Positions 1-64,000 of a stretch of DNA of 64,000 bases are shown one piece after another. The DNA is taken from the NCBI GenBank assembly GCA_937951895.1, contig CALFER010000090.1, positions 25,648 through 89,647 on the forward strand, in the 5' to 3' direction. The translations under genes were made by a program, and so were the position numbers. Source of the stretch: an uncultured bacterium (lineage in GTDB: Bacteria; CSSED10-310; CALFER01). Below the pieces are notes generated by a model. The model had not been told where the DNA came from. It worked only from the letters and a program-made list of their open reading frames with translations, and made no database searches. Numbering within the stretch: the stretch's first letter is position 1; each line of letters begins with the position of its first letter.

Positions 1-1
1 C

Positions 2-304
2 CATACACTCAGACTCGATCAGGATCGCATGGCGTTCGATGTCGAGATCATTGTCAAGGCCGTCAGACACGGATACCGCATCCGGAATCTGGAGGTACCC
101 GTCCGCTATTTCAAGGGAAGCGAGCGTGTCACGCATTTTCGTCTGTTTCGGGACAACTGGGAGATGAGCAAGCTGCATTTCCTGTTTACCTGGGGATGCC
201 TCGTTCACTGGCCCGCCATGCTGATTCCGCGTTATGACGAGCAGTTCCGCCGACCGATGCACCGACAGCATTTCCCTATTGATTCCCGGTCGGCATCATC
301 ATAG
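2..304 (+). CDS. C-terminal fragment of a family-2 glycosyltransferase (DPM1-like); the gene starts upstream of the window
   Basis: Frame is open from the window edge. The translation ...GYRIRNLEVPVRYFKGSERVTHFRLFRDNWEMSKL resembles GT2 C-termini. The stop is at 304. Confidence 0.45.
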   Translation, partial: HTLRLDQDRMAFDVEIIVKAVRHGYRIRNLEVPVRYFKGSERVTHFRLFRDNWEMSKLHFLFTWGCLVHWPAMLIPRYDEQFRRPMHRQHFPIDSRSASS

Positions 305-357
305 CATGTTGTGCTGCTCCGGCGGCGAGACTCTCAACTACAGGAGGCACCATCCCA

Positions 358-1692
358 TTGTCCGCACTCAACCCACCCTATACCGATCGACGTGCTCTTC
401 CGATCTCGTTTTATCCGCTCCTGAGCGCTGAAGACGACGTCGATTCGGCCGCCATCGACCGCTTTACTGACTCACTCAAACAATCGGAGCCACCGGATCG
501 TTCGACGCTTTTGTACATCCACGTGCCCTTTTGCGAGTCCATATGCCGGTTCTGCGGATTCTATCGACGTCTGACGACCGATTTTGCGCCGCTCTCGCGC
601 GCCGAACTTCTCGATCGATTCACCTCGGCGCTGACCCGCGAGATCGCTTGCTGGCGCACCGTGATCGACCCGGGGGTGCATGCCATCGAGAGCATCTACA
701 TCGGAGGAGGCACCCCGAGTCTGCTCTCGTGTGCGAACATCGAAGCAATGATCGGAACCTTGCGCCGGCAGTTCGACCTGAGAGCGGATTGCGAGATCAC
801 TTTCGAAGGTGAGGTGCGCTCGATCGGCGATCCGGAGAAGCTATCCGTATTGAGGGATCTCGGTGTGACCCGTGTTTCGTTCGGTGTTCAGACTTTTCAC
901 GAATCCGTCCGGAAACTCAACGGCCTCCAACCGACTCTCGACCAGATCCGCCGCTGCGCGGACCGCGTGCGCAACGCCGGTTTCCAGGTCAACGTCGATC
1001 TGATGTACGGCCTCCCGTCACAGGATTTCGAGATCTTCATGAACGATCTGAGCATCGCCGTGCATGAACTCCGGGTATCACACATCGATCTGTACGACAC
1101 GATTCTCTACCCGAACATCGATCTCTTCACCCGGCGCGAAGTGTTTTCAGGAATGCTCCCCCCGGAGGAGGAAGGCGTTCGGATGCTGATGCGCGCAATC
1201 GAGTTCTTCCGTTCGGAGGGTTTCGTTCAACTCACGGCGGATGATTTCGTCCGGCCCGGAGCCGAGTATCGCATGAAGGATCTGATCTACGGGAGCCGCT
1301 CGGGGCATTCCCAGGTGCTCGCCATGGGACCCGCCGCCGTCGGATATCTCGGATACACGTCCTACCGGAACGAAGTTCTCGAACACTATCTGCCCTCTGA
1401 CTGGCAGCGTCCGACGATTCAGAGATTGCGCACGAGTGACGATCATGAGAAAGCCAACCGCGCGCTTATTTTTTATCCGAAGCGTCTGATGTTGAATGTG
1501 CCGGATCACTGCATCGAGCCATCACCTGAAGGCAAAGCGATTCTGGAACGTCAGATCGCCTGCGGGCTGGCGCAGCGACAGCCTGACGGGATTGTCCGGG
1601 CAACTGAACTGGGCAAACTCTGGGTCGACTCGATGTCCGCCGAATTTCTCAGCCCATCCGAAAAGCGCCGGATATTCAAACTGGTTCAGTAG
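358..1692 (+). CDS. Radical SAM enzyme of the HemN/HemW (class C) family. In this context it is more likely an acyl-chain modifying enzyme than a coproporphyrinogen oxidase.
   Basis: The CxxxCxxC motif sits in HVPFCESICRFCGFY. Length is 444 aa. TTG start with AGGAGG 9 nt upstream. It is the first gene of a translationally coupled operon. Confidence 0.8.
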   Translation: MSALNPPYTDRRALPISFYPLLSAEDDVDSAAIDRFTDSLKQSEPPDRSTLLYIHVPFCESICRFCGFYRRLTTDFAPLSRAELLDRFTSALTREIACWRTVIDPGVHAIESIYIGGGTPSLLSCANIEAMIGTLRRQFDLRADCEITFEGEVRSIGDPEKLSVLRDLGVTRVSFGVQTFHESVRKLNGLQPTLDQIRRCADRVRNAGFQVNVDLMYGLPSQDFEIFMNDLSIAVHELRVSHIDLYDTILYPNIDLFTRREVFSGMLPPEEEGVRMLMRAIEFFRSEGFVQLTADDFVRPGAEYRMKDLIYGSRSGHSQVLAMGPAAVGYLGYTSYRNEVLEHYLPSDWQRPTIQRLRTSDDHEKANRALIFYPKRLMLNVPDHCIEPSPEGKAILERQIACGLAQRQPDGIVRATELGKLWVDSMSAEFLSPSEKRRIFKLVQ

Positions 1693-1702
1693 CGGTTCCG
1701 TC

Positions 1703-3028
1703 ATGAAGATCCTTTTTGTCTATCCCCGATTCCGCAAGTTCCTCGATGACCTGTCCCCCGAGGATCGATCATTTTTCGAGCCGATCCTGGGCGGTTTCAA
1801 AACCCCGCCTTCCCTGGGCATCCCGATTCTGGCGGCGCTGACCCCCTCCCGCCACCACGTCGAACTGCTCGATGATAATCTCGGAGAATCCGTCCGATTC
1901 GATACCGACGCGGATCTGGTGGCCATCAACTGCTTTACCCCCCAGGCCACACGAGCCTTCGAGCTGGCGGATGGATTTCGCGCCGCGGGGAAACGGGTGA
2001 TCATGGGCGGCATTTTCCCTTCGGCCATGCCGGATGAGGTTCTGGAGCATGCGGACGCGGTGAATATCGGAGAGGGTGAGCCGACCTGGAGGGGGATTCT
2101 GGAGGATGCCGAACGGGGTGAACTCAAGCGACGATACCTGGGCGGGAAGGGATTCGATCTGGCGTCGATGCCGATTCCCGATCGATCTCTGTTTTATGCC
2201 AAAGCAGGTTATGATTGGCATTCCGCCCTGGTCCAGATCGCCAGGGGCTGTGGCTACAACTGCGCCATGTGCGTAATCCCCGAGCATTTCGGACACAGGA
2301 TTCGATTCCGGCCCATCGCAGACATCGTTGAGGAGATCAGGGCGCTGCCATATGACCAGATCTATCTCGCGGACGACACCCTGTTTCTGACCGACCGCCG
2401 GAGCGTGCAGTATGCGACGGATCTGTTCGCCGCGCTGGCCCCGCTGAAGAAGCGGCTGTTCCTTTCCTCGACGCTCGCGCTCAATACGGATCTCGAATTC
2501 CTCAAGCTCGCCCGGACAGCCGGTACGGAAACATTTTACTGTACCTTGAACGTCGATCCCGTTTCGATGCGGGCAATCTATCCGGAGACCCAGACGCATC
2601 GCAGGCGGCTCATCGATCTGGTACACGCCATCAAAGATCTCGGCATCCACTTCTACGCCTCGTTCGGGATCGGCCGGGACTGGGATGATGCGAGCATCAC
2701 GGAACGGATTCTGGAGTTGAGCGTGCAGGCGGGAATCGATATCGCGGAATTCTTTATTTTCTCGCCATTCCCGGGATCCGTGCAGTTCCAGCGGATGAAC
2801 TCGCAGAAACGATTGTTGCACCGCCGCTGGGAACTCTATAACGGAGCCAACGTCGTCTACCTGCCCCTGAAGATGGATCCGGATGTTCTCCAGGACGTTT
2901 TCATGCGGACCTGGCGTGAGTTTTATCGCATAAACCGCCGCGACTGGGTGCTCGAACGCATGGGAAAGCACACCTCGAAGAGTCCGCATCCCGATCATGA
3001 CGTTCCGGGCGGATTGACCCCGAGATGA
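1703..3028 (+). CDS. B12-binding domain radical SAM protein (class B radical SAM methyltransferase-like)
   Basis: The N-terminal MKILFVYPRF...GIPILAALT...VAINCFTPQ...VIMGGIFPS is a cobalamin-binding Rossmann-like domain. It is followed by the radical SAM motif ARGCGYNCAMCVIPEHFG. The track ORF 1496-3028 is an upstream extension overlapping gene 1. ATG at 1703 fits the family N-terminus. Confidence 0.8.
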   Translation: MKILFVYPRFRKFLDDLSPEDRSFFEPILGGFKTPPSLGIPILAALTPSRHHVELLDDNLGESVRFDTDADLVAINCFTPQATRAFELADGFRAAGKRVIMGGIFPSAMPDEVLEHADAVNIGEGEPTWRGILEDAERGELKRRYLGGKGFDLASMPIPDRSLFYAKAGYDWHSALVQIARGCGYNCAMCVIPEHFGHRIRFRPIADIVEEIRALPYDQIYLADDTLFLTDRRSVQYATDLFAALAPLKKRLFLSSTLALNTDLEFLKLARTAGTETFYCTLNVDPVSMRAIYPETQTHRRRLIDLVHAIKDLGIHFYASFGIGRDWDDASITERILELSVQAGIDIAEFFIFSPFPGSVQFQRMNSQKRLLHRRWELYNGANVVYLPLKMDPDVLQDVFMRTWREFYRINRRDWVLERMGKHTSKSPHPDHDVPGGLTPR

Positions 3029-5427
3029 CCGGGTACGCCCGCATCGCGATTACCGGGATCGGCGTCGTGAGCCCGATCGGATCGACAATCGACGCCTTTC
3101 TGGAATCCCTCAGCCAATCCCGCTGCGGCATTCGCCCGATGCAGGCATTCGACACCTCACCATTCCGGACAAATCTGGCCGGTGAGATTCCGGAGTTCGA
3201 TCCGCGGGATGAGTTGACGGACGACGAGATCGCCGAGTGGGGCGATCGGTATCTCTGGCTGGCGCTGTCCGCCGCACGGATGGCGATCCGGGATGCCGGT
3301 TACAGCGAGGGTTTCTCTGGAGCCCGCACGGTCGGAATCGCCGCGGGAACGTGCAACGGTGGATTACAGACCGCCGAACGGCTGTACCGGATGTTGCATG
3401 GAAACGAACCCGGGCATGTCGACGAACGGATGAACATCCTGTTCCGGTATTTTGCTCTGGGGCGCGCGCTTTCGAAGGTGTTCGCGATCGGAGGACCGGT
3501 GCATATCGTGACCACCGCGTGCGCCTCATCAACCGGCGCGCTGGGCCTGGGAGCCGACATGATCCGGTCCGGGCGCGCGGACTGCGTGCTTGCCGGAGGA
3601 GCCGATGCGTTGTGTCTGACGGCATATTCCGGTTTCAGCGGCATCAAGGCGATGGCAACCGGAATGACGACCCCATTCTCGGGCGCCGGAGAATACGGAT
3701 TGAATCTCGGCGAAGGAGCCGCCTTCTGGATTCTCGAGCACTTCGACGGGGCGATTGCGCGACAGGCGCGGATCTATGGTGAATTGCTGGATTACGGTCT
3801 TTCAGCGGATGCCTACCATGTCACGGCTCCTGATCCTCAGGGCGCAGGGACTCTGCGAGCCATGCGGTCCGCTCTGGAACGATCGGGAATCACCCCCGCG
3901 GAACTGGGATACATCAATCCGCATGGAACCGGAACCGAAGCCAACGATCGTTCGGAGTCTCGTGCAATCGAGAAACTGCTCGGTGACTCGAGTCTCACGG
4001 TACCGGTCAGTTCCTCCAAATCGTTTTTCGGACACTGTCTCGGAGCTGCGGGAATCCTGGAAGCTACGGCGTCTTTGCTCAGCATGCGAGCGGGTGTGAT
4101 CCCGCCGACGCTGAATTTTACCGACCCGAGACCAGGCTGCCGGTTGGATTATGTCCCGAATCAGGCAAGGCCGGCGCAATATCGTGCATTTCTGTCCAAC
4201 AGCATGGCATTCGGAGGCAACAATGCGGCGGTTTGCGTTAGTCTGGCCGGTGAATCTCCGCGTAACGGAACCGCGGCATCGGAGCGCAGGCGGGTCGTCA
4301 TAACGGGAACGGGAGCGGTGTCGCCGTTCGGACTGGATCCCGCCGCCCTGCTCACGGGACTCGCCACCGACCGATCAGCCATCCGCCCGATCGACCGTTT
4401 CAGCACTGACCATTGCGCATCACATCGAGCGGGTCTCGTTCCTCAGACCGATTGGAAACGTGCGGATCGCCGGATGAATCTCCAGGACCTGGAACCCCTC
4501 AGCCGCTATGCGACGTTGGCCGCCCGTCAGGCCCTCGATTCGGCGAATCTCAGGGTCACGCCCCGCAACTGTGATGCGGTCGGAATGATTCTCGGGGTCT
4601 GTGTCGGCCCGAACGAAGAAGTGCTGATGAACAGCGTCTGGGGTTCGCCCGACCACACACCGGACCTCGGGAAGTTTTCGGTCATCGTCGCCAATTCCGT
4701 CAGTGGGTGCGCATCCAAGGAACTCTTTTTGAAAGGCTATAACACCGTGCTTTCACCGGGGCATCACGCAGGCATGGCCGCGCTGATCCAGACCCAGGAC
4801 GCCATCGAACTCGGCCATTGCAACTCGATCGTCTGCGGGGCGAGTGATGAACTGTTTGCACGATACTTCTATAATTATGACACGGTGGGGTATCTGGCCC
4901 GTGCCTGCGATGAAATCCGATATGGCGAAGTGCTTCTTCCGGCCCGTCAGCGGGTTCTGGGAGAGGGGGCCGCTGCGCTGCTCGTGGAATCGCATGCGAC
5001 CGCCATCGAGAGCGGGCATGCGATTCTGGCCGAGATTCTCGGATCAGGCATGATCCACGACCCCGGACCGCTGCTCGAAGGCTGTCAATCCGAAGCCGGC
5101 CTTCTCGCCGCCATCGAAATCGCGTATGCACGCTCCGGTGTCGACCCGCGGCGCACGCAGTGCATCCTGCGCGCCCCTCAGGGGAATGCGGATGACCGAT
5201 TCGAACTCGGTGCAATCGAGCACTTTTTCGATCGATTTGGTGTTCATCCCTCCCGGCGCACGACTGTATTCCAAACCGGGTATGCCGAATCGGTTTCCGT
5301 ATTGTTCAACGTGGTGGCTATGTTGAACGGCTGGCGGGACGAGGCCATGCGCCTGCCGGGACACGTTCTGGTAACGGCATCGACGCTGATGGGGTACCAT
5401 TACGCGATGATCATGGAGGTTTTGTGA
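3025..5427 (+). CDS. Tandem ketosynthase didomain protein: N-terminal FabF-like KS with a full Cys-His-His triad, fused to a second KS-fold domain lacking the His motifs (CLF-like)
   Basis: Domain 1 has ITGIGVVSPIG, TACASS (active Cys), INPHGTGTEANDRSE and SSSKSFFGHCLGAAG. Domain 2 restarts with VVITGTGAVSPFG, has ANSVSGCASKELFLKG, but no HGTGT/GHxxGAAG motifs. The ATGA overlap with the upstream gene indicates translational coupling. Confidence 0.8.
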   Translation: MTGYARIAITGIGVVSPIGSTIDAFLESLSQSRCGIRPMQAFDTSPFRTNLAGEIPEFDPRDELTDDEIAEWGDRYLWLALSAARMAIRDAGYSEGFSGARTVGIAAGTCNGGLQTAERLYRMLHGNEPGHVDERMNILFRYFALGRALSKVFAIGGPVHIVTTACASSTGALGLGADMIRSGRADCVLAGGADALCLTAYSGFSGIKAMATGMTTPFSGAGEYGLNLGEGAAFWILEHFDGAIARQARIYGELLDYGLSADAYHVTAPDPQGAGTLRAMRSALERSGITPAELGYINPHGTGTEANDRSESRAIEKLLGDSSLTVPVSSSKSFFGHCLGAAGILEATASLLSMRAGVIPPTLNFTDPRPGCRLDYVPNQARPAQYRAFLSNSMAFGGNNAAVCVSLAGESPRNGTAASERRRVVITGTGAVSPFGLDPAALLTGLATDRSAIRPIDRFSTDHCASHRAGLVPQTDWKRADRRMNLQDLEPLSRYATLAARQALDSANLRVTPRNCDAVGMILGVCVGPNEEVLMNSVWGSPDHTPDLGKFSVIVANSVSGCASKELFLKGYNTVLSPGHHAGMAALIQTQDAIELGHCNSIVCGASDELFARYFYNYDTVGYLARACDEIRYGEVLLPARQRVLGEGAAALLVESHATAIESGHAILAEILGSGMIHDPGPLLEGCQSEAGLLAAIEIAYARSGVDPRRTQCILRAPQGNADDRFELGAIEHFFDRFGVHPSRRTTVFQTGYAESVSVLFNVVAMLNGWRDEAMRLPGHVLVTASTLMGYHYAMIMEVL

Positions 5428-7679
5428 AAGGGACGGCGGAGGTTCTGGTCACCGGGATCGGTATCGTATCCCCGATCGGAAATTCGGTTTCGGCCTTTCT
5501 GAACGCGTTGAAATCATCGAAATCCGGCATCCGTCCGATCGATCTCTTCGATGTAGCTCAGTTCAGGTCACATGTGTATGCACCGGCACATATCGAAACC
5601 TTGCCGGAACTCTCGGATCCCCCTGACACGGCGACCTGGGACCGGCATCTCCAGCTCGGCTATTTCGCTCTCAGGGATGCCCTGCGCGATGCCTCGATCG
5701 ACCGCGATCGCATTCCTGCACGAACCGGTCTGGTCTGTGCAACATGTTCCGGTCCGATGCTGACGATTGAAGCCGAGTATCTTCAGACGCCGATCGTACC
5801 GGGAGCGGGGGCGCGAACGGAATCCGTGTATCGGGATTACCGGCGGTATTACTCGATGGAGCGGACTCTCGTTCGCGTTTTCGGCATTCGTGGATTTTCG
5901 ACCACGGTTGTGACGGCGTGCGCCGCGAGCAGCAATGCGATCGGGCTGGGAGCCGATCTGATCGCCGAGGGCATTCTCGATCAAGTGTTCGTGGTCGGTT
6001 CGGATGCCTTTTCACCGTCGACGTTTGCCGGGTTCGATTTTCTGAAAGCCACCTGCATATCGGAATGTGCGCCGTTTTCGGACCCCGCCGGCATGAATCT
6101 GGGAGAAGGCGCCGGGGCCTGGGTGCTTGAAAACGGTGAGGTCGCCCGGCGACGGGGATCGAGGATCAGGGGACGGGTTCTGGGGTATGGCCTGAGCAAT
6201 GATGCCTACCATGCGACCGCGCCGGATCCGCAGGGCGAGGGGGCGATACTTGCGATGACCCGAGCCATGCATGATGCGGCGATCGACCCGGCATCCATCG
6301 GATACATCAACGCACACGGCACAGGAACGCTTCCGAATGACAGGACGGAATCGAGAGCGATCACGCGCGTGTTCTCCGATCGGACACCACCTCCGGTCAG
6401 TTCCTCAAAATCGTTCTTCGGTCATGCACTCGGTGCTGCAGGGATTCTTGAAGCATCCGCATCGCTGCTCATGATGAATGATGGCCTGCTGCCTCCGACA
6501 TTGCGATTCACGACCGCCCGGGAGGGTTGCGGACTGGATTACGTGCCGAATACGCCTCGCAAGACGGATGCCGGAGTGTTCTTGTCGAATAACTTCGCGT
6601 TTGCCGGCAATAACTCGGCGCTCTTGGTTGGAACAGTCGGGTGCGAAACCTCTTCCGCACGGGAATCGATGCCCAATGAAGTGGTGATCACGGGTTACAG
6701 CAGTCTGATGCCGGACGACACACGTGATCCGGCCGATCCGCGATCGTACACGTTCGACCTCGCGCGACTGGCACAGATGGATCGCCGTTTGCCCCTGAAG
6801 GAGATGGATGTGTCCAGTCAACTCGCGACACTGGCATCGAAGCGCGCGGTCCAGCATGCCGGATTATCGTTGAAGCCGCCGGATGCCAGGCAGATCGGCA
6901 TGATTCTTGGCCTCTGTGACGGTCCGAATCGCGGAGAAGCGGCGCATCTCAGGAGCATCGCGGTTTCCGGCCTGTCCGCTCCGAATCTCGTCATGTTTCC
7001 CTACATCGTCCTGAATTCGGTTGCCGGACAATGCTCGCGAGCATTGGGACTCAAAGGGTTTTCGTCGACTCTCTGCGGAGCCCCCGGTGCGGGGCTCCAT
7101 GCACTGATCTATGCCGCACTCGCAATCCGGCGCGGGCATGCGTCGATCTGTCTGGCATGCGGAGTCGATGAACGCCAGGAGTCGTATGTGTATGTGGATG
7201 AGAGTTCACATGCGGATGCCGGAATCGAGGATCGGCCTGTCAGTGACGGGGCGGCGTGCCTGGTTCTGGAGTCCGCCGGGTCCGCTCATGCGCGTCAGGC
7301 GAACGTCCTGGGCCGTTGGTTGAGCGGGTCGAGTTCCAATCTGGGGCCGGATCGATCCGAGGTGAACATCGGGCGTGAATGGGAGAGGTTCATTGAAGAA
7401 CTGGGCATCCCCCGCCGATCGATCGCAGGGATCGTGGTCGATGCCGATTATGGCATCGACGCGAAACGGATCGAGGAAGTGGCCCGGCGGTTTTCCTCCT
7501 CGACCGGAGCGAGGATTATCAGCGGAACGGAAGCCGGAAGCGCCCGTTCGTTGTCTTCCGGAGCACTCCGCAACATCTCGATCGCGCTGCAGATCCCGAA
7601 CTGTTCGGGGAAAACAGTCCTGACCGCCTACCTGTCGTCACTCGGACAACTCGGACTGATTGCGCTGCGGATCGAATAA
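5424..7679 (+). CDS. Second tandem KS/CLF-like didomain protein, paralogous to 3025-5427
   Basis: Domain 1 has VTGIGIVSPIG, TACAASSNAIGLGAD, INAHGTGTLPNDRTE and SSSKSFFGHALGAAG. Domain 2 has VVITGYSS...LNSVAGQCSRALGLKG without the His motifs. GTG start in a GTGA overlap, GGAGG 4 nt upstream. Confidence 0.8.
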   Translation: MKGTAEVLVTGIGIVSPIGNSVSAFLNALKSSKSGIRPIDLFDVAQFRSHVYAPAHIETLPELSDPPDTATWDRHLQLGYFALRDALRDASIDRDRIPARTGLVCATCSGPMLTIEAEYLQTPIVPGAGARTESVYRDYRRYYSMERTLVRVFGIRGFSTTVVTACAASSNAIGLGADLIAEGILDQVFVVGSDAFSPSTFAGFDFLKATCISECAPFSDPAGMNLGEGAGAWVLENGEVARRRGSRIRGRVLGYGLSNDAYHATAPDPQGEGAILAMTRAMHDAAIDPASIGYINAHGTGTLPNDRTESRAITRVFSDRTPPPVSSSKSFFGHALGAAGILEASASLLMMNDGLLPPTLRFTTAREGCGLDYVPNTPRKTDAGVFLSNNFAFAGNNSALLVGTVGCETSSARESMPNEVVITGYSSLMPDDTRDPADPRSYTFDLARLAQMDRRLPLKEMDVSSQLATLASKRAVQHAGLSLKPPDARQIGMILGLCDGPNRGEAAHLRSIAVSGLSAPNLVMFPYIVLNSVAGQCSRALGLKGFSSTLCGAPGAGLHALIYAALAIRRGHASICLACGVDERQESYVYVDESSHADAGIEDRPVSDGAACLVLESAGSAHARQANVLGRWLSGSSSNLGPDRSEVNIGREWERFIEELGIPRRSIAGIVVDADYGIDAKRIEEVARRFSSSTGARIISGTEAGSARSLSSGALRNISIALQIPNCSGKTVLTAYLSSLGQLGLIALRIE

Positions 7680-7798
7680 CCCGTAACGATCTCGATTCCA
7701 TAACCCGAAAAACGTTCTTGGAAATTGTGTCTCTATTTGCTAAACATATCTCTTCTATCGACCATCCAATCCAGTCAGGAAGGAAGAATCGCAATAGA

Positions 7799-8119
7799 AT
7801 GAATGCGTCAATCGAAAACAGAATAGCGACCCGGTCGGCAGTGATTTCCCGTGTCAAACGCGATCTGATCCAGAGGCTGTCACTTTCTTATACCGAAGAG
7901 GATCTGCATGAAGATGCATCGCTCATCGGCTCCGGTCTCGGACTCGATTCACTCGATGCGCTCGAAATCATTCTCGGGATCGAACAGGAATTCAGGGTCA
8001 AGATCGAGGAAGGCAACATTTCCGTGTTGCGCTCCATCAATACGATCGTCGACTATATTCTCGAAAATCAAACACACCCGGCCGCGTCGGCGCAGGTCAC
8101 GGAAGGAGGCACACGATGA
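7799..8119 (+). CDS. Acyl carrier protein
   Basis: The phosphopantetheine-site motif LGLDSLDALEI is present. About 106 aa if started at ATG 7799, which has AGGAAGGA upstream. The track ORF starts earlier at 7718. Confidence 0.75.
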   Translation: MNASIENRIATRSAVISRVKRDLIQRLSLSYTEEDLHEDASLIGSGLGLDSLDALEIILGIEQEFRVKIEEGNISVLRSINTIVDYILENQTHPAASAQVTEGGTR

Positions 8120-9231
8120 CGTACAGGTCTCCCCTGCATGACCTCTCAGTATCACGAAATGCCGTGCTGACGTCGCGGGACGGATTCACCGCGGTCTCGC
8201 GTTATCGCCCGCTGGAAGACGAGTATCGCACCATACGAGAAGCCGTCGGAATGACCGATTTTTCGCATTTCCAGAAGTTCTGTTTCCGGGGTGAGGAGGC
8301 GCTGTATTTTCTGGACGAGATTCTGCCTGCGAACATCGCCAACATCCGCTACGGCCGCGTCATCCACACGTTTCTCGCAGATGACGATGGGAACCTGTTG
8401 AGCGATGTGTATGTGGCGAATCAGGACGATACGATCTGGATGATCTGCGAGAGTTGCGTTGAAACCGCCGTCATCGAACAGCGGCTGGCTGCTGCGAATA
8501 GCCACCGAATTCCTTACGACCACCTGACCGACTCGTTTGCGGCATTCTCGATCGACGGACCGCAGGCCTGGGCGGTGGCGCGTGAGATGTTCGGCCCGGA
8601 TGTGCTGGGGATGCCCTACCTGTCCGTCGAACTGCACGATGAAAGCGGCGATGGCATCGTGCTGCTGCGCACAGGCAAAACCAGTGAGTTCGGATACCTG
8701 ATGCTGGTGCCGGTCGCGCGTTGCAGGGATGTCTACGAGCGTCTGCTGGCTCTGACAGAGACCCGGAGCGGGGCGGCATGCGGGATCGATGTGTTCGACA
8801 TCCTCAAGCTCGATGGTCGTTTCTTCAACATCAACCAGGAAGGGCGGATCGTCCGCGATCCTCTCACGCTGGGACTGCAATGGATGATCGACTTTCAGAA
8901 GGATACGTATCACGGCAAGTCAGCGATCGACAGGCGGCGTGAATCCGGATTGACTCGGAAGATCATCGGTTTGAAAGCACTCGCAGCGGGAACGCCGATG
9001 AATCGTGATACACGGATCGTTTCAGGTGAAGAAACAGTGGCTGAGGTCGTCACCGTGGGCTACTCGCAGGCACTGGACACCCAGATGGCGCTGGCATTGT
9101 TCGACATCCGTTATGCCTATTCCGGACTGGAGTTCATCGCGCAGACCGAGACTGGAAACGTGCCGGTGCAGACGGTATCGCTTCCTCCGTTCATCCCCCG
9201 GAGCCTCACGATCAAACTCGATGAGATGTAG
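8116..9231 (+). CDS. GcvT-fold (aminomethyltransferase / YgfZ-like) folate-binding family protein
   Basis: 371 aa. Overall resemblance to glycine-cleavage T-protein family proteins, for example the N-terminal ...IREAVGMTDFSHFQKFCFRGEEALYFLDEIL. ATGA overlap with the ACP stop. Confidence 0.55.
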   Translation: MTYRSPLHDLSVSRNAVLTSRDGFTAVSRYRPLEDEYRTIREAVGMTDFSHFQKFCFRGEEALYFLDEILPANIANIRYGRVIHTFLADDDGNLLSDVYVANQDDTIWMICESCVETAVIEQRLAAANSHRIPYDHLTDSFAAFSIDGPQAWAVAREMFGPDVLGMPYLSVELHDESGDGIVLLRTGKTSEFGYLMLVPVARCRDVYERLLALTETRSGAACGIDVFDILKLDGRFFNINQEGRIVRDPLTLGLQWMIDFQKDTYHGKSAIDRRRESGLTRKIIGLKALAAGTPMNRDTRIVSGEETVAEVVTVGYSQALDTQMALALFDIRYAYSGLEFIAQTETGNVPVQTVSLPPFIPRSLTIKLDEM

Positions 9232-9237
9232 TCGGGC

Positions 9238-9675
9238 ATGAAACGGGAGATCCGCGGATCGATCGATATCCGGGTCGAGTTTCGTGATGTGGATATGCTC
9301 GGAGTCGCGCACAACTCGGTTTATTTTCTTTGGTTCGAGCGCGGGAGACTTGCTCTGCTCGAATCGATCATTCCCTTTCAAACCGCATTGGATCAGCAGA
9401 TCGCTCTGATCGTCGTGCGGCAAACCTGTGAGTACCATGCTCCGGCGCTCCTCGGAGATGATCTGATCCTGACGACACGTACCGATCTGTCTGATGCCTA
9501 TGGCGGCCGCATTCGATGCGCGCATACGCTTTCCAATCGTCGAACCCTGATCGAGATTGCCTCGGGGGAAACGGATCTGACCATGTGGAACATCGAATCA
9601 CGCAAGCTGATACGCGAGATACCCGATTTCATCCGGACTCGGATCCGGGATCTCCTGCATGGAGTGACGTCATGA
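9238..9675 (+). CDS. Hotdog-fold acyl-CoA/acyl-ACP thioesterase (4HBT/YbgC-like)
   Basis: 145 aa. [30 protein letters not shown] is typical of 4HBT thioesterases. Its stop overlaps the fabG-like start (ATGA). Confidence 0.6.
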
Positions 9676-10418
9676 GCACGTTGCTGGAAGGCAAAACCGT
9701 CATTGTGACGGGAGGAACGCGAGGAATCGGACGGGCGATTGTCGAATGCCTGCATCGTGAAGGGGCCCGGGTCTGGTTCACGTACATCCGGAGCGATGCC
9801 ATCGCCGCCGAGATGCAGCAGTCGCTTGACGGTGTCCGCTCGTTCCGGATCGACGGAACCGATCGATCCGCGATCGCGGCGTGTCTGGACGAATGCCAGT
9901 CGACGTGCGGCGCCCCCGACGTCCTCGTCAACAATGCGGGCGTGACCAGCAACATGTTCTTCCCGATGATGAATTCCGAAGAGTGGAACAGGGTCATCGC
10001 AGCGAATCTCACCACCGTGTTCAACTGGACGAGGGAAACGATCCGGCCGATGTTGATCGCGCGGAAAGGATCGATCATCAACATTGCCTCCGTGTCGGGC
10101 GTCTTCGGAGTCTCGGGTCAGTCGGCCTACAGTGCCTCCAAAGGAGCGATGCTGGCGTTTACCCGGACCATCGCCGCTGAAACGGCATCGAAAGGCATCC
10201 GAGTCAATGGAATCGTGCCTGGATTCATCGACACGGAGATGACGGCGAAGATACCGAAACCGCTTCGGATGAAATACCTCGAACGCATCAGCATGCAACG
10301 GTTCGGGACACCGGATGAAGTCGCATCGGTCGTTCTGTTTCTGGCCTCGGATCTCTCATCGTATATCACCGGTCAGACCATCATCGTCGATGGCGGTTTG
10401 ACGGCGACCTTCAACTGA
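9672..10418 (+). CDS. fabG: 3-oxoacyl-ACP reductase (SDR, FabG-like)
   Basis: [23 protein letters not shown] contains the NAD(P)-binding motif. The catalytic-region motifs ...SVSG...YSASKGA are present. The track ORF 9516 is an upstream extension. Confidence 0.8.
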
Positions 10419-10419
10419 G

Positions 10420-11352
10420 ATGAAAACGGCGTTTCTGTTTCCCGGACAGGGTTCGCAGTTTGTCGGCATGGGTCGCGATCTCGTCCGATCATCCCCCTCC
10501 GCACTTGCGCTTTTCGAACGCGCGTCCGAGATTTCCGGAATCGATATCGCCGCTGCGTGTGTTCGCGGCCCCCTGTCGCGATTGTCCCGGACCGATGTGC
10601 TTCAGCCGTGCATCACAACCGTCAACCTCGCGGTACTCGAAGAACTCACCGCAAGGGGCGTCCGAGCGGAAGCGGCGGCCGGCCATTCGCTGGGTGAGTT
10701 TTCCGCATGTGTGGCCTCGGGTGTATTCCCGGCGGACACCGCCATCGAATTGACAACCCGCCGCGGACATCTGATGCACGAAGCGTCCATATCGACGCCG
10801 GGAACCATGGCTGCCGTCATCGGTTTACCGGCCGATCGGATCGAGTCCCTGATCAGCGTTCGCTGCGATCCGTTGCTGGTGGCCGCGAATTTCAATGCAC
10901 CGGATCAGACGGTCGTATCGGGACCGCGCGCGGCCATTGACTCACTTTCCGCTTCGATACGTGACGAAGGCGGTCGAATCGTCTTTCTTCAGGTTTCAGG
11001 TGCCTGGCACTCTCCGGCTATGAATTCCGCCGCAGATCTCTGGAAAGATGCGGTCGATCGAGTTCCGATCCGTCCTCCGGCGATCGATCTTTACATGAAT
11101 GTATCGGGTTGCGCCGAGTCCGACCCGTCCGCGATACGCCGATGCATGGAATCCCAGTTGGTCCGTCCTGTTCGCTGGACGACGATCCTGACGCACATGT
11201 ATCGATCCGGTGTTCGCCGGTTCCTGGAAATCGGCCCCGGAACGGTTCTCAGGCAACTGCTCCGCGCCAATCCTTTCCCGCCCGAAAGTTACACCGTGCA
11301 CTCCGTCGCTGATATCAGAAGCATCGATAATCTCCTTGCCCACTCCCCCTGA
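10420..11352 (+). CDS. fabD: Malonyl-CoA:ACP transacylase (FabD-like)
   Basis: MKTAFLFPGQGSQFVGMG and GHSLGEFSA (active-site Ser) are present. 310 aa. Confidence 0.85.
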   Translation: MKTAFLFPGQGSQFVGMGRDLVRSSPSALALFERASEISGIDIAAACVRGPLSRLSRTDVLQPCITTVNLAVLEELTARGVRAEAAAGHSLGEFSACVASGVFPADTAIELTTRRGHLMHEASISTPGTMAAVIGLPADRIESLISVRCDPLLVAANFNAPDQTVVSGPRAAIDSLSASIRDEGGRIVFLQVSGAWHSPAMNSAADLWKDAVDRVPIRPPAIDLYMNVSGCAESDPSAIRRCMESQLVRPVRWTTILTHMYRSGVRRFLEIGPGTVLRQLLRANPFPPESYTVHSVADIRSIDNLLAHSP

Positions 11353-11384
11353 ACATTCTATTCTCATAAGGAATTGCCGAGGAG

Positions 11385-12860
11385 GTGACGATGACGCTCC
11401 GACTTGCCGTTCCCTGTATTGTTGTGCTCTTGTTTGCGATTCCGTCGAGTCTGTCGACCCCGCCGCAACCGTATGAATTCGATTACGGCCAGAGTCGCCC
11501 GGGGGGACTCGATCGGACTTTTGATCATAACAGGACTCCGACGATCGATCATGTGAGGGAATGGGAGCAGATCTGCCTTTTCCTGGATCGATGGCAGGTC
11601 AGCGATCCGACCGACCCCGAATTCGGAGGCATGATCGAAGATGAGTATCGAACGGGTGCGGATCGGATCGTCGAATCCGACAACACGCAGGAGGCGATTT
11701 TCGCCTGGTGCCGGTACATGGAACTGACGGGATCGACGCAATTCGATCAGAATGTCACCGACGCCTGGACCTACCTCACGGTATTCCCGGCCTGGCTGGA
11801 AGAACCCGTTCACTATGCTCTCTGGAATTGCGCGTGGGGCATTCAGGCTCACAGACAGTATCAAAAAACCTACGCATCGGATGCGCACCGCGCTTACGCA
11901 GACCAGTGCGCCGAATTCATTCTCACGCATGATCTTTCTTTCCAGGGCACTCCGCCGCAGGTGGGCTACCGGAACGTGTTCATCACAGCCTGGGCTGCCT
12001 ATCATCTCCATCTGTTTGCCTCGGAAGCACCGGATCCGGATCTGATTATCCGCGCGGAAAACATGGCAACCCGCGTCAGGGATTGGCTGGCCGAGGATCC
12101 GGCGAACATTCTGAAAACCGGATGGGCGCTGTCGGGGGGTGCGGCTGCGGCCGCGGTGATCCATGTGCTGTATCATGACGATCCCGAAGGAGCGTTGGCG
12201 TACTATGAAGCGAATCTGCTGGACATGCCTCTGTACTTCGATCCGGCCGATTTCAATCCCTCCTCGTGGATCCACGCCTGGGACAGTTTTCTTGCACTCG
12301 CCCAGAACACCCTCTGGCGCGTCACACAGCGGTTTGAATTCCGCTTGAATGCGCTCGAACAATCCGAATTCATGCGATCGCACGATGGGGACGGCGACGG
12401 AGGGATTCCTCCGAATCCTTCGATGTCGGACACCGAGGATCACACCTGGGTATCGACCTACATCACGGTGATGGGATTCGATATGCTGGATGAACCGTCT
12501 CGGGTCAGTCTTTCGATGCCGGACTCATCGCTTGCAGCCGGTGATCGCATGGAGGCGGGAATCCAGGTTGTCGCTCCGGGATTGGATCGAACTGCCGACC
12601 TGTATCTCGTTCTCGAAATCGCCAACCAGTTTCTGTTCTTCCCGCAGTTCACGGACCAACCCGAAGCCATACGGCTTGTTTGCCCGATCGGGTACGATCT
12701 CGCGGCAGCTCTCGGTTTCCAGGACACCATCCCCTTCCTGACAATTGATCCGTGGCCGTCAGCCGGCTCATTTTCGGCCACCTGGTGGGCCGCATTGATC
12801 GACCCGGCCACATCTGAATTGATCGGTGATCTCATTACCCTGCCGTGGGCCTCGGAATGA
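11385..12860 (+). CDS. Secreted hypothetical protein (signal peptide), function unknown
   Basis: Hydrophobic N-terminus MTMTLRLAVPCIVVLLFAIPSS. GGAGG RBS. No recognisable catalytic motif. Confidence 0.5.
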   Translation: MTMTLRLAVPCIVVLLFAIPSSLSTPPQPYEFDYGQSRPGGLDRTFDHNRTPTIDHVREWEQICLFLDRWQVSDPTDPEFGGMIEDEYRTGADRIVESDNTQEAIFAWCRYMELTGSTQFDQNVTDAWTYLTVFPAWLEEPVHYALWNCAWGIQAHRQYQKTYASDAHRAYADQCAEFILTHDLSFQGTPPQVGYRNVFITAWAAYHLHLFASEAPDPDLIIRAENMATRVRDWLAEDPANILKTGWALSGGAAAAAVIHVLYHDDPEGALAYYEANLLDMPLYFDPADFNPSSWIHAWDSFLALAQNTLWRVTQRFEFRLNALEQSEFMRSHDGDGDGGIPPNPSMSDTEDHTWVSTYITVMGFDMLDEPSRVSLSMPDSSLAAGDRMEAGIQVVAPGLDRTADLYLVLEIANQFLFFPQFTDQPEAIRLVCPIGYDLAAALGFQDTIPFLTIDPWPSAGSFSATWWAALIDPATSELIGDLITLPWASE

Positions 12861-12895
12861 GCCCGGCTCACCTGACGAACAGGAGCGGCGCTGCG

Positions 12896-14242
12896 ATGAA
12901 CGAATCCAGACGGACACTGATAGAAAACGCACGGATCTGGGCGGGACCCGGATCGGAAATAGAACACGGTGCGATTGCTTTCGAGGGGAACCGATTCATC
13001 GATCCGGCAACAGCCAGGGACGATCCGGGCAGCATTCGGAGAGACGGGAGCAATCTCCTCCACATGCCGGGCTTCGTGAACGCGCACGGCCATCTTTACA
13101 GTGCGCTCGCCCGAGGCATGCCGGCACCTCCCCGGCAAGCCGGAAACTTCGCGCAGATTCTGGAATACATCTGGTGGAGGCTGGACAAGGCACTGGACCC
13201 GGAATCCCTATTGATGAGTGCATACACCGGGATTATGGACAGCATCCGCTCCGGGGTGACCACGATCTTCGATCATCATGCGAGCCCTCGTGCCATCGAC
13301 GGCAGTCTTTCCGTAATTGCGTCGGCACTCAAGGATATCGGGATGCGGGGAGATCTCTGTTACGAAGTTTCGGATCGCGACGGAACAGCCGCGGCCCGGG
13401 CTGGAATCCGGGAGAACGAACGGCACCTCGAGTCGCTCAGACAACATCCCGATCCGCTTCTGGCCGGCCATTTCGGCCTGCACGCTCTGTTCACGCTTTC
13501 AGACGAGACACTGAAGGAATCGGTTCAGGCGGCGGAGAAACTCGGAACGGGGTTTCATGTTCATGTGGCGGAGGGTCCGGAGGATGTGGAACTCTCTCAG
13601 ACCCGTCACGGCATGGGGCTAATCCCGAGAATGCTGAAACACGACATGCTCAGACCCGATACATTGCTGATCCATGGCGTGCATCTGACTTCGGATGATC
13701 TGGCGACGCTTGCCCGCCACCCGGTCACGCTCGTGCACAATCCCCAGTCCAATCAGAACAATGCGGTCGGATTCTGCGATATCACAGCCGTTCATGATGC
13801 CGGAGTCAATCTGGCACTCGGGAACGATGGAATCGGAGGAGCGATCCTCCCCGAGCTTCGTGCGGCGGTGTTTGCAGGACACCATGCCGCCCGGTCACCG
13901 GGCAGGCCTTCCTGGGCGCTCCCGTTCTCGATGCTCATGCACGCCAACACTACCCTTGCAACAAAGGCGTTCGGCATCCCGATCGGAAGAATTGAGCCGG
14001 GATATGCCGCGGATTTCATCACGGTCGACTACATCCCTCCGACACCCTGGACCATAGACAACACCATCGGTCATTTCCTGTTCGGATTGTGTGAACGGCT
14101 TCGGGTGCATGACGTCTGGGTGAACGGCACTCAGGTTTTAGGCGGCGGACGGTTCATCCGGATCGACGAGGATCAGATCGCGGAGCGAAGCCGGGCGGCC
14201 GCGACAGCAGTATGGGAAAAACTCTCCGCCGATCGATTGTAA
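12896..14242 (+). CDS. ssnA: SsnA-family aminohydrolase (amidohydrolase superfamily)
   Basis: HMPGFVNAHGHLYSALARGM...ILEYIWWRLDKALDPESL...IFDHHASP closely parallels E. coli SsnA (PGIVCSHNHFYSGLSRG...WWRLDRALDEESL...IDHHASP). ATG 12896 has an AGGAG RBS. The track ORF starts at GTG 12845. Confidence 0.75.
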   Translation: MNESRRTLIENARIWAGPGSEIEHGAIAFEGNRFIDPATARDDPGSIRRDGSNLLHMPGFVNAHGHLYSALARGMPAPPRQAGNFAQILEYIWWRLDKALDPESLLMSAYTGIMDSIRSGVTTIFDHHASPRAIDGSLSVIASALKDIGMRGDLCYEVSDRDGTAAARAGIRENERHLESLRQHPDPLLAGHFGLHALFTLSDETLKESVQAAEKLGTGFHVHVAEGPEDVELSQTRHGMGLIPRMLKHDMLRPDTLLIHGVHLTSDDLATLARHPVTLVHNPQSNQNNAVGFCDITAVHDAGVNLALGNDGIGGAILPELRAAVFAGHHAARSPGRPSWALPFSMLMHANTTLATKAFGIPIGRIEPGYAADFITVDYIPPTPWTIDNTIGHFLFGLCERLRVHDVWVNGTQVLGGGRFIRIDEDQIAERSRAAATAVWEKLSADRL

Positions 14243-14280
14243 GCGGTCGCGTCACCCGGCGAGATCGGTAGATTCTGGCC

Positions 14281-15174
14281 ATGTTTCACGAGCACATCGG
14301 AGAGGTCGCCGCCCTTCTGACCGCCGCATTCTGGACAACCACCGCCATGTCCTTCGAAATTGCGGGAAAACGCGTCGGATCGCTCCCCGTGAATCTCATT
14401 CGCCTGTTTTTCGGTTTCGGATTCCTCTCGACTTACTCGATCCTGTCCCGGGGCATGTTTCTCCCGATCGATGCCTCGATGCATGCCTGGTTCTGGCTGT
14501 CGCTGTCCGGATTCGTCGGCTTTGTGATCGGCGATCTTCTTCTGTTCCGGGCATTTGTTCTCATAGGTTCCAGGACATCCATGCTGATCATGTCCGCGGT
14601 GCCACCCATGACAGCACTTATCGGTTGGGTATTTCTGGGAGAGACGCTGTCGGCGAGGCATCTGGTGGGCATGAGTGTGACGGTGGCGGGGATTGCCATG
14701 GTCGTGCTGAAAAAAAACCATGCCACCTCCCCCGCTCTTTCCGCGAACATCCCGGGGTATCTGTGTGCAACCGGAGGTGCGCTGGGGCAGGCGGTCGGCC
14801 TCGTGCTCAGCAAATTCGGAATGGAATCCTACAATGCCTTTGCCGCCACTCAGATTCGGATCATCGCAGGACTGATCGGTTTCGCAGCAGTATTCGCTTT
14901 TAGAAAAGAGTGGCACAGAGTGTTTCGTGCGTTTCGGGATGGACGGGCGATGCTGTTCCTGACGATCGGCTCCTTTTTCGGTCCTTTTCTGGGGGTTTCG
15001 TTTTCGCTTCTGGCGGTTCAGCATACTGCCACCGGCATCGCATCGACGATCATGTCGATCGTTCCGATCCTGATCATTCCTCCCGCAGTCATCTTCCTGA
15101 AAGAAAGCGTCAGTCTCCGGGAGGTGGTCGGCGCAGCGATCGCCGTGATCGGAATCGCGATGATGTTCGTGTGA
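14281..15174 (+). CDS. EamA/DMT-superfamily transporter
   Basis: About 10 predicted TM helices. The two-repeat EamA architecture is present. Confidence 0.7.
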   Translation: MFHEHIGEVAALLTAAFWTTTAMSFEIAGKRVGSLPVNLIRLFFGFGFLSTYSILSRGMFLPIDASMHAWFWLSLSGFVGFVIGDLLLFRAFVLIGSRTSMLIMSAVPPMTALIGWVFLGETLSARHLVGMSVTVAGIAMVVLKKNHATSPALSANIPGYLCATGGALGQAVGLVLSKFGMESYNAFAATQIRIIAGLIGFAAVFAFRKEWHRVFRAFRDGRAMLFLTIGSFFGPFLGVSFSLLAVQHTATGIASTIMSIVPILIIPPAVIFLKESVSLREVVGAAIAVIGIAMMFV

Positions 15175-15186
15175 TACGGAAGCCGT

Positions 15187-16272
15187 ATGACTGATCCCGG
15201 AAAATCAGCAGAGCACCGAGAGTGCGGCAGGCCGCTGCGGATCATCTTTTTGTCGGATACCCATCTGGGATTCGACGATCCGGTCTCACCTCGCGTCCAT
15301 CGCAGGCGCCGGGGACCGGATTTCATGAAATCGTTTCTCGCTGTTCTGACCCGTGCCCGACAGACACGACCGGCTCTCATTGTGCACGGAGGTGATGTGT
15401 TTTTCCGCAGCAGGGTCCCGGCGAGTCTGGTGGAGGTTGCGTTCGGTCATCTGAAGCGGGTCGCCGAGCAGGGTATTCCGATACTGATCGTCCCGGGTAA
15501 TCATGAACGCGGAGCGATTCCGAGGGGGTTGCTGGCGATTCATCCCGGGATTCACATCTTCGATCGGCCGAGAACGGTTACGATCGAGACCGACGGGATT
15601 CGGGTGGCGCTGGGAGGCTTCCCGAATGTGCGGGGTGATATCCGGGGACGTTTCCCCGGCCTGTATCGGGAGACTGGATTGTCGGTGACCCGCGCGGATT
15701 ATCGGTTCCTGTGCATCCACCAGGCGGTGGATCACGCGGTGGTCGGCTCCGGACGATATCGCTTTCTGAATCGCCCTGATGTGGTCGATGAGCGCAGCAT
15801 CCCGGATGGGATCGACGCCGTTCTGTCCGGACACATTCATCCTCATCAGGTCTTGCTTCCAGACGCCTTCCGAGGCGGCTTGCGTGTCCCCGTGATCTAC
15901 TCGGGGTCCACCGAACGGACTTCATTTGCCGAGGAAAATGAGACCAAGGGGTATGTTGAAATCGGAATATCCGGTCCCGGAGCGCGTTCGGATCGTGCAA
16001 TCCGCTGGCGATTTCAGCCGCTCGACACGCGACCCATGCGCACCATCCGGATCGATTGCGCGGGAACCCCGCCGGAAGCCGGTCGGATCATGGACATCAT
16101 GAAACAGAGACTGGCTCAACTGCATCCGGATTCCATCGTGAGAATCCGTCTCGATCACATCCCCGGAGACACGCTGGCCGCGATTACCGCCACCCGCATT
16201 CGATCGCTCGGGTTCGACTCCATGAACATCACTCTCGCGGTTCACCCAGAATCGTATACAGAAATCGCTTGA
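15187..16272 (+). CDS. Calcineurin-like metallophosphoesterase (SbcD/Mre11-like nuclease family)
   Basis: Contains the IIFLSDTHLG ... GDVF ... GNHE motifs. Confidence 0.7.
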   Translation: MTDPGKSAEHRECGRPLRIIFLSDTHLGFDDPVSPRVHRRRRGPDFMKSFLAVLTRARQTRPALIVHGGDVFFRSRVPASLVEVAFGHLKRVAEQGIPILIVPGNHERGAIPRGLLAIHPGIHIFDRPRTVTIETDGIRVALGGFPNVRGDIRGRFPGLYRETGLSVTRADYRFLCIHQAVDHAVVGSGRYRFLNRPDVVDERSIPDGIDAVLSGHIHPHQVLLPDAFRGGLRVPVIYSGSTERTSFAEENETKGYVEIGISGPGARSDRAIRWRFQPLDTRPMRTIRIDCAGTPPEAGRIMDIMKQRLAQLHPDSIVRIRLDHIPGDTLAAITATRIRSLGFDSMNITLAVHPESYTEIA

Positions 16273-17890
16273 TCTTCTTGGAGGGTGTTTTTTCGAATTC
16301 GCGGGGATAGAGATCGATTCGGGTGACCTGGGCAAAACCGGGCAACTGTGCATTCAGGTCCTTCCGGTTGTTTTCCATGATTTTTGCCAGATCCGCTTCG
16401 GCGATCCCGTGCTGATCGATCCACTCCATATCGGGAAAGACGAGCGCCACGAGTTTTTCGTTTCGGTCGATGACAACGGACTCGAGCACACAGGGCATGT
16501 TATTGAGTTTTGCTTCGATTTCCTCGGGATAGATATTCTGACCGGATGCACCGAGAATCAAGCTTTTGCATCGGCCTTTGAGGAAGATGAAGGTATCGGC
16601 ATCAACCGTGCCGAGATCGCCGGTATGGAGCCACCCTTCCGAATCGATTGTTTCAGCGGTCGCGGTTTCACTCTTGTAGTACCCCAGCATCACATTTTCA
16701 CCCCTCACGCAGACTTCTCCGATTCCGCTGCCGGGATCCGGATCGATCACCTTCGCTTCCAGCACATCGATCGTCCGGCCTGCGGATCCGAGTTGTCTGG
16801 CATTCCATGGAGCATAGCTGATCAGCGGCCCGCATTCCGTCATTCCATATCCGATCGTGAACGGGAACCCGATTTCGGTCAGGAACGATTCGACCTCGTG
16901 ATTCAGCGCTGCGCCGCCGATGATGATTTCCCGGAACTCGCCGCCGAACAGATCGATCAGTTTCCTGCGGATCGTGTGTTTGATCTGCCGGTTGATTCCG
17001 GGTGTTCTGAGCAGCATCCGCATCGAGAACCGTTCGAGTTTCGGTTTGAGTTGTTTCCTGTAAATCTTTTCCAGGATGAGCGGGACCATCAGGATGAGAT
17101 GCGGTTTGACATCTGAAAATGCCTGGAGGAGCAGTTTGGGTGTCGGGATCTTCCCCAGAAAGGTGATGTGGCAGCCTTGAACGAAAGGAAACAGGAACTC
17201 GAACGCGCAACCGTAGGAGTGTGCGAGGGGGAGCATAGAAAGGATGCGGTTCCCCGATTCGAGATGCATGTTTTCGATCGCGAACTTCACGTTCGCCATC
17301 AGGGAGTTATGCTGCAACATGACTCCCTTCGAAAAGCTTGTCGTTCCGGATGTGTATACGATGGCGGCCAGATCTGAATTCGAGATTTCGGGAAACACTA
17401 TATCGGAGCGCGCGCGCGGTTTCTCCTGGAATTCACTCGTCACCTTCTCGACCACGGCCTGCACGTGTTTCTTCTTCGCCTGAAGGATGGAAAAATCGCG
17501 CAGTGAAAAGACGGCGCTGAGTCCCGGGACTTGAGTCTCATCGAGATTCTCCCAGAGTGATTCGTTGATGAACAGCAGAATCGAGTCGCTGTGATTGATG
17601 ATGTACTGGGTATCATTCGAATGGAACTCGGACAGGATCGGAACGATGACAGCGCCGTAGGTGATGGCCGCGAGATATGTGATGCCCCAATTCGATGAAT
17701 TCTTCCCGATCAGCGCGATTTTGTCTCCTTTTTTAATATGCAGTCGCTGGAAAACGGAGTGCAGCCACAGAATGCGGACTCCGACCTGCGCATATGAAAA
17801 GGATGATTCACCGTAATCCGTGAATGCGAGGTTGTCCCAGTTCGACAGAATGCTGCTGCGAATACTCCCGACGAAGTTTTCCGCGATCAT
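16229..17890 (-). CDS. Long-chain fatty-acid--CoA ligase (AMP-binding family)
   Basis: Has the AMP-binding signature YTSGTTSFSKGVMLQHNSL, the motif GYGMTE, and a C-terminal lysine region. Confidence 0.8.
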   Translation of the reverse strand: MIAENFVGSIRSSILSNWDNLAFTDYGESSFSYAQVGVRILWLHSVFQRLHIKKGDKIALIGKNSSNWGITYLAAITYGAVIVPILSEFHSNDTQYIINHSDSILLFINESLWENLDETQVPGLSAVFSLRDFSILQAKKKHVQAVVEKVTSEFQEKPRARSDIVFPEISNSDLAAIVYTSGTTSFSKGVMLQHNSLMANVKFAIENMHLESGNRILSMLPLAHSYGCAFEFLFPFVQGCHITFLGKIPTPKLLLQAFSDVKPHLILMVPLILEKIYRKQLKPKLERFSMRMLLRTPGINRQIKHTIRRKLIDLFGGEFREIIIGGAALNHEVESFLTEIGFPFTIGYGMTECGPLISYAPWNARQLGSAGRTIDVLEAKVIDPDPGSGIGEVCVRGENVMLGYYKSETATAETIDSEGWLHTGDLGTVDADTFIFLKGRCKSLILGASGQNIYPEEIEAKLNNMPCVLESVVIDRNEKLVALVFPDMEWIDQHGIAEADLAKIMENNRKDLNAQLPGFAQVTRIDLYPREFEKTPSKKIKRFLYTILGEPRE

Positions 17891-19548
17891 CGTGACTCTC
17901 CTTCTGTTTTGCGGAACTGATGCCGGGGTCGGCCTTGATCACGTGCCGCATCCCCGATCGATTCCAGCCGATACAGATGAATCGGTGGATAGCAGAAGCA
18001 GTTGACGATTTCAAGCGGGTGATCGACTCGTTTGAGCCCCAATCGGAACAGAATCCCGTCGCTCTCATGATCATGCCCGGATGGAATCAACAGCAGTCTA
18101 TCCGAGTTCCAATGTCTGATTCGGGATTCGATTACCCGGTCGAGATCGGTGTTCGGGACATCCAGATCGTGGAAATTGCTCTGAAGTCGGAGGAACTCGA
18201 AGTGAGAGGGAAAATAGGGAATGAGGTAGGAAACGGGCTGGTGCGATCCTACCAGAACCTGCGTGGGAAGTGTCGTGTCGATGGCCGACAGATCGATGCA
18301 CATGCTGTCGTCGCCCCAGGCGGTTCTTCCCCATGACGGCACGTCCTCAAACCACAATCCGCCCCAGCATGCGGCAACGGCCAGGATGACGGCAATCCTG
18401 TCGGAGCGTAGGGCACACCTCAACAGGATGAGGATGGTGACGGGAAACAGGATATCGATGACCGCCAGATATCGGTAGACACCGAACAGACGGATCCAGA
18501 CGGCGTATCCGATGAGGACGAACAGGATCAGGAAGAGGTCGGATCGGAATGTCGCGATTCGATCCGGTGTGTCGGTTCTGCGTCCGGGGAGTTTGATGAG
18601 GATGATCGAACCGGCGATGATGGTCAGCGTGATCAGGACGGCGGGTCTGTAATCCCTCAGGCGCATTTCGCCGAATTGCCAGCCGCATGAGAGAACGCGG
18701 ATCGGGAATTCGAGAGCTGATGCGAGTGATCGGACGAGAAAGCGATCGTCCGTGATATTGACGGGTTCGAAAAAGGAACTCCGGAACAACGCATTGAAGT
18801 TAGGGAAAAAGGGGTTTCTGAATCGTTTCCAGAGAGAGATGGCCCAGTGTCCGTAGGAGATGAGAAACCCGATGAATGCGCCGGAGCCGGTCCACAGGAG
18901 CGTACGGATTCGGCCCCGGAGGCCGGGAATCGTGAGGGCGAGTGACAGCAGGGCCGCGAGTGAGTACAGGGCGGTCGTGAGTTTCAAACCGGTCGCGATT
19001 CCGAGGAACATGCCGGAAGCGAGCAGCGCCTGAGCGGTCCGACCGCCCGGGCTGAATGTATCCGGGCGGATCAGAATGAACAGCGCGCTCAGAATGAACA
19101 GCGACACGATGAGATCATGGAAGCATGTTCCGATCTCCGCCAGGAACACGATTCCCAGTGCGCCACCCAAAGACAGGGCTGCGGCGGCGATCACTCGCCA
19201 GAACGGTCGTCGGATGGAAAGCGTGCGATGGGCGATCAAAAAGAGCAGATACAGATTGATGCCGTGCAGAGCCCCCATCACCAGGCCATACTCGACAGGA
19301 CGCAATGACCGGATCAGGAGGTATGTCAGGGTGTCGAGAGCGGGATTGAAGTAGGTCTGGATCTGACAGACCGCGATGTCGACGTCGAGTCGGTCATTGA
19401 GGAATGCGTAGCCGTTATAGAAATGGTAGTTGGCAAGATCCCAGTTTGTGTCGAGGCCGCTTTGGATCGAAATCCACGCTCCGAACGCCATCATCGCCGC
19501 GAGCCAGAGCGGTTGAATCCAGACAGTCAGACGGGCAACGGAACGCAT
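17887..19548 (-). CDS. Polytopic membrane protein, GT-C-fold glycosyltransferase-like (DUF2029/PMT-like)
   Basis: More than 12 hydrophobic segments. The N-terminal loop has DxD-like acidic motifs. The family call is tentative. Confidence 0.45.
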   Translation of the reverse strand: MRSVARLTVWIQPLWLAAMMAFGAWISIQSGLDTNWDLANYHFYNGYAFLNDRLDVDIAVCQIQTYFNPALDTLTYLLIRSLRPVEYGLVMGALHGINLYLLFLIAHRTLSIRRPFWRVIAAAALSLGGALGIVFLAEIGTCFHDLIVSLFILSALFILIRPDTFSPGGRTAQALLASGMFLGIATGLKLTTALYSLAALLSLALTIPGLRGRIRTLLWTGSGAFIGFLISYGHWAISLWKRFRNPFFPNFNALFRSSFFEPVNITDDRFLVRSLASALEFPIRVLSCGWQFGEMRLRDYRPAVLITLTIIAGSIILIKLPGRRTDTPDRIATFRSDLFLILFVLIGYAVWIRLFGVYRYLAVIDILFPVTILILLRCALRSDRIAVILAVAACWGGLWFEDVPSWGRTAWGDDSMCIDLSAIDTTLPTQVLVGSHQPVSYLIPYFPSHFEFLRLQSNFHDLDVPNTDLDRVIESRIRHWNSDRLLLIPSGHDHESDGILFRLGLKRVDHPLEIVNCFCYPPIHLYRLESIGDAARDQGRPRHQFRKTEGESR

Positions 19549-20112
19549 TTACTGAAGGGAACCGATCGCATGCAGGGGCCAGAATCGGAATGTGATGCGG
19601 CCCTCGATGCAGCGTTCCGGAACAAACGGATAGACTTCATGGGCAAGCGCCCATACTCGGCTGTCGTTGCTGTTGGTTCGATGATCGCCGGCCACGAAGT
19701 AGAATCCGCGAGGCACTCGTGTCGGGCGGATCGATTCAGCCGACCGGAATTCCGGGATGACGTAGGATTCGGCCTGGCGGGTGCCGTTGATGAAAACATC
19801 TCCCGATCGGATTTCGACCAGATCCCCGGGTTCAGCCAGAATCCGCTTGATGAGCTGCATTCCGGGGTCAGCCGGACTCTGGAACACGACGATGTCCTGC
19901 CGATGATATCCGTTCCAGCGTGCCGAGATTTTATCCGCGAACACGAAGTCGCCGTGGTGAAGGAGAGGATTCATCGATCCGCCTTCGATCTTGAAGCCCT
20001 TACAGATGTAACCGGTGAGGAAGAACACGAACAGCCCACTCCAGAAAACCGCCCGAAGCCAGTCGCGAATGACGATGTAGTTGATCCCGGTGACAGTTCG
20101 CGCCATGATCAT
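19549..20112 (-). CDS. lepB: Signal peptidase I
   Basis: Has GGSMNP (catalytic Ser) and GDHRTNSNDSR boxes. Confidence 0.85.
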   Translation of the reverse strand: MIMARTVTGINYIVIRDWLRAVFWSGLFVFFLTGYICKGFKIEGGSMNPLLHHGDFVFADKISARWNGYHRQDIVVFQSPADPGMQLIKRILAEPGDLVEIRSGDVFINGTRQAESYVIPEFRSAESIRPTRVPRGFYFVAGDHRTNSNDSRVWALAHEVYPFVPERCIEGRITFRFWPLHAIGSLQ

Positions 20113-21143
20113 TCTCCTGATACTCGAAGCACCTTGGCACCTCGAATGATGCGTTTTTTCAGTTCAATCAATGCCCGATTCGCATCGAGCAAGTCATATT
20201 CCTGCACGTCGGGCCTGACATCCAGATCGCTCGCGATCGATAAAAACTGCCGGATATCCTCACGCGTCACATTGGCGACCGACTTGATCTCTTTCTCCAT
20301 CCATACCTGCTTCTCATAATCCAACGACGACAGAATCCGGATATCGGCTGTTTCTTTCCTGATCGCGTTCACAACGACACGGCCGCCCGGTCTGAGAAAC
20401 TGCAGCGCTTTGAGCACGGGTGTCCACACAGGGGTCGTATCGATGGCGGCATCGAGCATTGCCGGAGGCGTATCCGTGATGTCGCCGGTCCAGTGTGCTC
20501 CGAGCGATCGGGCGAAATCCCTCTCCGATTCATTCCGGGCGAACACAAACACATGGACGTCCGGTGTCCGGTTTCGGATCAGCTTGAGAACCAGATGGTT
20601 GGATGCGCCGAATCCCATCAGGCCGATCGTTCCCGAGCACCGAGCGCCCGTGAGGTGCCAGCTGCGAAACCCGATTGCGCCGGCACACAGAAGCGGAGCG
20701 GCATCCAGATCCGAAATCGACTCCGGAATCGCGACTGCAAAGTGCTCGCGGGCCAGCATGTATTCGGCATAGCCTCCATGCCGATCCCGACCCGTGGCGC
20801 GAAACGCCTCACAGAGATTCTCCTGATGCTCACGACATCGCTCGCACACACCGCATGCCGATGCAATCCAGCCAACGCCCACCCGATCTCCGCAGTGATG
20901 CGCGGTCACACCCGAACCGATGGCGTCGACGATGCCGACAACCTGATGACCCGGAATCATCGGCAGAGATTCAGGAGCGGTGCGACCTTCGATTTCGTCC
21001 AGTTCGGTATGGCAGACGCCGCAGACAAGCACGCGAATCCGAATTTCACCGGAACCGGGCTCCGGCACGGGGATCTCGATCAAGCCCAGCGGCGATTGAT
21101 TATCAGCGATATTGCTTACCTTATGAATTGCCATCGCCCGCAT
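20109..21143 (-). CDS. Zinc-dependent alcohol dehydrogenase family protein
   Basis: Has VCGVCHTELDEIEG (zinc-ligand region) and the GxGxxG fold. Confidence 0.8.
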   Translation of the reverse strand: MRAMAIHKVSNIADNQSPLGLIEIPVPEPGSGEIRIRVLVCGVCHTELDEIEGRTAPESLPMIPGHQVVGIVDAIGSGVTAHHCGDRVGVGWIASACGVCERCREHQENLCEAFRATGRDRHGGYAEYMLAREHFAVAIPESISDLDAAPLLCAGAIGFRSWHLTGARCSGTIGLMGFGASNHLVLKLIRNRTPDVHVFVFARNESERDFARSLGAHWTGDITDTPPAMLDAAIDTTPVWTPVLKALQFLRPGGRVVVNAIRKETADIRILSSLDYEKQVWMEKEIKSVANVTREDIRQFLSIASDLDVRPDVQEYDLLDANRALIELKKRIIRGAKVLRVSGE

Positions 21144-22596
21144 TGGTTGCTTTCCTTAAAAACCAGTCCAGAATCCAGAGGTCTGCTGAATCGGTATCGT
21201 GGACCATGCCTTCGATCTGGGCGTTGTAGACGGCTTCGAGTGGTTCACTGAAGTGTGGTCCCCCTCGGAGAAACACCGCATCGATCCGGTTGGTTCGAGC
21301 GAGTCGGATGAGGTCGCGTCCCTGGAAGACCGGAGGAGCGGGGTGGTGGGTGACGCCGAGAGTGTTTGCGCGATCGAGCAGAAAGCGGAGTCCATCGTCG
21401 GCGGTGCTTCCGTCCGGCCTCAGCGATGCTCGGGAGTCGGCTTCGACCAGACAGGCCAGATCGGCGATCGATGCCGGTTCGATTGATTTTGCGAGTCTTC
21501 GGATGGCGGCATCGGACACGTGATCGGCAGCCGCAAGCTGCATCGGCCGCATATGATGGGATGTCAGGGCGGTCACGAGTTCGAGCGTGCGGGTATGATT
21601 CGTGATCCGGCCCAGAAGATTCGTAGCGCGTTCCGTTCCGGCCGCGTCGTGTCCATAGGATCGGATCGACCCGTCCGGATCGATGGAGGTCGTTGTGGCT
21701 TTCCCCAGGTCGTGGCACAGGACGGAAAGTCCGAGATACCAGCGCTGATCATCGCTGAGGGCATCGCGTCCGGCGATGTCCAGGAATCGGCTGAGCGCGA
21801 GTGCTGTGTGTTCGAATGCATCGCCCTCCGAGTGAAATCGGGGATCCTGCTGGATTCCGGAGAGGTCGGCGAGTTCAGGGAACAGTGCGCGGAGGATACC
21901 GGTATCACGCGCGAATCGCATGGCCTGGACGATTGCATCCGGACGACCCCGCGTGAGGAGTTTCCGGATCTCCTCCCCGATCCGCTCCCGCGGCAGGGTT
22001 GCGAGTAATCCTTCGCCGACCATCTCCCGGCACAGCACGCGGGTTCCCTCGTGGATCTCGAACCCGAACCGCGCGGAAAACTGCACGATTCTCAATACCC
22101 GGAGCGGGTCTTCGCGAAATCTCGGTCCGACATGTCTGAGAATCCCCTGATGAAGATCCGAGCGGCCGTCGAACGGATCGATGATATCCCCGTTGAGCGG
22201 ATCATAGCTGATGGCATTGATTGTGAGATCCCGGCGCGATGCCGCTTCCATGAAGCTCATGGAGGGGTCCGCCTGCACGCTGAACGAGGTGTGACTGCAT
22301 CCTTCCTGGATTTCGCGGCGGGGCACCGAGACATCGATGGTTTGTCCGTTTGCGAGCGTGACTTTCAGTACGGCGAAGGCGGCGCCGACGAGCATGACAT
22401 GTCCGTGTCTCCGGCAGATCGATTTGAGTTGGAGGGGATCGATGCCGAAGACTTCGACATCGAGATCTTTCATGGGGAGGCCGAGCAGGTGATCGCGAAC
22501 GGCGCCGCCGACCAGCAGGGCGCGTCCGCCATGATCGGAAACATCGGTCAGAAAGGTTGTCAGTGCTTCGTCCATGGGTCGTTTTCCACCGAGCAT
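21121..22596 (-). CDS. cca: CCA-adding tRNA nucleotidyltransferase with HD domain
   Basis: LVGGAVRDHLLGLPMKDLDVEV is the polymerase-beta-type nucleotidyltransferase motif. An HD domain (HD...H) lies downstream. The true start may be the internal MDEALTT. Confidence 0.8.
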   Translation of the reverse strand: MLGGKRPMDEALTTFLTDVSDHGGRALLVGGAVRDHLLGLPMKDLDVEVFGIDPLQLKSICRRHGHVMLVGAAFAVLKVTLANGQTIDVSVPRREIQEGCSHTSFSVQADPSMSFMEAASRRDLTINAISYDPLNGDIIDPFDGRSDLHQGILRHVGPRFREDPLRVLRIVQFSARFGFEIHEGTRVLCREMVGEGLLATLPRERIGEEIRKLLTRGRPDAIVQAMRFARDTGILRALFPELADLSGIQQDPRFHSEGDAFEHTALALSRFLDIAGRDALSDDQRWYLGLSVLCHDLGKATTTSIDPDGSIRSYGHDAAGTERATNLLGRITNHTRTLELVTALTSHHMRPMQLAAADHVSDAAIRRLAKSIEPASIADLACLVEADSRASLRPDGSTADDGLRFLLDRANTLGVTHHPAPPVFQGRDLIRLARTNRIDAVFLRGGPHFSEPLEAVYNAQIEGMVHDTDSADLWILDWFLRKATNAGDGNS

Positions 22597-22745
22597 GCAT
22601 CATCATCGCGAAGGCATGCATTGTCAAGGATCCACTCCGCAAACAAGTTGTTGAACCGCGTTTTTTTCGTTAATGTGTTTTGTTTGTGCAGTCCAGTCAG
22701 TTATTCGGACTGCGGTGATTCAACGTTTTGAAGGAAGAGGTTTCA

Positions 22746-25319
22746 ATGAGAATCAAGCCGTTCCTCGTGCACACCAACATCCCGGATCGCCTTCAACATC
22801 TTCGTGAATTAGCCATGAACCTCTGGTTTTCATGGAACACCGAAGCCCTCGACCTCCTCATCCGGCTCGGCTACAAACCCAGTCAGACCTCGAAGATCGA
22901 CTACTGGGAGGAGTCGGATCAGAACCCCGTCAAGATGCTCGGTCTCCTGCCACAAAAGGAATTCATTGAAGCGTGCAACGACGAAAGCTTTCTGTCGAAT
23001 CTCGATCGAGTCTATTCCCGTTTTCAGGAGTATCTGACGCGTAAGGCCTGGTTTGCTCGGAACTACCCCGGGGATAAAGATTTTCTGGTCGCATACTTCT
23101 CCTGCGAATACGGATTGGACGAATGCCTGCCGGTCTACAGCGGAGGTCTCGGCATCCTCTCCGGTGATCACCTCAAATCCTCCAGCGATCTCGGAATCCC
23201 GCTCGTCGGCATCGGACTCCTCTACCAGGAAGGCTACTTTCAGCAGTATCTGAACAACGACGGGTTTCAGCAGGAGCGGTATCCGACGAACGATTGGTAC
23301 AATATGCCCGTCACACAGGAGACCGATGCGAACGGCCGGCCGATTCAGATCAGTGTCGAATTGGAGGATGAGGAGGTGCATGTGCGCGTCTGGCGCGTCC
23401 AGGTTGGACGGACGCCGCTGTATCTTCTGGATACGAATTTTCCCGAGAACGATCCGGAGTATCGGAAGATCACGAGCCGGTTGTACGGTGGAGACCGTGA
23501 GATGCGGATCCGGCAGGAGATCGTCCTGGGCATCGGTGGCGTACGCGCACTCGATGCGCTCGGAATCACGCCCACCGTGTATCATATCAACGAGGGCCAT
23601 TCGGCGTTCCTGGCGATCGAACGCATCCGTCAGCTCATGGATGCGCACGATGTGACATTTTCCGAAGCGTTCGAGATCGTATGGGCATCAAATGCTTTCA
23701 CGACACATACTCCGGTTCCGGCCGGAAACGAAACATTCTCGATCGACCTGATCCAGAAGTATTTCACGACCTACTCCAAGGACATCGGCATGACGATCGA
23801 CCAGTTCATCGAGTTCGGGCAGGAAAAACCCGGCAAGTCACCGGTGTTTTCGATGACCGTGCTCGCACTCCGGATGTCCGCGTTTTGCAATGGCGTCTCG
23901 AAACTCCACGGAGACACCTCGCGCAGAATGTGGCAATTCCTGTGGCCGGATCTGCCACTCGACGAAGTGCCGATCACGAGCATCACCAACGGTATTCACA
24001 CGATGTCCTGGATCAGCAACGGCATGCGGGATCTTTTCGAGCGTTACATCGGTCCGCAGTTTCGCGAGGAACCCGAAAATGTGGCGCTCTGGGACCGGGT
24101 GGACAACATACCGGACAACGAACTCTGGCGGGTGCATCAGATCCGTCGCGAGCGTCTGATCGCCTTTACGCGAAAACGTCTGGTGCGCCAGTTGCGAAGG
24201 AGGGGTGCGAGTCCGGGTGAGGTTCGTCCCGCCGAGGAAGTGCTCGATCCGCATGCCCTGACCATTGGCTTTTCGCGCCGTTTCGCGAGCTACAAGCGGG
24301 CGTCGCTCCTGTTCACCGATCTCGACCGGCTCGCGGCTATCCTCAATCACACCGATCGGCCCGTCCAGATCATCTTCGCCGGGAAGGCGCACCCGCAAGA
24401 CAACCCGGGAAAGGAACTGATCCGTCAGATCATCAAGGTTGCGAACATGCCGCAGTTCCGCGATCGGGTGGTCTTCATCGAGAATTACGATATTTGCGTT
24501 GCCCGCTATCTGATTCAGGGAACGGATATCTGGCTCAACACCCCCAGACGCCCGCTCGAGGCCTCCGGAACATCCGGAATGAAAGCCGCCCTCAACGGCG
24601 CGCTCAATGTCAGCGTCCTGGACGGATGGTGGGTCGAAGGCAATGGTGAACTCAATGGATGGGCAATCGGCTCGGGTGAGGAGTATCGGGACGCCGAGAT
24701 TCAGGACGAGATCGAGAGTGAAGCGCTCTACAGATTGCTCGAAAACGACATCATTCCGACGTTCTATGAACGGGACAGGGCGGGACTCCCGCGACAGTGG
24801 ATCCGCATGATGAAATCCTCGATCAAGAATCTCGGATCTTACTTCAACACCCACCGCATGCTGATCGACTACACCCAGAGTTCCTACATCAATGCCTCGC
24901 ATGCGCATGCCGCTCTGTTATCCGATCAGTGCAAAGCCGCACGGGAACTCGCGCAATGGCGAGACCGCATCACGAGGGCCTGGTCGCAGGTCGCCATCGG
25001 CAACGGCACACTCGACCGTGAAACTGATATCAAATCTGGCGACCAGGTCGGGATCAGCGCCCGGGTATGGCTCGGATTCCTCTCCCCGCAGGATGTCAGT
25101 GTCGAGGTCTATTTCGGGCGGCTGGACAGCGATGATGAGTTTATCGACGGTGAGATCATCCCGATGCAGCCTGCGGGACAGTCGGATGGGGCCGTGCTGT
25201 ATCGCGGATTGATCAACGTGCGCTATCACGGCCGCTGCGGCTATGCGATCCGTGTGCTCCCCAGACACCCGAATCTCGTGCATCCCTACACGCCATCATT
25301 GATCCGCTGGGAAAAGTAA
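22746..25319 (+). CDS. glgP: Alpha-glucan (glycogen/maltodextrin) phosphorylase, GT35
   Basis: EASGTSGMKAALNGA is the pyridoxal-phosphate Lys region. ATG 22746 has AGGAAGAGG upstream. The track ORF starts at TTG 22728. Confidence 0.9.
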   Translation: MRIKPFLVHTNIPDRLQHLRELAMNLWFSWNTEALDLLIRLGYKPSQTSKIDYWEESDQNPVKMLGLLPQKEFIEACNDESFLSNLDRVYSRFQEYLTRKAWFARNYPGDKDFLVAYFSCEYGLDECLPVYSGGLGILSGDHLKSSSDLGIPLVGIGLLYQEGYFQQYLNNDGFQQERYPTNDWYNMPVTQETDANGRPIQISVELEDEEVHVRVWRVQVGRTPLYLLDTNFPENDPEYRKITSRLYGGDREMRIRQEIVLGIGGVRALDALGITPTVYHINEGHSAFLAIERIRQLMDAHDVTFSEAFEIVWASNAFTTHTPVPAGNETFSIDLIQKYFTTYSKDIGMTIDQFIEFGQEKPGKSPVFSMTVLALRMSAFCNGVSKLHGDTSRRMWQFLWPDLPLDEVPITSITNGIHTMSWISNGMRDLFERYIGPQFREEPENVALWDRVDNIPDNELWRVHQIRRERLIAFTRKRLVRQLRRRGASPGEVRPAEEVLDPHALTIGFSRRFASYKRASLLFTDLDRLAAILNHTDRPVQIIFAGKAHPQDNPGKELIRQIIKVANMPQFRDRVVFIENYDICVARYLIQGTDIWLNTPRRPLEASGTSGMKAALNGALNVSVLDGWWVEGNGELNGWAIGSGEEYRDAEIQDEIESEALYRLLENDIIPTFYERDRAGLPRQWIRMMKSSIKNLGSYFNTHRMLIDYTQSSYINASHAHAALLSDQCKAARELAQWRDRITRAWSQVAIGNGTLDRETDIKSGDQVGISARVWLGFLSPQDVSVEVYFGRLDSDDEFIDGEIIPMQPAGQSDGAVLYRGLINVRYHGRCGYAIRVLPRHPNLVHPYTPSLIRWEK

Positions 25320-27030
25320 TCCATCGGGAATACGCAGCATTACCCATCAGTTTCTGCATCATCGCCCGAGGTGCATCCGCCAGATCTACAGCGACAAGCG
25401 CATCCGTTGTGTGATTGAAGCGCGGATCGACATTGAACTGAACGATCTTACCTCCCAGATTCAAATACTGACGCACGAGAACCGGTATTTCGGCAGATTC
25501 CGGATCGATGTCAGCGATCACCTCAGATAACTCATCGATCGAACGAACGAACTCAACGATCGACCGGTCATCCTGCATGAATCGCCGACGCCAGCGATAC
25601 GGGTTTCGTGGTTTGACGAAGGAATGCAGATCGGTATGAAAATGGTGCATTTTCAGATAAGCGAGAATCAGTTGGACAGTGCGGTGATGATATCTGGGTG
25701 AGATACTGACAACGCCGAACAGATATCGGTATTGCGGATTTTCAGAAAGGTAGCAGGCGATACCCTTCCAAAGCAAAAAGAGCGGCCAGAAGGATTTCTG
25801 AAACTCAGGAAGCACAAAAGAACGTCCCAATTCAATTGAAGGTGTTTTAAAAAGTGGCATCCCGGGGCTGAATTTAAAGAGCGTAGACGTATAAATACCA
25901 ACCATCCCCCTGAGTCTCAGTTGTTCATCGACAAGACCCATCCGGTATCCACCCGCTATGCGTCCTGCGTCATTGTTCCAAAGGATCACATGCAGATAAT
26001 CCGAGTCGAATCGATCGAGATCAACCGGATGACCGGTACCTTCACCGGCCATTCTGAAGGTGAACTCACGCAGCAGTCCAATTTCGGAAATCGCATGCGG
26101 CGCGGCGCGTGAGGTGGTCAGAAACACCTCATAGTCTCCTCCCCCCACAAGCCATCGCGAACCTTTGGAATTACGCAGTTCAGATTCAATCCGGTGCAGA
26201 ACATCTCGATCTGAGGCTGGCGATAATGTCGCATCTGTTGATTGGATTTTCGAGTATCGAACAGCATCTGGTTTCATGGATACCTGGTGACCGAGGCAAT
26301 ACGTTCGAGCTCTGAGGTACGATGTTGTCATATCCTGATGCTCTTGACGATTCTGGAGATCCAACGCAATCGGACGGCCGATTCTCACGCTGATTTTCCG
26401 GCGCACTTTATTCATCAGTTCATGGGGAAGCATCAAGGTGCGCAGGCGGGGGTGTATAAGACCGAGAAGGTGAAACGGGAGACTATTCGATCCGGCGATA
26501 TATACAGGGATGACAGTTGCAGCAGTCCGCGCGATAAGACGAGCCGCGAAATTTTTCCAGGGAGGGTCCGTAATCCTTCGCTCTTTGAGACGCAGATGGG
26601 AAACCTCGCCGGCTGGAAAGAGTGCAAGAAGGCCATTGTTTCCAACGTGCTCGACAGCTTTCCGGATCGAAACCGTGTTGAAGCGGACTGATTCGTGGGA
26701 TTCAAATGGATCGATCCAGAAGAAGAACGGTTGGAGTTCTGGGATGATGCTGAGCCATTTATTGGCGAGCATTTTTGAATCGTGGCGACGCCTTTTCAGA
26801 AGCAGCGCAAGGATTAACCCTTCAATCGCCCCGAATGGATGATTGGCGACAACGATGACAGGTCCCTCCTGCGGAATTCGCTCGAGTTGCTCAGATGGAC
26901 AATCGATTGTGACTTCGAGTTCACGAAGTGCGCGTTCGATAAACGCAGGACCGCTAGCATTGGGCATCTGAACTCGCGCATATGTCTTTCTCAGCTTTCC
27001 AGGTACCGGTATCCTTGCCGCAATATTCAT
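25213..27030 (-). CDS. Bifunctional OlsF-like acyltransferase: N-terminal lysophospholipid (PlsC/OlsA-like) O-acyltransferase plus C-terminal OlsB/GNAT-like N-acyltransferase
   Basis: The N-terminal VVANHPFGAIEGL is an HX4D/E acyltransferase-type motif. The C-terminal half resembles OlsB-type N-acyltransferases. The roughly 600 aa fused architecture matches OlsF-type aminolipid synthases. Confidence 0.65.
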   Translation of the reverse strand: MNIAARIPVPGKLRKTYARVQMPNASGPAFIERALRELEVTIDCPSEQLERIPQEGPVIVVANHPFGAIEGLILALLLKRRRHDSKMLANKWLSIIPELQPFFFWIDPFESHESVRFNTVSIRKAVEHVGNNGLLALFPAGEVSHLRLKERRITDPPWKNFAARLIARTAATVIPVYIAGSNSLPFHLLGLIHPRLRTLMLPHELMNKVRRKISVRIGRPIALDLQNRQEHQDMTTSYLRARTYCLGHQVSMKPDAVRYSKIQSTDATLSPASDRDVLHRIESELRNSKGSRWLVGGGDYEVFLTTSRAAPHAISEIGLLREFTFRMAGEGTGHPVDLDRFDSDYLHVILWNNDAGRIAGGYRMGLVDEQLRLRGMVGIYTSTLFKFSPGMPLFKTPSIELGRSFVLPEFQKSFWPLFLLWKGIACYLSENPQYRYLFGVVSISPRYHHRTVQLILAYLKMHHFHTDLHSFVKPRNPYRWRRRFMQDDRSIVEFVRSIDELSEVIADIDPESAEIPVLVRQYLNLGGKIVQFNVDPRFNHTTDALVAVDLADAPRAMMQKLMGNAAYSRWITFPSGSMMACRDARDSGVWGAHGSHSRSGRDSAR

Positions 27031-27175
27031 GCGTCATTCCTCCCATGCGTATCATGAGCGGATCAGATTCAATGATCGTGAGAATCTCGCAAGATTTTCC
27101 ACATCCAATCAAACCTCGCTCTTGACCGCCGCCGAACACGCTTTCTATATTGGAAGGATTGCAAGGAGGTTCATC

Positions 27176-28372
27176 ATGATTGAGATTCAAAAACAGCGTC
27201 AGGAGATCGAAACCAATGTGTCCCAGTTTCTGGGAGATATGATCCGAATCCCCTCGACCAGCGGGAATGAAGGAGGCGTGATCCATCGCATCGCTTCCGA
27301 AATGAAAACGGTCGGATTCGATGATGTCAGAATCGATCCATTCGGGAATGTCATCGGAAGAATCGGATCAGGGCCTCGCCTGATTGCTTTCGATGCGCAT
27401 GTCGATACGGTGGATGTCGGAAACCGGAGCCTGTGGGAATTCGACCCGTTTTCAGGTCACATCCGGGACGGATTTGTCTGGGGTCGCGGCGCATCCGATC
27501 AGGAAGGCGGCATGGCATCCATGGTCCACGCCGGATGGCTCATGAAGAAATACGGTCTTCTCGATCCCGAATTCACGGTGCTCATGACCGGAACCGTCTC
27601 GGAGGAAGATTGCGATGGATTGTGCTGGCGATACCTGATCGAGAAGGAGGGGATTCGGCCGGAACTGGTCGTGGTTACAGAACCGACGGACTGCCGATTG
27701 TATCGCGGACAGCGGGGACGGATGGAAATCACGGCGACCATGCCGGGAGTCAGCTCGCATGGATCCGCTCCGGAACGCGGCGACAACGCGATCATCAAGA
27801 TGGCCGAGATCATCCGGCAGGTCCCTTCGCTGGCTAAGCGTCTGGGTGTCGACGAGTTTCTCGGGAAAGGCTCCATCACGATCAGTCAGGCCACATCGAC
27901 CGCCCCCTCCCTGTGCTCGGTGGCGGACTCCTGCCAGATCTACTTCGATCGCCGGCTGACCTGGGGAGAAACACCGGATCACGCGGTCGAGGAAATCCGG
28001 AAGCTCGATCCGACCGGACAACTCAAGGTCGAGGTTCCCGAGTATACGACTCCGACGCACACCGGACTGGTGTATCCGGTCGTAAAGGAGTTTCCCGCCT
28101 GGAAGACACCCGAGTCGCATGCATCGGTGCAGGCCGGTATCCGGACATTCAGCGAACTGTTCGGCCGTCCCGTCGAGGTCGGCCGCTGGACGTTCTCGAC
28201 GAACGGCGTGGCGATTTCCGGAGTGCACCGGATTCCGTGCATCGGATTCGGACCGGGGCGCGAGGAATGGGCGCACGCGCCGAACGAGCGGATCGCGATC
28301 GAACAACTCACGATGGCGGCCCTGTTTTATGCGTACTTCCCGTCGTTTTATCTGAAGGCCTGTCGCGGGTGA
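27176..28372 (+). CDS. M20 family peptidase/deacylase (YgeY-like)
   Basis: MIEIQKQRQ...IPSTSGNEGGV...GRGASDQEG is typical of M20 peptidases. AGGAGG RBS before ATG 27176. The track ORF starts earlier at 27029. Confidence 0.7.
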   Translation: MIEIQKQRQEIETNVSQFLGDMIRIPSTSGNEGGVIHRIASEMKTVGFDDVRIDPFGNVIGRIGSGPRLIAFDAHVDTVDVGNRSLWEFDPFSGHIRDGFVWGRGASDQEGGMASMVHAGWLMKKYGLLDPEFTVLMTGTVSEEDCDGLCWRYLIEKEGIRPELVVVTEPTDCRLYRGQRGRMEITATMPGVSSHGSAPERGDNAIIKMAEIIRQVPSLAKRLGVDEFLGKGSITISQATSTAPSLCSVADSCQIYFDRRLTWGETPDHAVEEIRKLDPTGQLKVEVPEYTTPTHTGLVYPVVKEFPAWKTPESHASVQAGIRTFSELFGRPVEVGRWTFSTNGVAISGVHRIPCIGFGPGREEWAHAPNERIAIEQLTMAALFYAYFPSFYLKACRG

Positions 28373-28399
28373 ACCGGATTTAACTCGTAATGCATTCAT

Positions 28400-28427
28400 T
28401 TGATTGACTTCATCTTCATGTTATGAT
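28400..28427 (+). promoter_or_regulatory. Putative sigma70-type promoter for the ygeW-hyuA pair (TTGATT-16-TATGAT)
   Basis: AT-rich gap after the M20 gene. -35 TTGATT at 28400-28405 and -10 TATGAT at 28422-28427, with 16-nt spacing. It lies about 40 nt upstream of the ygeW start. Confidence 0.3.
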
Positions 28428-28467
28428 GCACGAGGTCACTCAACGGACTTTATACAAGGAGGAGCGG

Positions 28468-29454
28468 ATGCAGACATTGTTCAGAAACAAACACCTGATC
28501 ACTCTTCAGGAATGGACACGCGAAGAAATCGACACCCTGCTCGAAACATCCAAACACCTCAAACTGATGTTTGCGATGGGTCAGCCGCACCGGTATCTGC
28601 AGGATAAAACCGCGTTCATGATCTTCTTCGAGCAGTCGACACGGACTCGGAATTCCGTGGAAGCCGGCATCACCCAACTCGGCGGACATGCCCATGATCT
28701 GACACCGGACAAGATGCAGTTGTCTCATGGTGAGTCGGCGAAGGATACCGCGATGGTGCTGTCTCGATTCGGTCATGGCATTGCAATCCGGAATTGTTTT
28801 TATGGAATCGGCAACAAGTATCTCCGGGAAGTCGCTCACTACAGCTCAATCCCGATCATCAATCTCCAGGATGATCTCTATCACCCGCTTCAGGCATTGG
28901 CCGATCTGATGACCATCCAGGAAAAGTTCGGCTCCACGCAGGGGCTCAAAGTCACGATTTCATGGGCATATGCCACCTCTCATGCGAAACCGCTCTCCGT
29001 TCCGTTATCCCAGATCCTTCTGTTCACGCGTTACGGGATGGATGTCACGGTGGCCGCACCGAAGGAATTCCCCCTGCTTCCGGATCTGGTGGCTCAAGCT
29101 GATCAAAATGCACAACAGCACGGCGGCAAACTGTCGTTCGTCGACAATATGGACGAGGGGTTCAAGGGCGCTCACGTCGTGATCCCGAAAAACTGGGGTG
29201 GGTTCGCCTGCACGCAGGATCCCAAGGAAATGTCCGCGAATCTTGAAAAGTACAAGAGCTGGATCTGCAACGAACAACGCATGGCACTTGCATCGAAGGA
29301 CGTCGTCTACATGCATGCTCTCCCGGCGGACCGTGGAAAGGAAGTCACCGACGCGGTCATCGACGGACCACACTCGATAATCTATGACGAGGCCGAAAAT
29401 CGACTGCATACCGTCAAGGCCGTCATGGCGCTGACCATGGGAGGCCGTCCCTGA
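28468..29454 (+). CDS. ygeW: YgeW-type knotted carbamoyltransferase
   Basis: FEQSTRTRNS (the STRTR carbamoyl-phosphate motif), ...KPLSVP... and TRYGMDVTVAAPKEF parallel E. coli YgeW (STRTR, KPLSVPQ, TRFGMDVTLAHPEGY). AAGGAGG RBS. Confidence 0.8.
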   Translation: MQTLFRNKHLITLQEWTREEIDTLLETSKHLKLMFAMGQPHRYLQDKTAFMIFFEQSTRTRNSVEAGITQLGGHAHDLTPDKMQLSHGESAKDTAMVLSRFGHGIAIRNCFYGIGNKYLREVAHYSSIPIINLQDDLYHPLQALADLMTIQEKFGSTQGLKVTISWAYATSHAKPLSVPLSQILLFTRYGMDVTVAAPKEFPLLPDLVAQADQNAQQHGGKLSFVDNMDEGFKGAHVVIPKNWGGFACTQDPKEMSANLEKYKSWICNEQRMALASKDVVYMHALPADRGKEVTDAVIDGPHSIIYDEAENRLHTVKAVMALTMGGRP

Positions 29455-30842
29455 GGCATCGCGCCGATTTCGATCATCCTGCGGACAACTGGATCATTCG
29501 TGGCGGTGCGATCGTCACCCCGGACGCCCTGATTCAGGGCGATATCCGGGTATCGGACGGTCGCATCGCCGAGATTGCCCCGGCCGTTCACGGAGTTTCC
29601 GCTCCGGAACTGGACGCTTCCGGCAAAATCGTACTCCCGGGGATCGTCGATCCCCATGTCCACTTTTCACTGCCGGTCGGTGAACGCATCACCTCCGATG
29701 ATTTTTCAGCCGGTTCCCGCGCGGCTCTGTTCGGAGGAGTCACAACCGCCATCGATTTTTCAACCCCCTCCCCCGCCATGTCCCTCTCGGATTCCATCCG
29801 CTCCCGTGTCCACGAACGACGGTTCAGTCGGATCGATATGGCGATCCACGGCACGATCTGCGGCTGGTCCGATTCCATGGCGACTGATATCGAAGCAGCC
29901 ATTGCCGACGGAGTCACCAGTTTCAAGTTTTTCACAACATACGAGGAGAGCGGCCGGAGAACGACGTACGGAGAGTTGGAAGCAGCCGCCCGATGCCTGG
30001 CGGATCTCGGCGTGATCATGACCGTACACGCCGAGGATAACTCGGTGATTCAAGCCTCTGCACCACGGAGTGATTCATTCAGTCTGTATGAATCCTCCAG
30101 ACCTGAAGCAGCCGAAGCCGAGGCAATAAGTCGATTGGCTTATATTGCGGATTCGATCGATGTCGGGATCTACATTGTCCATCTGAGTTCCCGGTTGGGG
30201 TACGAAGCGGCCGTCGGATCGAAGCTGATGCTGGAAACCTGCCCGCATTACCTGCTCCTCGATCGATCGCGTTTCGACCGACCGGATGGTTATCGGCATG
30301 CGCTTGCCCCCCCCCTGCGCAGCATCGAATCACAATCTGTGCTTTGGGAGGGGCTCAAAAGCGGCCGGATTGCGACGATTGCGACCGATCATTGTGTCTT
30401 CTCTCCGGAAGAGTATCGATCAGCCGGAGATCACTTTCGTCAGGCACCGTACGGTCTTCCGGGAGTCGAAACCTCACTGCCGCTCATGGTCACCCATGGT
30501 GTCAAGACCGGACGCATGAGTTGGAACGATCTGGCGGATCGGATGAGCACCGGGCCGGCGAAGATTTTCGGGTTATGGCCGGAGAAGGGTGAGATTCGTG
30601 TTGGGGCGCATGCCGATCTCGTGATTCTGGATCCGACCCATTCGCGGGCGGTCGAACCGCTTGATCTGCATAGCCGGACCGACTGGAATCCGTATTCGGG
30701 AATGATCCTTTTCGGATGGCCGGAAATCGTTTTTCTTAGAGGCCGGATTGCAATTGCTTCCGGTCAATGTTTTCTGGAGCCGGGAGCAGGCCGATACTTA
30801 CCGCGTGGCGTTTCGCATGACGCACACAGTCCCCTCGGATAA
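29451..30842 (+). CDS. hyuA: D-phenylhydantoinase/dihydropyrimidinase-family cyclic amidohydrolase (HyuA-like). The start is non-canonical.
   Basis: GIVDPHVHFSLPVGERITSDDFSAGSRAALFGGVTTAIDF matches E. coli HyuA ([40 protein letters not shown]). The homologous region begins near 29493, but the first ATG/GTG/TTG in frame is at 29778. CTG 29451 with GGGAGG 6 nt upstream is proposed as the start. Confidence 0.7.
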   Translation: MRHRADFDHPADNWIIRGGAIVTPDALIQGDIRVSDGRIAEIAPAVHGVSAPELDASGKIVLPGIVDPHVHFSLPVGERITSDDFSAGSRAALFGGVTTAIDFSTPSPAMSLSDSIRSRVHERRFSRIDMAIHGTICGWSDSMATDIEAAIADGVTSFKFFTTYEESGRRTTYGELEAAARCLADLGVIMTVHAEDNSVIQASAPRSDSFSLYESSRPEAAEAEAISRLAYIADSIDVGIYIVHLSSRLGYEAAVGSKLMLETCPHYLLLDRSRFDRPDGYRHALAPPLRSIESQSVLWEGLKSGRIATIATDHCVFSPEEYRSAGDHFRQAPYGLPGVETSLPLMVTHGVKTGRMSWNDLADRMSTGPAKIFGLWPEKGEIRVGAHADLVILDPTHSRAVEPLDLHSRTDWNPYSGMILFGWPEIVFLRGRIAIASGQCFLEPGAGRYLPRGVSHDAHSPLG

Positions 30843-31640
30843 TCGTCCATATCGAATCGCCTGCAGTTCCGCCATGATCGACACTGCGATTTCGGTTGGA
30901 TTGTCACCCCCGATATCGAGACCGATCGGTGAAAATACCCGGTCCAGTGCATCCCTTTGAACACCCGATTTTGCGATGTTTTCAAGAACCGTCCCGACTT
31001 TTTTCCTCGATCCGATCATCCCGATATAACGGGGAATCTCCGATTCGTTCCTGAGCAACGCATTGAGGACGTCCGAATCATATCGGTGATTATGGGTCAG
31101 GATGACGATCGAGTCGGATGGAAACAACGGCATGATCCCGGCATGTTCGACGGGGTGTGCGCAGATGACCGTGGTACGGTTGGAGAATCGATCTGCACGA
31201 GCAAAATCAGGGCGATCATCGATGATGGTGACATCGAATCCGCATCCCTGCGCAATCGGAGTTATCGCGGAACCGATGTGCCCTGCACCGAAAATGATAA
31301 TCCGGTCGAGAGGACGGAGCAACTCGTAGTAAAGCGTCATCAGACCGCCGCAAAGCATGCCGGTCTTCTGACTGACCGGGTTGATCACTCCGGATGTCAG
31401 GTCATACTCCTGCAGCATGTTCTGCTCACGTCCGGAAAACATCCGGCAAGCGGTTTCCTTCGCGATGTTTTCGATCGCTCCTCCACCGATCGTGCCCATG
31501 ATGTCCCCTGAGTGGCGAACCAGCATTTTCGATCCGGCAGCACGGGGAGAACTGTCCTGAGCGCGCACAACCGTCACCAGTACGGCGGGTTCGGCACTGC
31601 CGTTTTCAATGCGGATGATCTCTTCATAGAGATTCTTCAT
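30798..31640 (-). CDS. XdhC/CoxI-family molybdenum-hydroxylase accessory protein
   Basis: An N-terminal XdhC_CoxI domain is followed by a Rossmann-like IIFGAGHIGSAI. Convergent with hyuA, overlapping it by 45 bp. Confidence 0.7.
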   Translation of the reverse strand: MKNLYEEIIRIENGSAEPAVLVTVVRAQDSSPRAAGSKMLVRHSGDIMGTIGGGAIENIAKETACRMFSGREQNMLQEYDLTSGVINPVSQKTGMLCGGLMTLYYELLRPLDRIIIFGAGHIGSAITPIAQGCGFDVTIIDDRPDFARADRFSNRTTVICAHPVEHAGIMPLFPSDSIVILTHNHRYDSDVLNALLRNESEIPRYIGMIGSRKKVGTVLENIAKSGVQRDALDRVFSPIGLDIGGDNPTEIAVSIMAELQAIRYGRLSEGTVCVMRNATR

Positions 31641-31796
31641 GCTTGTTCCTCCGGGTTGACCTCTGATCGACAGGATATCCCCAACCTGCTCGATTTTCCA
31701 GCTATTCCTCCGTCCGTGATTCGGATCAACCCGGGGATGCGCGATGCTTGAGACATCCGGTCTGGTTCGCTATATTGCCCTTATGAGGCGCATCCC

Positions 31797-32711
31797 ATGA
31801 AACAGCGCTCCCTGATCCTGACCGGGGCAACCGGATTCCTGGGCTACAGTCTGATTCAGGAACTGAGTCCGTCCTTTAGAATCATTGCCGGAATCCATGT
31901 CCGGCAACCCCGATATCCGGTCAGCGAGACCGTTGCAGTCGATCTCGAAGGCGACCTCCCGGATCTGGACCGCCTCTGTGCCGCATCGACAAAGGCCGGA
32001 TCGCCGCCCATCATCCTGCATGCCGCTGCGGTTTCCACGGTACGGGAATGCGAGGAAAACCCGATTCTGGCACGGACAGTGAATTCGGATGGTACGGCTC
32101 GTCTGGCAGCCATCGCTGCGCGTTATGAATGCCCTCTTTTCGTCATCTCGACAGACCTGGTCTACGGCGCCGGCAGACCTCCATTTTCGGAATCCGAGGC
32201 GATGGCGACATCTGTGTACAGCAGATCCAAGCTTGAGGCGGAGGTGGCAGCGCAGTCGATCCATCCGGCATCCATCGTGCTCAGATGTGCGCTGATGATC
32301 GGCCCGGACACACCGTCGGCACCCTCGCATATCCGGAAAATGGATCGTTCGATCCGGCAGGGAACCGCATTGCATCTGTTTTTCGATGAATTCAGAACTC
32401 CTGTCTGGACTCCGGACATTGCCCGCGTCGTGCTGCGATCCATCGAGCTCGGGATTACGGGCCGGATCTACAATGTCGGCGGACCGGATCGAATCTCCCG
32501 GTATGATCTCGGATTACGGGCAGCCCGATTACTGGGCTGGCCACCTGAGCGTCTCGTTCCGGTATCGTCGGATTCGGTCGCACAGCCCGGACCTCGTCCC
32601 AAAGACTGTTCGCTCGATATCTCACGACTGAAGGTGGAACTGGGTCTCGACATGACTCCTGTTGATGCGGGACTTCAGATGCTTGCCCGGGATTGGAAAC
32701 GAGATGTCTGA
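31797..32711 (+). CDS. NAD-dependent epimerase/dehydratase family protein (RmlD-like)
   Basis: The N-terminal LILTGATGFLGYSL is the GxxGxxG motif. The YxxxK-type catalytic region is present. Confidence 0.7.
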   Translation: MKQRSLILTGATGFLGYSLIQELSPSFRIIAGIHVRQPRYPVSETVAVDLEGDLPDLDRLCAASTKAGSPPIILHAAAVSTVRECEENPILARTVNSDGTARLAAIAARYECPLFVISTDLVYGAGRPPFSESEAMATSVYSRSKLEAEVAAQSIHPASIVLRCALMIGPDTPSAPSHIRKMDRSIRQGTALHLFFDEFRTPVWTPDIARVVLRSIELGITGRIYNVGGPDRISRYDLGLRAARLLGWPPERLVPVSSDSVAQPGPRPKDCSLDISRLKVELGLDMTPVDAGLQMLARDWKRDV

Positions 32712-32982
32712 GCCTCGGCAGTGCTCGCGATGCGGCGCGCGACTCGGGCCCGGCATCCCGTCCTGGGTTTTGCGAATCGAGCTGACGGCGAATTTCGACG
32801 GGACGTTGGATTGTTCTTCAAAAGCGGCGAATGAGGCGGACCGGGCGATCGAAACGGTTCTCAGGCAGATCGAATGGATGGATGCAGAGACGCTTGAGAA
32901 TCAGGTCTATCAGTTCTTCGAGTTTACCTTGTGCCGGGATTGCCGGGATCACTACTCGGCGAATCCGCTGTACATTACGTGA
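32704..32982 (+). CDS. Small zinc-ribbon protein (CxxC ... CxxC), hypothetical
   Basis: Has CSRCGA ... CRDCRD. ATG 32704 overlaps the upstream stop. Weak support. Confidence 0.3.
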   Translation: MSEPRQCSRCGARLGPGIPSWVLRIELTANFDGTLDCSSKAANEADRAIETVLRQIEWMDAETLENQVYQFFEFTLCRDCRDHYSANPLYIT

Positions 32983-33274
32983 GGGAGTATCAAGGCAAGG
33001 CTGCATTCACAGGTTCGATACCATTCCACCACATCGACCAGGAGAGCAGCCACTCGGAAGGAATGCAGACAAGCGCGATCAGCAAAACGATGAGACAGCA
33101 GATGAGCAATCGATCGAAACGATCCTCGCATCGATCGATTGTGCGCTGTTCCGTGGGGGAGGCCGATCCGGGCGAACCGATATTCATCTCATTAATTTCC
33201 TGTTCATCGTCCATTTCATTTAATAAAATGGTGACTTTGAAGTCAAGCGGTCGAATGGTCGGGAAGCGAGACGC

Positions 33275-35164
33275 ATGGTGAAACTGGAATCGTGTCTGAT
33301 CCACACTCCTCAGCAGAATCTCCGCGCCATTGCCCTGCATCATCACATCGAACTTCCCGGGAACGCCGCACGAGCCGACATCGTCGTCGCTGTTCTCGAT
33401 CATCTCGGCTCACGCCATACCCTCAGCCGCCTGTTATCCTCTTGCACGGCGAATGAACGGGAGATCCTTCTGGCAATCCGAGCGACAGCCGGATCGATCG
33501 AGATCTCCATCCTGCAGAAAATGTTCGGAAGTGATGATCCCGATGTTCTTGCCAGATCCTTCTGGGGGCAGCCGGTGCCGGAAGGCATCGGGTCGCTTCG
33601 CCTCAAAGGCCTTGTTTTTCTGTTTTCAACCCCTGAGCAGACGGCTGAGAACTACGCCATTCCCGACGAGGTTCTCGCGTTGCTCAACGAAGACGTTTTA
33701 CCGGTTTCTGATTTGTCCGGGAGTGCACCTCCATACTATTCGGAGTTCTGCGATACGAACTGTTTGAAGGATTTCCTGACGTTTATCTGCGACGTCGATC
33801 GACGGAAAATCCGGCCGCTCACGGATGGATCACTGGGTTTGAGACATCGGAAGCACATCTCTGATTCCATTGCCGGAAACAATCCTCAAATCGCACGGGA
33901 GGAGATTCCGGAATATGTCTGTTTTCTTCATGCATGCGCCGTTCAGCTCGGTTTGCTGAAACACATCGGCGGCCGGTTGAGAATCGCGCGTTCCTTTGAG
34001 ACATGGGTCCGGCAGGAGCCATTCGATCAGTTACGGGATCTGTTCGATGCATGGAAGATGCTTCCCGGTTACGACGAGTTTCTCGGAATATCGACGATCC
34101 GAGTGTTGTCCGGGGGTCTCAGGCAGGCTCCCCGCCACGTTCGACTCATCATTCTTGACATGCTGCGTTCCGTTTCGCCCGGCGTCTGGGTGGACCTGAC
34201 GCGTCTGCATGATCACGCCGAGCGGAACCGACCTCGTTTTTTTCGCCCCATCCACCCGAAGCGACACTGGTCAGTCACGATCCCTTCCTCCGAGACCGAA
34301 CCCGATCATCCTTTCATGCTCGAACGGTTACTCCTCAATCATTTCATTCAACGCCACCTGTTCTGGCTCGGCATGATCCATCTCGGAACCGATGCACACC
34401 AGCACCCGGTCTCTTTCATGCTTTCGTTCACCGGTCACTCATTGCTTTGCGGAGGTACGCCTCCGGAGCGCAAGGAAGCACCGATACCCTGTGATCAGAT
34501 CATGGTGCAGCCTGACTTCGAGATTCTGATTTCAGAAACCGCGGTCCTGTCGGTCCGCTACATGGTGAGTCGGATAGGTGAACCGGCGGGATCCGGACCC
34601 GTCGACCGGTTCCGTCTGACGAGGAAGAGTATCGCGAGAGCGCTGGAAGCGGGTGTTGAATCCCATGAAATCCTTCGATTTCTGGATGCATCGAGTTCCG
34701 TCGGCATTCCGCAGAACGTGCGCGCTTCGATCGAGACCTGGATCAATCAGTATGGGCGCGTGCGGATCGGTTCAATGTTCTATCTCGAAACCAAAGACCA
34801 TTTCATCATGAAGGAACTACAATCGCATAGCAGCATTTCCGAATTGGTAGGCGACCCGATCGGGCTTGTCACAAACCGTCTCGACCCGGAAAAACTCATG
34901 CCCCTGGTCGATGAATTGAAACGCTGTGGCTATCTGCCGAAGATCGATCCGCACCTCAACGTCGATCTCGATGAACCACCGAAAACTCTGATGCTGTCCG
35001 AAACGCAACTGAAAGTACTGAAACGCCTATTGGCAACGGTTTTGCAGAAGAAACCGGCCTGGCTGGACGTACGATCGTTTGAAGTGATCGAAAAAATCGT
35101 GCGCACCAATCAGACGCTTTTTCCTGGAACTCATACAGACGCAATCTCTGAGAAGGAGGAATGA
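33275..35164 (+). CDS. Large hypothetical protein (629 aa), first gene of a nine-gene operon
   Basis: Long ORF, no Walker or other catalytic motifs recognised. Followed by 4-bp overlaps. Confidence 0.5.
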   Translation: MVKLESCLIHTPQQNLRAIALHHHIELPGNAARADIVVAVLDHLGSRHTLSRLLSSCTANEREILLAIRATAGSIEISILQKMFGSDDPDVLARSFWGQPVPEGIGSLRLKGLVFLFSTPEQTAENYAIPDEVLALLNEDVLPVSDLSGSAPPYYSEFCDTNCLKDFLTFICDVDRRKIRPLTDGSLGLRHRKHISDSIAGNNPQIAREEIPEYVCFLHACAVQLGLLKHIGGRLRIARSFETWVRQEPFDQLRDLFDAWKMLPGYDEFLGISTIRVLSGGLRQAPRHVRLIILDMLRSVSPGVWVDLTRLHDHAERNRPRFFRPIHPKRHWSVTIPSSETEPDHPFMLERLLLNHFIQRHLFWLGMIHLGTDAHQHPVSFMLSFTGHSLLCGGTPPERKEAPIPCDQIMVQPDFEILISETAVLSVRYMVSRIGEPAGSGPVDRFRLTRKSIARALEAGVESHEILRFLDASSSVGIPQNVRASIETWINQYGRVRIGSMFYLETKDHFIMKELQSHSSISELVGDPIGLVTNRLDPEKLMPLVDELKRCGYLPKIDPHLNVDLDEPPKTLMLSETQLKVLKRLLATVLQKKPAWLDVRSFEVIEKIVRTNQTLFPGTHTDAISEKEE

Positions 35165-35739
35165 CGATGCAACACTCCGGTTACTTGAAAGGGTTCATGA
35201 TCGTTCTCCTGGGAATCATCCCGGGCCTGATTGGACAGGCTGCCAACCCCCCACTGTTCGAACTGAAGAATCTTGACGGCGGCTCATACGCGCTGCAAGA
35301 TGATCTCGGAAAATCTGTCATCGTTCTCGACTTCTGGGCAACATGGTGCAAACCGTGTCTCCGGGAATTGCCGCATATCAACACGATTTACGAGAAGTAC
35401 CGTGAGAAAGGCTTGAAGGTGTACGCCATCTCTGTCGATGACGCCTCTTCGACCTCCAGTATCAAACCCACTCTCAAACGATACTCCTTCACCATGCCGA
35501 TTCTTCTTGATCCCAATAGTGATGTCATTCGCAAATACAACGCCAACCGGAACATACCGTTTCTCGTGATCATCGGTTCTGATGGCCAGATCGTCCGTGA
35601 TTTCACAGGTTATAAACCGGGCGATGAAAAACTGGTCGAGGAACTGGTCGAGGCGGAACTGGCGAAGATGAGCAAACCGGAATCCACCGCCGGGCAGTCC
35701 GCACCGAAGGAAGCAGAAACCGGAGGACAGACGGAATGA
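35161..35739 (+). CDS. TlpA/ResA-like periplasmic thiol:disulfide oxidoreductase (redoxin)
   Basis: N-terminal TM/signal sequence. Thioredoxin CxxC motif in LDFWATWCKPCLRELP. Confidence 0.75.
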   Translation: MTMQHSGYLKGFMIVLLGIIPGLIGQAANPPLFELKNLDGGSYALQDDLGKSVIVLDFWATWCKPCLRELPHINTIYEKYREKGLKVYAISVDDASSTSSIKPTLKRYSFTMPILLDPNSDVIRKYNANRNIPFLVIIGSDGQIVRDFTGYKPGDEKLVEELVEAELAKMSKPESTAGQSAPKEAETGGQTE

Positions 35740-37277
35740 CATTCCAGCGATTTCTTTGCATCGTTTTCTCCCTGGCTCTCCTCTCTGCACCGACCCTCGC
35801 GGGCACTCTCTTCGACGATTTCAAGTTATCCGGAACGTTTGAAAGTCAGTATTGGAATCATGACCCCAACGACTGGACCGACGGCGAAGATCCGGTCTAT
35901 GAAGGCCCTTATACATCCTGGGAAAACATTCTCGGACTCAATCTGGACTGGCGGTCCTATTTCGCCGAAGTTCGTCTCAGATCCATGCAATATACCGATC
36001 CGATTCATTATGACCCGAGGTCTCGCGAGCACGAAACAGACTTCGAGTTGTTCAAGTTTGCCGCGGGATATCGTGGAGAGTGGCTGAAAGTCACAGGCGG
36101 CGACTTCTACAAATCCTACGGACGCGGTCTCGTTCTGTTCGTCCAGGAAGACAAGGAACTCAATCTCGATCGCAGCATCCGCGGAGGTTCTGTCGATCTG
36201 ACTACCCGCTGGATCGATTTCAATATCTTCGGCGGAGACATCCGTTGGCACCTGTTTAAGGATCTTCTGAGTTCCATGACCATCGAAGATTTTAACATCA
36301 AGGATCGGGCAGTCGGAGCCAGAGCGGTCGGACATCTGCCGTTCAATATGAATCTCGGAGCCAGCTATGTCGCTGTGAAACAGTACGAGATCATCCGAGA
36401 TAAGTATGAAGACGAAGACCTGGCACTCGGAAGCGTCGATTTCCAGATCGCCGGCCTGTTCGATGGAATGCTGGACTTGTATACCGAGTATGCCGAACTG
36501 AAATGGGATTCCGAGGAACCCTTCGGTGAGGATCTCGATGACGGCAAAGCACTTTACTCCAGCATCACCTTGTATGCCGGCCCCGTTACGATTCTCGGAG
36601 AATACAAGGATTATGATTTCTGGGCATCTCGGTACAGCAGACCACCGACTGCTGACAGGGATGACGAAATCGCCGAGACCGACGATATCCGGGGTCCGCG
36701 AATCAGGGTGGATTACTTCCTCGCATCAACGGACACCCTTTTCTATGTCAGCGGGAGTCGATTCGACAATCATGCGCATGAAACCTCCTTCGGCAGCGTA
36801 TTCCGAAATCGAATCGATCATCTTTATGGTGGAATCGAGCAGAAATGGGATAATCTCTATGCTCATGTGACCTATGGCTACAAAAAATACGTCACACTGG
36901 ATGAGATTCACCGCCGGATTACCTCTGATATTGAATACACCATCGTCGGCAACCACAGCATCAATCTCTATTATGAGTATAAATTCACAGGAAATCCCGG
37001 TGCGGAAAAAGACGAGCATAAAAGCTATCTGACCTATTCCATCAGTCCCTTTCTCTCTGTGACTGCACACTACAGCAAACACATCATCCAGCAGACAGGA
37101 AAGAACAGGACCGAAGACGAATGGATCGCCGGCGAAATCAGCACGACGCCGATCCCTGCCCTGACACTCATGGTTGTTTACGGCAAACTGCCGCCAGGCC
37201 TCATCTGCAGCGGCGGCCAATGCCGGATCGCACCTGAATTTGAAGGCATTCAGGCATCGCTCAGTTACCGATTCTGA
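35736..37277 (+). CDS. Outer-membrane beta-barrel protein, function unknown
   Basis: Signal peptide (LALLSAPTLAG). Alternating amphipathic beta-strand pattern. C-terminal ...SLSYRF ends in the aromatic residue typical of OMPs. Confidence 0.5.
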   Translation: MTFQRFLCIVFSLALLSAPTLAGTLFDDFKLSGTFESQYWNHDPNDWTDGEDPVYEGPYTSWENILGLNLDWRSYFAEVRLRSMQYTDPIHYDPRSREHETDFELFKFAAGYRGEWLKVTGGDFYKSYGRGLVLFVQEDKELNLDRSIRGGSVDLTTRWIDFNIFGGDIRWHLFKDLLSSMTIEDFNIKDRAVGARAVGHLPFNMNLGASYVAVKQYEIIRDKYEDEDLALGSVDFQIAGLFDGMLDLYTEYAELKWDSEEPFGEDLDDGKALYSSITLYAGPVTILGEYKDYDFWASRYSRPPTADRDDEIAETDDIRGPRIRVDYFLASTDTLFYVSGSRFDNHAHETSFGSVFRNRIDHLYGGIEQKWDNLYAHVTYGYKKYVTLDEIHRRITSDIEYTIVGNHSINLYYEYKFTGNPGAEKDEHKSYLTYSISPFLSVTAHYSKHIIQQTGKNRTEDEWIAGEISTTPIPALTLMVVYGKLPPGLICSGGQCRIAPEFEGIQASLSYRF

Positions 37278-38209
37278 TGCGTCTCATCCACCTCACTCTC
37301 CCCCATTCTCACCCTCTCAGCCCTCATTTCGATCTTATACTCCCGACCGACAGACCACACGTCCGCCGGTCGGCCCCGTTCACGCCACCGCTCATCGCCG
37401 GACATTCCAATCCGATCGTTCTCACCGGACATGCAGTCATCACCGATTGGGAATCTTCAAACCGCCGATCCATCCCGGCCCTGGTCAGCCTTCCGGATCG
37501 TTCATCGTTAGCGAGACTCTGGAAGACACGATGGGCACTCGCCGAGCAGAATCGTCATTCGGACATCGAGATTGCTCTCGCGTTCCATCGGTGCGTCCTT
37601 GACTGCTCAGTCAAACCAGCCGAGGCATTTAGCTGGATCCCGGAACACCTTCGCACACACGGTCCCGATGAACTGTTGCGCGTCGGAGCATTGCCGCGAT
37701 CGTTTCTTATCCGGTTGCACACATCTTCCCTTGATTGGTCGACTGTAAGCAGATTGGCTGATTTTTATCCTTCGGACCGCAGAAGCCTTTTTTCGGTCTG
37801 TTGCCTGTTTTCACAGGCATCATCCAGCCAGTTTCGCATGATTGTCGATGTTCTTCAGGAACTCGCGATCATCGGCAACACGACGATACGCGATTATCTG
37901 CGAGATCCCGTCTGGCGGAAAAACGTAGCGGAGCGAACTCGAAAACAGCGCGCGCAACTCCTCACCACACATCTCAACCGACTCCGAAACCCCCTGCAAA
38001 CGAGATTCCAGGAAAAAATCAATGACATGATCGCTGATGTGGCGCTGCCTCCCGGGGCCAGACTGCTGACTCCGCCGGGAGGCGAGGGCTGCACGATTGA
38101 TCTGAACATGAGACTCACTTCAATCAACGAACTGGACGAGTATGCCGAGGCCCTCCGGAACAGTCGACAGGCAATCGAGCGACTCCTGACATTCTTGCGG
38201 GATGAATAA
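37277..38209 (+). CDS. Hypothetical protein
   Basis: ORF in the operon with coupled overlaps. No motif recognised. Confidence 0.4.
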   Translation: MRLIHLTLPHSHPLSPHFDLILPTDRPHVRRSAPFTPPLIAGHSNPIVLTGHAVITDWESSNRRSIPALVSLPDRSSLARLWKTRWALAEQNRHSDIEIALAFHRCVLDCSVKPAEAFSWIPEHLRTHGPDELLRVGALPRSFLIRLHTSSLDWSTVSRLADFYPSDRRSLFSVCCLFSQASSSQFRMIVDVLQELAIIGNTTIRDYLRDPVWRKNVAERTRKQRAQLLTTHLNRLRNPLQTRFQEKINDMIADVALPPGARLLTPPGGEGCTIDLNMRLTSINELDEYAEALRNSRQAIERLLTFLRDE

Positions 38210-39230
38210 CCGGAAGAGGGTCTCGCAATTCCTGATCGATGATTCTCTCACCCGACATCCGTTAATCGGTGAATTGCTCGCGTGTTGTCGCCCCATCCCC
38301 GTCGCGTGGTTTTCGAACTCCGCGGAGCAACTCCTGCGATCGATTCGCGGCCAATCGACTCGAACCGTCGTCATCACGCGGAACCCGGGACTCTTTTTCA
38401 AGCCCATGCATGCTTCGGGCGGGATCCCGGATCCGGAACGCATCGGACACTATCGCTTCGACATGCTGCAGGGATGTCCGGGGCGCTGTCTGTACTGTTT
38501 TTGCCGGTGTTACCTGAACACGCCTTCTCCGCATGTATTTTTGAACATCGAAGACGCAACAGGTGAACCGGCTTGTAGAGTTCCGAGCCGACTTGTAACC
38601 GGAGATATCGCCGACAGCCTCGCTCTCGGATCATTGTCGCTCCTTCTGCATGAGTATGCGGCGATATGCCTTCCGGATTCGCGCTTCGAACTGCGGTCGA
38701 AGTTCGCGCTTCCTCCCGGCTGGCAACGATTGGATCCCCGCCGATTCAGACTCGACTGGAGTATCAGCCCCGCACGGGCGATTCGATCGTTCGAGCCCGG
38801 CACCGATCACCTCGATACCCGTCTCGACTCGATCGGAAAAGCTGTGCAGGCGGGATTCCCGGTCGGGCTGCGTCTGGATCCTCTGCAGAATTACGCCTCC
38901 GATGATCTGTCGTACGTCGAACTGATCTGTGAAATCGCTCGCAGGATGAGAGGATGGATGCCGGAAGCCATCGTTCTGGGAGCATACAAGCTGACTCCTG
39001 AACTCAGACAACTCATCTTGAAGACATCACCGTTATCCGGGATCAACACGATCGAGTGGACATTATGCGAAGATGCCAAGTATCGTCCTTCTCGCGCACT
39101 CCGTATTCCGCTTTACCGCCGGATGATCGACCAGATCGATGCGTGTTTCCCGGGTGTGCAGATCCATCTGAGCATGGAGCCGGCGTGGGTATGGAATCTA
39201 TTCCCGAGATGCCGGGTGGAATCGGACTAA
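38202..39230 (+). CDS. Radical SAM protein, spore-photoproduct-lyase (SPL) family-like
   Basis: Has CPGRCLYC (CxxxCxxC). The overall layout resembles SPL-family radical SAM DNA-repair/lyase proteins. Confidence 0.6.
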   Translation: MNNRKRVSQFLIDDSLTRHPLIGELLACCRPIPVAWFSNSAEQLLRSIRGQSTRTVVITRNPGLFFKPMHASGGIPDPERIGHYRFDMLQGCPGRCLYCFCRCYLNTPSPHVFLNIEDATGEPACRVPSRLVTGDIADSLALGSLSLLLHEYAAICLPDSRFELRSKFALPPGWQRLDPRRFRLDWSISPARAIRSFEPGTDHLDTRLDSIGKAVQAGFPVGLRLDPLQNYASDDLSYVELICEIARRMRGWMPEAIVLGAYKLTPELRQLILKTSPLSGINTIEWTLCEDAKYRPSRALRIPLYRRMIDQIDACFPGVQIHLSMEPAWVWNLFPRCRVESD

Positions 39231-39255
39231 ACCTTGCGATAGCCGAACGAGTCTA

Positions 39256-39828
39256 ATGGTCTGGATTGGACGTGATGCCGTGGACGACACCGAACTGATC
39301 GAACAAGTAAAAGCAGGGAATCAATCAGCCTACTCCAGCCTCATGGACCGGTACATGCCGCTCGTTTATTCCCTGAATCTGCGGATGCTCCGGAATCCGC
39401 AGGATGCCGAAGATGCCACACAGGATGTCTTCATTCGGGCGTATCAGCAGATCAATCAGTTCAGGGGACAATCGCGATTCAGCACATGGTTATACCGGAT
39501 TGCGGTGAACATGAACCTACGGAAACTCAAGAAAATCAACAGGATCAACCATGAAATCGACGTGAGCGCCTTGGTGGATCTCCCGGACCCGGGCGGTAAC
39601 CCTCTGACGCACACTCTCGCACGCGATGAACGTGAAACACTCGATCGATTGATCACCAGGCTGCCCCCCAAGCAAAAACTCGTGCTGATGCTTCGGGCAA
39701 TCCGGCAGATGCCATTTTCTGAAATCGCCGCGATCACGAAGCGCTCACTGGGATCGGTCAAGGCCAATTACTTTCTCGCAGTCCAGAATCTGACTCTCGC
39801 AATGCGGAAGGAGACCGGGAAATCATGA
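39256..39828 (+). CDS. ECF-subfamily RNA polymerase sigma-70 factor
   Basis: Sigma-70 region 2 (..DAEDATQDVFIRAYQ..FSTWLYRIAVN) and region 4 (LPPKQKLVLML) are present. Confidence 0.85.
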   Translation: MVWIGRDAVDDTELIEQVKAGNQSAYSSLMDRYMPLVYSLNLRMLRNPQDAEDATQDVFIRAYQQINQFRGQSRFSTWLYRIAVNMNLRKLKKINRINHEIDVSALVDLPDPGGNPLTHTLARDERETLDRLITRLPPKQKLVLMLRAIRQMPFSEIAAITKRSLGSVKANYFLAVQNLTLAMRKETGKS

Positions 39829-40430
39829 ACGAGTGCAACCGTTTCCGAAAGCAGGTTTCTCTGGGACATTTCGACGAATCTCTCCGGGAAGTGTCGCTTT
39901 CGAACCAAAACCATATCGCGTCCTGCCCGGATTGCCGCGAATGGATCAGCCAACTCGGGAAGATTGAAGAGCAGTTGAATCCTGACCGGGAGATTCCGGC
40001 GATCGAACCGGAAGTACTGAGACGAATGAAGCGGAGTGTTATGGTTGCGATCGATGCGACACCGATTCGAGCCGGATTTCTGCGATCGTTTCTGCTGTCG
40101 ACGAAACTCATCGCATTTTCTTCGGCAGCCGCCCTTCTGATATTGATTATCGCATTCAGGATCGCTCCGATCCGCCATGGATCGGACCATGACAGCGAAC
40201 GTGCGATCGCTGCGGCAACGCTGTTGGTCGAAGAAACGGACTCGCTGGATACCGCAGACCCCGAAGTTCTTTCTCAAGCGCTATGGATTCAGATCGACAC
40301 GGCTCTGATGCCGTTCATCGAGGAAGAAATCGAGACATCCGATTCGACCGGACTGTCGGATTCCATGTTGGAAACTGCACGGAGTTTTCAGGAGGATGAC
40401 TGGAACGCTCTCAGGAGGTATTTATCATGA
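39825..40430 (+). CDS. Anti-sigma factor (zinc-finger N-terminus, single TM)
   Basis: Sits immediately downstream of, and coupled to, the ECF sigma gene. Has an HxxxCxxC-like motif HIASCPDCREW and a central hydrophobic helix. Confidence 0.6.
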   Translation: MNECNRFRKQVSLGHFDESLREVSLSNQNHIASCPDCREWISQLGKIEEQLNPDREIPAIEPEVLRRMKRSVMVAIDATPIRAGFLRSFLLSTKLIAFSSAAALLILIIAFRIAPIRHGSDHDSERAIAAATLLVEETDSLDTADPEVLSQALWIQIDTALMPFIEEEIETSDSTGLSDSMLETARSFQEDDWNALRRYLS

Positions 40431-41014
40431 GATGCACGGGAGTATTTGAACGATGGGCTGTCATTGTTTTCCTGTTGCTCGGCGCGACAGTGTCGGCGCA
40501 GGAAGGTTCACCGACTCAGAATGACCATAAGCGGCGTGAAGATGCCCGTGAGATGATGGAATCGATCCGCATCTGGAAGATCACGCAGGAACTGGAAGTC
40601 GATGAGTCACTCGCGTCACGCCTCTTTCCCAGGATCAACGAAAGCAATCGGATTCGACGCCAAACCGACCGGGATATTGCGAAATCTCTTGCTGAACTGC
40701 AAGTTCTCATCGAAAAAGGCGCTCCGGATTCTGCGTTGAACGCAGGGCTGGAAAACGTGATTCAGGTCCGCGAGAACGGCATGCGTGCGATCAGGCAATC
40801 CGAAGATCGCATCATGGAACTCCTGACGCCGAAACAGAAGGCGAAGTATCTGGTGCTGGAATCCGAGTTCCCCCGCAAGGTGCGGGATTTCATGCGGCAG
40901 CACCGAAGTCAGAAGCGCGGAGAAGCCGGTAATGGATCAGGACCACCGCCCTGGACGGATCCCCTACCTCCCGACGGACCCCCGGATTTTCCCGAACATC
41001 CTCACGGTGAGTAA
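40427..41014 (+). CDS. Periplasmic LTXXQ-motif protein (Spy/CpxP-like)
   Basis: Signal peptide. LTPKQKAKY is an LTXXQ motif. Coiled helical repeat. Confidence 0.55.
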   Translation: MRCTGVFERWAVIVFLLLGATVSAQEGSPTQNDHKRREDAREMMESIRIWKITQELEVDESLASRLFPRINESNRIRRQTDRDIAKSLAELQVLIEKGAPDSALNAGLENVIQVRENGMRAIRQSEDRIMELLTPKQKAKYLVLESEFPRKVRDFMRQHRSQKRGEAGNGSGPPPWTDPLPPDGPPDFPEHPHGE

Positions 41015-41511
41015 GTTTTCTCTGCCTGCTGTGCGTCCCGGATGACCTTGTTCGACAGATTCTGCTTATAGGCGTGCAGCAGGGGTTTCAGTTCGGTGAA
41101 TTCATTTGCAATGACCTGAACGGCAAACAGCGCGGCATTCCGGGCGCCTCCCTGTCCAACAGCCATCGTCGCCACCGGCACTCCGGGGGGCATCTGCACC
41201 ATCGACAGCATGGCATCCATTCCGAGCAGAACGGAAGAGGGAATCGGAACTCCGACAACCGGCAAGGTGGTCTCGGCTGCGATGGCTCCGGGTAATCCTG
41301 CAGACCAGCCCGCAGCCGCGATGATCACTCTCACTCCCAGCCCTTCTGCCTCCCGTGCGAGTGTGACCGTTCGTTCCGGTGTCCGGTGTGCGCTGCTCAC
41401 CGTCATCCGATATGGCACTTTGAACTCCTCGAGAATCTCGATTGCACCCGACACAACCGACAGATCCGATGAACTTCCGATAATGATTAAGACACGAGGA
41501 CACGATTTCAT
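41002..41511 (-). CDS. purE: N5-carboxyaminoimidazole ribonucleotide mutase
   Basis: VLIIIGSSSDL..., PVVGVP and the MAVGQGGARNAAL motifs are present. Confidence 0.85.
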   Translation of the reverse strand: MKSCPRVLIIIGSSSDLSVVSGAIEILEEFKVPYRMTVSSAHRTPERTVTLAREAEGLGVRVIIAAAGWSAGLPGAIAAETTLPVVGVPIPSSVLLGMDAMLSMVQMPPGVPVATMAVGQGGARNAALFAVQVIANEFTELKPLLHAYKQNLSNKVIRDAQQAEKTYSP

Positions 41512-42797
41512 TTCCCGACCTCCCTATCCAGCGCTCTCCAACCGATGTCATTCCGATAATAGATACCCTCAAACTGAATTTTTTTCAGGCGAGCATACGC
41601 CCGATCGCGAGCTCTCCGGAATGTGTCGCCCAGCGCACAGACCGCCAGCACGCGGCCTCCTGCAGTCCTGATCCCGCCGTCGGAATCACTCGCCGTTCCC
41701 GCATGAAACACCTCCACACCGGTCTCAGCGGCATCCCATGACGCATCGATGATCGGATAGCCCGATCGATACGCGCCCGGATACCCTCCGGACGCGGCAA
41801 CGACACAAACCGACGGACTGGGATCCCAGACCAGAGGTGGGAGTGCAGCGATCGTACCATTCACGGCCGCAAGGATCACATCGCAGAGATCGCTTTTCAG
41901 ACGCATGAGAACAGACTGGGTTTCCGGATCTCCGAAGCGCACGTTGTATTCGAGCACGTAAGGATGCGAATCGACAACCATGATTCCGACATACAGGATG
42001 CCGATGAAGGGGGAGCCATCCCGTCGCATCCCGAGAATTGTCGGGCGTATGATCTGTTCTTCGATCGTGTGTTTCAGCGGGGGTGTGATGACGGGAGCCG
42101 GCGAGTATGATCCCATTCCACCGGTGTTTGCACCCGTATCGCCTTCTCCGACAGCCTTGTGATCCTGGCTGGTTTCAAGCAGACACCAGCTTTCTCCATC
42201 ACTGACCGCCATGATCGAAGCCTCTTCCCCCACCAGTTTTTCCTCGACAAGTATCGTCGCGCCGGCATCTCCGAATCGTTTGTCGACGAGCATCATTCGT
42301 GCGGCAGAATCCGCCTCTTCCTCCCCGGAGCAGACCACCACCCCTTTTCCTGCCGCAAGGCCATCCGCCTTGATGACACATGCACCGTTGAATTGTCTGA
42401 TCGCGTTCCCGGCTTCCTCCAAGCTTCGACAGATCCTCCAGCGGGCAGTTGGAATCCCGTGTCTCGCCATGAACTCCTTCGCATACACTTTGCTGCCCTC
42501 GAGGCGAGCGGCACGTTCTGACGGCCCGAAGATTCGACAATCACCCAGTCGATCGACCAATCCCATGGTCAGAGGCGCTTCCGGGCCGATAACGATCAGA
42601 TCCGGTCGAAGATTCCGGGCGAATTGACAGAGGTCATCGATCCGATCAGACGGAATCGCATGACACGAGGCAATCCTGCTGATTCCTGCATTTCCCGGTG
42701 TCACGTGCAACTCGTGTCGATGCGCGGAGCGTTTCAGCGCCCAAACAATGGCGTGCTCGCGTCCCCCCCCACCGATAATCAGTATTTTCATGTTCAA
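41508..42797 (-). CDS. purD: Phosphoribosylamine--glycine ligase
   Basis: [19 protein letters not shown] and an ATP-grasp domain. Confidence 0.9.
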
Positions 42798-42803
42798 CCT
42801 CTC

Positions 42804-44372
42804 TCAATGCCTGAAATGTCGTTTGTCCGTGAAGATCATGGCAATCCCCTGCTCGTTGCAGGCCGCGATCACCTCATCGTCCCGCTTCGAACCTCCGGGT
42901 TGAATGACAGCCGTCACCCCATGCCGTGCCGCATGGTCGATCCCGTCCCGGAACGGGAAGAAGGCATCCGATGCCAGAACAGCCCCCCTCACACGCTGCC
43001 CGCCTTTTGTGCAAGCGATCGTGACCGAATCCACCCGACTTACCTGACCTCCACCGATCCCGACCGTTGCGCCATTCGATGCACAAACGATCGCGTTCGA
43101 TTTGACGTGACGCACGATCCTCCAGGCAAAATCCAGATCCCTGAGTTCTTCGGAAGTCGGAGCACGATTCGTCACCACCCGATGCGGCACACATCCGCGG
43201 TCGCTTCGATCCCGCTCCTGAATGAGGGCGCCTGAACCCATGAAACGCAGATCGAATGTCTGTTCCCTGAGGTCCGGAGGCATGCTGAGGATACGCCGGT
43301 TTTTCTTTTTCAGGAGCAGTTTCAAAGACTCTTCGGGATAATCCGGGGCGATGATGACTTCCAGAAAGGGTGTCTCGTTGAGAAGTTGAGCGACATCCAT
43401 CGTGACCGATTGATTGAGTGCGGCGATACCGCCATAGGCCGATACGGGATCACTGTCATACGCACGCCGGTAGGCATCGGCCAGGTTGTTCGCAGATGCA
43501 GCGCCGCATGGTGTCTGATGTTTGATTATCGCCACGGCAGCTTCGTCAAATGATCCCGCGACATCCCAGGCTGCCTGAGCATCCAGGATGTTATTGAAAG
43601 ACATCTCCAACCCGCCGTGAACGCGCGCGTTCAGGACACTGACTTTACTGGACAGCGGTACGACATAACGGGCGGCTTTCTGATGGGGATTTTCACCATA
43701 CCGAAGATCGGACTCATGCCGGAAAGGTATTGTGAGCAATCCGGATGGGAGCCCGGGGGTAGTGTGGGATCGAACGGCGTGTTGCCGGTAAAAGTAATCC
43801 GCAATCACGGCATCATAGTATGCTGTGTGCTGAAAGGCTTTCATGGCCAGTTCGAATCGGAAGGATTCCGGCAACACACCGTTTTCCCGTTCCAGCAAGT
43901 CGATAATCCTGGCGTAATCGCAGGTATCGGTAACAATTGCCGTATGCCGATAGTTCTTGGCAGCAGCACGGATCATCGAGGGCCCACCGATATCGATGTT
44001 TTCGATAATCAACTCGTGATCTTCCGGATCCTGCATGACAGTACGCTCAAAGGGATAAAGATTGACAACGATGATGTCAAAGGGTTCGATCGCGAGTGAA
44101 CGCAGGGTTTCAATGTGTCTCGAGTCGGATCGATCCGCCAGAATGCCGGCATGGATGTTCGGATGAAGCGTCTTGACCCGTCCATCCAGAATCTCCGGGA
44201 AATGTGTCACCGCACTGACATCGATCACTCGAAGTCCTTCCTTGCGAAGTGCGGTCGCTGTGCCGCCGGTCGAAATGATCTCAAAGCCATGATCACGGAG
44301 ATGCGTTGCGAACGTCGCGATGTCTGTCTTATCGGAAACACTGATAAGTGCTCGTTTCAAGGACGAATTCAT
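42804..44372 (-). CDS. purH: Bifunctional AICAR transformylase/IMP cyclohydrolase
   Basis: [33 protein letters not shown] (MGS-like) plus an AICARFT domain. Confidence 0.9.
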
Positions 44373-44395
44373 CTCTGTTCCTTTCGATGATGATC

Positions 44396-45055
44396 TCAGG
44401 GTATCGAGGCTGCCTGAAGGAGATCCGCAACCGCTTTGGCCGGATCCGGTGTTTTGAAAACCGAATTGCCGGCAATCACGATTCGTGCTCCGGCTCGGAC
44501 CAGTTCTTTGACATTGGAAAGATTGACGCCGCCATCCACGGATATGATCGCTCGGAGATTTCTGGACCGGATCACATTATTCAGACGCGCGATTTTATCG
44601 ATAGTCTCCGGTATGAAGTCCTGTCCGCCGAATCCGGGATTGACCGCCATGACAAGGACGAAATCGACGAGATGGAGGATTTCGGCGAGATGGCCGAGCG
44701 GAGTCGAAGGATTGATCGCGACTCCCGCCTTGACACCCGTCGAACGGATCATAGTCAACGTGCGGTGGAGGTGAACACAGGCTTCGACATGCACGGAAAG
44801 CCGGTCCGCTCCGGCCTTCACGAATGCGTTGATGTATCGATCCGGTTCGGTGATCATGAGATGAACATCGAGAGGCAGTCGCGATGCATTTTTTACGGAA
44901 TTGACCACGAGCGGGCCGATTGTGATGTTTGGAACAAAATGCCCATCCATGACATCCATATGAATCAGATGGGCTCCTCCGCGGCTCACGAGATCGATCT
45001 GAGAACCCAGTTGGGAGAAATCGGCAGACAGAATCGATGGCGCAATCTCAATCAT
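44396..45055 (-). CDS. rpe: Ribulose-phosphate 3-epimerase
   Basis: APSILSADF ... HLDVMDGHFVPNITIG. Confidence 0.9.
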   Translation of the reverse strand: MIEIAPSILSADFSQLGSQIDLVSRGGAHLIHMDVMDGHFVPNITIGPLVVNSVKNASRLPLDVHLMITEPDRYINAFVKAGADRLSVHVEACVHLHRTLTMIRSTGVKAGVAINPSTPLGHLAEILHLVDFVLVMAVNPGFGGQDFIPETIDKIARLNNVIRSRNLRAIISVDGGVNLSNVKELVRAGARIVIAGNSVFKTPDPAKAVADLLQAASIP

Positions 45056-45065
45056 CCCTCCCTCC

Positions 45066-45986
45066 TCACCATTTTTCGTTCAAAACCTTTCGACCATCCA
45101 GATAAACTTCGATTCGGCCTTCCCCCGTTTTCGAAACCACCACACTGACCGTATCTCCGGGAGTCGGTGCCATCCGACGCAGTATGCGACGTTCATCACC
45201 CAGAATATACTCGATCTGCAGCTGTTTCGCCACCGTGTCATCGGGAATCCGATATGTGAAAGTCTCCGAGTCTGACCCGTTGGAATCGGTGTCTTCCGGA
45301 GTGATCTCGAGGGATATCGAATCGCGCTCCGTGAGCATTTCCCCGGCTTTGGGGATTTGCGAGACGACCATACCGGGTTGCTGCATGCGGGTCTGTGAAA
45401 TCACGATTTCAGGGTTGAAGTGACTACCCAGAATTCTGCGGCTTTCCTCAATCGATAGACCGATCAGGTCAGGCATTCGGAACTCCATCGGCTTCTCGCC
45501 GAGGCTGACGAGAAATCGGACGGGGGAACCGGGAAGCACGACCTCACCCGGTCCCGGCGCATGCGCGATGACCTCCCCTTCATGGTATACAGCCTCATGC
45601 AGAAGGATCTCGGAGATGGAACCGAACCCGAGCTGTGAGGCCTCGATGCGCGCCTGACGGATGCCGAACCCGGAAAGATCAGGCATGTCAATATGTTCAG
45701 GCCCCGAGGAGATGACCAGGTGAACCGTCGAGTAACGCTTTCGGGATTCTCCGGCAGGCGGAGATTGCGATATGATGCTGCCGCGCGGGATCGTTTCATG
45801 AGCCTGTTCACCGTCGATCACGCTGTAAATTTGCGTTTCCTGCAGATGCTGGATGGCGGATGCGAGATCCTTTCCGGTGACATCCGGAAGCACGATGTCT
45901 CCGCCACTGGTGATGAGCTGAAGAGTCACCCAACCTGCCAATGCGGCAAGGATGCAGAATACCACGAAGAAAAACAGATACTTCAT
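45066..45986 (-). CDS. Stand-alone membrane-anchored PASTA-domain protein (three PASTA repeats, no kinase or PBP domain)
   Basis: N-terminal TM. Three repeats begin PDVTGKDLASA / PDLSGFGIRQA / PDLIGLSIEES, each about 65-70 aa. Confidence 0.7.
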   Translation of the reverse strand: MKYLFFFVVFCILAALAGWVTLQLITSGGDIVLPDVTGKDLASAIQHLQETQIYSVIDGEQAHETIPRGSIISQSPPAGESRKRYSTVHLVISSGPEHIDMPDLSGFGIRQARIEASQLGFGSISEILLHEAVYHEGEVIAHAPGPGEVVLPGSPVRFLVSLGEKPMEFRMPDLIGLSIEESRRILGSHFNPEIVISQTRMQQPGMVVSQIPKAGEMLTERDSISLEITPEDTDSNGSDSETFTYRIPDDTVAKQLQIEYILGDERRILRRMAPTPGDTVSVVVSKTGEGRIEVYLDGRKVLNEKW

Positions 45987-46008
45987 CGATACCTCGGCAA
46001 CGACCCCA

Positions 46009-46980
46009 TCACAAAGAGGGCTTCCCCTGAAATCGGTCCCCTATTCTCACATATCTCCCATTGATGAGCAAATCAGCGCGCATCCGAGCTTTCGATGGAG
46101 GTTGAACCTGCTCCAAACGCAACAGGCCACTGCCGGTCTGGATCAAAAGCCCCTTGTTCGGTAACGATCCGACGATGCAACCGGGATCGGCATCCGAAAC
46201 GATGCCGCAGACAGTACGATCCTGGACGGCTGCCCGGTGAATTTTAATACGCAGATCATTGACAATCGAGAATGCACCGGGTCTCGGAGTCGTGCCGCGT
46301 ATGTAACGGGCTATTTGTTCCGATGTGGATGACCAGTCGAGCATCCCGTCCGATGACTGCAGCTTCGGCGCAAAGGTCGCATGCTGATGGTCCTGGGCGA
46401 TCGGGGTCAAGCGATTTTCGACATAATCCAACAGAGTCGGTGGCAAAAGGTTCGCTCCAAGATCCGCAAGCTTCGACTCCAGAGAATCCACATCGTCTTC
46501 GTCGGAGATCTCGATCGAACTCTGCCCGAGAATCGGTCCCGCATCCATCTCACGGCAGGTCTTCATGATCGATACCCCCGTGTGCGTGTGACCTTCGATG
46601 ATGGCCCAGTTGATCGGAGCCGCTCCTCGCAGAGCAGGGAGAAGGGATGCATGCACATTGACAACCCCATACCGGGCAGATCTCAGGTGTCGCTCCGTCA
46701 GGATTTTTCCGTAGGATGCAGTCACCATCAGGTCGGGCGCGAGCGACTCGAGCAACTGATAGAATTCAGGAGTCCGGATTTTTTCTGGTTGCACGATCCG
46801 CGCTGAAAACTCGGCTGCCTTCACCTTACAGCACGGAGATTCCAGATGCTGATGCCTGCCTTGCGGTCGATCCGGTTGCGTCACGACCAGCACGACATCA
46901 AAGGACTCCGTCATCAGACTGCACAGCATCGGAACGGCAAACCGAGAGGTTCCCATGAAGACAACCCGGAGTGGGTTCAC
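46009..46980 (-). CDS. fmt: Methionyl-tRNA formyltransferase
   Basis: RVVFMGTSRFAVP..., a formyltransferase core, and a C-terminal domain. Confidence 0.9.
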   Translation of the reverse strand: MNPLRVVFMGTSRFAVPMLCSLMTESFDVVLVVTQPDRPQGRHQHLESPCCKVKAAEFSARIVQPEKIRTPEFYQLLESLAPDLMVTASYGKILTERHLRSARYGVVNVHASLLPALRGAAPINWAIIEGHTHTGVSIMKTCREMDAGPILGQSSIEISDEDDVDSLESKLADLGANLLPPTLLDYVENRLTPIAQDHQHATFAPKLQSSDGMLDWSSTSEQIARYIRGTTPRPGAFSIVNDLRIKIHRAAVQDRTVCGIVSDADPGCIVGSLPNKGLLIQTGSGLLRLEQVQPPSKARMRADLLINGRYVRIGDRFQGKPSL

Positions 46981-47495
46981 GCGGGAAGAGGTTCCTTCCT
47001 GAGTCTTCTTCGGAGTTTCCTATGGGCAAATTCCTTTTTGATCGGGGAGAGTCTGTCGACGAACAGAACGCCGTTGAGGTGATCCGTTTCATGCTGGATA
47101 ATTCTGGCCGTCGTTCCTGTTTCCCTGAAAGTGACGGGTGTGCCATCCCGAAGGACCGCCTCCACGTCGATCTCACGCCATCGTTCGACATCCGCCGTAT
47201 AATCCGGAATGCTCAGGCAACCTTCCTCACAGACATCTCGTTCACGTCCATGCGCAACGATGTTGGGGTTGACGAGTTCGCGCACCTCCGGGTGTCCTTC
47301 GTCGAGCCCGAAAGTAACGATGATGACCCGTTTGGAAACACCGATCTGAGGCGCGGCCAGCCCGATACCCGGCGCGCGATCCATCGTCTCCTTCATATCC
47401 TCGATCAGTTGTTCCAGCTCTGCATCGAACTCGGTGACTGGCTCGGCCACCTGTTTCAGGACTGAATCCCCGTAGGTTTTTATTCGACGTAACAC
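46977..47495 (-). CDS. def: Peptide deformylase
   Basis: GIGLAAPQIG, EGCLS and HETDHLNG motifs. Confidence 0.9.
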   Translation of the reverse strand: MLRRIKTYGDSVLKQVAEPVTEFDAELEQLIEDMKETMDRAPGIGLAAPQIGVSKRVIIVTFGLDEGHPEVRELVNPNIVAHGRERDVCEEGCLSIPDYTADVERWREIDVEAVLRDGTPVTFRETGTTARIIQHETDHLNGVLFVDRLSPIKKEFAHRKLRRRLRKEPLPA

Positions 47496-47585
47496 GTTTC
47501 ACCCTCCACGATTCATATCTCCACTCCGATTTTACTGAGTGTCTGACAGCATAGCAAGCAGCAGGTCGATCGCGACAACAGCGCA

Positions 47586-48320
47586 TCACCGGGTAACGGC
47601 TATCGGCCTCCCGAGATACTTCATGACTTCCTGGACATCCTCCCAGACCGGCTTCCGGTATTCCGGATTGCGCAGCAAGGCGGCCGGATGATAGGTGGCT
47701 CTCAGACAGATACCTTTATAATCATGAAACTGGCCGCGCAAAGCGACCATCGGTGCTGACTTCCCCAGCAACCATTTTGCGGCGGTGGCGCCCAGTGCCA
47801 CGATGATCCTTGGTTGCAGAACCATGATCTGCTGCTCGAGAAAAGCGCCACATACCGTCATCTCATCAGTTTCCGGTACACGATTGTTCGGAGGCCTGCA
47901 TTTCACGACATTGCAGATATAGACATCCTTTCGACTCAGTCCCATTGCCAGAATTATCCGATCCAACAACTGTCCGGCTTTGCCGACAAACGGCAGTCCG
48001 GTCTGATCTTCTTCAGATCCCGGACCCTCCCCGACAAAAACAATCTCGGGATCCGGATTTCCTTCTCCGAATACAATGTGAGTCCTCGTCAGATGCAGCT
48101 TGCAGCGGTGACAGTCCCCAATCCGATCTCGAATGGATCGAAGCGACACGTCTTCGTGAGGAGATACCGGTTCCGATGCCGTCACATCTGTTCGCGTGAC
48201 CGATTCTTGTGCGGCAGTGGTCTTGCGCATATCAATCGAATCGACGCCTTCCGATTTCAGGCGCTCCAGATATCGGTGAACGTCGATCAGGATACCTCTG
48301 AGACCATCATTCAGGTCCAT
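47586..48320 (-). CDS. Family 4 uracil-DNA glycosylase
   Basis: [27 protein letters not shown] and Cys ligands for a 4Fe-4S cluster (CHRCKL...). Confidence 0.8.
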   Translation of the reverse strand: [244 protein letters not shown]

Positions 48321-48329
48321 TGTGCGTCG

Positions 48330-49751
48330 TTAACCGGCTTTCTGGATGGCAGCAAGAAGCCCGTCGATCGTTTTGTTAACATCGGTGTTCATGTTGGCGT
48401 CGCGCAGTTTGCTCAGATAGGGGACCGCATCCTTGCCACCCAGTTTTCCCAACGTCTGAAGCAGTTGGGAGACAGCAGGGGTCCCCGGCGTGGCGATCTT
48501 GGCGGCGAGATAACGCAGCACGCGCGGTCGTTCGAGTTCAGACAAAGCGGTGATCGTTTCGGCAAGATAGTCCGGTTCGCCAAGAAATGAAACCAGATGC
48601 GTTACCGCGCGTTCCTGATCCAAAGTACGAATGATCCGGATCACATCAGGCCCCAGTTCCGGAAGGGAGATGAAACGAGTCAGCAGCCGGATGCTGCGAC
48701 GGGAACTGATCCCGGCGAAAACCTCCAGGATGACGAGTTTGACCGGCACCGGGGCATCTTGAATCATTTCCTCAAGCAGATTGATCGCTTCTTCGGAACC
48801 AATCTGACCGATCGTGCGGATCGCACTCTGCTTGAGCGTCCAGTTTTCGGACTTCAAACACCGTTTGAGCATGGAAAAAACAACTGGGAGTTTCGATGAG
48901 GACAACACTTCCATCGTTCTCCGCCGAACCGATATATTCTGGTCACTCAATCCACTGATAATCATCGACACACTGTCATCCGAGTTTAGACCGGCAAGAA
49001 CGCTGATTGCATTTAGTTTCGCGACGGTGCTACCCTGCGCCAGAATATCACTCATGGCATCGATGACATCATCATCGGCATGTCGAATGAGAATCTCGAC
49101 GACACTCAAATGAACGAGTCTGTTGGGATTTGCAAGTTCTTTCTTCGCTCGACTGAGAATCGCGCCGGTTTCAATTGCAATCAACGCGCGGATGGCGGCA
49201 TTCCGAACATTCCATGATTGATCACTGAGAGCATCAATCAGGCAGTCGACCGCCCGTTCTTCCTGTCGCTTTCCAAGTAGCTCGATAATCGTGGATTTCA
49301 ATTCATCGTCATTGGAGTTACCGAACAACTGGATCAGGAGGTCGGTTGCAGCGGACGAATCATAACGTGCGAGCACGACAGCGATGTTTTTTCGGAGAGC
49401 GGCGTCGCCGCCCGGAGAAGACAGAATGCCACGGAAAGCAGGAAGTGCGATCCGGGGTGAAACCTGGGCCAGGGCATCCTGAGCGGAATTCCGTGTAATC
49501 CAGGAATCATCGTACAGTAAATGAAGCAGTGAAGGAATCACCGTTTCGTCGCCCAGCTTGCCGATCAGTTTTGCAGCAACCGAGCGAATTTTGTGGTTGT
49601 TGTCCTTCAGGGCGTCGAACAACAGATCTTTGATTTCATCGAAGGCATGATTCGGAAGAGCCATCAGCGCCTGATGCCGTTCGGCGAGCGTTCCGGTCTG
49701 GAACAGCTTGACCAGTTGTTCGAGCGATTGCTGCGGCACCGGTTTGCTCAT
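48330..49751 (-). CDS. HEAT-repeat (PBS-lyase-like) protein
   Basis: More than 10 roughly 30-aa HEAT-like repeats (..VRxxAxxALgxig..). Confidence 0.65.
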   Translation of the reverse strand: MSKPVPQQSLEQLVKLFQTGTLAERHQALMALPNHAFDEIKDLLFDALKDNNHKIRSVAAKLIGKLGDETVIPSLLHLLYDDSWITRNSAQDALAQVSPRIALPAFRGILSSPGGDAALRKNIAVVLARYDSSAATDLLIQLFGNSNDDELKSTIIELLGKRQEERAVDCLIDALSDQSWNVRNAAIRALIAIETGAILSRAKKELANPNRLVHLSVVEILIRHADDDVIDAMSDILAQGSTVAKLNAISVLAGLNSDDSVSMIISGLSDQNISVRRRTMEVLSSSKLPVVFSMLKRCLKSENWTLKQSAIRTIGQIGSEEAINLLEEMIQDAPVPVKLVILEVFAGISSRRSIRLLTRFISLPELGPDVIRIIRTLDQERAVTHLVSFLGEPDYLAETITALSELERPRVLRYLAAKIATPGTPAVSQLLQTLGKLGGKDAVPYLSKLRDANMNTDVNKTIDGLLAAIQKAG

Positions 49752-49763
49752 TGAATAGAACCT

Positions 49764-50369
49764 CTACCAGCCGAATTTCTTGTAGTTGTCAATTCGTTCG
49801 ATCGCTTCCTCCGCAAAGAAGCGTACCAGTTCATCGGCATCTTCTTTGGCTTTCTGCAATAGAGGAACCGCCTGATCATCTCCCAGCAATCCCAAGGAAT
49901 ATGCAGCGGTCTGCCGAACGCGAGGGTCGGAATCGCTGAGAAGTCCGCTGATATCCGGAAATGCTTCGTTTGCCTGCATGAATCCGAGCGCTCGCATGGC
50001 GTGTTCTTTCTTCGAAGTACTCCCTTTCAACATGTCACGCAACGGTTGGATCGCACGTTTATCACCGATCCAGCCGAGAATGAACGCTGTGTATTCCGGA
50101 ACGCCGTCCTGATCGGTCTTGAGATTTTCAATCAGAAAAGGAGCGACGACGCCTGGTTTTTCCTGTTCGATCAATCGGAATTTAAAATACATTTTGTTAC
50201 GCATCGGTGTGTTGTTATCAGCGATGGAGCGGTTGAGAGTGTCGATTGCAGAACGGATGTCGTCTTCAGTAGAGATCGGTGGGTCCTCTGCGCGGAGCGT
50301 CTGCAACGGTCCTGCCGAGGCTATGACCAGGATGGCTGAGTATATGAAAATGCGATGAATGGAATGCAT
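49764..50369 (-). CDS. Secreted HEAT-repeat protein
   Basis: Signal peptide. PBS-lyase/HEAT-like repeats (DPRVRQTAAYSLGLLGD). Confidence 0.55.
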   Translation of the reverse strand: MHSIHRIFIYSAILVIASAGPLQTLRAEDPPISTEDDIRSAIDTLNRSIADNNTPMRNKMYFKFRLIEQEKPGVVAPFLIENLKTDQDGVPEYTAFILGWIGDKRAIQPLRDMLKGSTSKKEHAMRALGFMQANEAFPDISGLLSDSDPRVRQTAAYSLGLLGDDQAVPLLQKAKEDADELVRFFAEEAIERIDNYKKFGW

Positions 50370-50391
50370 GTGATGCTCCTTCCCTGTTCGC

Positions 50392-51291
50392 CTACTTCTT
50401 CTTCAACCGGATCACACCGGATTTGAAGAAATTGTACATGATGCCGTATGCGCGCAAGGGTTTGACTCCACTGATGGCAACAATCCCCTTGATATCCGTT
50501 TTCCCGTCTATCCGGCTGAAAATGAAGCCTTCCTGGGTATTGAAATCCAGTCCGATGAAATCCTCCGGACGATCGGACGTACGAACCGGGACTGCATCTT
50601 TACTGCCGAGCACATCGAGATACTTCTTCATCAGCTGGGTACGGGCAATTTCCATGAACTTCCTGACTTCCACATCTTTCGGATACTCGACGTTCAGATC
50701 TTCCCAGATCTGCAACGCCTCTTCGTACATGCGCTCCTTGAAGTAGTCGTTAGCCAGTTTCTTTTTCGTGGCAAGCGGATCCGCAGGTGAAGCCGATGGG
50801 GGGGGGGTATGTACCGGAGGCGGCGGTGGAGACGGCTTGATCGTTTCAATCACCTGAGTGGAATCAGATGAAGCCGGCCGGGAAGGCAACCCGGTCGGCT
50901 TCATTGTTGTTCTTCTGAGTAACGCCTGAAGACGGGCAACGAGTTCATCGAGATGAAACGGTTTGACCAGGTAATCATCCGCACCCGAGTTCAATCCGAG
51001 AACACGATCCTTGACGGAATGTTTCGAGGACAGGATGAGAATAGGTCTGTCGGCGACGGAAGGGGTCTTTCGAATCACACGACACAGTTCCAGACCATCG
51101 ATACCCGGCAGCATGATATCGACGACGAACAGGTCGGGAACAACGCGGAGCAGGGTTTTCTGAGCATCCTCGGCCGAACTTGTCGGGACGACTGCAAACC
51201 CCTCCGCATTCAGAACATCGTCGAGCAACTTTTGGATGAACTCGTCATCATCGACGACCATCACCGTTGTCTTCTGCAGGCGTGAAGTCAC
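50392..51291 (-). CDS. Response regulator (receiver domain) with a Pro-rich linker and an uncharacterised C-terminal domain (not a classical DNA-binding output)
   Basis: VMVVDDDEFIQ...VVDIMLPGIDGLEL is a CheY-like receiver. The C-terminal roughly 120 aa has no HTH. Confidence 0.75.
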   Translation of the reverse strand: MTSRLQKTTVMVVDDDEFIQKLLDDVLNAEGFAVVPTSSAEDAQKTLLRVVPDLFVVDIMLPGIDGLELCRVIRKTPSVADRPILILSSKHSVKDRVLGLNSGADDYLVKPFHLDELVARLQALLRRTTMKPTGLPSRPASSDSTQVIETIKPSPPPPPVHTPPPSASPADPLATKKKLANDYFKERMYEEALQIWEDLNVEYPKDVEVRKFMEIARTQLMKKYLDVLGSKDAVPVRTSDRPEDFIGLDFNTQEGFIFSRIDGKTDIKGIVAISGVKPLRAYGIMYNFFKSGVIRLKKK

Positions 51292-54047
51292 TATTTCTTT
51301 TCCTCCAGTACAGCCTGTGCGGCCGCCAACCGGGCGATCGGCACGCGGAAAGGCGAACAGCTCACATAATCCATTCCGACCTTATGGCAGAATTTCACGC
51401 TGCGCGTTTCGCCTCCATGTTCCCCGCAGATCCCGATCTTGAGTGAGGGGCGGGTTTTTCGTCCCTTCTCGACGGCCATCCGGATGAGCAATCCGACACC
51501 ATCCTGATCAAGAACCTGGAAGGGGTCGTAATCGTATACGCCCAATTTTACATACTCCGGGAGAAACTTTCCAGCGTCGTCGCGACTAAAGCCGCAACTC
51601 ATCTGTGTCAAATCGTTGGTTCCGAAGCTGAAAAACTCGGCAACTTCCGCGATTTCATTGGCCGTAACGGCTGCACGCGGCACCTCGATCATCGTCCCGA
51701 TCAGAACCTCGAACGGTAATCGTTCCAGGCCCCGTTCCTCGCAAACCTGCTTGATGACACCCAGTGCCACCTCCCGTTGGAGGATCAGTTCTTTCCGATG
51801 ACCGACCAGAGGAATCATGATCTCAGGATGCACCTTGATGCTCTCGTTGTGAACATCCAATGCCGCTTCAATGATCGCTCGCACCTGCATCGCGGTTACC
51901 TCGGGGTAACTGATTCCCAGTCGACAGCCGCGATGACCCAGCATGGGGTTGAATTCATGCAGCGAATTGACGATTTTGCGGATTTCCTCGACCGACACAT
52001 GCATTGCATCAGCCATTTCCTGCTGACCTTCGTCATCGTGCGGCACAAATTCATGAAGCGGAGGATCCAGAGTGCGAATGGTTGCGGGACGACCTTCGAG
52101 AGCCTTGAATATACCGTAAAAATCCGAACGCTGCAGCGGGAGAAGTTCGGCAAGTGCCTGATTGAACTGCTGTTCGGGAGCCGACAGAGAAACACGAATC
52201 ATCTCGATTTTCTCCGGATCGGTTTCGTTGGCCAACTCATTTCTCAGTTGTTTGACTCGTTCTGCCACTAGAATCAGGCGACGGAACGACGTGATCCGCT
52301 CGCCTTCAAAAAACATATGCTCGGTCCGGCACAACCCGATCCCTTCAGCGCCGAATTGGACCGCGACCTGGGTGTCACGGGGTGTGTCCGCATTCGTACG
52401 AACCTTCAGACGGCGAATTTCATCCGCCCATCCCATCAAGATCTGGAAAGGTCCGCTGAGTTCCGGCGGCTTCGTTTTGATACGACCCTGATAGACGATT
52501 CCGAGTGAGCCATTCAGGCTGATCCAATCCCCTTCCTTCAGCACACGTCCGGAAACAGTCAACGTTTTCTTCTCGTAGTTGACCTGAATCTCACCTGCCC
52601 CGGCAACACAGCATTTTCCCATCCCGCGAGCCACGACCGCCGCATGGGATGTCATGCCGCCACGGGCCGTCAGGATACCCATCGCGACCGCCATACCGCC
52701 GATGTCCTCGGGAGATGTTTCAACCCGAACCAGAATGACGGGTTCACGGTCTTTCTCAGGTACTCCCCTTTCAATCTGGGCTTTCACCTGGGATTCAGCA
52801 GATTCGGCACTGAAAACGATGCGTCCGTACGCCGCACCCGGACTTGCGGGAAGACCTCGGGTCAAGATCTGAGCCGCAGTCTCTTCCTTCTCCTCGAATA
52901 CCGGATGCAGGATCTGGTCGAGCGAGGCCGGTTTGATGCGCATCACGGCTTGTTCCTTCGTGATCAACCCCTCTTCCACCATGTCAACGGCGATTTTTAC
53001 GGATGCGAATGTCGTCCGCTTCCCATCGCGGGTCTGAAGAATGTAGAGTTTCCCCTGCTGGATGGTGAATTCGAGATCCTGCATGTCCCGATAGTGCTTC
53101 TCCAGTGTTTGCCGAACCGACAGAAGTTCGTTATAAATTCGAGGATTCTCTTGATTCAGTGCGTCGATCGAAAGTGGTGTGCGAATGCCGGCAACAACAT
53201 CCTCACCCTGCGCATTCATCAGATACTCACCATAAAATGAGTTCTCACCGGTCGACGGATTGCGCGTGAAGGCGACGCCTGTTCCGCTGTCATCCCCCAG
53301 GTTCCCGAATACCATGGCCTGGACGTTGACGGCCGTGCCAATGAGACCTCGGATATCGTTCAACTCGCGATACTTATTCGCACGCGGATTGTTCCAGGAA
53401 CGAAAAACCGCTTCGATCGCTTTCAGAAGCTGATCGTGCGGATCCGTCGGGAACTTTTCATTCGTGTATCGCTCATAGGTCGCTTCGTAACGGCCGATAA
53501 GAGTTTCGAGATCCGATTCGTTCAGTTCTGTATCCAATTTCACACCGCGGTCTTTTTTCAGATGATCGATCGCATCTTCAAACTCGTGATGCGGGACATT
53601 CATGACCACATCGCCAAACATCTGCATGAACCGGCGGAATACATCCAGCGCGAACCGACGATTGCCCGATTTCTTCGCCATGCTCTCGACAACCGTCCGA
53701 TTCACTCCGAGATTCAGAACCGTATCCATCATTCCCGGCATCGAACTGGCCGCGCCGGATCGAACGGAAACCAGAAGCGGTTGCTCCGGGTCACCAAATC
53801 GGGCATTCATGACCGATTCGAGTTTTCGGATGTTTTCGTTCAATTCCGCATACAAGGCATCCGGTGTTCGCTGACCATTGTCATAATAGCTCTTGCATAC
53901 TTCTGTGGTAATGGTGAATCCCGGCGGCACCGGTATCCCAATATTGGTCATCTCCGCCAGATTCGCGCCTTTCCCGCCCAGCAACTCTTTCATTGTTTTG
54001 TTGCCTTCGGCCTTCCCATTTCCGAAAAAATAAATCAGCTTCGTCAT
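51291..54047 (-). CDS. ppdK: Pyruvate, phosphate dikinase
   Basis: MTKLIYFFGNGKAEGNKTMKELLGGKGANLAEM. Phosphohistidine domain GGMTSHAAVVARG. PEP-utilising C-terminal domain. Confidence 0.92.
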   Translation of the reverse strand: MTKLIYFFGNGKAEGNKTMKELLGGKGANLAEMTNIGIPVPPGFTITTEVCKSYYDNGQRTPDALYAELNENIRKLESVMNARFGDPEQPLLVSVRSGAASSMPGMMDTVLNLGVNRTVVESMAKKSGNRRFALDVFRRFMQMFGDVVMNVPHHEFEDAIDHLKKDRGVKLDTELNESDLETLIGRYEATYERYTNEKFPTDPHDQLLKAIEAVFRSWNNPRANKYRELNDIRGLIGTAVNVQAMVFGNLGDDSGTGVAFTRNPSTGENSFYGEYLMNAQGEDVVAGIRTPLSIDALNQENPRIYNELLSVRQTLEKHYRDMQDLEFTIQQGKLYILQTRDGKRTTFASVKIAVDMVEEGLITKEQAVMRIKPASLDQILHPVFEEKEETAAQILTRGLPASPGAAYGRIVFSAESAESQVKAQIERGVPEKDREPVILVRVETSPEDIGGMAVAMGILTARGGMTSHAAVVARGMGKCCVAGAGEIQVNYEKKTLTVSGRVLKEGDWISLNGSLGIVYQGRIKTKPPELSGPFQILMGWADEIRRLKVRTNADTPRDTQVAVQFGAEGIGLCRTEHMFFEGERITSFRRLILVAERVKQLRNELANETDPEKIEMIRVSLSAPEQQFNQALAELLPLQRSDFYGIFKALEGRPATIRTLDPPLHEFVPHDDEGQQEMADAMHVSVEEIRKIVNSLHEFNPMLGHRGCRLGISYPEVTAMQVRAIIEAALDVHNESIKVHPEIMIPLVGHRKELILQREVALGVIKQVCEERGLERLPFEVLIGTMIEVPRAAVTANEIAEVAEFFSFGTNDLTQMSCGFSRDDAGKFLPEYVKLGVYDYDPFQVLDQDGVGLLIRMAVEKGRKTRPSLKIGICGEHGGETRSVKFCHKVGMDYVSCSPFRVPIARLAAAQAVLEEKK

Positions 54048-54069
54048 CTGTATCTCCTTAAAAAAAGCT

Positions 54070-54100
54070 GAATGCCTACAAGTATCTCAGTAGGCATCTC
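54070..54100 (-). terminator. Putative intrinsic terminator/attenuator hairpin (ATGCCTAC-N10-GTAGGCAT) followed on the minus strand by a U7 tract
   Basis: Perfect 8-bp inverted repeat at 54072-54079 / 54090-54097. On the minus strand it is followed by cagc + TTTTTTT, then directly AAGGAG-N6-ATG of ppdK. Confidence 0.4.
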
Positions 54101-54180
54101 GCGCTGCTTGTGACGTTCTGCGTACACAACTCCCGTGCAGCACAGCGGAAGTCCAGCTATGAAATATCAGTCAGCTCAGG

Positions 54181-54843
54181 TTATGACAAGTGAAATTTAC
54201 TCCCCTTGCCTTCAATCACCTTTTTATCCGCAATCAGTTCCTTGAGGATAATTTCGAGACCCGCGGGGTTGCGGCCGAGAACCGCGGCAAGTTCTGCAAC
54301 GGTCAATCCTTCCGGTCGTCCCCTGAATGCTGTCAGGGTCTTGAATTTCAAGATTTCCTTCTCCCTGACCGACATCTCGGGCATGTCCACCGGCGGTTTC
54401 TCCGGAATCGGCGTATCCAGCACTTTTGCATCAACAACCCGTCTCCTGGTTGCGGGCCGCTCCACCACCGGAATCGTCTCGGAGACCGGCCCTTTCAGGC
54501 TATATATTTTATCGTTTTTGAGTATTTTATCCTGAGCAATGAGTCTTCGGATCGGAATACGGAGAAAGTGCCACTGCACCGCAAGCGAACCGGCAAGTTC
54601 CTTCAACGTACAACCCTTCGGAAAGTTCGCCAGAGCTGCCATTACTTTTTCTTCAAGCTCCGCAAACTCCTTCTGTCCGACTTTCTTGGGCTGACTGCTT
54701 TTCTGCGTCCGTTCAGCGCTTGTTTTCCGATGCTCCACGACCGGCTTCGTGAGGGAATCAGATCGGCCGACCTGAACCATGTTCGAGTAGAATTCTTCGA
54801 ATGTCTTGACAAGACCCTTAATAAACAACTCCAATTCCTGCAT
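54181..54843 (-). CDS. Hypothetical protein with two winged-helix-like repeats (possible DNA-binding)
   Basis: Two similar segments (..CTLKELAGSLAV.. and ..LTVAELAAVLGRN..) and a basic N-terminus. Weak. Confidence 0.4.
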   Translation of the reverse strand: MQELELFIKGLVKTFEEFYSNMVQVGRSDSLTKPVVEHRKTSAERTQKSSQPKKVGQKEFAELEEKVMAALANFPKGCTLKELAGSLAVQWHFLRIPIRRLIAQDKILKNDKIYSLKGPVSETIPVVERPATRRRVVDAKVLDTPIPEKPPVDMPEMSVREKEILKFKTLTAFRGRPEGLTVAELAAVLGRNPAGLEIILKELIADKKVIEGKGSKFHLS

Positions 54844-55145
54844 AGTTTAATCCTCCATGCGTTTTCGATCGCGAGTATCCCGCAACCCGATTGTATTCCG
54901 TAAATCTGATTCTATTGTATTCCTATTTCAGGAAGAATGGAAGGATGAAATCATGCCTCCCGAACCAATCAACCTTATGTATAGAGTCTGGTTTCTGGAA
55001 TTGCAAGCCCCGTCTTCATGTTTTTTCAACGATTTTGAAGAATCGGTAAAGACCTGAATCTGCAGGTATCTGCCTGGTCATCCAGTATGACAGCCGCATT
55101 TGCGCTTGCCGTTCGTCTGACACTTCCCCCTGCCGGCTGCACACC

Positions 55146-55175
55146 AAAAAAAAAGAGCGACCTCATCGGTCGCTC
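55146..55175 (-). terminator. Rho-independent terminator downstream of the FN3-repeat gene
   Basis: GAGCGACC-tcatc-GGTCGCTC hairpin at 55155-55175. On the minus strand it is followed by T9 (plus-strand A-run 55146-55154). It lies 22 nt after the stop. Confidence 0.55.
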
Positions 55176-55196
55176 CCTGAGTCACCATCGAGATGC

Positions 55197-56813
55197 CTAT
55201 CTGCAAGGCCCATAACCGAACGTATACAAAGCGTAATCTCCTATGATCTCGGTGATCTGCAGATTCGTAATAGCTCCCCATACCCTGATTCCCGAGTAAC
55301 TGCCTTCCACCTCAGGCCAGACAAAAGCAGGAATGATCACCTTCGTCGTCCAACCTGTCGCGAAGCTTGCGAGGATATAATCCATGTCCTGGCTCCAGGA
55401 GTCCGCAAACCAGTAGCTGCCTTCGATATCGAGAATGACAAACAGAGGGAACGCCTCAGCCTGGTTCGGATTGCATACCTGTGCATTCAGATAACAAGTC
55501 TCGCCCGGGCAGAAATATTCATCTCCCATATCGAGCACAACCCCGTAGGCGGTGCATGGGTTCGATGAGGGAGTCGGTGTCGGATCCGTCGCCGAGCCGG
55601 TTGTAAACATCCAGACATCTCCGATCGTCGATGCCTGATGGGAATCGCGCGATACGATCTTCCAATAATAAACGGTGTATTCCGACAACGAACCCGGATC
55701 ATACACTGCGGACGAAACGCCCTGGGCAATCAGAGGAGGATTGGACGAGTTGCCGAAAAATACATCGTACACCACTGAGTCTCCGGTATCAGGGTCACCT
55801 CCAACCCACGACAGATCAGTCTGGATATAAACCCCTGTCGCACCATTTGCGGGGTTCGGGTTACTGGCCTGATACGGAGGATTGTTATCGCCACCGGACA
55901 TCGTGGTAAAGTGCCATATCGGACCCGTTGTCTCCGATCCCCATGCATCCCGCGCCACGATCTTCCAGTAATAAACCGTCGAACCGTTCATCGTACCGGG
56001 ATCATACGGAATGGTGGAGATGTCCTGAGCGACTCTCTGCGGGTTCGCGGAAGTTCCGAAATAAACGTCGTACGTCAACACATCACCCGGATCCGGATCA
56101 TTGCACTGCCAGGACAGATCGGCATTGGTATCGATGTTGGTCGCCGCATCCGACGGGATGGGGTTGACAGGAGCATACGGAGCGGCATTCGACCGGGTCT
56201 GGAAACTCCAGACCGGGCCCGAAGTGGTCGCCTCCCAGTTGTCTCTTGCGAGGATTTTCCAATAATACTGAGTATTGGGGGCCAGATTCGTTGTACTGTA
56301 TGATGTTGAACTCTGATGATCATTCACAAGAGCCGGTGGATTGGTTGAACCGAAGTAGACATCATAATTCAACGTGTCCTCTGCATTCGGATCACCGCCT
56401 TGCCATCCGAGCGTCAGATCCTTCGGTTGATTCGTCGCACCATTGGCCGGATTGGGGTTCGAGGGTTCATACGGCGGGAGATTGTCACCATATCCCCCCA
56501 GATCAGCCGATGTATAGAATGAATATAATGGCACATCCTGATGTTCGGTTGCATACTGCCAGCGCAATTCCGGCTCCTTATGCTGCTCCCGGAGCATCTG
56601 CATGATCTCGCCTTTGTGCTCCACGGATTGAAGCACCTCAGAAATCGAATTCAAACCCTGCAATTCATAGATGATAGCCACACGCTGGAGAACCTCGGTC
56701 ACGGCATCGGGATCTATCGTCATCGATTCATTCTGAATGTAGCCTTCGATCGACCCCAGTGCGATACCCATACTCCACATAACCATACAACCAATTACAA
56801 ATGATCGCGCCAT
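55197..56813 (-). CDS. Secreted protein with three tandem fibronectin-type-III-like repeats and a C-terminal domain
   Basis: Signal peptide MARSFVIGCMVMWSMGIALG. Three roughly 100-aa repeats each contain NPxPxxGAT...L.W.GGDPD.GD...YDVYFG...P.......YYWKI..RD...T.GP.W.F.T. ATG 56813 has a G-rich RBS. Confidence 0.65.
   Translation of the reverse strand: MARSFVIGCMVMWSMGIALGSIEGYIQNESMTIDPDAVTEVLQRVAIIYELQGLNSISEVLQSVEHKGEIMQMLREQHKEPELRWQYATEHQDVPLYSFYTSADLGGYGDNLPPYEPSNPNPANGATNQPKDLTLGWQGGDPNAEDTLNYDVYFGSTNPPALVNDHQSSTSYSTTNLAPNTQYYWKILARDNWEATTSGPVWSFQTRSNAAPYAPVNPIPSDAATNIDTNADLSWQCNDPDPGDVLTYDVYFGTSANPQRVAQDISTIPYDPGTMNGSTVYYWKIVARDAWGSETTGPIWHFTTMSGGDNNPPYQASNPNPANGATGVYIQTDLSWVGGDPDTGDSVVYDVFFGNSSNPPLIAQGVSSAVYDPGSLSEYTVYYWKIVSRDSHQASTIGDVWMFTTGSATDPTPTPSSNPCTAYGVVLDMGDEYFCPGETCYLNAQVCNPNQAEAFPLFVILDIEGSYWFADSWSQDMDYILASFATGWTTKVIIPAFVWPEVEGSYSGIRVWGAITNLQITEIIGDYALYTFGYGPCR
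55580..56480 (-). repeat. Three tandem roughly 300-nt coding repeats (FN3-like modules) inside 55197-56813. Coordinates are approximate.
   Basis: The protein-level triplication is clear from the translation. DNA-level boundaries are estimated from residue positions of about 113-412. Confidence 0.45.
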
Positions 56814-56862
56814 GGTATCCCCCCCGATTTCCTTCAGAAAACTGATCCGAACATCCTTATAA

Positions 56863-56893
56863 TCATATATCATCCGATCCGCTCTCGAGTCAA
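56863..56893 (-). promoter_or_regulatory. Putative sigma70-like promoter for the FN3-repeat gene (TTGACT-17-TATATGAT on the minus strand)
   Basis: AT-rich 116-nt gap. The -35 is plus-strand agtcaa at 56888-56893. The -10 is plus-strand atcatata at 56863-56870. Confidence 0.3.
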
Positions 56894-56929
56894 GCCGTCA
56901 GAACACCATCCCCATCGTCATTCAATCGA

Positions 56930-59341
56930 TCAATCCGGAGGAATCACCAACCCCGGTATACCCTCCAGATCCGTTCTCTGCAATCCCAGAGATCGCACAT
57001 TTCGGATCACCGCCGGTTGTTTGGGATTGATCATGAGCGACCGCTTCCACAGAGACATCGCAGTATCCCGATCACCGCACTGAATACTCAACAGAGCCCT
57101 GTTGTTCAGAATGACCGGGTTATCCGGCGACCGACGCTCCAAACGCTCAAAAGCTTCAATCGCCTCAGGATAATGACCTTGTTCGGCGAGCACCACCGCA
57201 CGGTTTATCTCCGTTACAATCGAGTCGGACAGTATCGCGGCCCGATTCAATGCTTCAAGGGCATGAATCTCTTGTCCGGATGCGGAATAGGCCGACCCGA
57301 GAGCTGACCAGATTGCAGCATGATCCGGCATCTCCTCCGATAAAATTACCAGGATTTCGATTGCTTCCTCCGGTTGCTGATTGTGGATGTAAGCGGTGGC
57401 CAGATTGTATCGAACCTCCCATGAATTCCGATGATATCTCAATGCAGCCGACAACTCTTCGATCGCCTGATCGAATTCACCCTCTCTCAGATAGACGAGA
57501 CCGAGCGTCTGATGCGCACGACCCAGAGCAATCTGCTGATCCTTGGCTTTCAGATAATGTGGAAGCGCTCTCTCATACTCCCCGCGCCTCATGAAGATGT
57601 TCCCCAGGTTGTGATGCGCCTGATAAAATTCCGAATCTAAAGCAAGCGATTTTTCAGCATACCGTTGCGCACGTTCCAGGTCGCCGCGTTTGAAGCAGAT
57701 CGCCGACAGGTTATTCAATACCAGATTGTTGTCGAATGCCATCGCCTCTGCTCTTTTCAGCATGTCATCCCCACTGACCGGGTCTCCCCGGTCCATACTC
57801 CATTCCGCCCGATGGTAATAGTATTCAGCGATCAAGGCACGGGAATGAAAGTCGAGCGCACCTGACGGATGGAGCAGTCTGTGCGTCCGGATGAAGTTCC
57901 AGCGATCCCGTGCCGGTTCGGCCGGAGGTTGACTGAAAAACCTGTAAACATAACCTTCCGGCACGAATATCGCCCTCTCCATGTTCGGCAATTCTACCGG
58001 GACGGTCGTCATGACCGGCACCGACCACTGCTGATGCATCGCATCGAAAAACACCCTTCCCTTGTAATCCACCACGATGCGCACATCCGGTCTGAATTGC
58101 ATGACATTCTCAAAATACGTGAATATAAAAGGAGAACTCCATCCCTGCGTCACAAGAATCGAATCCGGATCCAATGACTGCAGCACGCTGATACCGTAAT
58201 CATAGGCGACGGTATTCGTGGATCGATCGTTCGGATGATACTGACGGATCAGCATGAAAAAAGCCAGTCCAAGCCATATCACCCCGATCGATACAGCTCC
58301 GAATCTCCTGCTTTTCAACAGCGCTCGAAACACCATCCCGAACCCTATTGAGATCCAGATTATCACGAACAGATACACTTGCAGATAATAAACTTCGATA
58401 TCGATTATTCGATAGTTTAAGATAAACACAAGCACCGAGATGACCGATATTGTCATCCCCCAGAACAATCGACGATCATTTTTACAACTGATCACTGCTC
58501 CTGGAACCGCCAGGATCAAAAGCGGAAAGGGCCAGTTTGCGATCAGTTTTCGCAACAGCCCCAAAAAGTTGCCCCACACATCCTCCAACCCGATTCCAAA
58601 CATCACTGAACGGAATTGGCTTCCTGATACATGAAACAGAAATCCCTTCCATTCATGCATCGGGATCCAGCGGAAGGCACAGTACTCCACAGACCGGATC
58701 GGAAAGTACAGCTCGATTGCTGCTGACAGGAGACTAAACAGCACGATCGATCCGAATCTGAGCCTGGCCGGAAGTGGATTTCCACGCGATACAAGCATGA
58801 TCAGCACACCCGGGAGTGCAAAAACGGCCAGCAAGTGATGCGTTGTCGCCAGCCCGACCAGAAAACCCAGTGACATGTAATCTCGGATCCGAACGCTTCG
58901 AACACAGCGATGGGCAGCACCTAAAAGTAAAACGAGCAACAGAAAATGAAGACTGTAAACTTCCTGAATCACACCTTGTGACCACAGTGTCGGTGAAAGC
59001 CCGGCGATGACAGGGATCAAAAATGCTTCCTTCCAGCCGATCCCATACCGGATCCACATCATCATAATCGTGACTGCCAGGGCGCCGGCAACCGCAGAAA
59101 ACAACGCGACCCGATGCGCGATGTTGCTCAGCGGAATCAGCACCGAAAATGCATGTATGAGCGTATTGTAACCCGCATATCCCGTGGGATGCGGAATTCC
59201 GAGAACGCTTCCGGACGTCGTCAGTTCACCGCTGTCGGCCGTAAACACCTCGGTGGAGGATGTCCGGAGATACACGGAGAACAGACATAAAAAAACGAGC
59301 GACCACATCCATGCCGCGTGACCAAACACTCTCATGGGCAT
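56930..59341 (-). CDS. DUF2723-like polytopic membrane glycosyltransferase (GT-C fold) with C-terminal TPR repeats
   Basis: The N-terminal TADSGELTTSGSVLGIPHPTGYAGY loop is typical of DUF2723/PMT_2 proteins. About 11 TM segments. At least 6 TPR repeats at the C-terminus. Confidence 0.55.
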   Translation of the reverse strand: MPMRVFGHAAWMWSLVFLCLFSVYLRTSSTEVFTADSGELTTSGSVLGIPHPTGYAGYNTLIHAFSVLIPLSNIAHRVALFSAVAGALAVTIMMMWIRYGIGWKEAFLIPVIAGLSPTLWSQGVIQEVYSLHFLLLVLLLGAAHRCVRSVRIRDYMSLGFLVGLATTHHLLAVFALPGVLIMLVSRGNPLPARLRFGSIVLFSLLSAAIELYFPIRSVEYCAFRWIPMHEWKGFLFHVSGSQFRSVMFGIGLEDVWGNFLGLLRKLIANWPFPLLILAVPGAVISCKNDRRLFWGMTISVISVLVFILNYRIIDIEVYYLQVYLFVIIWISIGFGMVFRALLKSRRFGAVSIGVIWLGLAFFMLIRQYHPNDRSTNTVAYDYGISVLQSLDPDSILVTQGWSSPFIFTYFENVMQFRPDVRIVVDYKGRVFFDAMHQQWSVPVMTTVPVELPNMERAIFVPEGYVYRFFSQPPAEPARDRWNFIRTHRLLHPSGALDFHSRALIAEYYYHRAEWSMDRGDPVSGDDMLKRAEAMAFDNNLVLNNLSAICFKRGDLERAQRYAEKSLALDSEFYQAHHNLGNIFMRRGEYERALPHYLKAKDQQIALGRAHQTLGLVYLREGEFDQAIEELSAALRYHRNSWEVRYNLATAYIHNQQPEEAIEILVILSEEMPDHAAIWSALGSAYSASGQEIHALEALNRAAILSDSIVTEINRAVVLAEQGHYPEAIEAFERLERRSPDNPVILNNRALLSIQCGDRDTAMSLWKRSLMINPKQPAVIRNVRSLGLQRTDLEGIPGLVIPPD

Positions 59342-62300
59342 GAAATCTCACCCAATCGCGCGCTCAGATCCCGCGATATTCTCTCATCACGCAGATGCTC
59401 TTCTGCGAACCGGCATACCGTCTCCCGGACGGAGTCCTTACGCGGAGACAGGCTCAGGAGATTCAATTGACGCCATCCCTCGCTTTCAGGATCATCGGGG
59501 GTTACATCGAGAACGAACTTCAGATACGTCTCGGATCGATCGAATTCACCCGCGAGGTGGCTGGCCATGCCCAGATACCGCAGGATGCTGATATTGTACG
59601 GCCGTTCGCAAAGCGAACGCTCCAGATGATCGATCGCCTGTCGGTACTGCCCCAGATAATACCTGCAGATGCCGATTTGCGACTGTATGTCGGTAATCTC
59701 CGGCTCCCGTTCTGCGGCACGGATCAGATATGTCAAGGCTTCATCATACTTGTTCTGATGCATGCGAACAGCGCCGATGCCACGGAACAAACTCCCCGAT
59801 TCGACCCCCTCGGCGGCCGCTTCGAAGAAGCACTTTTCCGCTTTTTCGAAGTCTCCTTTCGCAAGAGCTGCGTTTCCCTGCACGACCTTGTAATCCGGGC
59901 TGTCGGCTGTGTATGCCTCCAGCACTCGATGCGAATCATCCGAAGTGTCGGCCGATGAATCGAACAGAATCTTCCAGCGCCTCGACAGGCGCAATGCATC
60001 CATGTACTCCAGACGCGCCCAACGAGCTCGAATCAATCGGCGCCTCCGCTCATCGATACCATCGATCCCATCATCCATCAGCCGGGATTCGAGGTTGGAC
60101 AGAATCGAATCCAACGGAACGCGAATCTCCTGCGTCTCACCAACTTGATAATCGAATTTCCCATATCGCTCCGTCAGGAATTGCCTCAATGTCGCACCAC
60201 GAATGACAAACTCCCCTGGTCTCAGCGTGAAACTCCTCAGAATGCCTGTCACAAGGCCGGGATCGTACTGAATCGATTCCGCTAAAAGATCCTCCACGTC
60301 TTTTTCCGGATCGAGCAACAGCATGGAAAAAACCAAATCGATATGAAAGAATCTACCCAGAAGCCCATGCGGATCCATCTTAAGAGCAGACTGAAAGGTA
60401 TCGACTCTTCGTTCCGCGTCCCGATCGATCCATGCCCGGATCGCTCGGTTTTCAAGCCAGTCCGGACGCACCTCCGAAGCAGCTCGAATGATCGAGGATG
60501 TCCGAGCGACGAGATCGCGATTCTGAAGACATCGGATACTTTCTTCGACGGATTGCCGATGCCAGGGCCGGTAAAATACCGCCTTTTCGTATGCACTGAA
60601 TGCCCAGACAGGATCTTCCGCAACCTTGCGGTCGCCACGGGCAAGCCAGTGCTCGCCAAGGGCCGGAAAACAGACCAAACCGACCAGCCCCGCAATACCC
60701 AGAAGCGGCACCACCGATTCATACCTCTTCCGATTCTTGATCCTGTCCCATGAACAACGGATCGGTATCCGCTCCATCGCCGGAAGGGGTTCAGCAAGGA
60801 ATCCAAACAGTACAACGACCAGCATGCAGACGGCCGGGTAATACAGGGTGAAATCGAACAGACACGAAACGAGAACAACCGCTAACGCACGACCCATGTA
60901 ACGTTTTCCGGAATCCGCCCCTTTCTGGTTACTTCTCATGCCTTCCCTCATCTCGTACAGAGCGACCACCAGGACGATCAACCCGACCATTCCGAACGTC
61001 CATGCCGTTTCGAGGATCAGATTATGAAAATGACGCCCCAGACGATCCCACTTGAGCCAACTGATGATAAACGCATGATCGCGAGACCAATAATCCGATA
61101 CATACGACGCCGCCAGCGAATGAGTCTGGAGACCGTGCCCCATGACCGGTGCATCTGCTGCACCCGCTATGGCGAGCCACCAGACATCGATCCGATCTCG
61201 AACCGCTGAAAGATCCGCCACGCGGTACCATGTAACCGCAACGACAATGATGAGCATCGCCATCCCTGCGGTGATCGTCAGCAGCATCCCCGGAGGAACC
61301 CGGTGTCGCGATGAGCAGTCCGTCCCCTCTGCGCCTTTACGATTCATCCCGACAATCGCAACGATGAGCAAACTCAACCAACTGGCCCGTGACGATGTCA
61401 GAACCAGCATGATCCCCGACAGAGAAATCCAGCCGAGTCGGATCCATCGATTGAATCGATCCGGACGCAGTGCCAAAGCAAGGAAACAGCATGACGCACA
61501 ATACACACCCAACGCATTGGGATGGTTATCCGTAATCCACAACTTGGAGGTCATTGCGGACCAGAGGGATCCCTTCTCGGCCAGCGTGTAGATCCGGTGA
61601 CAGGTCAGACAGAACAGGACGACGGTTTGATAGACCTGAAACCGCACGAAATCCTGAACCTCGATTTCGACCCACCGTTTCCGGAGCATGTACAGACTGA
61701 ACAAACATGCCAGAGCGATCAGCAGCATCGAGAATGTCGGGTAGAAAAAATCGGGTTGATGACCCCACTGAACGATTGCCACATTCGCACTGATGACCGA
61801 AAAGAGAAGTGCACTGAGGGGGTAAGTGCCGCGATTCGCCGCTCCGGTACCACCGCGAGATGCTCCGAAGAACACCTCGATCCAGATCGTCGACGCGCAA
61901 ATGAGTGGATAGGCGGCCGCCATGGGCTGTTTATCGATGCATTGCGTAAATGAAAACGACGTCATTCCATATAAAACCAGAAACCCGAACCGCCAGGGGA
62001 TCCAATCATCGCGTGATGCCACGAAGAGCATCACGAACAGGCTTGCCGACCAGATCGAGATGATGAACGGCAAGGCCCCCACAAACCCGGTCAGTTCCGG
62101 CTCGGGAGAAAACTTCGATGTGAAATAGAGATATGCAACCGCCTGCACGGCATATGTCCATCGGAATATGTATCGGGCGGGACGATGACGTTTGTACACA
62201 TCGACTGCGGCAACGGCACCGACTACGATTGTTCCGCTGATCAGCAACCCGGATCCGAACGAGGTAACAATTCCCAGATTCAGGGGGATCCATATTGAGA

Positions 62301-62418
62301 GAATGGTTGAAACACCGAGATACAGGACAGTTGACAGTCGTGCCGTCATACTGCGCACAATCTCATGCCACCCCCGCGAGATGCTCGCCAAGAACGTCAA
62401 ACAGTTCCATGAATTCAA
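59332..62418 (-). CDS. O-antigen ligase (Wzy_C)-like polytopic membrane protein with a large C-terminal TPR domain
   Basis: The large periplasmic loop has HFHNLILETAWTFGMVG, an O-antigen-ligase-type motif. More than 12 TM segments. C-terminal TPRs. Confidence 0.55.
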   Translation of the reverse strand: MNSWNCLTFLASISRGWHEIVRSMTARLSTVLYLGVSTILSIWIPLNLGIVTSFGSGLLISGTIVVGAVAAVDVYKRHRPARYIFRWTYAVQAVAYLYFTSKFSPEPELTGFVGALPFIISIWSASLFVMLFVASRDDWIPWRFGFLVLYGMTSFSFTQCIDKQPMAAAYPLICASTIWIEVFFGASRGGTGAANRGTYPLSALLFSVISANVAIVQWGHQPDFFYPTFSMLLIALACLFSLYMLRKRWVEIEVQDFVRFQVYQTVVLFCLTCHRIYTLAEKGSLWSAMTSKLWITDNHPNALGVYCASCCFLALALRPDRFNRWIRLGWISLSGIMLVLTSSRASWLSLLIVAIVGMNRKGAEGTDCSSRHRVPPGMLLTITAGMAMLIIVVAVTWYRVADLSAVRDRIDVWWLAIAGAADAPVMGHGLQTHSLAASYVSDYWSRDHAFIISWLKWDRLGRHFHNLILETAWTFGMVGLIVLVVALYEMREGMRSNQKGADSGKRYMGRALAVVLVSCLFDFTLYYPAVCMLVVVLFGFLAEPLPAMERIPIRCSWDRIKNRKRYESVVPLLGIAGLVGLVCFPALGEHWLARGDRKVAEDPVWAFSAYEKAVFYRPWHRQSVEESIRCLQNRDLVARTSSIIRAASEVRPDWLENRAIRAWIDRDAERRVDTFQSALKMDPHGLLGRFFHIDLVFSMLLLDPEKDVEDLLAESIQYDPGLVTGILRSFTLRPGEFVIRGATLRQFLTERYGKFDYQVGETQEIRVPLDSILSNLESRLMDDGIDGIDERRRRLIRARWARLEYMDALRLSRRWKILFDSSADTSDDSHRVLEAYTADSPDYKVVQGNAALAKGDFEKAEKCFFEAAAEGVESGSLFRGIGAVRMHQNKYDEALTYLIRAAEREPEITDIQSQIGICRYYLGQYRQAIDHLERSLCERPYNISILRYLGMASHLAGEFDRSETYLKFVLDVTPDDPESEGWRQLNLLSLSPRKDSVRETVCRFAEEHLRDERISRDLSARLGEISCP

Positions 62419-63370
62419 ATACTTCTGGTTCTTTTGAGATGCAGGACAGATATGCGATCAAGGGATCCATGTACGGTATGTACATCGGATTTGCCCGCAC
62501 GGTGGCCTGAAAGCCGAATGTGCCAAGTGCTTTGATGTTTCGCTGGATACAGGTCAGGTAGAAACATCTGCGGAACTGCTCGGGCGGCATATCCTTGCGC
62601 AGGGAGCCATGGTGAAACTGGTCGAGAAGACCGTTGACGACCGGCTCAGGCAGCGTGACATAAGCATCACGAAGCAAGGATGCCAGATCATACTCCGGCA
62701 ACCCCATACGGGCATCCTGAAAATCGATCAGGACGAGATCATCCGATCGGATCATGAGATTCCTGGAATGAAAATCCCGATGAACAAACACCTGAGGCTG
62801 GAGCGCAAGTTCCCGGGATATTCGTAGAAACCATGACGACAGACGAGCGAACATCGATGATTCAATCGGGACGCCGAGATATCCATGAAGAAAATGCCTG
62901 TTGAAGAATTCGAACTCCTCCATGAATTTGTCGGCATCGAATCGTCTGTGGAAGGCGGGACACTGCGGATCCAGTTGTTCGACTGTATCGCGCTGCATCC
63001 GCAGCATCAGTTCGACCGCACGCGGATAAAATTGGCCGATCGATGACGGCTGACTCCCGACACGGATCTGAAGGGTGGTATCCCCGAGATCTTCCAATAA
63101 CACCAGACCCCAATCCGGTGCAGCATTCATGATTTGCGGAACTGGCAGGTGGACAGAATCGAGCAGGTGTTGAATTGAAAAGAAAGGATCTGAAGCAGGA
63201 TCAAATGTCTGCCCGAGTTCCATAATGATGTACGAAGAATTCCCGACTCGCGCACGGTGATAGATGCGCGTGCTTGCATCACCCGCCAGTTTCGCGATAG
63301 TGTCCGCACTCCTGCCGATTGAATCGACCAGAAATCGATTCAAGTTTTCCCATGGGTGCAATGCGATCAT
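62363..63370 (-). CDS. Aminoglycoside-phosphotransferase-fold sugar kinase (AmgK-like anomeric MurNAc/GlcNAc kinase)
   Basis: APH-family motifs: IYHRARVG..., Brenner-like HRDFHSRNLMI, DFQDA. Confidence 0.55.
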   Translation of the reverse strand: MIALHPWENLNRFLVDSIGRSADTIAKLAGDASTRIYHRARVGNSSYIIMELGQTFDPASDPFFSIQHLLDSVHLPVPQIMNAAPDWGLVLLEDLGDTTLQIRVGSQPSSIGQFYPRAVELMLRMQRDTVEQLDPQCPAFHRRFDADKFMEEFEFFNRHFLHGYLGVPIESSMFARLSSWFLRISRELALQPQVFVHRDFHSRNLMIRSDDLVLIDFQDARMGLPEYDLASLLRDAYVTLPEPVVNGLLDQFHHGSLRKDMPPEQFRRCFYLTCIQRNIKALGTFGFQATVRANPMYIPYMDPLIAYLSCISKEPEVFEFMELFDVLGEHLAGVA

Positions 63371-63383
63371 CCGGTCTCCTGTA

Positions 63384-64000
63384 TCATGGTGTTATACCGA
63401 TTGTGATCGATTCGTCAGGTCCGAATACGATGGCGTTCTTCAGGTCGGCGCCGGCTGGAATCTCAATACCATCCCAGACGATGACATTTCGGAGATGCGC
63501 GCGGGAACCGATCACGCAATTTCGTCCCAGCGCCACGATTCCCTCGAACCGGGCATCCGGAGCGATCGTACAACCGTGGTCCCTGTGGATCCACCTGTCG
63601 TCCTGCCATACCGACACTTTTTCGGATCGAAACAGCTCACCTGACTCGACTTTAAAACCCAACCAGTCTCTATGAGCCTCGAAGTAGCGATCGGGAGTCC
63701 CCGCATCGTTCCAGTAGCCATCATGACAGAAAGCCAGTAACGAGTGACCGTTCCGTATCATTTCGGGGTAAACCGATTCGGTACTCGTCAGAAAGCGCCG
63801 GGAGCGGAGGTAGTCAAGATAACGGAATGAAACGATCTGAACTCCGGTGAACGTTCCACCCCATGAATATGAGCCTGATCGGATGCTGCTGTAGGGGAAG
63901 CGCGTGATTCGACCGGATTCATCCGCCCCGATCACGGGAAATCCCCGCTGGGATGAGCCGGGATGCAACGCCAAAGTAGCATCAGCACCCGTATCGCGAT
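63384..64000 (-). CDS. Sugar-1-phosphate nucleotidyltransferase (MurU/GlmU-like) with a C-terminal hexapeptide-repeat region. Partial: the N-terminus lies beyond the window end.
   Basis: GTPDRYFEAH is typical of NTP-transferases. The reading frame stays open to position 64000. The LbH-like C-terminus is ...VIGSRAHLRNVIVWDGIEIPAGADL. Confidence 0.5.
   Translation of the reverse strand, partial: RDTGADATLALHPGSSQRGFPVIGADESGRITRFPYSSIRSGSYSWGGTFTGVQIVSFRYLDYLRSRRFLTSTESVYPEMIRNGHSLLAFCHDGYWNDAGTPDRYFEAHRDWLGFKVESGELFRSEKVSVWQDDRWIHRDHGCTIAPDARFEGIVALGRNCVIGSRAHLRNVIVWDGIEIPAGADLKNAIVFGPDESITIGITP

Follow-up and report, generated by a model that had tools for sequence, protein, structure and literature searches.

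The genes for a YgeY-family hydrolase, a compact YgeW-type carbamoyltransferase and a D-hydantoinase constitute a three-gene operon with a convergent xdhC gene, located in a 64-kb stretch of DNA (the window, the whole of the sequence analysed) from a relative of candidate division CSSED10-310. We put at roughly 55% the probability that the enzymes of this operon make up the lower, ureide-stripping half of the reductive uric-acid / 2,8-dioxopurine pathway; by analogy with E. coli the block would most likely convert ureidomethyl-hydantoin to 2,3-diaminopropionate. The related E. coli locus, which the initial annotation had described as uncharacterised, was reconstituted in 2025 as a route of reductive uric-acid / 2,8-dioxopurine degradation by two studies that assigned a step to each enzyme, so that description is outdated (PMC12507026; bioRxiv 10.1101/2025.04.24.650524). 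The E. coli homologues have been biochemically demonstrated to perform the steps proposed here. The same studies conflict on which ureido group YgeW removes.

All five genes of interest were located by ORF analysis where the initial annotation had placed them. On the + strand, ygeY (27176-28372, ORF open from 27029) encodes a 398 residue M20 metallohydrolase and is followed by the gene for the transferase (28468-29454), a 328 residue protein with a knot signature, or 343 residues if translation began at the alternative ATG at 28423. The cyclic amidohydrolase of the D-hydantoinase/dihydropyrimidinase type (29451-30842, + strand, within an open frame of 29442-30842) has approximately 450-463 residues and a non-canonical start codon. 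The xdhC-family gene (30798-31640, 280 residues) lies on the - strand, convergent with the hydantoinase gene, and the 3' ends of the two overlap by 45 nt. An SsnA-like amidohydrolase, 448 residues in the public call, is encoded 13 kb upstream (12896-14242, + strand, ORF opening at 12845). A sigma-70-like promoter match (27122-27151, + strand, TTGACC-18-TATATT, 10/12 matches) lies 25 nt 5' of ygeY; promoter and terminator site counts in the region were not above those of shuffled sequence, and we consider this match weak evidence.

Searches of the window by tblastn with E. coli K-12 proteins identified homologues of YgeY (55% identity over 401 residues, E 5e-144), HyuA (34%, E 2e-75), SsnA (36%, E 6e-79), YgeW (34%, E 3e-56) and the N-terminal XdhC domain of YqeB (29%, E 2e-29). 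The motifs that had been quoted for these proteins were all found, and also occur in the E. coli proteins: STRTR, KPLSVP and TRYGMDV (TRFGMDV in the E. coli counterpart) in the transferase, VDPHVHF and DDFSAGSRAALFGGVTTAID in the hydantoinase, and WWRLDKALDPESL and HHASP in the SsnA-like protein, which shares WWRLD.ALD.ESL and HHASP with E. coli SsnA. The proposal that the block comprises homologues of the E. coli yge/ygf set, and that these act on ureido compounds as a conserved functional module, was upheld.

Among the proteins of the block and the SsnA-like protein, only YgeY exceeded a curated family cut-off, with 531 bits on NCBIfam TIGR03526 (cut-off 321.5) and 529.6 bits on NF009555 (cut-off 321), compared to only 101 bits on the ArgE model. 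It is predicted to be a ureido-group (N-carbamoyl) amidohydrolase.

The transferase scored below the cut-offs of both YgeW models (202.7 bits on NF005538, cut-off 453; 189.4 bits on TIGR03316, cut-off 500) and also below that of the ornithine carbamoyltransferase (OTC) model TIGR00658 (268.3 bits, cut-off 280.85). By total score its best NCBIfam and PDB matches were OTCs (216 bits to the Pyrococcus furiosus OTC), and public records label the family "ornithine carbamoyltransferase". The two domains of the protein differ in their affinities, however: the N-terminal domain gave 74 bits to ArgI versus 58 to YgeW, whereas the C-terminal domain gave 102 bits to YgeW versus 23 to ArgI. The signature of knotted transcarbamylases is a proline-rich loop together with an extended 120s loop (PMC4581275). 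The transferase has KPLSVP, identical to the proline-rich loop of YgeW, and a 5-residue insertion in its 120s loop after the IR motif (IRNCFYGIGN versus IRDDMYLGAGN in YgeW) that ArgI does not have. Its KMQ aligns with the KSQ of YgeW (Q98) and does not vary among 18 family members, in an 80s loop that is short and OTC-like, and it shares PK.W and W.C with YgeW. The OTC motifs DxxxSMG and HCLP are replaced by PKNWGGF and HALP. YgeW is longer, with 396 residues versus 328, and its N-terminal, 240s-loop and C-terminal segments were left unmatched by the transferase when the two were aligned.

An AlphaFold2 model of the transferase (pLDDT 77), searched against the PDB with Foldseek, gave similar scores for the unknotted P. 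furiosus OTC (TM 0.79) and for the knotted AOTCase (TM 0.77). Most family members have 328-340 residues and start at MxTL, and the species-representative genome collection has at least 581 stretches with a member of the family. Judged by its sequence, the transferase belongs to a highly conserved compact family that is routinely annotated as OTC and is not a YgeW equivalog. The earlier "ygeW" label was apt for the second-substrate domain and loops but does not hold for the protein as a whole. A YgeW/YTCase gene is expected near a carbamate kinase gene (PMC4581275; bioRxiv 10.1101/2025.04.24.650524); there was no YqeA homologue in the 64 kb, and carbamate kinase was present in 5 of 80 loci of the transferase family.

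The hydantoinase scored below the cut-off of TIGR02033 (364.8 bits, cut-off 393.25), yet this was its best model by more than 40 bits, and its best models were for hydantoinase/dihydropyrimidinase rather than dihydroorotase. It retains the motifs of the binuclear metal site (HxH, carbamylated Lys, two His, Asp), namely VDPHVHF, SFK, VHAE, VHLS and TDH. The label "hyuA" was correct in that the protein is a hydantoinase-type homologue, but it is no nearer to HyuA (254 bits) than to solved D-hydantoinases (252-280 bits), and it is equidistant from HyuA and the pyrimidine-type dihydropyrimidinases. In a rough neighbour-joining tree without support values, which took in four solved enzymes with sequences recovered from alignment printouts, the hydantoinases of the lineage formed their own clade, apart from HyuA and from the cluster-embedded hydantoinases.

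There is no ATG, GTG or TTG in the hydantoinase frame before 29778, and consequently mechanical ORF lists and public calls truncate the protein to 354 residues. The junction with the transferase gene (29440-29454, + strand) has a GGAGG Shine-Dalgarno sequence at 29440-29444 followed by a CTG at 29451-29453, which overlaps the TGA stop codon of the transferase at 29452-29454 and makes this a probable site of coupled re-initiation. We infer that translation starts at this CTG rather than at the ATC/ATT at 29493/29496. In the full-length alignment, residue 13-15 of the hydantoinase matches residue 3-4 of the solved D-hydantoinases. Related genome L005 has the same CTG junction, and relatives L006-L008 have an ATG at the equivalent place. 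For the region 29451-29777, dN/dS was 0.15 in the coding frame and 2.0 and 3.5 when read out of frame. The transferase and the hydantoinase might also be joined through a programmed -1 frameshift, an option we set aside because relatives have separate ATG-started genes and the Shine-Dalgarno sequence is correctly spaced from the CTG.

The convergent gene would encode an XdhC-family molybdenum-cofactor insertion/maturation factor. Its scores were below cut-off on NF045664 (234.7 bits, cut-off 350) and TIGR02964 (140.8 bits, cut-off 161.6), and both Pfam XdhC_CoxI and XdhC_C are present on the identical public protein. The gene keeps its convergent position in L005-L007, L009 and L087. No molybdoenzyme was identified anywhere in the 64-kb window, and the retention of XdhC suggests that a molybdenum hydroxylase is encoded elsewhere in the genome.

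The SsnA-like protein missed the cut-offs of NF005540 (434.5 bits, cut-off 444) and TIGR03314 (408.1 bits, cut-off 455.5) marginally, its next family scoring 172 bits. An ssnA homologue had been proposed as a partner of the block; the gene is present, but it forms a separate locus with unrelated housekeeping genes between. An SsnA gene is expected alongside genes for YgfK/UacX and for an XDH-family hydroxylase (PMC12507026). Neither was near the gene here, whose neighbours encode a secreted protein of unknown function and an EamA transporter, and the L086 arrangement likewise has no redox genes. ORF491 (11385-12860), the partner of the SsnA-like gene, had no match in Pfam, NCBIfam and PDB searches; in L007, SsnA is absent from the syntenic position and ORF491 occurs with no SsnA gene after it.

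The reported absence of ygeX and carbamate kinase from the site was confirmed by tblastn, and was broader than had been stated: XdhA/D, YgfK, YgfM, YgeX, YqeA and MocA all had zero matches in the 64-kb window. With Pfam scans of nearly all ORFs added, XdhD/DOPDH, YgfK/UacX, YgeX and carbamate kinase were absent from the window, and the XdhD/DOPDH, YgfK or UacX, and YgeX that define a complete reductive uric-acid cluster are thus not found there. Five related genomes likewise had none of XdhD/DOPDH, YgfK/UacX, YgeX or carbamate kinase less than 10 kb from the block. In the CSSED10-310 lineage the block is embedded among housekeeping genes. The four-gene block is kept across that lineage, with hydantoinase and XdhC identities down to approximately 45-50%, and dN/dS versus L005 was 0.02-0.12 across the four genes (0.03 for ygeY and 0.02 for the transferase gene). 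All four are under purifying selection.

The gene-neighbourhood comparison that the initial annotation had called for covered 80 genomes from many phyla, each carrying the compact transferase family. As here, ygeY was directly upstream of the transferase gene and on the same strand in 62 of the 70 loci with enough upstream DNA, with a median gap of approximately 70 bp. Among the 39 loci that were 15 kb or longer and came from outside the CSSED10-310 lineage, 38 carried XDH-family, YgfK-like or SsnA genes (XDH 22, YgfK-like 26, SsnA 25, hydantoinase 17, mocA 15, xdhC 14), and arginine-biosynthesis genes were absent from the recurrent families in unbiased neighbour clustering. The pair of ygeY and transferase genes recurs with XDH, YgfK and SsnA genes across phyla, which ties the transferase family to purine-degradation clusters in other phyla. 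In about 25 loci of other phyla a ThrC-like enzyme comes right after the transferase, the slot that the hydantoinase fills in CSSED10-310.

Under the reading we prefer, the SsnA-like enzyme would act on reduced 2,8-dioxopurine, opening its six-membered ring and forming 5-(ureidomethyl)hydantoin, and the hydantoinase would then open the hydantoin ring to give 2,3-diureidopropionate. The carbamoyltransferase would cleave off one ureido group phosphorolytically, with carbamoyl phosphate as a product, and YgeY would hydrolyse the other to leave 2,3-diaminopropionate. The hydroxylase, reductase, terminal lyase and carbamate kinase would have to be encoded outside the window, if the organism has them. 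These steps, their substrates and the flux direction are all inferred from the analogous enzymes of E. coli and Clostridium.

An alternative that we regard as possible, while not expecting it to be correct, is that the module has some other cyclic ureide as its substrate (a dihydropyrimidine, a different 5-substituted hydantoin or a ureide taken up from the environment) and works independently of the 2,8-dioxopurine route. The hydantoinase would open the ring and the transferase and YgeY would remove carbamoyl groups, in a scheme resembling hydantoinase/carbamoylase systems that also yields carbamoyl phosphate. The isolation of the block in this lineage, where it is surrounded by housekeeping genes and any hydroxylase, reductase or YgeX is missing from the nearest 10 kb, is consistent with this, as are the separate clade of its hydantoinase, the equal scores of that enzyme against pyrimidine-type dihydropyrimidinases and HyuA, and its occupation of the slot held by the ThrC-like enzyme in other phyla. 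However, a simple hydantoin or dihydropyrimidine would yield one ureido group, for which one decarbamoylating enzyme is enough, whereas the strict pairing of YgeY and transferase fits a di-ureido substrate. The same pair is also found in purine clusters of other phyla, and an SsnA-like gene and xdhC are retained nearby. A further departure from the preferred pathway, rather unlikely in our estimation, is that the compact transferase represents an unrecognised fourth type of knotted carbamoyltransferase, obligately paired with YgeY, and that the CSSED10-310 block and its orphan SsnA form a self-contained scavenging module. Such a module would consume partly degraded purine ureides that other community members release, outside the full urate pathway, and in other phyla a ThrC-like PLP protein, not YgeX, would usually be the terminal enzyme.

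We considered it highly improbable that a formerly complete urate cluster is decaying here and has left the block as its remnant, with loss of the hydantoinase start codon marking the onset of pseudogenisation. The hydantoinase has no canonical start codon in either the window or L005, and upstream and terminal pathway genes are missing from the neighbourhood. Against decay, the reading frames are intact with catalytic motifs present, dN/dS is 0.02-0.12 for the four genes and 0.15 even for the hydantoinase segment before the first ATG, and the block is kept across deeply diverged lineage members, the others having canonical ATG starts. Least credible of all is that these are ordinary arginine/pyrimidine genes, namely an ArgE acetylornithine deacetylase, an ArgF ornithine carbamoyltransferase and a dihydroorotase-like enzyme. 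The public label and the top total scores of the transferase would agree with this, and adjacency of ArgE and ArgF is biochemically sensible. Nevertheless, the transferase is under the OTC cut-off, does not have DxxxSMG or HCLP and has a C-terminal domain with 23 bits to ArgI; the M20 protein has 531 bits on the YgeY model versus 101 on ArgE; the best models of the third enzyme are hydantoinase/dihydropyrimidinase; and XDH, YgfK, SsnA and mocA recur as neighbours, whereas arg genes never do. Taking motifs, model scores and gene neighbourhoods together, we reject the ordinary OTCase/ArgE/dihydroorotase identities that had been named as the main challenge to the initial annotation.

The anaerobic urate pathway was solved only in 2025, in gut bacteria, and this locus is an indication that uncultured environmental phyla have its lower half as well. 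Since the compact transferase is automatically called ornithine carbamoyltransferase, a survey that searches with YgeW-specific models, or that trusts the "OTC" label, would overlook such loci or take them for arginine-biosynthesis genes. The stand-alone CSSED10-310 arrangement offers a natural test of the ureide-stripping steps as an independent module. These findings do not overturn current understanding; they refine annotation and extend the range of a known pathway, of which the locus is most likely a stripped-down form with a compact, mislabelled transferase.

The closest well-described system is the E. coli uricolytic cluster (ygeW-ygeX-ygeY-hyuA-yqeA / ygfK-ssnA-ygfM-xdhD), in which, as proposed here, ring opening is followed by two decarbamoylations, and of which YgeY, HyuA, SsnA, YgeW and XdhC-domain YqeB have homologues in the window. 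It differs in having XdhD/YgfM, YgfK, YgeX, YqeA and MocA, all missing within the 64 kb, and in its gene order (W-X-Y-H versus Y-W-H here, with SsnA at a separate locus). Compared to E. coli YgeW, the 328 residue transferase does not have the specific N- and C-terminal helices or the long 240s loop. It resembles YTCase, the knotted transcarbamylase encoded by YgeW (PDB 3Q98; E. faecalis 2YFK), in KPLSVP, the extended 120s loop, the Gln98 equivalent, PK.W, W.C and a YgeW-like second-substrate domain (102 bits), but is approximately 70 residues shorter, has HALP instead of HCLP, falls below the NCBIfam YgeW cut-offs and has an OTC-like N-terminal carbamoyl-phosphate domain and C-terminal helix (DEAENRLHT.KA). 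The environmental uricolytic variants L010-L084 (Marinimicrobia, Ignavibacteria, Deltaproteobacteria, Halanaerobiales and others) have the same gene pair, with transferases 63-75% and YgeY approximately 50% identical. They usually also have XDH-family, YgfK-like, SsnA and mocA genes, and often a ThrC-like PLP enzyme after the transferase, where CSSED10-310 has the hydantoinase and no redox genes nearby.

Hydantoinase/carbamoylase and reductive pyrimidine (Pyd) systems likewise use a D-hydantoinase/dihydropyrimidinase and then an amidohydrolase on the N-carbamoyl product. The carbamoylase of such a system is a member of the nitrilase superfamily or of an M20 family of the L-carbamoylase type, not a YgeY, and these systems are not known to include a carbamoyltransferase. 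The arginine deiminase pathway, with its catabolic OTC and carbamate kinase, also removes a ureido group by phosphorolysis, giving carbamoyl phosphate that can yield ATP; the transferase described here differs in having no ornithine/citrulline recognition motifs and no carbamate kinase gene nearby.

Open reading frames and tblastn searches of the 64-kb window with the E. coli K-12 locus proteins confirmed the genes where the initial annotation had placed them. The block comprised a YgeY-type M20 hydrolase gene (27176-28372, +), a carbamoyltransferase gene (28468-29454, +), a cyclic amidohydrolase (hydantoinase) frame open from 29442 to 30842 (+) and a convergent XdhC-family gene (30798-31640, -), with an SsnA-like gene (12845/12896-14242, +) upstream. 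Identities to the E. coli queries were 55% for YgeY (E 5e-144), 34% for HyuA (E 2e-75), 36% for SsnA (E 6e-79), 34% for YgeW (E 3e-56) and 29% for the XdhC part of YqeB (E 2e-29), and every motif quoted in the annotation was found both in the window proteins and in the corresponding E. coli ones. E. coli XdhA, XdhB, XdhD, YgfK, YgfM, YgeX, YqeA and MocA had no tblastn match in the window, and Pfam scans of nearly all the other ORFs identified no molybdoenzyme, carbamate kinase or diaminopropionate lyase, bearing out the remark that ygeX and a carbamate kinase gene are missing at this site. The other ORFs, in DNA of approximately 53-60% G+C, were fatty-acid/polyketide-type, purine biosynthesis, housekeeping and cell-envelope genes. 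A co-directional set at 1496-11352 (+), encoding a B12-binding radical SAM protein, two large ketosynthase-domain proteins (800 and 751 aa), an acyl carrier protein, a GcvT-like aminomethyltransferase-fold protein, FabG and FabD, looks like specialised lipid or polyketide-type biosynthesis. The same region has purE, purD and purH (41002-44372, -), for de novo purine biosynthesis, some 10 kb beyond the block on its downstream side; they probably have no connection with the catabolic module.

Scoring against curated models gave a different outcome for each protein. YgeY passed its own model (531 bits, cut-off 321.5), the SsnA-like protein missed narrowly (434.5, cut-off 444) with its second-ranked family at only 172 bits, and the XdhC-like protein was under both curated XdhC cut-offs, while an identical public protein has both Pfam XdhC domains. 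The top model for the hydantoinase was D-hydantoinase/dihydropyrimidinase (365 bits, cut-off 393). The transferase was below every curated model, including those for ornithine carbamoyltransferase (OTC; 268 versus 281), N-acetylornithine carbamoyltransferase (233 versus 288) and YgeW (203 versus 453 and 189 versus 500).

Alignment of the transferase with E. coli YgeW, ArgI and PyrB identified several features common to it and YgeW that ArgI does not have: the proline-rich loop WAYxxSxxKPLSVP, five extra residues inserted in the 120s loop, NLQxD ahead of HPxQ, PK.W where OTC has DxxxSMG, and a W.C motif. The family also keeps the residue equivalent to YgeW Gln98, and has HALP rather than HCLP. 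In contrast to YgeW, the window protein is without the N- and C-terminal extensions and most of the long 240s loop, and its last helix (DEAENRLHT.KA) resembles that of OTC. Scored domain by domain with phmmer, the protein comes out as a predicted mosaic, with the N-terminal carbamoyl-phosphate domain scoring 74 bits with ArgI and 58 with YgeW, and the second-substrate domain 102 bits with YgeW and 23 with ArgI. A review describes the proline-rich loop and extended 120s loop as marks of knotted transcarbamylases in general, and extra terminal helices with a long 240s loop as marks of YTCase, the YgeW-encoded enzyme, specifically (PMC4581275). The window protein has the first set of features and not the second, and we therefore named it a compact YgeW-type transferase; judged from its sequence, it is neither a YgeW equivalog nor an OTC. 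Comparison of an AlphaFold2 model (pLDDT 77) with the PDB did not separate knotted from unknotted templates.

The family to which this transferase belongs is large and unusually conserved, the best 120 database relatives being 66-100% identical, typically 328-340 residues long, and derived from Marinimicrobia, Petrotoga, Wallbacteria, Deltaproteobacteria, Firmicutes and others. Nearly all the named relatives among these 120 were labelled ornithine carbamoyltransferase, and the family is widely mis-annotated. In the window, AAGGAAGAGAGG lies just 5' of the transferase ATG at 28468, and nearly all relatives are 328-340 aa with an MxTL N-terminus; an upstream ATG at 28423 is a possible alternative start.

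The start of the hydantoinase was unusual. There is no in-frame ATG, GTG or TTG between the preceding stop and 29778, and consequently public gene calls begin at 29778, giving a protein of 354 aa that loses 109 residues, the HxH metal ligands among them. The segment before 29778 is under purifying selection in frame, with a dN/dS of 0.15 there and of 2.0 and 3.5 in the two alternative frames, and it aligned with the N-terminal parts of solved D-hydantoinases, beginning at residue 3-4 of the latter. In both the window and the related locus L005, a GGAGG (from 29440 in the window) is six bases 5' of a CTG sharing bases with the TGA stop of the transferase gene, and more distant relatives have an ATG at the start position. 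Coupled re-initiation at the CTG is the most economical reading of these sequences, with ATC 29493 or ATT 29496 as alternative starts.

The closest relatives of the transferase among the 80 loci of the genome survey described below, from an uncultured bacterium (97% identity) and CSSED10-310 MAGs (80-85%), placed the window's organism near candidate division CSSED10-310. Synteny was common to the window, five related loci (L005-L009) and L087, which is on a 4.29-Mb contig of a relative, in the order CCA-adding enzyme, glucan phosphorylase, ygeY, transferase, hydantoinase, convergent xdhC and then housekeeping genes. No hydroxylase, reductase, lyase or kinase gene was found within 10 kb of the block in any of these. 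The xdhC gene overlaps the 3' end of the hydantoinase by about 15-50 nt (30798-30842 in the window; also in L005, L006, L007 and L087), an overlap conserved across the lineage that leaves no space for a separate terminator for either gene. Relative to L005, dN/dS values of 0.03, 0.02, 0.12 and 0.11 for the four block genes indicated purifying selection, which argues for the block being a maintained, functional unit.

As in the window, the block on the 4.29-Mb contig has an SsnA-like gene (53% identical) about 15 kb upstream of it. Directly 5' of the window's SsnA-like gene, and overlapping its ORF, is a gene (11385-12860, +) for a 491-aa protein that has a signal-peptide-like N-terminal segment and no match in Pfam, NCBIfam or PDB. 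An orthologue (44% identity) directly precedes the SsnA-like gene of the 4.29-Mb contig (L086 8526-10001), and a homologue in L007 (48% identical) has no SsnA gene after it. Immediately 3' of the window's SsnA-like gene is an EamA/DMT-family transporter gene (14281-15174, +), whose product could carry a substrate or product; in L086 the corresponding slot is taken by a nitroreductase-family gene of opposite orientation.

Scanning one genome for each species yielded at least 581 stretches with transferase relatives, and 80 loci were kept and queried by tblastn with the proteins of the window and of the E. coli pathway. The ygeY gene was directly 5' of the transferase on the same strand in 62 of the 70 loci with enough upstream DNA (median gap approximately 70 bp). 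Outside the CSSED10-310 lineage there were 39 loci of 15 kb or more, and 38 of them had at least one of an XDH-family hydroxylase (22), a YgfK-like reductase (26) and SsnA (25); hydantoinase was present in 17, mocA in 15, xdhC in 14, YgeX in 5 and carbamate kinase in 3. When every ORF in the loci was clustered in an unbiased way, these families came up again and arginine-biosynthesis genes did not. From this survey we conclude that the compact transferase and YgeY pair belongs to purine/urate-degradation clusters across many phyla. The clustering also identified a ThrC-like PLP enzyme in 43 of the 80 loci (approximately 415 aa, N-terminal Cys-rich motif, TIGR00260 232 bits; e.g., L073 5990-7237 and L064 12945-14408), beginning right 3' of the transferase in about 25, and a CysK-like PLP protein of approximately 487 aa in 29. 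YgeX was seen in only about six loci, and these PLP proteins, whose genes are not in the window, may replace it at the pathway end in other phyla.

The initial annotation had described the E. coli locus as uncharacterised, which is out of date, as two 2025 studies reconstituted a reductive urate pathway (PMC12507026; bioRxiv 10.1101/2025.04.24.650524). In these studies XdhD-YgfM (DOPDH in Clostridium) reduces urate to 2,8-dioxopurine, which is dearomatised by YgfK, or by UacX in C. difficile; ring opening of the hydantoin by HyuA yields 2,3-diureidopropionate; YgeW takes off one ureido group by phosphorolysis as carbamoyl phosphate, from which the carbamate kinase YqeA makes ATP; YgeY hydrolyses the second ureido group; and YgeX makes pyruvate and ammonia from 2,3-diaminopropionate. 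On the question of which ureido group YgeW attacks, the two studies disagree.

Based on this scheme, we consider the block to be the lower half of the reductive urate pathway, with a probability of roughly 0.55; SsnA would supply the hydantoin to it, and the absent enzymes would be encoded elsewhere in the genome. Retention of XdhC suggests that a molybdenum hydroxylase is encoded somewhere in that genome. The main rival, that in the CSSED10-310 lineage the module works on a different or scavenged ureide, seems to us less likely; it draws on the block standing alone and on the hydantoinase, which forms a clade of its own and is equidistant from HyuA (254 bits) and pyrimidine-type enzymes (252-280). 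Neither a set of arginine genes nor a decaying remnant is a credible description of the block, as both are contradicted by the motifs, model scores, neighbourhoods and selection measures. The proposal of a conserved ureide-catabolic module related to yge/ygf held in spirit, and was imprecise on YgeW and HyuA membership.

Published variants of the pathway have a D-aminoacylase homologue in place of YgeW and YqeA, or UacX or an F420-type enzyme in place of YgfK. In the neighbourhood analysis of PMC12507026 every PF00185 protein was scored as YgeW, and the compact family was therefore not distinguished there. The locus would add to the known pathway a variant with a compact transferase family, a reduced set of genes in a candidate phylum and a putative non-canonical start codon.

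What the first reader, a model, noticed from the sequence alone, without database searches (positions are those of the whole stretch)
29385..29500. hyuA homolog has no canonical start codon: a probable CTG start coupled to the ygeW stop (CTGA), or else an A->C error/recoding site
The hydantoinase-homologous N-terminus (WIIRGGAIVTPD...GIVDPHVHF) is encoded from about 29493 in frame 0. That frame is open from the TGA at 29385-29387, yet the first ATG/GTG/TTG in frame is ATG 29778, about 95 residues into the conserved domain. A CTG at 29451 sits 6 nt after a GGGAGG Shine-Dalgarno (29439-29444) and overlaps the ygeW TGA (29452-29454) in a cCTGAgg arrangement that mimics the ATGA coupling seen elsewhere in this window. 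The gene either genuinely uses a rare CTG initiator, or the site is a sequencing/assembly substitution of ATGA.
Basis: seen in the sequence. Interest (0 to 1): 0.55.

Follow-up and report, generated by a model that had tools for sequence, protein, structure and literature searches.

The report
Hydantoinase-like gene lacking a canonical start codon
A working, conserved hydantoinase-like enzyme gene lost its ATG start long ago and most likely begins at a rare CTG codon overlapping the stop of the gene before it, so public annotations call it truncated; this kind of exception is known but uncommon.

Summary
The hydantoinase/dihydropyrimidinase-like frame is open from 29388. Its first ATG/GTG/TTG is ATG 29778, 95 codons inside the conserved domain and after the HxH metal ligands.

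It is not a sequencing error. Six further independent assemblies of this species have the same junction. So do four assemblies of a sister species (88% aa), which also lacks a canonical start.

The start-less N-terminal 96 codons have dN/dS 0.13 between the two species, against 0.12 for the rest of the gene. They are therefore translated.

More distant relatives in the same gene order all have an ATG 2-16 nt after the carbamoyltransferase stop. The ancestral ATG was lost once, before the two species split. It was not an ATGA that mutated.

The only near-cognate codon upstream of the invariant Trp is CTG 29451. It overlaps TGA 29452-54 and sits 6 nt after GGGAGG (SD duplex -10.2 kcal/mol, top 0.9% of positions). 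ATC 29493 and ATT 29496 have no SD and would remove the Trp.

Best reading: an SD-assisted CTG start coupled to upstream termination (about 0.6, unproven).

The labels ygeW and hyuA fail NCBIfam cut-offs. This is a new member of a known kind, of modest interest.

The parts
28468..29454 (+). OTC-like carbamoyltransferase gene (328 aa), ending ...MALTMGGRP-TGA. The longest ORF starts at 28423.
   Evidence: ATG 28468 follows caaGGAGGagcgg. All clade relatives are 328 aa. The best NCBIfam match is ornithine carbamoyltransferase TIGR00658 at 268 bits, below its cut-off of 280.85. The YgeW models score 189-203 bits against cut-offs of 453-500.
29439..29444 (+). Shine-Dalgarno-like GGGAGG inside the last codons (Met-Gly-Gly) of the upstream gene
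   Evidence: The duplex with the canonical anti-SD is -10.2 kcal/mol. That is in the top 0.9% of all + strand positions and stronger than the median (-7.3) of 35 likely real starts. The 6-nt spacer equals the commonest spacing in the window.
29451..29453 (+). CTG, the proposed initiator of the hydantoinase-like gene, overlapping stop TGA 29452-54 (CTGA)
   Evidence: It is the only in-frame near-cognate codon between the upstream stop (29385-87) and the invariant Trp. It is identical in 7 sequences of this species and 4 assemblies of the sister species.
29454..29489 (+). 12-codon stretch between the CTG and the invariant Trp (RHRADFDHPADN). It would be an N-terminal extension if CTG is the start. 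It occupies the place where relatives have their ATG.
   Evidence: It shows 4 differences in 36 nt and no indel against the sister species. Intergenic identity is 73-77% with indels, and third-position identity is 68%. Binomial P = 0.004 at the third-position rate. L004's ATG aligns with TTC 29469 here and with CTT in L001.
29490..29777 (+). N-terminal 96 codons of the conserved amidohydrolase domain with no canonical start upstream. Includes the HxH metal ligands (29655-57, 29661-63).
   Evidence: dN/dS against the sister species is 0.13 here and 0.12 for the rest of the gene. Solved D-hydantoinases align from their residues 3-4 to residues 14-15 of this protein. TIGR02033 profile position 2 aligns to residue 15.
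29493..29498 (+). ATC ATT, the rival near-cognate start candidates just after the Trp
   Evidence: The SD duplex is only -3.2 kcal/mol, which is background level (35th percentile). The ATT is ATC in the sister species. Starting here would remove Trp14, which is invariant in 8 clade members.
29778..29780 (+). ATG used by public gene callers, giving a truncated 354-aa product (P0002)
   Evidence: This is the first canonical in-frame start. It has no SD (+2.7 kcal/mol, C-rich upstream) and lies after the HxH motif. The sister species is instead called from a lineage-specific GTG at codon 82.
29451..30842 (+). Full hydantoinase/dihydropyrimidinase-like gene as proposed (463 codons plus TGA)
   Evidence: The Pfam Amidohydro_1/Amidohydro_3 and TIGR02033 matches span residues 15-452. 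The columns that I take, from my own knowledge of the family, to be the metal and catalytic residues are invariant in the clade alignment: H69, H71, K159, H193, H244 and D313.
29382..29663 (-). Antisense ORF called as a 91-aa gene in public assemblies; judged spurious
   Evidence: It is listed and called in L005-L010. It lies over + strand codons that are under purifying selection.
30798..31640 (-). Convergent XdhC-family gene whose 3' end overlaps the hydantoinase 3' end by 45 nt
   Evidence: Pfam XdhC_CoxI plus XdhC_C. The same convergent overlap is seen in relatives.

Best explanation
The gene encodes an intact, selected hydantoinase/dihydropyrimidinase-like cyclic amidohydrolase. Its ancestral ATG lay about 10-16 nt after the upstream stop and was lost in the common ancestor of this species and a sister species. 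Translation now most likely starts at CTG 29451, read as fMet by initiator tRNA.

The CTG overlaps the TGA of the upstream OTC-like gene (CTGA) and sits 6 nt after a strong SD (GGGAGG) embedded in that gene's last codons. Ribosomes finishing the upstream gene, or ribosomes recruited by the SD once the upstream ribosome has opened the region, would start there. This would give a low, fixed output relative to the upstream enzyme.

Shown:
- There is no canonical start.
- The sequence is not an error.
- The N-terminal region is under protein-level selection.
- The ancestral ATG has been lost.
- The SD is strong and correctly spaced.

Inferred:
- That CTG rather than another codon is used.
- That initiation depends on upstream termination.
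- That output is low.
For: Not an error: the cCTGAgg junction is identical in the window and in 6 other assemblies from different samples. It is also present in 4 assemblies of a species with 88% aa identity that likewise has no canonical in-frame start before its domain.

Translated: dN/dS is 0.13 for codons 14-109 and 0.12 for the rest. This is in line with neighbouring genes at 0.10-0.19. The six positions I take to be metal or catalytic residues are all present.

N-terminus at or before Trp14: 8 clade members keep the Trp, and the six with canonical starts begin 3-8 residues before it. PDB hydantoinases and TIGR02033 align from their residues 2-4 to residues 14-15.

Ancestral ATG lost: L004, L096, L097 and L099 share the gene order and have an ATG 2-16 nt after the stop.

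CTG specifically:
- It is the only near-cognate in-frame codon upstream of the Trp.
- Its SD duplex is -10.2 kcal/mol, top 0.9% of positions. ATC/ATT score -3.2 and ATG 29778 scores +2.7.
- The 6-nt spacing and the NTGA overlap match the window's own SD-led ATGA/GTGA couplings.
- The 36 nt after the CTG are more conserved than neutral sites and have no indel.

Precedent:
- CTG starts were verified in E. coli hda and yfjD (PMC3531124).
- CUG supports about 1-2% of AUG initiation (bioRxiv 10.1101/063800).
- Termination-reinitiation at 4-nt overlaps is usually SD-assisted (PMC6728339).
Against: There is no direct evidence of initiation at the CTG.

The SD is weak evidence statistically.
- The upstream protein always ends Met-Gly-Gly-Arg-Pro, so ATG GGN GGN gives GGGAGG whenever the first Gly codon is GGA.
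- L099 has a normal ATG and also has GGGAGG.
- GGAGG followed by some in-frame CTG occurs about 10 times in the window by chance.

Conservation of the C at 29451 in two lineages is not significant at their divergence. L004 has its own ATG and also has CCC TGA there.

A CTG start gives 13 residues before the Trp, longer than any relative (3-8).

Three of the four changes in the 12-codon stretch are non-synonymous (dN/dS about 0.75, tiny sample).

A, G or T at 29451 would each create a canonical start without changing the upstream protein, yet C persists.

The run without synonymous changes at the 3' end of the upstream gene is not unusual (P = 0.06, with longer runs elsewhere).
Confidence: 0.6

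Rival explanations
1. Translation starts at ATC 29493 or ATT 29496, just after the Trp. Ribosomes would reach these codons by scanning about 40 nt from the upstream stop, or by weak de novo initiation.
For: Both are near-cognate codons, as efficient as CUG in E. coli (1-2% of AUG; bioRxiv 10.1101/063800). AUU is a proven start in infC and pcnB (same paper). TIGR02033 and PDB hydantoinases align from their residues 2-4 to residue 15, so a protein starting here would still hold the family core. ATC 29493 is conserved in the sister species. Under this reading, the conservation of the 36 nt upstream could reflect an initiation region rather than coding.
Against: There is no SD. The duplex is -3.2 kcal/mol, at background level, and the weak GCGGA is GCGAA in the sister species. 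Starting here deletes Trp14, which is invariant in all 8 clade members. ATT 29496 is ATC in the sister species. The predicted 9-bp stem (29458-66 with 29504-12) would enclose these codons, but that fold is not statistically supported.
Confidence: 0.15
2. A -1 ribosomal frameshift at CGU CCC UGA joins the carbamoyltransferase to the hydantoinase in one fusion protein, so no start codon is needed.
For: The hydantoinase frame is -1 relative to the upstream frame and is open right across the junction from 29388. From my own knowledge, a P-site Pro codon next to a slowly decoded UGA is a shift-prone context. There is an SD-like element just upstream.
Against: There is no X_XXY_YYZ slippery heptamer in the last 30 nt (read). 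A slip from CCC to UCC needs a first-position mismatch. The SD is 4 nt from the P-site codon, a spacing that, from my own knowledge of prfB, favours +1. The +1 frame is not the hydantoinase frame and closes near 29690. None of the 120 best homologues is a carbamoyltransferase-amidohydrolase fusion; all are 322-502 aa with amidohydrolase domains only. In relatives the two genes are separate, with TAA or TAG stops and their own ATG.
Confidence: 0.04
3. The gene is dead or truncated. Either it is a pseudogene, or only the 354-aa product from ATG 29778 is made, as public annotation states.
For: Gene callers start it at ATG 29778 (P0002). In the sister species they start it at a GTG at codon 82 (P0001).
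Against: The upstream 96 codons have dN/dS 0.13 over dS of about 0.6, the same as the rest of the gene. They have no stop or frameshift in either species. ATG 29778 has no SD (+2.7 kcal/mol), and a product from it lacks both HxH histidines. The two species' first canonical codons sit at different places, so neither is a conserved start.
Confidence: 0.04
4. Sequencing or assembly error: the true sequence is ATGA (or GTGA or TTGA) at 29451.
For: A single base change at a synonymous site of the upstream gene would create a canonical coupled start.
Against: Seven sequences of this species (ERZ724081-84, ERZ724086, SRR3330211 and the window) all read C. So do four assemblies of the sister species, made in different projects with different assemblers.
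Confidence: 0.01

Closest known systems
E. coli hda and yfjD: chromosomal genes experimentally shown to start at CTG (EcoGene 3.0, PMC3531124)
   Same: A conserved protein whose N-terminus extends upstream of any ATG/GTG/TTG. A CTG preceded by a ribosome-binding site is the inferred start. Automatic annotation misplaces the start.
   Different: [quoted passage not shown] Nothing has been verified experimentally. The relatives show that this CTG replaced a lost ATG a few codons downstream.
Stop-start overlap coupling (ATGA/GTGA) by termination-reinitiation (Huber et al. 2019, PMC6728339; review PMC12548453)
   Same: A co-directional gene pair with a 4-nt overlap and an SD inside the 3' end of the upstream gene. 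The same architecture is used by at least five other gene pairs in this window.
   Different: The start codon is CTG, not ATG/GTG/TTG. The cited work did not test near-cognate restart codons. Dependence on upstream translation is not shown here.
infC and pcnB AUU starts in E. coli (cited in bioRxiv 10.1101/063800)
   Same: A conserved non-canonical initiator that gives low or regulated expression.
   Different: From my own knowledge, infC's AUU serves IF3 autoregulation. No regulatory logic is evident here, and AUU/AUC is the less likely codon at this locus.
prfB-type programmed +1 frameshift cassette (SD, short spacer, slippery codon, UGA); recalled from own knowledge
   Same: GGGAGG-N4-CCC-UGA has the same layout.
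   Different: The +1 frame is not the hydantoinase frame and closes after about 79 codons. The resemblance appears coincidental.

Membership tests
Bacterial genes with a non-canonical (CTG) initiator | Conserved, selected coding sequence extends upstream of every in-frame ATG/GTG/TTG | tested here: met
   The first canonical start is 95 codons inside the domain. dN/dS is 0.13 in that stretch. Homologues and solved structures align from residues 14-15.
Bacterial genes with a non-canonical (CTG) initiator | Near-cognate codon at the 5' edge of the conserved region with a ribosome-binding site at working distance | tested here: met
   CTG 29451 lies 6 nt after GGGAGG. The duplex is -10.2 kcal/mol, top 0.9% of positions.
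Bacterial genes with a non-canonical (CTG) initiator | Conservation of that codon in orthologues beyond what neutrality gives | tested here: inconclusive
   The CTG is present in both start-less species. However, about 60-70% of free sites are unchanged at this divergence. L004 has its own ATG and also carries CCC TGA.
Bacterial genes with a non-canonical (CTG) initiator | Direct evidence of initiation at the codon (N-terminal peptide, start-site profiling or mutagenesis) | not testable with these tools
   No expression data are available for these uncultured genomes.
Translational coupling by stop-start overlap (termination-reinitiation) | Co-directional pair with a 4-nt or 1-nt stop-start overlap and an intragenic SD | tested here: met
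   CTGA spans 29451-54 and the SD lies at 29439-44. The gene pair is syntenic in all relatives.
Translational coupling by stop-start overlap (termination-reinitiation) | Downstream translation depends on ribosomes terminating at the upstream stop | not testable with these tools
   This needs a premature-stop reporter experiment. The predicted local folds are not significant (z = -0.3 and -1.2).
D-hydantoinase/dihydropyrimidinase (TIGR02033 equivalog; 'hyuA') | Score above the curated cut-off | tested here: not met
   364.8 bits against a cut-off of 393.25. The closest PDB matches are D-hydantoinases at E = 5.5e-82. It is best called hydantoinase-like.
D-hydantoinase/dihydropyrimidinase (TIGR02033 equivalog; 'hyuA') | Metal and catalytic residues of cyclic amidohydrolases: HxH, carbamylated Lys, two His and Asp (this list rests on my own knowledge of the family) | tested here: met
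   H69, H71, K159, H193, H244 and D313 are invariant in the clade alignment.
YgeW knotted carbamoyltransferase | Score above the curated cut-off of TIGR03316 or NF005538 | tested here: not met
   189.4 and 202.7 bits against cut-offs of 500 and 453. The best match is ornithine carbamoyltransferase at 268.3 bits, also below its cut-off of 280.85.
Programmed ribosomal frameshift joining the two genes | A slippery site that leads into the downstream frame | tested here: not met
   There is no -1 heptamer. The +1 slip at CCC_UGA enters the wrong frame (read).

The most novel reading that the evidence does not exclude
The hydantoinase has been expressed, for as long as the two species have been apart (dS about 0.6), solely by ribosomes that terminate on the upstream carbamoyltransferase and restart on the overlapping CUG. 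The weak initiator would act as a device that makes expression strictly dependent on, and a small fixed fraction of, upstream translation. Selection would hold C at a site where any other base would create a canonical start. That would be a natural, conserved case of obligate reinitiation at a near-cognate codon.
Probability: 0.3. Interest if true: 0.5.

Novelty: new member of a known kind. Interest (0 to 1): 0.33.

Why it matters
Practical point: every public gene call for this enzyme in both species is truncated, at 354 or 402 aa. One of the two calls lacks the metal-binding HxH. A spurious antisense ORF is called in the gap that results. Function prediction from those records would be wrong.

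Biological point: this is a clean comparative case of a start codon lost and replaced. Relatives keep an ATG a few codons downstream, while two descendant species have kept the enzyme under normal purifying selection without any canonical start.

If the CTGA start is confirmed, it would be a natural test bed for two questions. One is whether reinitiating ribosomes tolerate near-cognate codons. The other is whether weak initiators are used to set enzyme ratios within an operon.

Tried and rejected
- **More close relatives.** I scanned genome contigs and metagenome contigs. The genome scan found only the sister species again, plus relatives at 37% identity or less. The metagenome scan found nothing above 38%. 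The protein search shows only three lineages above 50% identity. The comparative sample therefore stays at two start-less species plus four relatives with ATG.
- **Suppressed synonymous change at the 3' end of the upstream gene.** This would have indicated an embedded initiation signal. There are 13 codons without change, P = 0.06, and longer runs (22, 20, 19) occur elsewhere in that very conserved gene. Not significant.
- **RNA structure around the junction.** A 9-bp stem and an SD-sequestering hairpin are predicted in both species. The fold energies are ordinary (z = -0.32 and -1.20) and there is no covariation to test.
- **Rfam and tRNA scans of the window.** Nothing found.
- **+1 frameshift at CCC_UGA.** It enters the wrong frame.
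- **-1 frameshift.** There is no slippery heptamer and no natural fusion among homologues.
- **Alternative genetic code (UGA as sense).** Rejected. Orthologous upstream genes end at the same residue with TAA or TAG.
- **Other genes in the window with the same anomaly.** None found. Ten other ORFs with long start-less stretches were scanned. Five gave Pfam hits, all beginning downstream of the first canonical start.
- **Taxon.** Not resolved. The records are named only 'uncultured bacterium'. A 47%-identical homologue comes from candidate division CSSED10-310.
Full report
**What is in the sequence.**
- The OTC-like carbamoyltransferase gene ends ...ATG GGA GGC CGT CCC TGA at 29452-54.
- The hydantoinase-like reading frame is open from 29388, after TGA 29385-87, to TGA 30840-42.
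- It encodes ...S-L-R-H-R-A-D-F-D-H-P-A-D-N-W-I-I-R-G-G-A-I-V-T....
- The first in-frame ATG/GTG/TTG is ATG 29778, 130 codons after the upstream stop.
- In-frame near-cognate codons before the domain core are CTG 29451, ATC 29493 and ATT 29496. There are none between 29388 and 29450.

**The anomaly is singular in the window.** No other long ORF has a comparable start-less stretch. I scanned ten other ORFs with 30 or more open codons before their first canonical start. Five gave Pfam hits, and in each the domain begins downstream of that start. Examples are ketoacyl synthase, GCV_T, the PurH domains and a response regulator. The other five had no hit.

**Where the protein should begin.**
- NCBIfam TIGR02033 (D-hydantoinase) aligns its positions 2-454 to residues 15-452, counting from the CTG.
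- Solved D-hydantoinases align from their own residues 3-4 to residues 14-15.
- In an alignment of the eight closest clade members, Trp14 is invariant. The six with canonical starts begin 3-8 residues before it: MEKW, MPDKW, MMKKW, MTKMEKW, MNPHQTDW and MGRDQNTRW.
- The HxH ligands (H69, H71; 29655-63) lie upstream of Met 29778, so the publicly called 354-aa product (P0002) would lack them.
- Six positions are invariant: H69, H71, K159, H193, H244 and D313. From my own knowledge of cyclic amidohydrolases, I take these to be the metal and catalytic residues.

**Not an error.**
- The truncated product P0002 is found on 9 contigs. Six loci from different samples (ERZ724081-84, ERZ724086, SRR3330211) are base-for-base identical to the window across 29380-29660.
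- A second species (protein 87-88% identical; GCA_964472395.1, ERZ27257500, SRR8476420, JGI 3300028622) has the same cCTGAgg junction.
- Its sequence there is ctg agg tat cgc gcc gat ctt gat cat cct gcg aac aac tgg atc atc, again with no canonical in-frame start.
- Gene callers begin it at a lineage-specific GTG at codon 82 (MFPGIVDPH).

**The start-less part is translated.**
- Nei-Gojobori estimates between the two species give dN/dS 0.129 for codons 14-109 (33.5 synonymous and 16.5 non-synonymous changes; dS 0.64).
- The remainder of the gene gives 0.118.
- Neighbouring genes give 0.10-0.19. The YgeY-like and OTC-like genes are tighter, at 0.03 and 0.02.
- A pseudogene, or a gene truly starting at 29778, would not keep this pattern over dS of about 0.6.

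**History.**
- Four more distant relatives (47-67% aa) keep the same gene order: phosphorylase, M20 YgeY-like, 328-aa carbamoyltransferase, hydantoinase, and a convergent XdhC.
- All four have an ATG 2, 9, 14 or 16 nt after the carbamoyltransferase stop.
- The distance from that stop to the Trp codon is 33-35 nt in three of them and 35 nt in the window.
- L004's ATG aligns with TTC 29469 in the window and with CTT in the sister species.
- The ancestral ATG was therefore lost once, before the two species diverged. The CTG is not a mutated ATGA.

**Which codon starts translation.**
- The organism uses SD-led initiation: many genes have GGAGG 5-9 nt before the start.
- It also uses ATGA/GTGA stop-start overlaps, at 17890-, 20112-, 40427+, 41511-, 12857+, 59335- and 46980-.
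- With the canonical anti-SD, the duplex upstream of CTG 29451 is -10.2 kcal/mol. That is in the top 0.9% of positions, and the median of 35 likely real starts is -7.3.
- ATC and ATT score -3.2, which is background. ATG 29778 scores +2.7.
- CTG is the only candidate that keeps Trp14.
- The 36 nt between the CTG and the Trp have 4 substitutions and no indel. Intergenic spacers are 73-77% identical with indels, and third positions are 68% identical (P = 0.004 at the third-position rate, about 0.05 at the intergenic rate).

**Caveats on the CTG.**
- GGGAGG is largely forced by the invariant Met-Gly-Gly tail. L099 has it together with a normal downstream ATG.
- GGAGG is not rare: there are 178 copies in the window, about 10 of them followed by some in-frame CTG.
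- Conservation of the C is not significant at this divergence.
- The CTG would give a longer N-terminal tail than any relative has.
- Three of the four changes in that tail are non-synonymous.
- I put the CTG start at about 0.6, ATC/ATT at about 0.15, and the remainder on frameshift fusion, loss of function, or an unforeseen mechanism.

**A curious detail.** Position 29451 is the third base of the Pro codon CCC. A, G or T there would give ATGA, GTGA or TTGA without changing the upstream protein. The site holds the one base that avoids a canonical start. With only two lineages this cannot be distinguished from chance.

**Mechanism proposed.**
- Inferred: ribosomes terminating at UGA 29452-54 stay on the mRNA, held by the SD/anti-SD contact, and restart on the overlapping CUG with fMet-tRNA. 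Alternatively, 30S subunits bind the SD once the upstream ribosome has melted the region.
- Expected consequence: output is low and tied to the upstream gene.
- Support from the literature:
  - In E. coli, CUG supports about 1-2% of AUG initiation (range 0.02-3%) (bioRxiv 10.1101/063800).
  - CTG starts are proven for hda and yfjD (PMC3531124).
  - Reinitiation at 4-nt overlaps is widespread and usually SD-assisted (PMC6728339; review PMC12548453).

**Alternatives tested.**
- A +1 slip at CCC_UGA has a prfB-like layout, with the SD 4 nt upstream. It enters the frame at 29453, which is not the hydantoinase frame and closes near 29690.
- A -1 slip would be needed for a fusion. There is no slippery heptamer, and none of the 120 best homologues is a fusion.
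- UGA as a sense codon is excluded, because orthologous upstream genes end at the same residue with TAA or TAG.
- Predicted RNA folds are unremarkable.
- Rfam and tRNA scans are empty.

**Names.** Only the M20 gene passes a curated threshold (YgeY family, 530 bits against 321). The upstream gene is not YgeW by NCBIfam and falls just below the ornithine carbamoyltransferase cut-off. The downstream gene falls just below the D-hydantoinase cut-off.

**Verdict.**
- The finding is a real and correctly described anomaly.
- Sequencing error is excluded.
- A conserved non-canonical start, most likely CTG in a CTGA overlap, is the best explanation. It needs N-terminal proteomics or a reporter assay to confirm.
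- It is a new member of a known kind. It is useful for correcting annotation and makes a tidy example of start-codon turnover, but it is not a new mechanism.

Noticed in passing
window 29382-29663 (-): Public assemblies call a 91-aa antisense gene in the gap left by the truncated hydantoinase call. It overlies + strand codons under purifying selection and is almost certainly spurious.
   Followed up: partly
window 27029-28372 and 28423-29454 (+): The longest ORFs of the YgeY-like and OTC-like genes start at 27029 and 28423. SD-backed ATGs at 27176 and 28468 give 398 and 328 aa instead, which match the lengths of the clade relatives. Public calls vary between the two versions.
   Followed up: partly
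window 30798-30842: The 3' ends of the hydantoinase-like gene and the convergent XdhC-family gene overlap by 45 nt. A 30-51 nt convergent overlap is kept in all relatives examined (L001, L004, L096, L097, L099).
   Followed up: no
window 28468-29454 vs L001 4838-5824: Between the two species the OTC-like protein is 98.8% identical, with dN/dS 0.02 and dS 0.34. Its neighbours are 79-96% identical with dS 0.57-1.0. It is unusually constrained even at synonymous sites, or it was recently exchanged.
   Followed up: partly
window 29439-29454: GGGAGG-N4-CCC-UGA has the layout of a prfB-type +1 frameshift cassette. The +1 frame is Arg-rich nonsense that closes near 29690, so the resemblance is probably coincidental.
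   Followed up: partly
window 29458-29466 and 29504-29512: A 9-bp complementary pair, AUCGCGCCG and CGGUGCGAU, is predicted to form a stem enclosing the Trp-Ile-Ile codons. It is present in the window and the sister species and absent from L004. The fold energies are not significant.
   Followed up: partly
window 27176-31640: The conserved four-gene set is an M20 YgeY-like hydrolase, an OTC-like carbamoyltransferase, a hydantoinase-like amidohydrolase and a convergent XdhC. In this window and in the relatives it has no xanthine dehydrogenase subunits nearby. It is flanked by glucan phosphorylase, acyltransferase and epimerase genes. Its substrate is unknown.
   Followed up: no

Follow-up and report, generated by a model that had tools for sequence, protein, structure and literature searches.

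A compact eight-gene array in the uncultured phylum CSSED10-310 probably juxtaposes four functionally separate modules

Autoregulated ECF sigma modules such as RpoE-RseA-RseB of E. coli and CnrH-CnrY-CnrX of Cupriavidus combine an ECF sigma factor, a single-pass anti-sigma factor and a periplasmic accessory protein behind a promoter of the AAC(-35)/TCT-A(-10) type. The last three genes of the locus described here (g6-g8) have the same composition, a sigma factor, a single-pass membrane anti-sigma factor and a periplasmic accessory protein, and the predicted promoter of g6 is of the same type. Moreover, g8 belongs to the LTXXQ/Metal_resist clan that includes CnrX, ZraP, Spy and CpxP. On the other hand, the order here is sigma factor, anti-sigma factor, periplasmic protein; g7 bears an HxxxCxxC motif that distinguishes it from CnrY and RseA; and the fold of g8 is unrelated to that of RseB. 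The genes upstream of this trio have their closest described counterparts in TFIIH p52/Tfb2 with XPB (g1), in TlpA/ResA/CcmG and Wzi-type barrels (g2 and g3), in the ParB/Srx family (g4) and in the spore photoproduct lyase (SPL) SplB (g5), in which Cys140 and Tyr98 (Geobacillus numbering) are the hydrogen-atom relay residues. We consider it probable that this compact array does not constitute one system, but juxtaposes four functionally separate modules, namely g1 (A), g2-g3 (B), g4-g5 (C) and g6-g8 (D).

The window, a 64-kb stretch of DNA from the uncultured phylum CSSED10-310, contains a co-directional, tightly packed run of eight genes (Table 1). Overlaps of 4 bp (g1/g2), 4 bp (g2/g3), 1 bp (g3/g4) and 8 bp (g4/g5) join the first five, a 25-nt gap separates g5 from g6, and g6/g7 and g7/g8 overlap by 4 bp each. 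An initial annotation of this DNA had placed the open reading frames, the overlaps and the 25-nt gap exactly where we find them, and the expected motifs are all present (WCKPC in g2; CPGRCLYC, a CX3CX2C motif, in g5; HxxxCxxC in g7; LTPKQ in g8). The individual calls of a TlpA-like redoxin (g2), an outer-membrane (OM) barrel (g3, which we assign to DUF6029), an SPL-superfamily radical SAM enzyme (g5), an ECF sigma factor (g6), an anti-sigma factor (g7) and an LTXXQ/Spy-like protein (g8) were likewise borne out. It had also described a nine-gene operon; the co-directional packing stands, but the genes number eight, as a conserved opposite-strand gene (32990-33187) cuts off the next co-directional upstream ORF (32662-32982) from g1. 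The predicted localisation of the products is mixed, with g1, g4, g5 and g6 being cytoplasmic and g2, g3, g7 and g8 belonging to the envelope.

Table 1. Features of the eight-gene array, in window coordinates.
Feature	Position	Strand	Description
g1 promoter region (putative, housekeeping-type)	33221..33246	+	-10-like box TAATAAAAT (33221-33229), then conserved TTGAAGTCAA (33237-33246)
g1	33275..35164	+	629 aa, cytoplasmic, p52/Tfb2-like; winged-helix arrays and XPB-NTD-like 'clutch' domain
g2	35161..35739	+	192 aa, TlpA/ResA-like periplasmic thiol-disulfide oxidoreductase, N-terminal anchor, WCKPC
g3	35736..37277	+	513 aa, DUF6029 (Wzi-like) outer-membrane beta-barrel, signal peptide, C-terminal ...SYRF
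g4	37277..38209	+	310 aa, cytoplasmic partner of radical SAM enzyme; diverged ParB_N-domain family member
g5	38202..39230	+	342 aa, SPL-like radical SAM enzyme, C92-x3-C96-x2-C99
ECF-type autoregulatory promoter (predicted)	39228..39256	+	-35 TAAACCTT, 15-nt spacer, -10 GTCTAA
g6	39256..39828	+	190 aa, ECF (group 4) sigma factor
g7	39825..40430	+	201 aa, single-pass anti-sigma factor, N-terminal HxxxCxxC, periplasmic C-terminal domain
g8	40427..41014	+	195 aa, secreted Spy/CpxP/CnrX-clan (LTXXQ) protein, signal peptide

Each of the eight genes is conserved in seven or eight relatives, with 19-60% identity, and we therefore regard all of them as real. Their evolutionary rates are unequal: identity to deep relatives reaches 50-60% for the TlpA and DUF6029 genes (56-59% for g2), 27-32% for g1 and 19-25% for g4; the relatives that keep the array share 27-34% with g1. 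Eight CSSED10-310 relatives have the same gene order, with g4-g5 missing from one of them (L010). The synteny that the initial annotation had proposed to look for is present, but it does not support linkage, given that about 30 kb of housekeeping flanks are kept too in these relatives, with genes for OTCase, an amidohydrolase, XdhC and RmlD upstream and purE, purD, purH, rpe and a PASTA-domain gene downstream. Since synteny runs across unrelated housekeeping genes on both sides, we interpret it as inherited gene order and not as evidence of a functional link. Nevertheless, the persistence of the order g1-TlpA-DUF6029-(g4-g5)-sigma over deep divergence counts against a reading as four modules.

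The g4-g5 pair is an autonomous two-gene module, since it is absent from L010 and recurs outside the lineage without the other six genes. In L010, a single contig, no remnant of the pair is left, although all the other genes are kept. Of 80 metagenome loci outside the lineage, 71 have a g4-like gene, recognized by the g4 HMM, directly upstream of the radical SAM gene; none of the other six families has a match nearby in these loci. The pair is found in Acidobacteriota, Schekmanbacteria and many soil and sediment metagenomes. In a library of 1.84 billion proteins, 1631 representatives match g5 (161 at E<1e-30), and the matches named by their sources carry the label 'hypothetical' or an automatic 'spore photoproduct lyase'.

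g5 shares with SplB (PDB 4FHC/4K9R; TIGR04070) the radical SAM CX3CX2C cluster motif, with invariant C92, C96 and C99, and its profile matches the SPL structures in the PDB at E 5e-16 over ~210 residues. We could nevertheless reject g5 as an orthodox spore photoproduct lyase, as it falls far short of the equivalog cut-offs (47.4 bits vs 400 for TIGR04070 and 21 bits vs 437 for TIGR03886) and carries Asp135 and Phe100, both invariant in the lineage, in place of SPL Cys140 and Tyr98. It further differs from SplB in its host, an anaerobic candidate phylum that is not known to form spores, and in that a dedicated partner gene always lies upstream of it, whereas splB has none. This partner, g4, has no direct match in Pfam or the PDB, and neither g4 nor its five lineage orthologues match Pfam ParB_N at E<=10. 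The outside-lineage partners provide the connection to ParB/Srx (PF02195): 9 of 11 pass the ParB_N threshold (best 2.7e-11; one also has HTH_ParB) and have a GFRR...P-V/I core in common, and the lineage g4 alignment (A1) matches theirs (A13) end to end in hhalign (probability 99.7%, E 5.4e-27, 311 columns). Unlike ParB/Srx, the g4 of the window has TGHAV instead of GFRR at the GxRR arginine patch, where L013 and L014 retain SGFRR. In addition, its conserved C-terminal half (R-x-P ... LP ... P-x-FEG-x-I) matches no known family; many g4 relatives retain just this half (short form).

On this basis, g4 may bind a substrate, most likely DNA, and present it to g5, whose SAM-derived 5'-deoxyadenosyl radical would drive a repair or modification reaction other than spore-photoproduct reversal. 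The target of the pair could instead be the cell envelope or a small molecule and not DNA, in which case the envelope theme of the initial annotation would be partly right. We consider this possible, though rather unlikely. The outside-lineage pairs are flanked by genes for a family-2 glycosyltransferase, an Asp/Glu racemase, a lytic transglycosylase, UDP-glucose dehydrogenase and SecA, but these neighbors may reflect a conserved housekeeping order within one phylum. Similarly, while most partners in those flanked loci are of the short form, which lacks ParB_N, the long-form partner has this domain and one also has HTH_ParB, both of them domains of DNA-binding proteins; and while g5 lacks the catalytic Cys and Tyr of SPL, its nearest solved relative is a DNA lyase.

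The 629-residue product of g1 had been taken for an unknown component of an envelope system. Its fold and the adjacency of its homologues to XPB instead identify it as a cytoplasmic, p52/Tfb2-like protein of an XPB-partner family. We found no hydrophobic segment in g1, and residues 410-525 match Pfam Helicase_C_3 (PF13625; 73.5 bits), a match that spans the clutch-like domain. The best Foldseek matches of its AF2 model (pLDDT 74) in the PDB are all TFIIH p52/Tfb2 or the XPB N-terminus (8ebu_D, E 8.6e-10; 6trs, p52-p8, E 6e-8), the model aligning over ~570 columns to p52 and over ~200 to the XPB N-terminal domain. The TM-scores, at 0.19-0.29, are low, which is to be expected of a flexible protein with several domains. 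As in the pairing of p52 with XPB, distant bacterial homologues of g1 (P0008, P0009) overlap an XPB helicase gene by 4 bp, in translational coupling with it. However, p8-, p34- and p62-like partners are not evident for g1, and tblastn of the 64-kb window and the lineage loci detected no XPB gene. An alignment of seven upstream regions revealed TAtAgAAT...TTGAAaTCAA as the sole conserved block ahead of g1; in the window it lies 46 nt before the g1 ATG. We infer that this block is g1's own housekeeping-type promoter, from which g1 would be transcribed. The same promoter probably also drives g2-g5, because these genes overlap or adjoin and no terminator separates them.

g2 resembles TlpA/ResA/CcmG in its WCxPC motif and membrane anchor. 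It matches Pfam AhpC-TSA, Redoxin and Thioredoxin_8 as well as NCBIfam ResA (E 1e-27), its hydrophobic segment covers residues 6-30, and W62, C63, K64, P65 and C66 are invariant. g3 scores 93.6 bits against Pfam DUF6029 (cut-off 27), starts with MTFQRFLCIVFSLALLSAPTLAG..., an OMP-type signal peptide, and ends in a C-terminal Phe. Published work connects DUF6029 with plug-less Wzi barrels and proposes a role as polysaccharide porins (PMC9603273). In contrast to the described TlpA/ResA/CcmG and Wzi-type systems, g2-g3 have no cytochrome-maturation or capsule genes adjacent to them. A tblastn search of plasmids for the TlpA-DUF6029 pairing gave no matches. C491 and C496 of g3 (CSGGQC) are invariant, which may point to a lineage-specific redox relationship; the reductase may service this cysteine pair of the barrel or other envelope thiols.

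The close packing of these genes raises the question of whether g1-g5 form a true five-gene functional operon apart from the ECF trio, for example a DNA-transaction module of p52-like, ParB-like and SPL-like radical SAM proteins with expression deliberately tied to that of a redox and porin pair of the envelope. We regard this as improbable. Start and stop codons do overlap throughout, a single conserved -10-like box lies ahead of g1, and three of the five proteins come from DNA-associated families. Yet L010 keeps g1-TlpA-DUF6029 without g4-g5, and in L012 a 123-bp gap separates g1 from the TlpA gene. Outside the lineage, moreover, g4-g5 never occur with g1, TlpA or DUF6029, and g1 homologues adjoin XPB and none of these genes.

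The initial annotation had also described the sigma module as appended to the upstream genes. We find that it heads a unit of its own, as ECF modules normally do, behind a conserved ECF-type promoter. The -35 element of this predicted promoter overlaps the g5 stop codon, and the annotated sigma ATG begins with the final A of its -10 element. The motif TAAACYTT-N15-VTCYHA occurs with equal 15-nt spacing just ahead of the sigma gene in seven relatives, and the eighth, left out of matrix building, has it at the matching position with 17.9 bits (8/8 relatives). In the 64-kb window, the only ECF-type site above 16 bits is the one before g6, and a degenerate ECF pattern with one mismatch allowed gives one match vs 0.11 expected. 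Neither the window nor seven relatives have a site of at least 16 bits ahead of g1, g2 or g4; of the two ECF-type promoters that the initial annotation had proposed to look for, the one just before the sigma gene is predicted in all eight relatives, and none is seen upstream of g1. As every relative has this predicted promoter before its sigma gene and the 64-kb window contains no second strong site, we conclude that module D is autonomous.

The proteins of this module fit such a role. g6 has the Pfam domains Sigma70_r2 and Sigma70_r4_2, no other sigma domains, and 93 bits against TIGR02937 (cut-off 42.9). Its first 8 residues lack conservation, and in L007 the gene is called from the GTG equivalent to position 39280, which is probably the start codon on the transcript from the ECF promoter. 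g7 has a transmembrane helix at about residues 88-119 and a conserved C-terminal end (...DWxALRRYLS); H30, C34 and C37, as well as the C-terminal RRYL, do not vary among eight sequences, and the NCBIfam anti-sigma match is weak. A profile of eight g8 orthologues matches E. coli Spy structures at E 0.002 (0.054 for the window copy alone, in which the motif LLTPKQKAKY is present), with Pfam Metal_resist found in 4/8 orthologues (best 2.8e-8) and LTXXQ weakly in 4/8. None of the His residues, the CnrX-type metal ligand, is invariant among these eight orthologues, which makes CnrX-type metal sensing unlikely. Module D may accordingly be pictured as an ordinary autoregulated envelope-stress switch, in which the membrane anti-sigma factor g7, with its HxxxCxxC motif, would hold g6, and g8 would modulate the periplasmic domain of g7, perhaps via the conserved RRYLS tail. 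Once released, g6 would fire the TAAACCTT-N15-GTCTAA promoter that immediately precedes its gene.

Read-through could plausibly carry transcription from g1-g5 on into the sigma genes, since 7/8 relatives leave no space for a terminator after g5; none is found in the window's 25-nt gap. In L010, the sigma gene is preceded, where g4-g5 are missing, by a 377-bp spacer that holds the ECF promoter; a hairpin and U9 terminator (-24.6 kcal/mol, z -4.2) comes ahead of this promoter. A single dedicated unit of all eight genes, with an ECF sigma factor that responds to envelope or oxidative damage and either controls the envelope proteins and the cytoplasmic radical SAM repair or modification enzyme or is expressed together with them, is an improbable reading of the locus: the short overlaps and gap, the order kept in eight relatives and the lack of a terminator before the sigma gene speak for it, but the sigma gene has its own promoter with no second site in the locus, g4-g5 are widespread without the other genes and dispensable in L010, where a terminator precedes the sigma promoter, the housekeeping flanks are equally syntenic, and g1 falls in an XPB-partner family.

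The separate sigma promoter, the autonomy of g4-g5, the cytoplasmic nature of g1 and the inherited synteny thus speak against the dedicated signalling-plus-repair unit first proposed for this locus, and we favor its reading as four separate modules. Among them, the most interesting is g4-g5, a widespread and unstudied pair of a ParB-like protein and a radical SAM enzyme.

The eight co-directional genes g1 to g8 (see the table) form a composite of four modules: the p52-like g1 (module A), a TlpA-like protein and a DUF6029 protein (g2-g3, module B), a ParB-type protein with a radical SAM enzyme (rSAM; g4-g5, module C) and an ECF sigma trio (g6-g8, module D). The initial annotation had read the row as a nine-gene operon and a candidate envelope-stress or envelope-modification system. 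All of its coordinates were reproduced by our ORF list; its count was one gene too high, as the row holds eight genes and an opposite-strand gene interrupts it upstream of g1. Because this conserved minus-strand gene parts g1 from the upstream co-directional ORF, g1 is the first gene of the row.

Features of the gene row and of the loci compared with it (positions refer to the window unless a locus is named)
Feature	Position	Strand	Length	Remarks
g1	33275-35164	+	629 aa	ORF list
g2	35161-35739	+	192 aa	ORF list
g3	35736-37277	+	513 aa	ORF list
g4	37277-38209	+	310 aa	ORF list
g5 (rSAM)	38202-39230	+	342 aa	ORF list
g6	39256-39828	+	190 aa	ORF list
g7	39825-40430	+	201 aa	ORF list
g8	40427-41014	+	195 aa	ORF list
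purE	41002-41511	-		convergent with g8
Small membrane protein	32990-33187	-	~57-65 aa	one TM helix; invariant PSxWL..WS.WWN; divergent from g1
Zinc-ribbon protein	32662-32982	+	~90 aa	conserved; CxxC ... CxxC, ANPL end; downstream of RmlD-like gene
Distant g1 homologues with XPB-type helicase	L019 6292-9926; L020 6280-10241		641 and 746 aa	

The junctions from g1 to g5 are overlaps of 4, 4, 1 and 8 bp of the ATGA or TGATG type, a gap of 25 nt separates g5 from g6, and the g6/g7 and g7/g8 overlaps are 4 bp each. Upstream of g1, at a distance of 30-55 nt, the seven aligned relatives all carry a conserved -10-like box, TAATAAAAT (33221-33229), together with the motif TTGAAGTCAA. Co-transcription of the whole row, as previously proposed, holds in part: g1-g5 are probably one transcript, which may read through into g6-g8, and the sigma gene has a predicted promoter of its own. 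Read-through from g5 is possible since the relatives, apart from the one at locus L010, leave no room for a terminator. At the other end, the 3' ends of g8 and purE overlap by 13 bp (41002-41014), a further sign of a compact genome, and no terminator-like structure was detected at this overlap. An Rfam search of the window gave no match. The small membrane protein gene is also present in L009, L010 and L011, loci of relatives, and the true start of the zinc-ribbon protein is probably later than the ORF start, given that an N-terminal extension of ~18 residues in the window is unconserved.

Gene order was followed in eight distinct relatives, taken from the contigs of g1 and g5 homologues and from a genome scan. 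Searches of 5.8 billion proteins returned no more than five full-length homologues of g1 and five homologues of g5, word-indexed homologue searches with g1, g5 and g4 found lineage members only, and a genome-contig scan with the lineage rSAM alignment recovered three MAGs, all from CSSED10-310 or related to it. Several metagenome contigs of the same organism encode an identical g1 protein, and one relative is a "candidate division CSSED10-310 bacterium" from Zodletone spring. The order g1, TlpA, DUF6029, g4, rSAM, sigma, anti-sigma, g8 is kept among the eight, with the exception of L010, from which g4-g5 are missing. The flanks are kept too, with peptidase M20, OTCase, amidohydrolase, XdhC and RmlD-like genes upstream and purE, purD, purH, rpe, a PASTA-domain gene, fmt and def downstream. 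The expected synteny was therefore found, within a single phylum in which gene order is conserved over at least 30 kb, and for this reason it cannot tell functional linkage from inheritance.

In L010 (GCA_008633345.1), the DUF6029 gene is followed, on the only contig covering this junction, by a 377-bp spacer (5166-5543) and then by the sigma gene, and neither tblastn nor HMM searches detected remnants of g4 or g5 in the spacer. The spacer carries a terminator-like element consisting of a strong hairpin and U9 (5298-5340; -24.6 kcal/mol, z -4.2), with the ECF promoter downstream of it (5350-5380).

Module D is probably an ordinary autoregulated module. Both Sigma70_r2 and Sigma70_r4_2 are found in g6, which also scores above the threshold of the ECF superfamily model. 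In g7, H30, C34 and C37 (HxxxCxxC) are invariant, a single TM helix is present, and the periplasmic domain has an invariant RRYL end. For g8, a signal peptide and an LTPKQ motif were found, a profile of eight orthologues matches structures of E. coli Spy (E 0.002), and four of the orthologues match Pfam Metal_resist (best 2.8e-8). CnrX-like metal sensing by g8 was rejected, since no His is conserved among the orthologues and a CnrX-type metal site is therefore unlikely.

In each of the seven relatives examined first, the sequence directly 5' of the sigma gene reads TAAAC(C/T)TT, exactly 15 nt, then (G/A/C)TC(T/C)NA, a predicted ECF-type promoter. The sigma-E consensus is GGAACTT-N16-TCnAA, which the motif upstream of g6 resembles. 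In the window and in the relative at L007 the -35 element overlaps the g5 stop codon, outside conserved coding sequence, and in L010 the promoter sits within the spacer. The relative at L018, left out of matrix building, scored 17.9 bits at the expected position. No other position in the 64-kb window exceeded 16 bits in a matrix scan, nor did any relative's locus show a second conserved ECF site, and with a degenerate pattern allowing one mismatch the sigma promoter was the sole match, against 0.11 expected. A look for an ECF-type promoter had been suggested both inside g5 and before g1; the site found overlaps the g5 stop and directly precedes the sigma gene, and no matching site lies before g1. 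A weak site at 7740 (15.7 bits) was dismissed as it is inside an ORF. L018 alone also has a 20.8-bit ECF-promoter-like site with a 14-nt spacer between its XdhC-like and RmlD-like genes (~3145-3177, minus strand), which is conserved nowhere else.

The last base of the -10 element is the A of the annotated g6 ATG at 39256, so a transcript from this promoter must start translation later. Its start is probably the GTG at 39280, giving 182 aa; the L007 gene call uses the equivalent start, and the g6 residues before it are unconserved. By analogy with RseA/RseB, CnrYX and CpxP, the g7 anti-sigma would sequester the g6 sigma, g8 would bind the periplasmic tail of the anti-sigma and be titrated or released under envelope protein-folding stress, and the freed sigma would boost its own operon.

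Module B also belongs to the envelope. The anchored g2 protein is of the TlpA/ResA-like thioredoxin-fold type and has an invariant WCKPC; g3 scores above the DUF6029 threshold, carries a signal peptide and ends in Phe. HHpred has linked DUF6029 to plug-less Wzi barrels, and a role as polysaccharide porin has been proposed for it (PMC9603273); a tblastn search for it in plasmids gave no match. Near the C-terminus of g3, all seven orthologues share an invariant CSGGQC (residues 491-496, 37206-37223), whose Cys pair is a plausible substrate of the adjacent g2 reductase.

The first gene is of a different kind. Pfam assigns only Helicase_C_3 to g1 (residues 410-525), and the significant PDB matches of an AlphaFold2 model built from five homologues (pLDDT 74) were limited to TFIIH p52/Tfb2 and the N-terminal region of XPB. 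Among the p52 matches are 8ebu_D (E 8.6e-10, ~570 columns), the p52-p8 crystal structure (6trs, E 6e-8) and a structure of the N-terminal half of p52 (6tru), and the XPB matches cover ~200 columns; the low TM-scores are in keeping with a flexible string of winged-helix domains. The XPB N-terminal domain and the p52 clutch domain share a fold and pair together in TFIIH (PMC6422496). Two distant g1 homologues, in a Paenibacillus genome and on a metagenome contig (L019 and L020), overlap by 4 bp with a gene for an XPB-type helicase (Helicase_C_3, ResIII, ERCC3_RAD25_C and Helicase_C). Together with the p52-like fold of g1, this overlap points to an XPB-p52-like pair in bacteria; no bacterial p52-like partner is mentioned in a 2026 review on XPB and XPD (PMC13024598). 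tblastn found no XPB gene in the window or the lineage loci. With no hydrophobic segment, g1 is a cytoplasmic protein of the DNA-machinery type and lies outside the envelope.

The g5 profile matches SPL structures (E 5e-16), and yet the protein scores 47 bits against SplB, for which the cut-off is 400 bits, and SPL Cys140 and Tyr98 correspond to Asp135 and Phe100, both invariant in the g5 alignment. An exhaustive HMM search of 1.84 billion representatives returned 1631 relatives (161 below 1e-30), with the score falling to 186 bits beyond four lineage sequences. These relatives match SPL models far under the cut-offs, and those with names, from Acidobacteriota and Schekmanbacteria, are called "hypothetical" or, automatically, "spore photoproduct lyase".

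Six rSAM sequences from outside the lineage served as the query for a metagenome scan, as a 35-sequence alignment was too diverse for search patterns. A g4 homologue lies immediately upstream on the same strand in 71 of the 80 loci recovered, and in five of the remaining nine the upstream sequence is shorter than 200 bp. An HMM of the CSSED10-310 g4 sequences alone detects the outside partners (E down to 4e-20), and hhalign aligns the two groups over 311 columns (99.7%, E 5e-27). Homologues of g1, TlpA, DUF6029, sigma, anti-sigma and g8 were found in none of the 80 loci. A full-text search pairing "spore photoproduct lyase" with "ParB" found nothing relevant. Considering the pairing, the absence of the other six genes and the silence of PADLOC and the literature, g4-g5 form an autonomous, widespread and apparently undescribed two-gene module. 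An anti-phage role was dropped, PADLOC defence models having no match to g1, g4, g5 or their relatives.

The partner has a long, g4-like form of ~330 aa, with Pfam ParB_N in 9 of 11 and HTH_ParB in one, and a short form of ~185 aa comprising the C-terminal half only. Since many soil loci have the short form without ParB_N, it is this half that stays constant in the pair. Searching Pfam and PDB profiles directly with g4 returned nothing, and an AlphaFold2 model from the window sequence and one homologue reached pLDDT 43. Conservation is poor over the first 75 residues of g4, where Pro, His, Ser and Leu abound; the ParB-type GFRR has decayed to TGHAV in the window, and from the last part of g3 to the middle of g4 (36500-38000) the GC skew is strongly negative (-0.17 to -0.19). 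Neighbours in the metagenome loci encode GT2 glycosyltransferase, Asp/Glu racemase, SecA, CoxG and lytic transglycosylase; many soil loci among L030-L098 (e.g., L035 4100-12480) have the gene order CoxG, GT2 glycosyltransferase, short partner, rSAM, Asp/Glu racemase, SecA.

We tentatively favor a module C in which the ParB-type partner would guide DNA-directed radical chemistry by g5, at somewhat less than an even chance; the main alternative is that the pair acts on an envelope or small-molecule substrate. The broader reading is less likely than not: g4-g5 would be an undescribed cross-phylum system (Acidobacteriota, Schekmanbacteria, CSSED10-310 and many soil and sediment metagenomes) in which a ParB-type or ParB-derived partner directs g5 to DNA repair or modification other than spore-photoproduct reversal and, separately, g1 would be a bacterial counterpart of the TFIIH p52-XPB pair.

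Altogether, these findings argue against a dedicated signalling-plus-repair unit. Module D has its own predicted promoter, with no matching site elsewhere in the locus; module C is independent in other phyla and absent from one relative; module A falls in a family of XPB partners. Proteins of the cytoplasm and of the envelope are intermixed along the row, and the modules differ widely in evolutionary rate, with identities to deep relatives of 50-60% for g2 and g3, 27-32% for g1 and 19-25% for g4. The neighbours of the ECF trio are present through inherited gene order in a compact genome. The initial annotation was hence largely correct in what it observed, and its interpretation is only partly supported.

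To label the row a new envelope-stress system would mislead annotation, and its value lies in the by-products, the g4-g5 pair and the p52-like g1. The strictly coupled g4-g5 pair occurs in hundreds of protein clusters, and where members with a source name bear the label "spore photoproduct lyase" it is wrong; knowledge of the substrate would take radical-SAM chemistry on DNA, or on the envelope, beyond the spore formers. Likewise, a p52/Tfb2-like bacterial protein whose gene is in some lineages translationally coupled to that of XPB bears on the age of the XPB-p52 sub-module of TFIIH.
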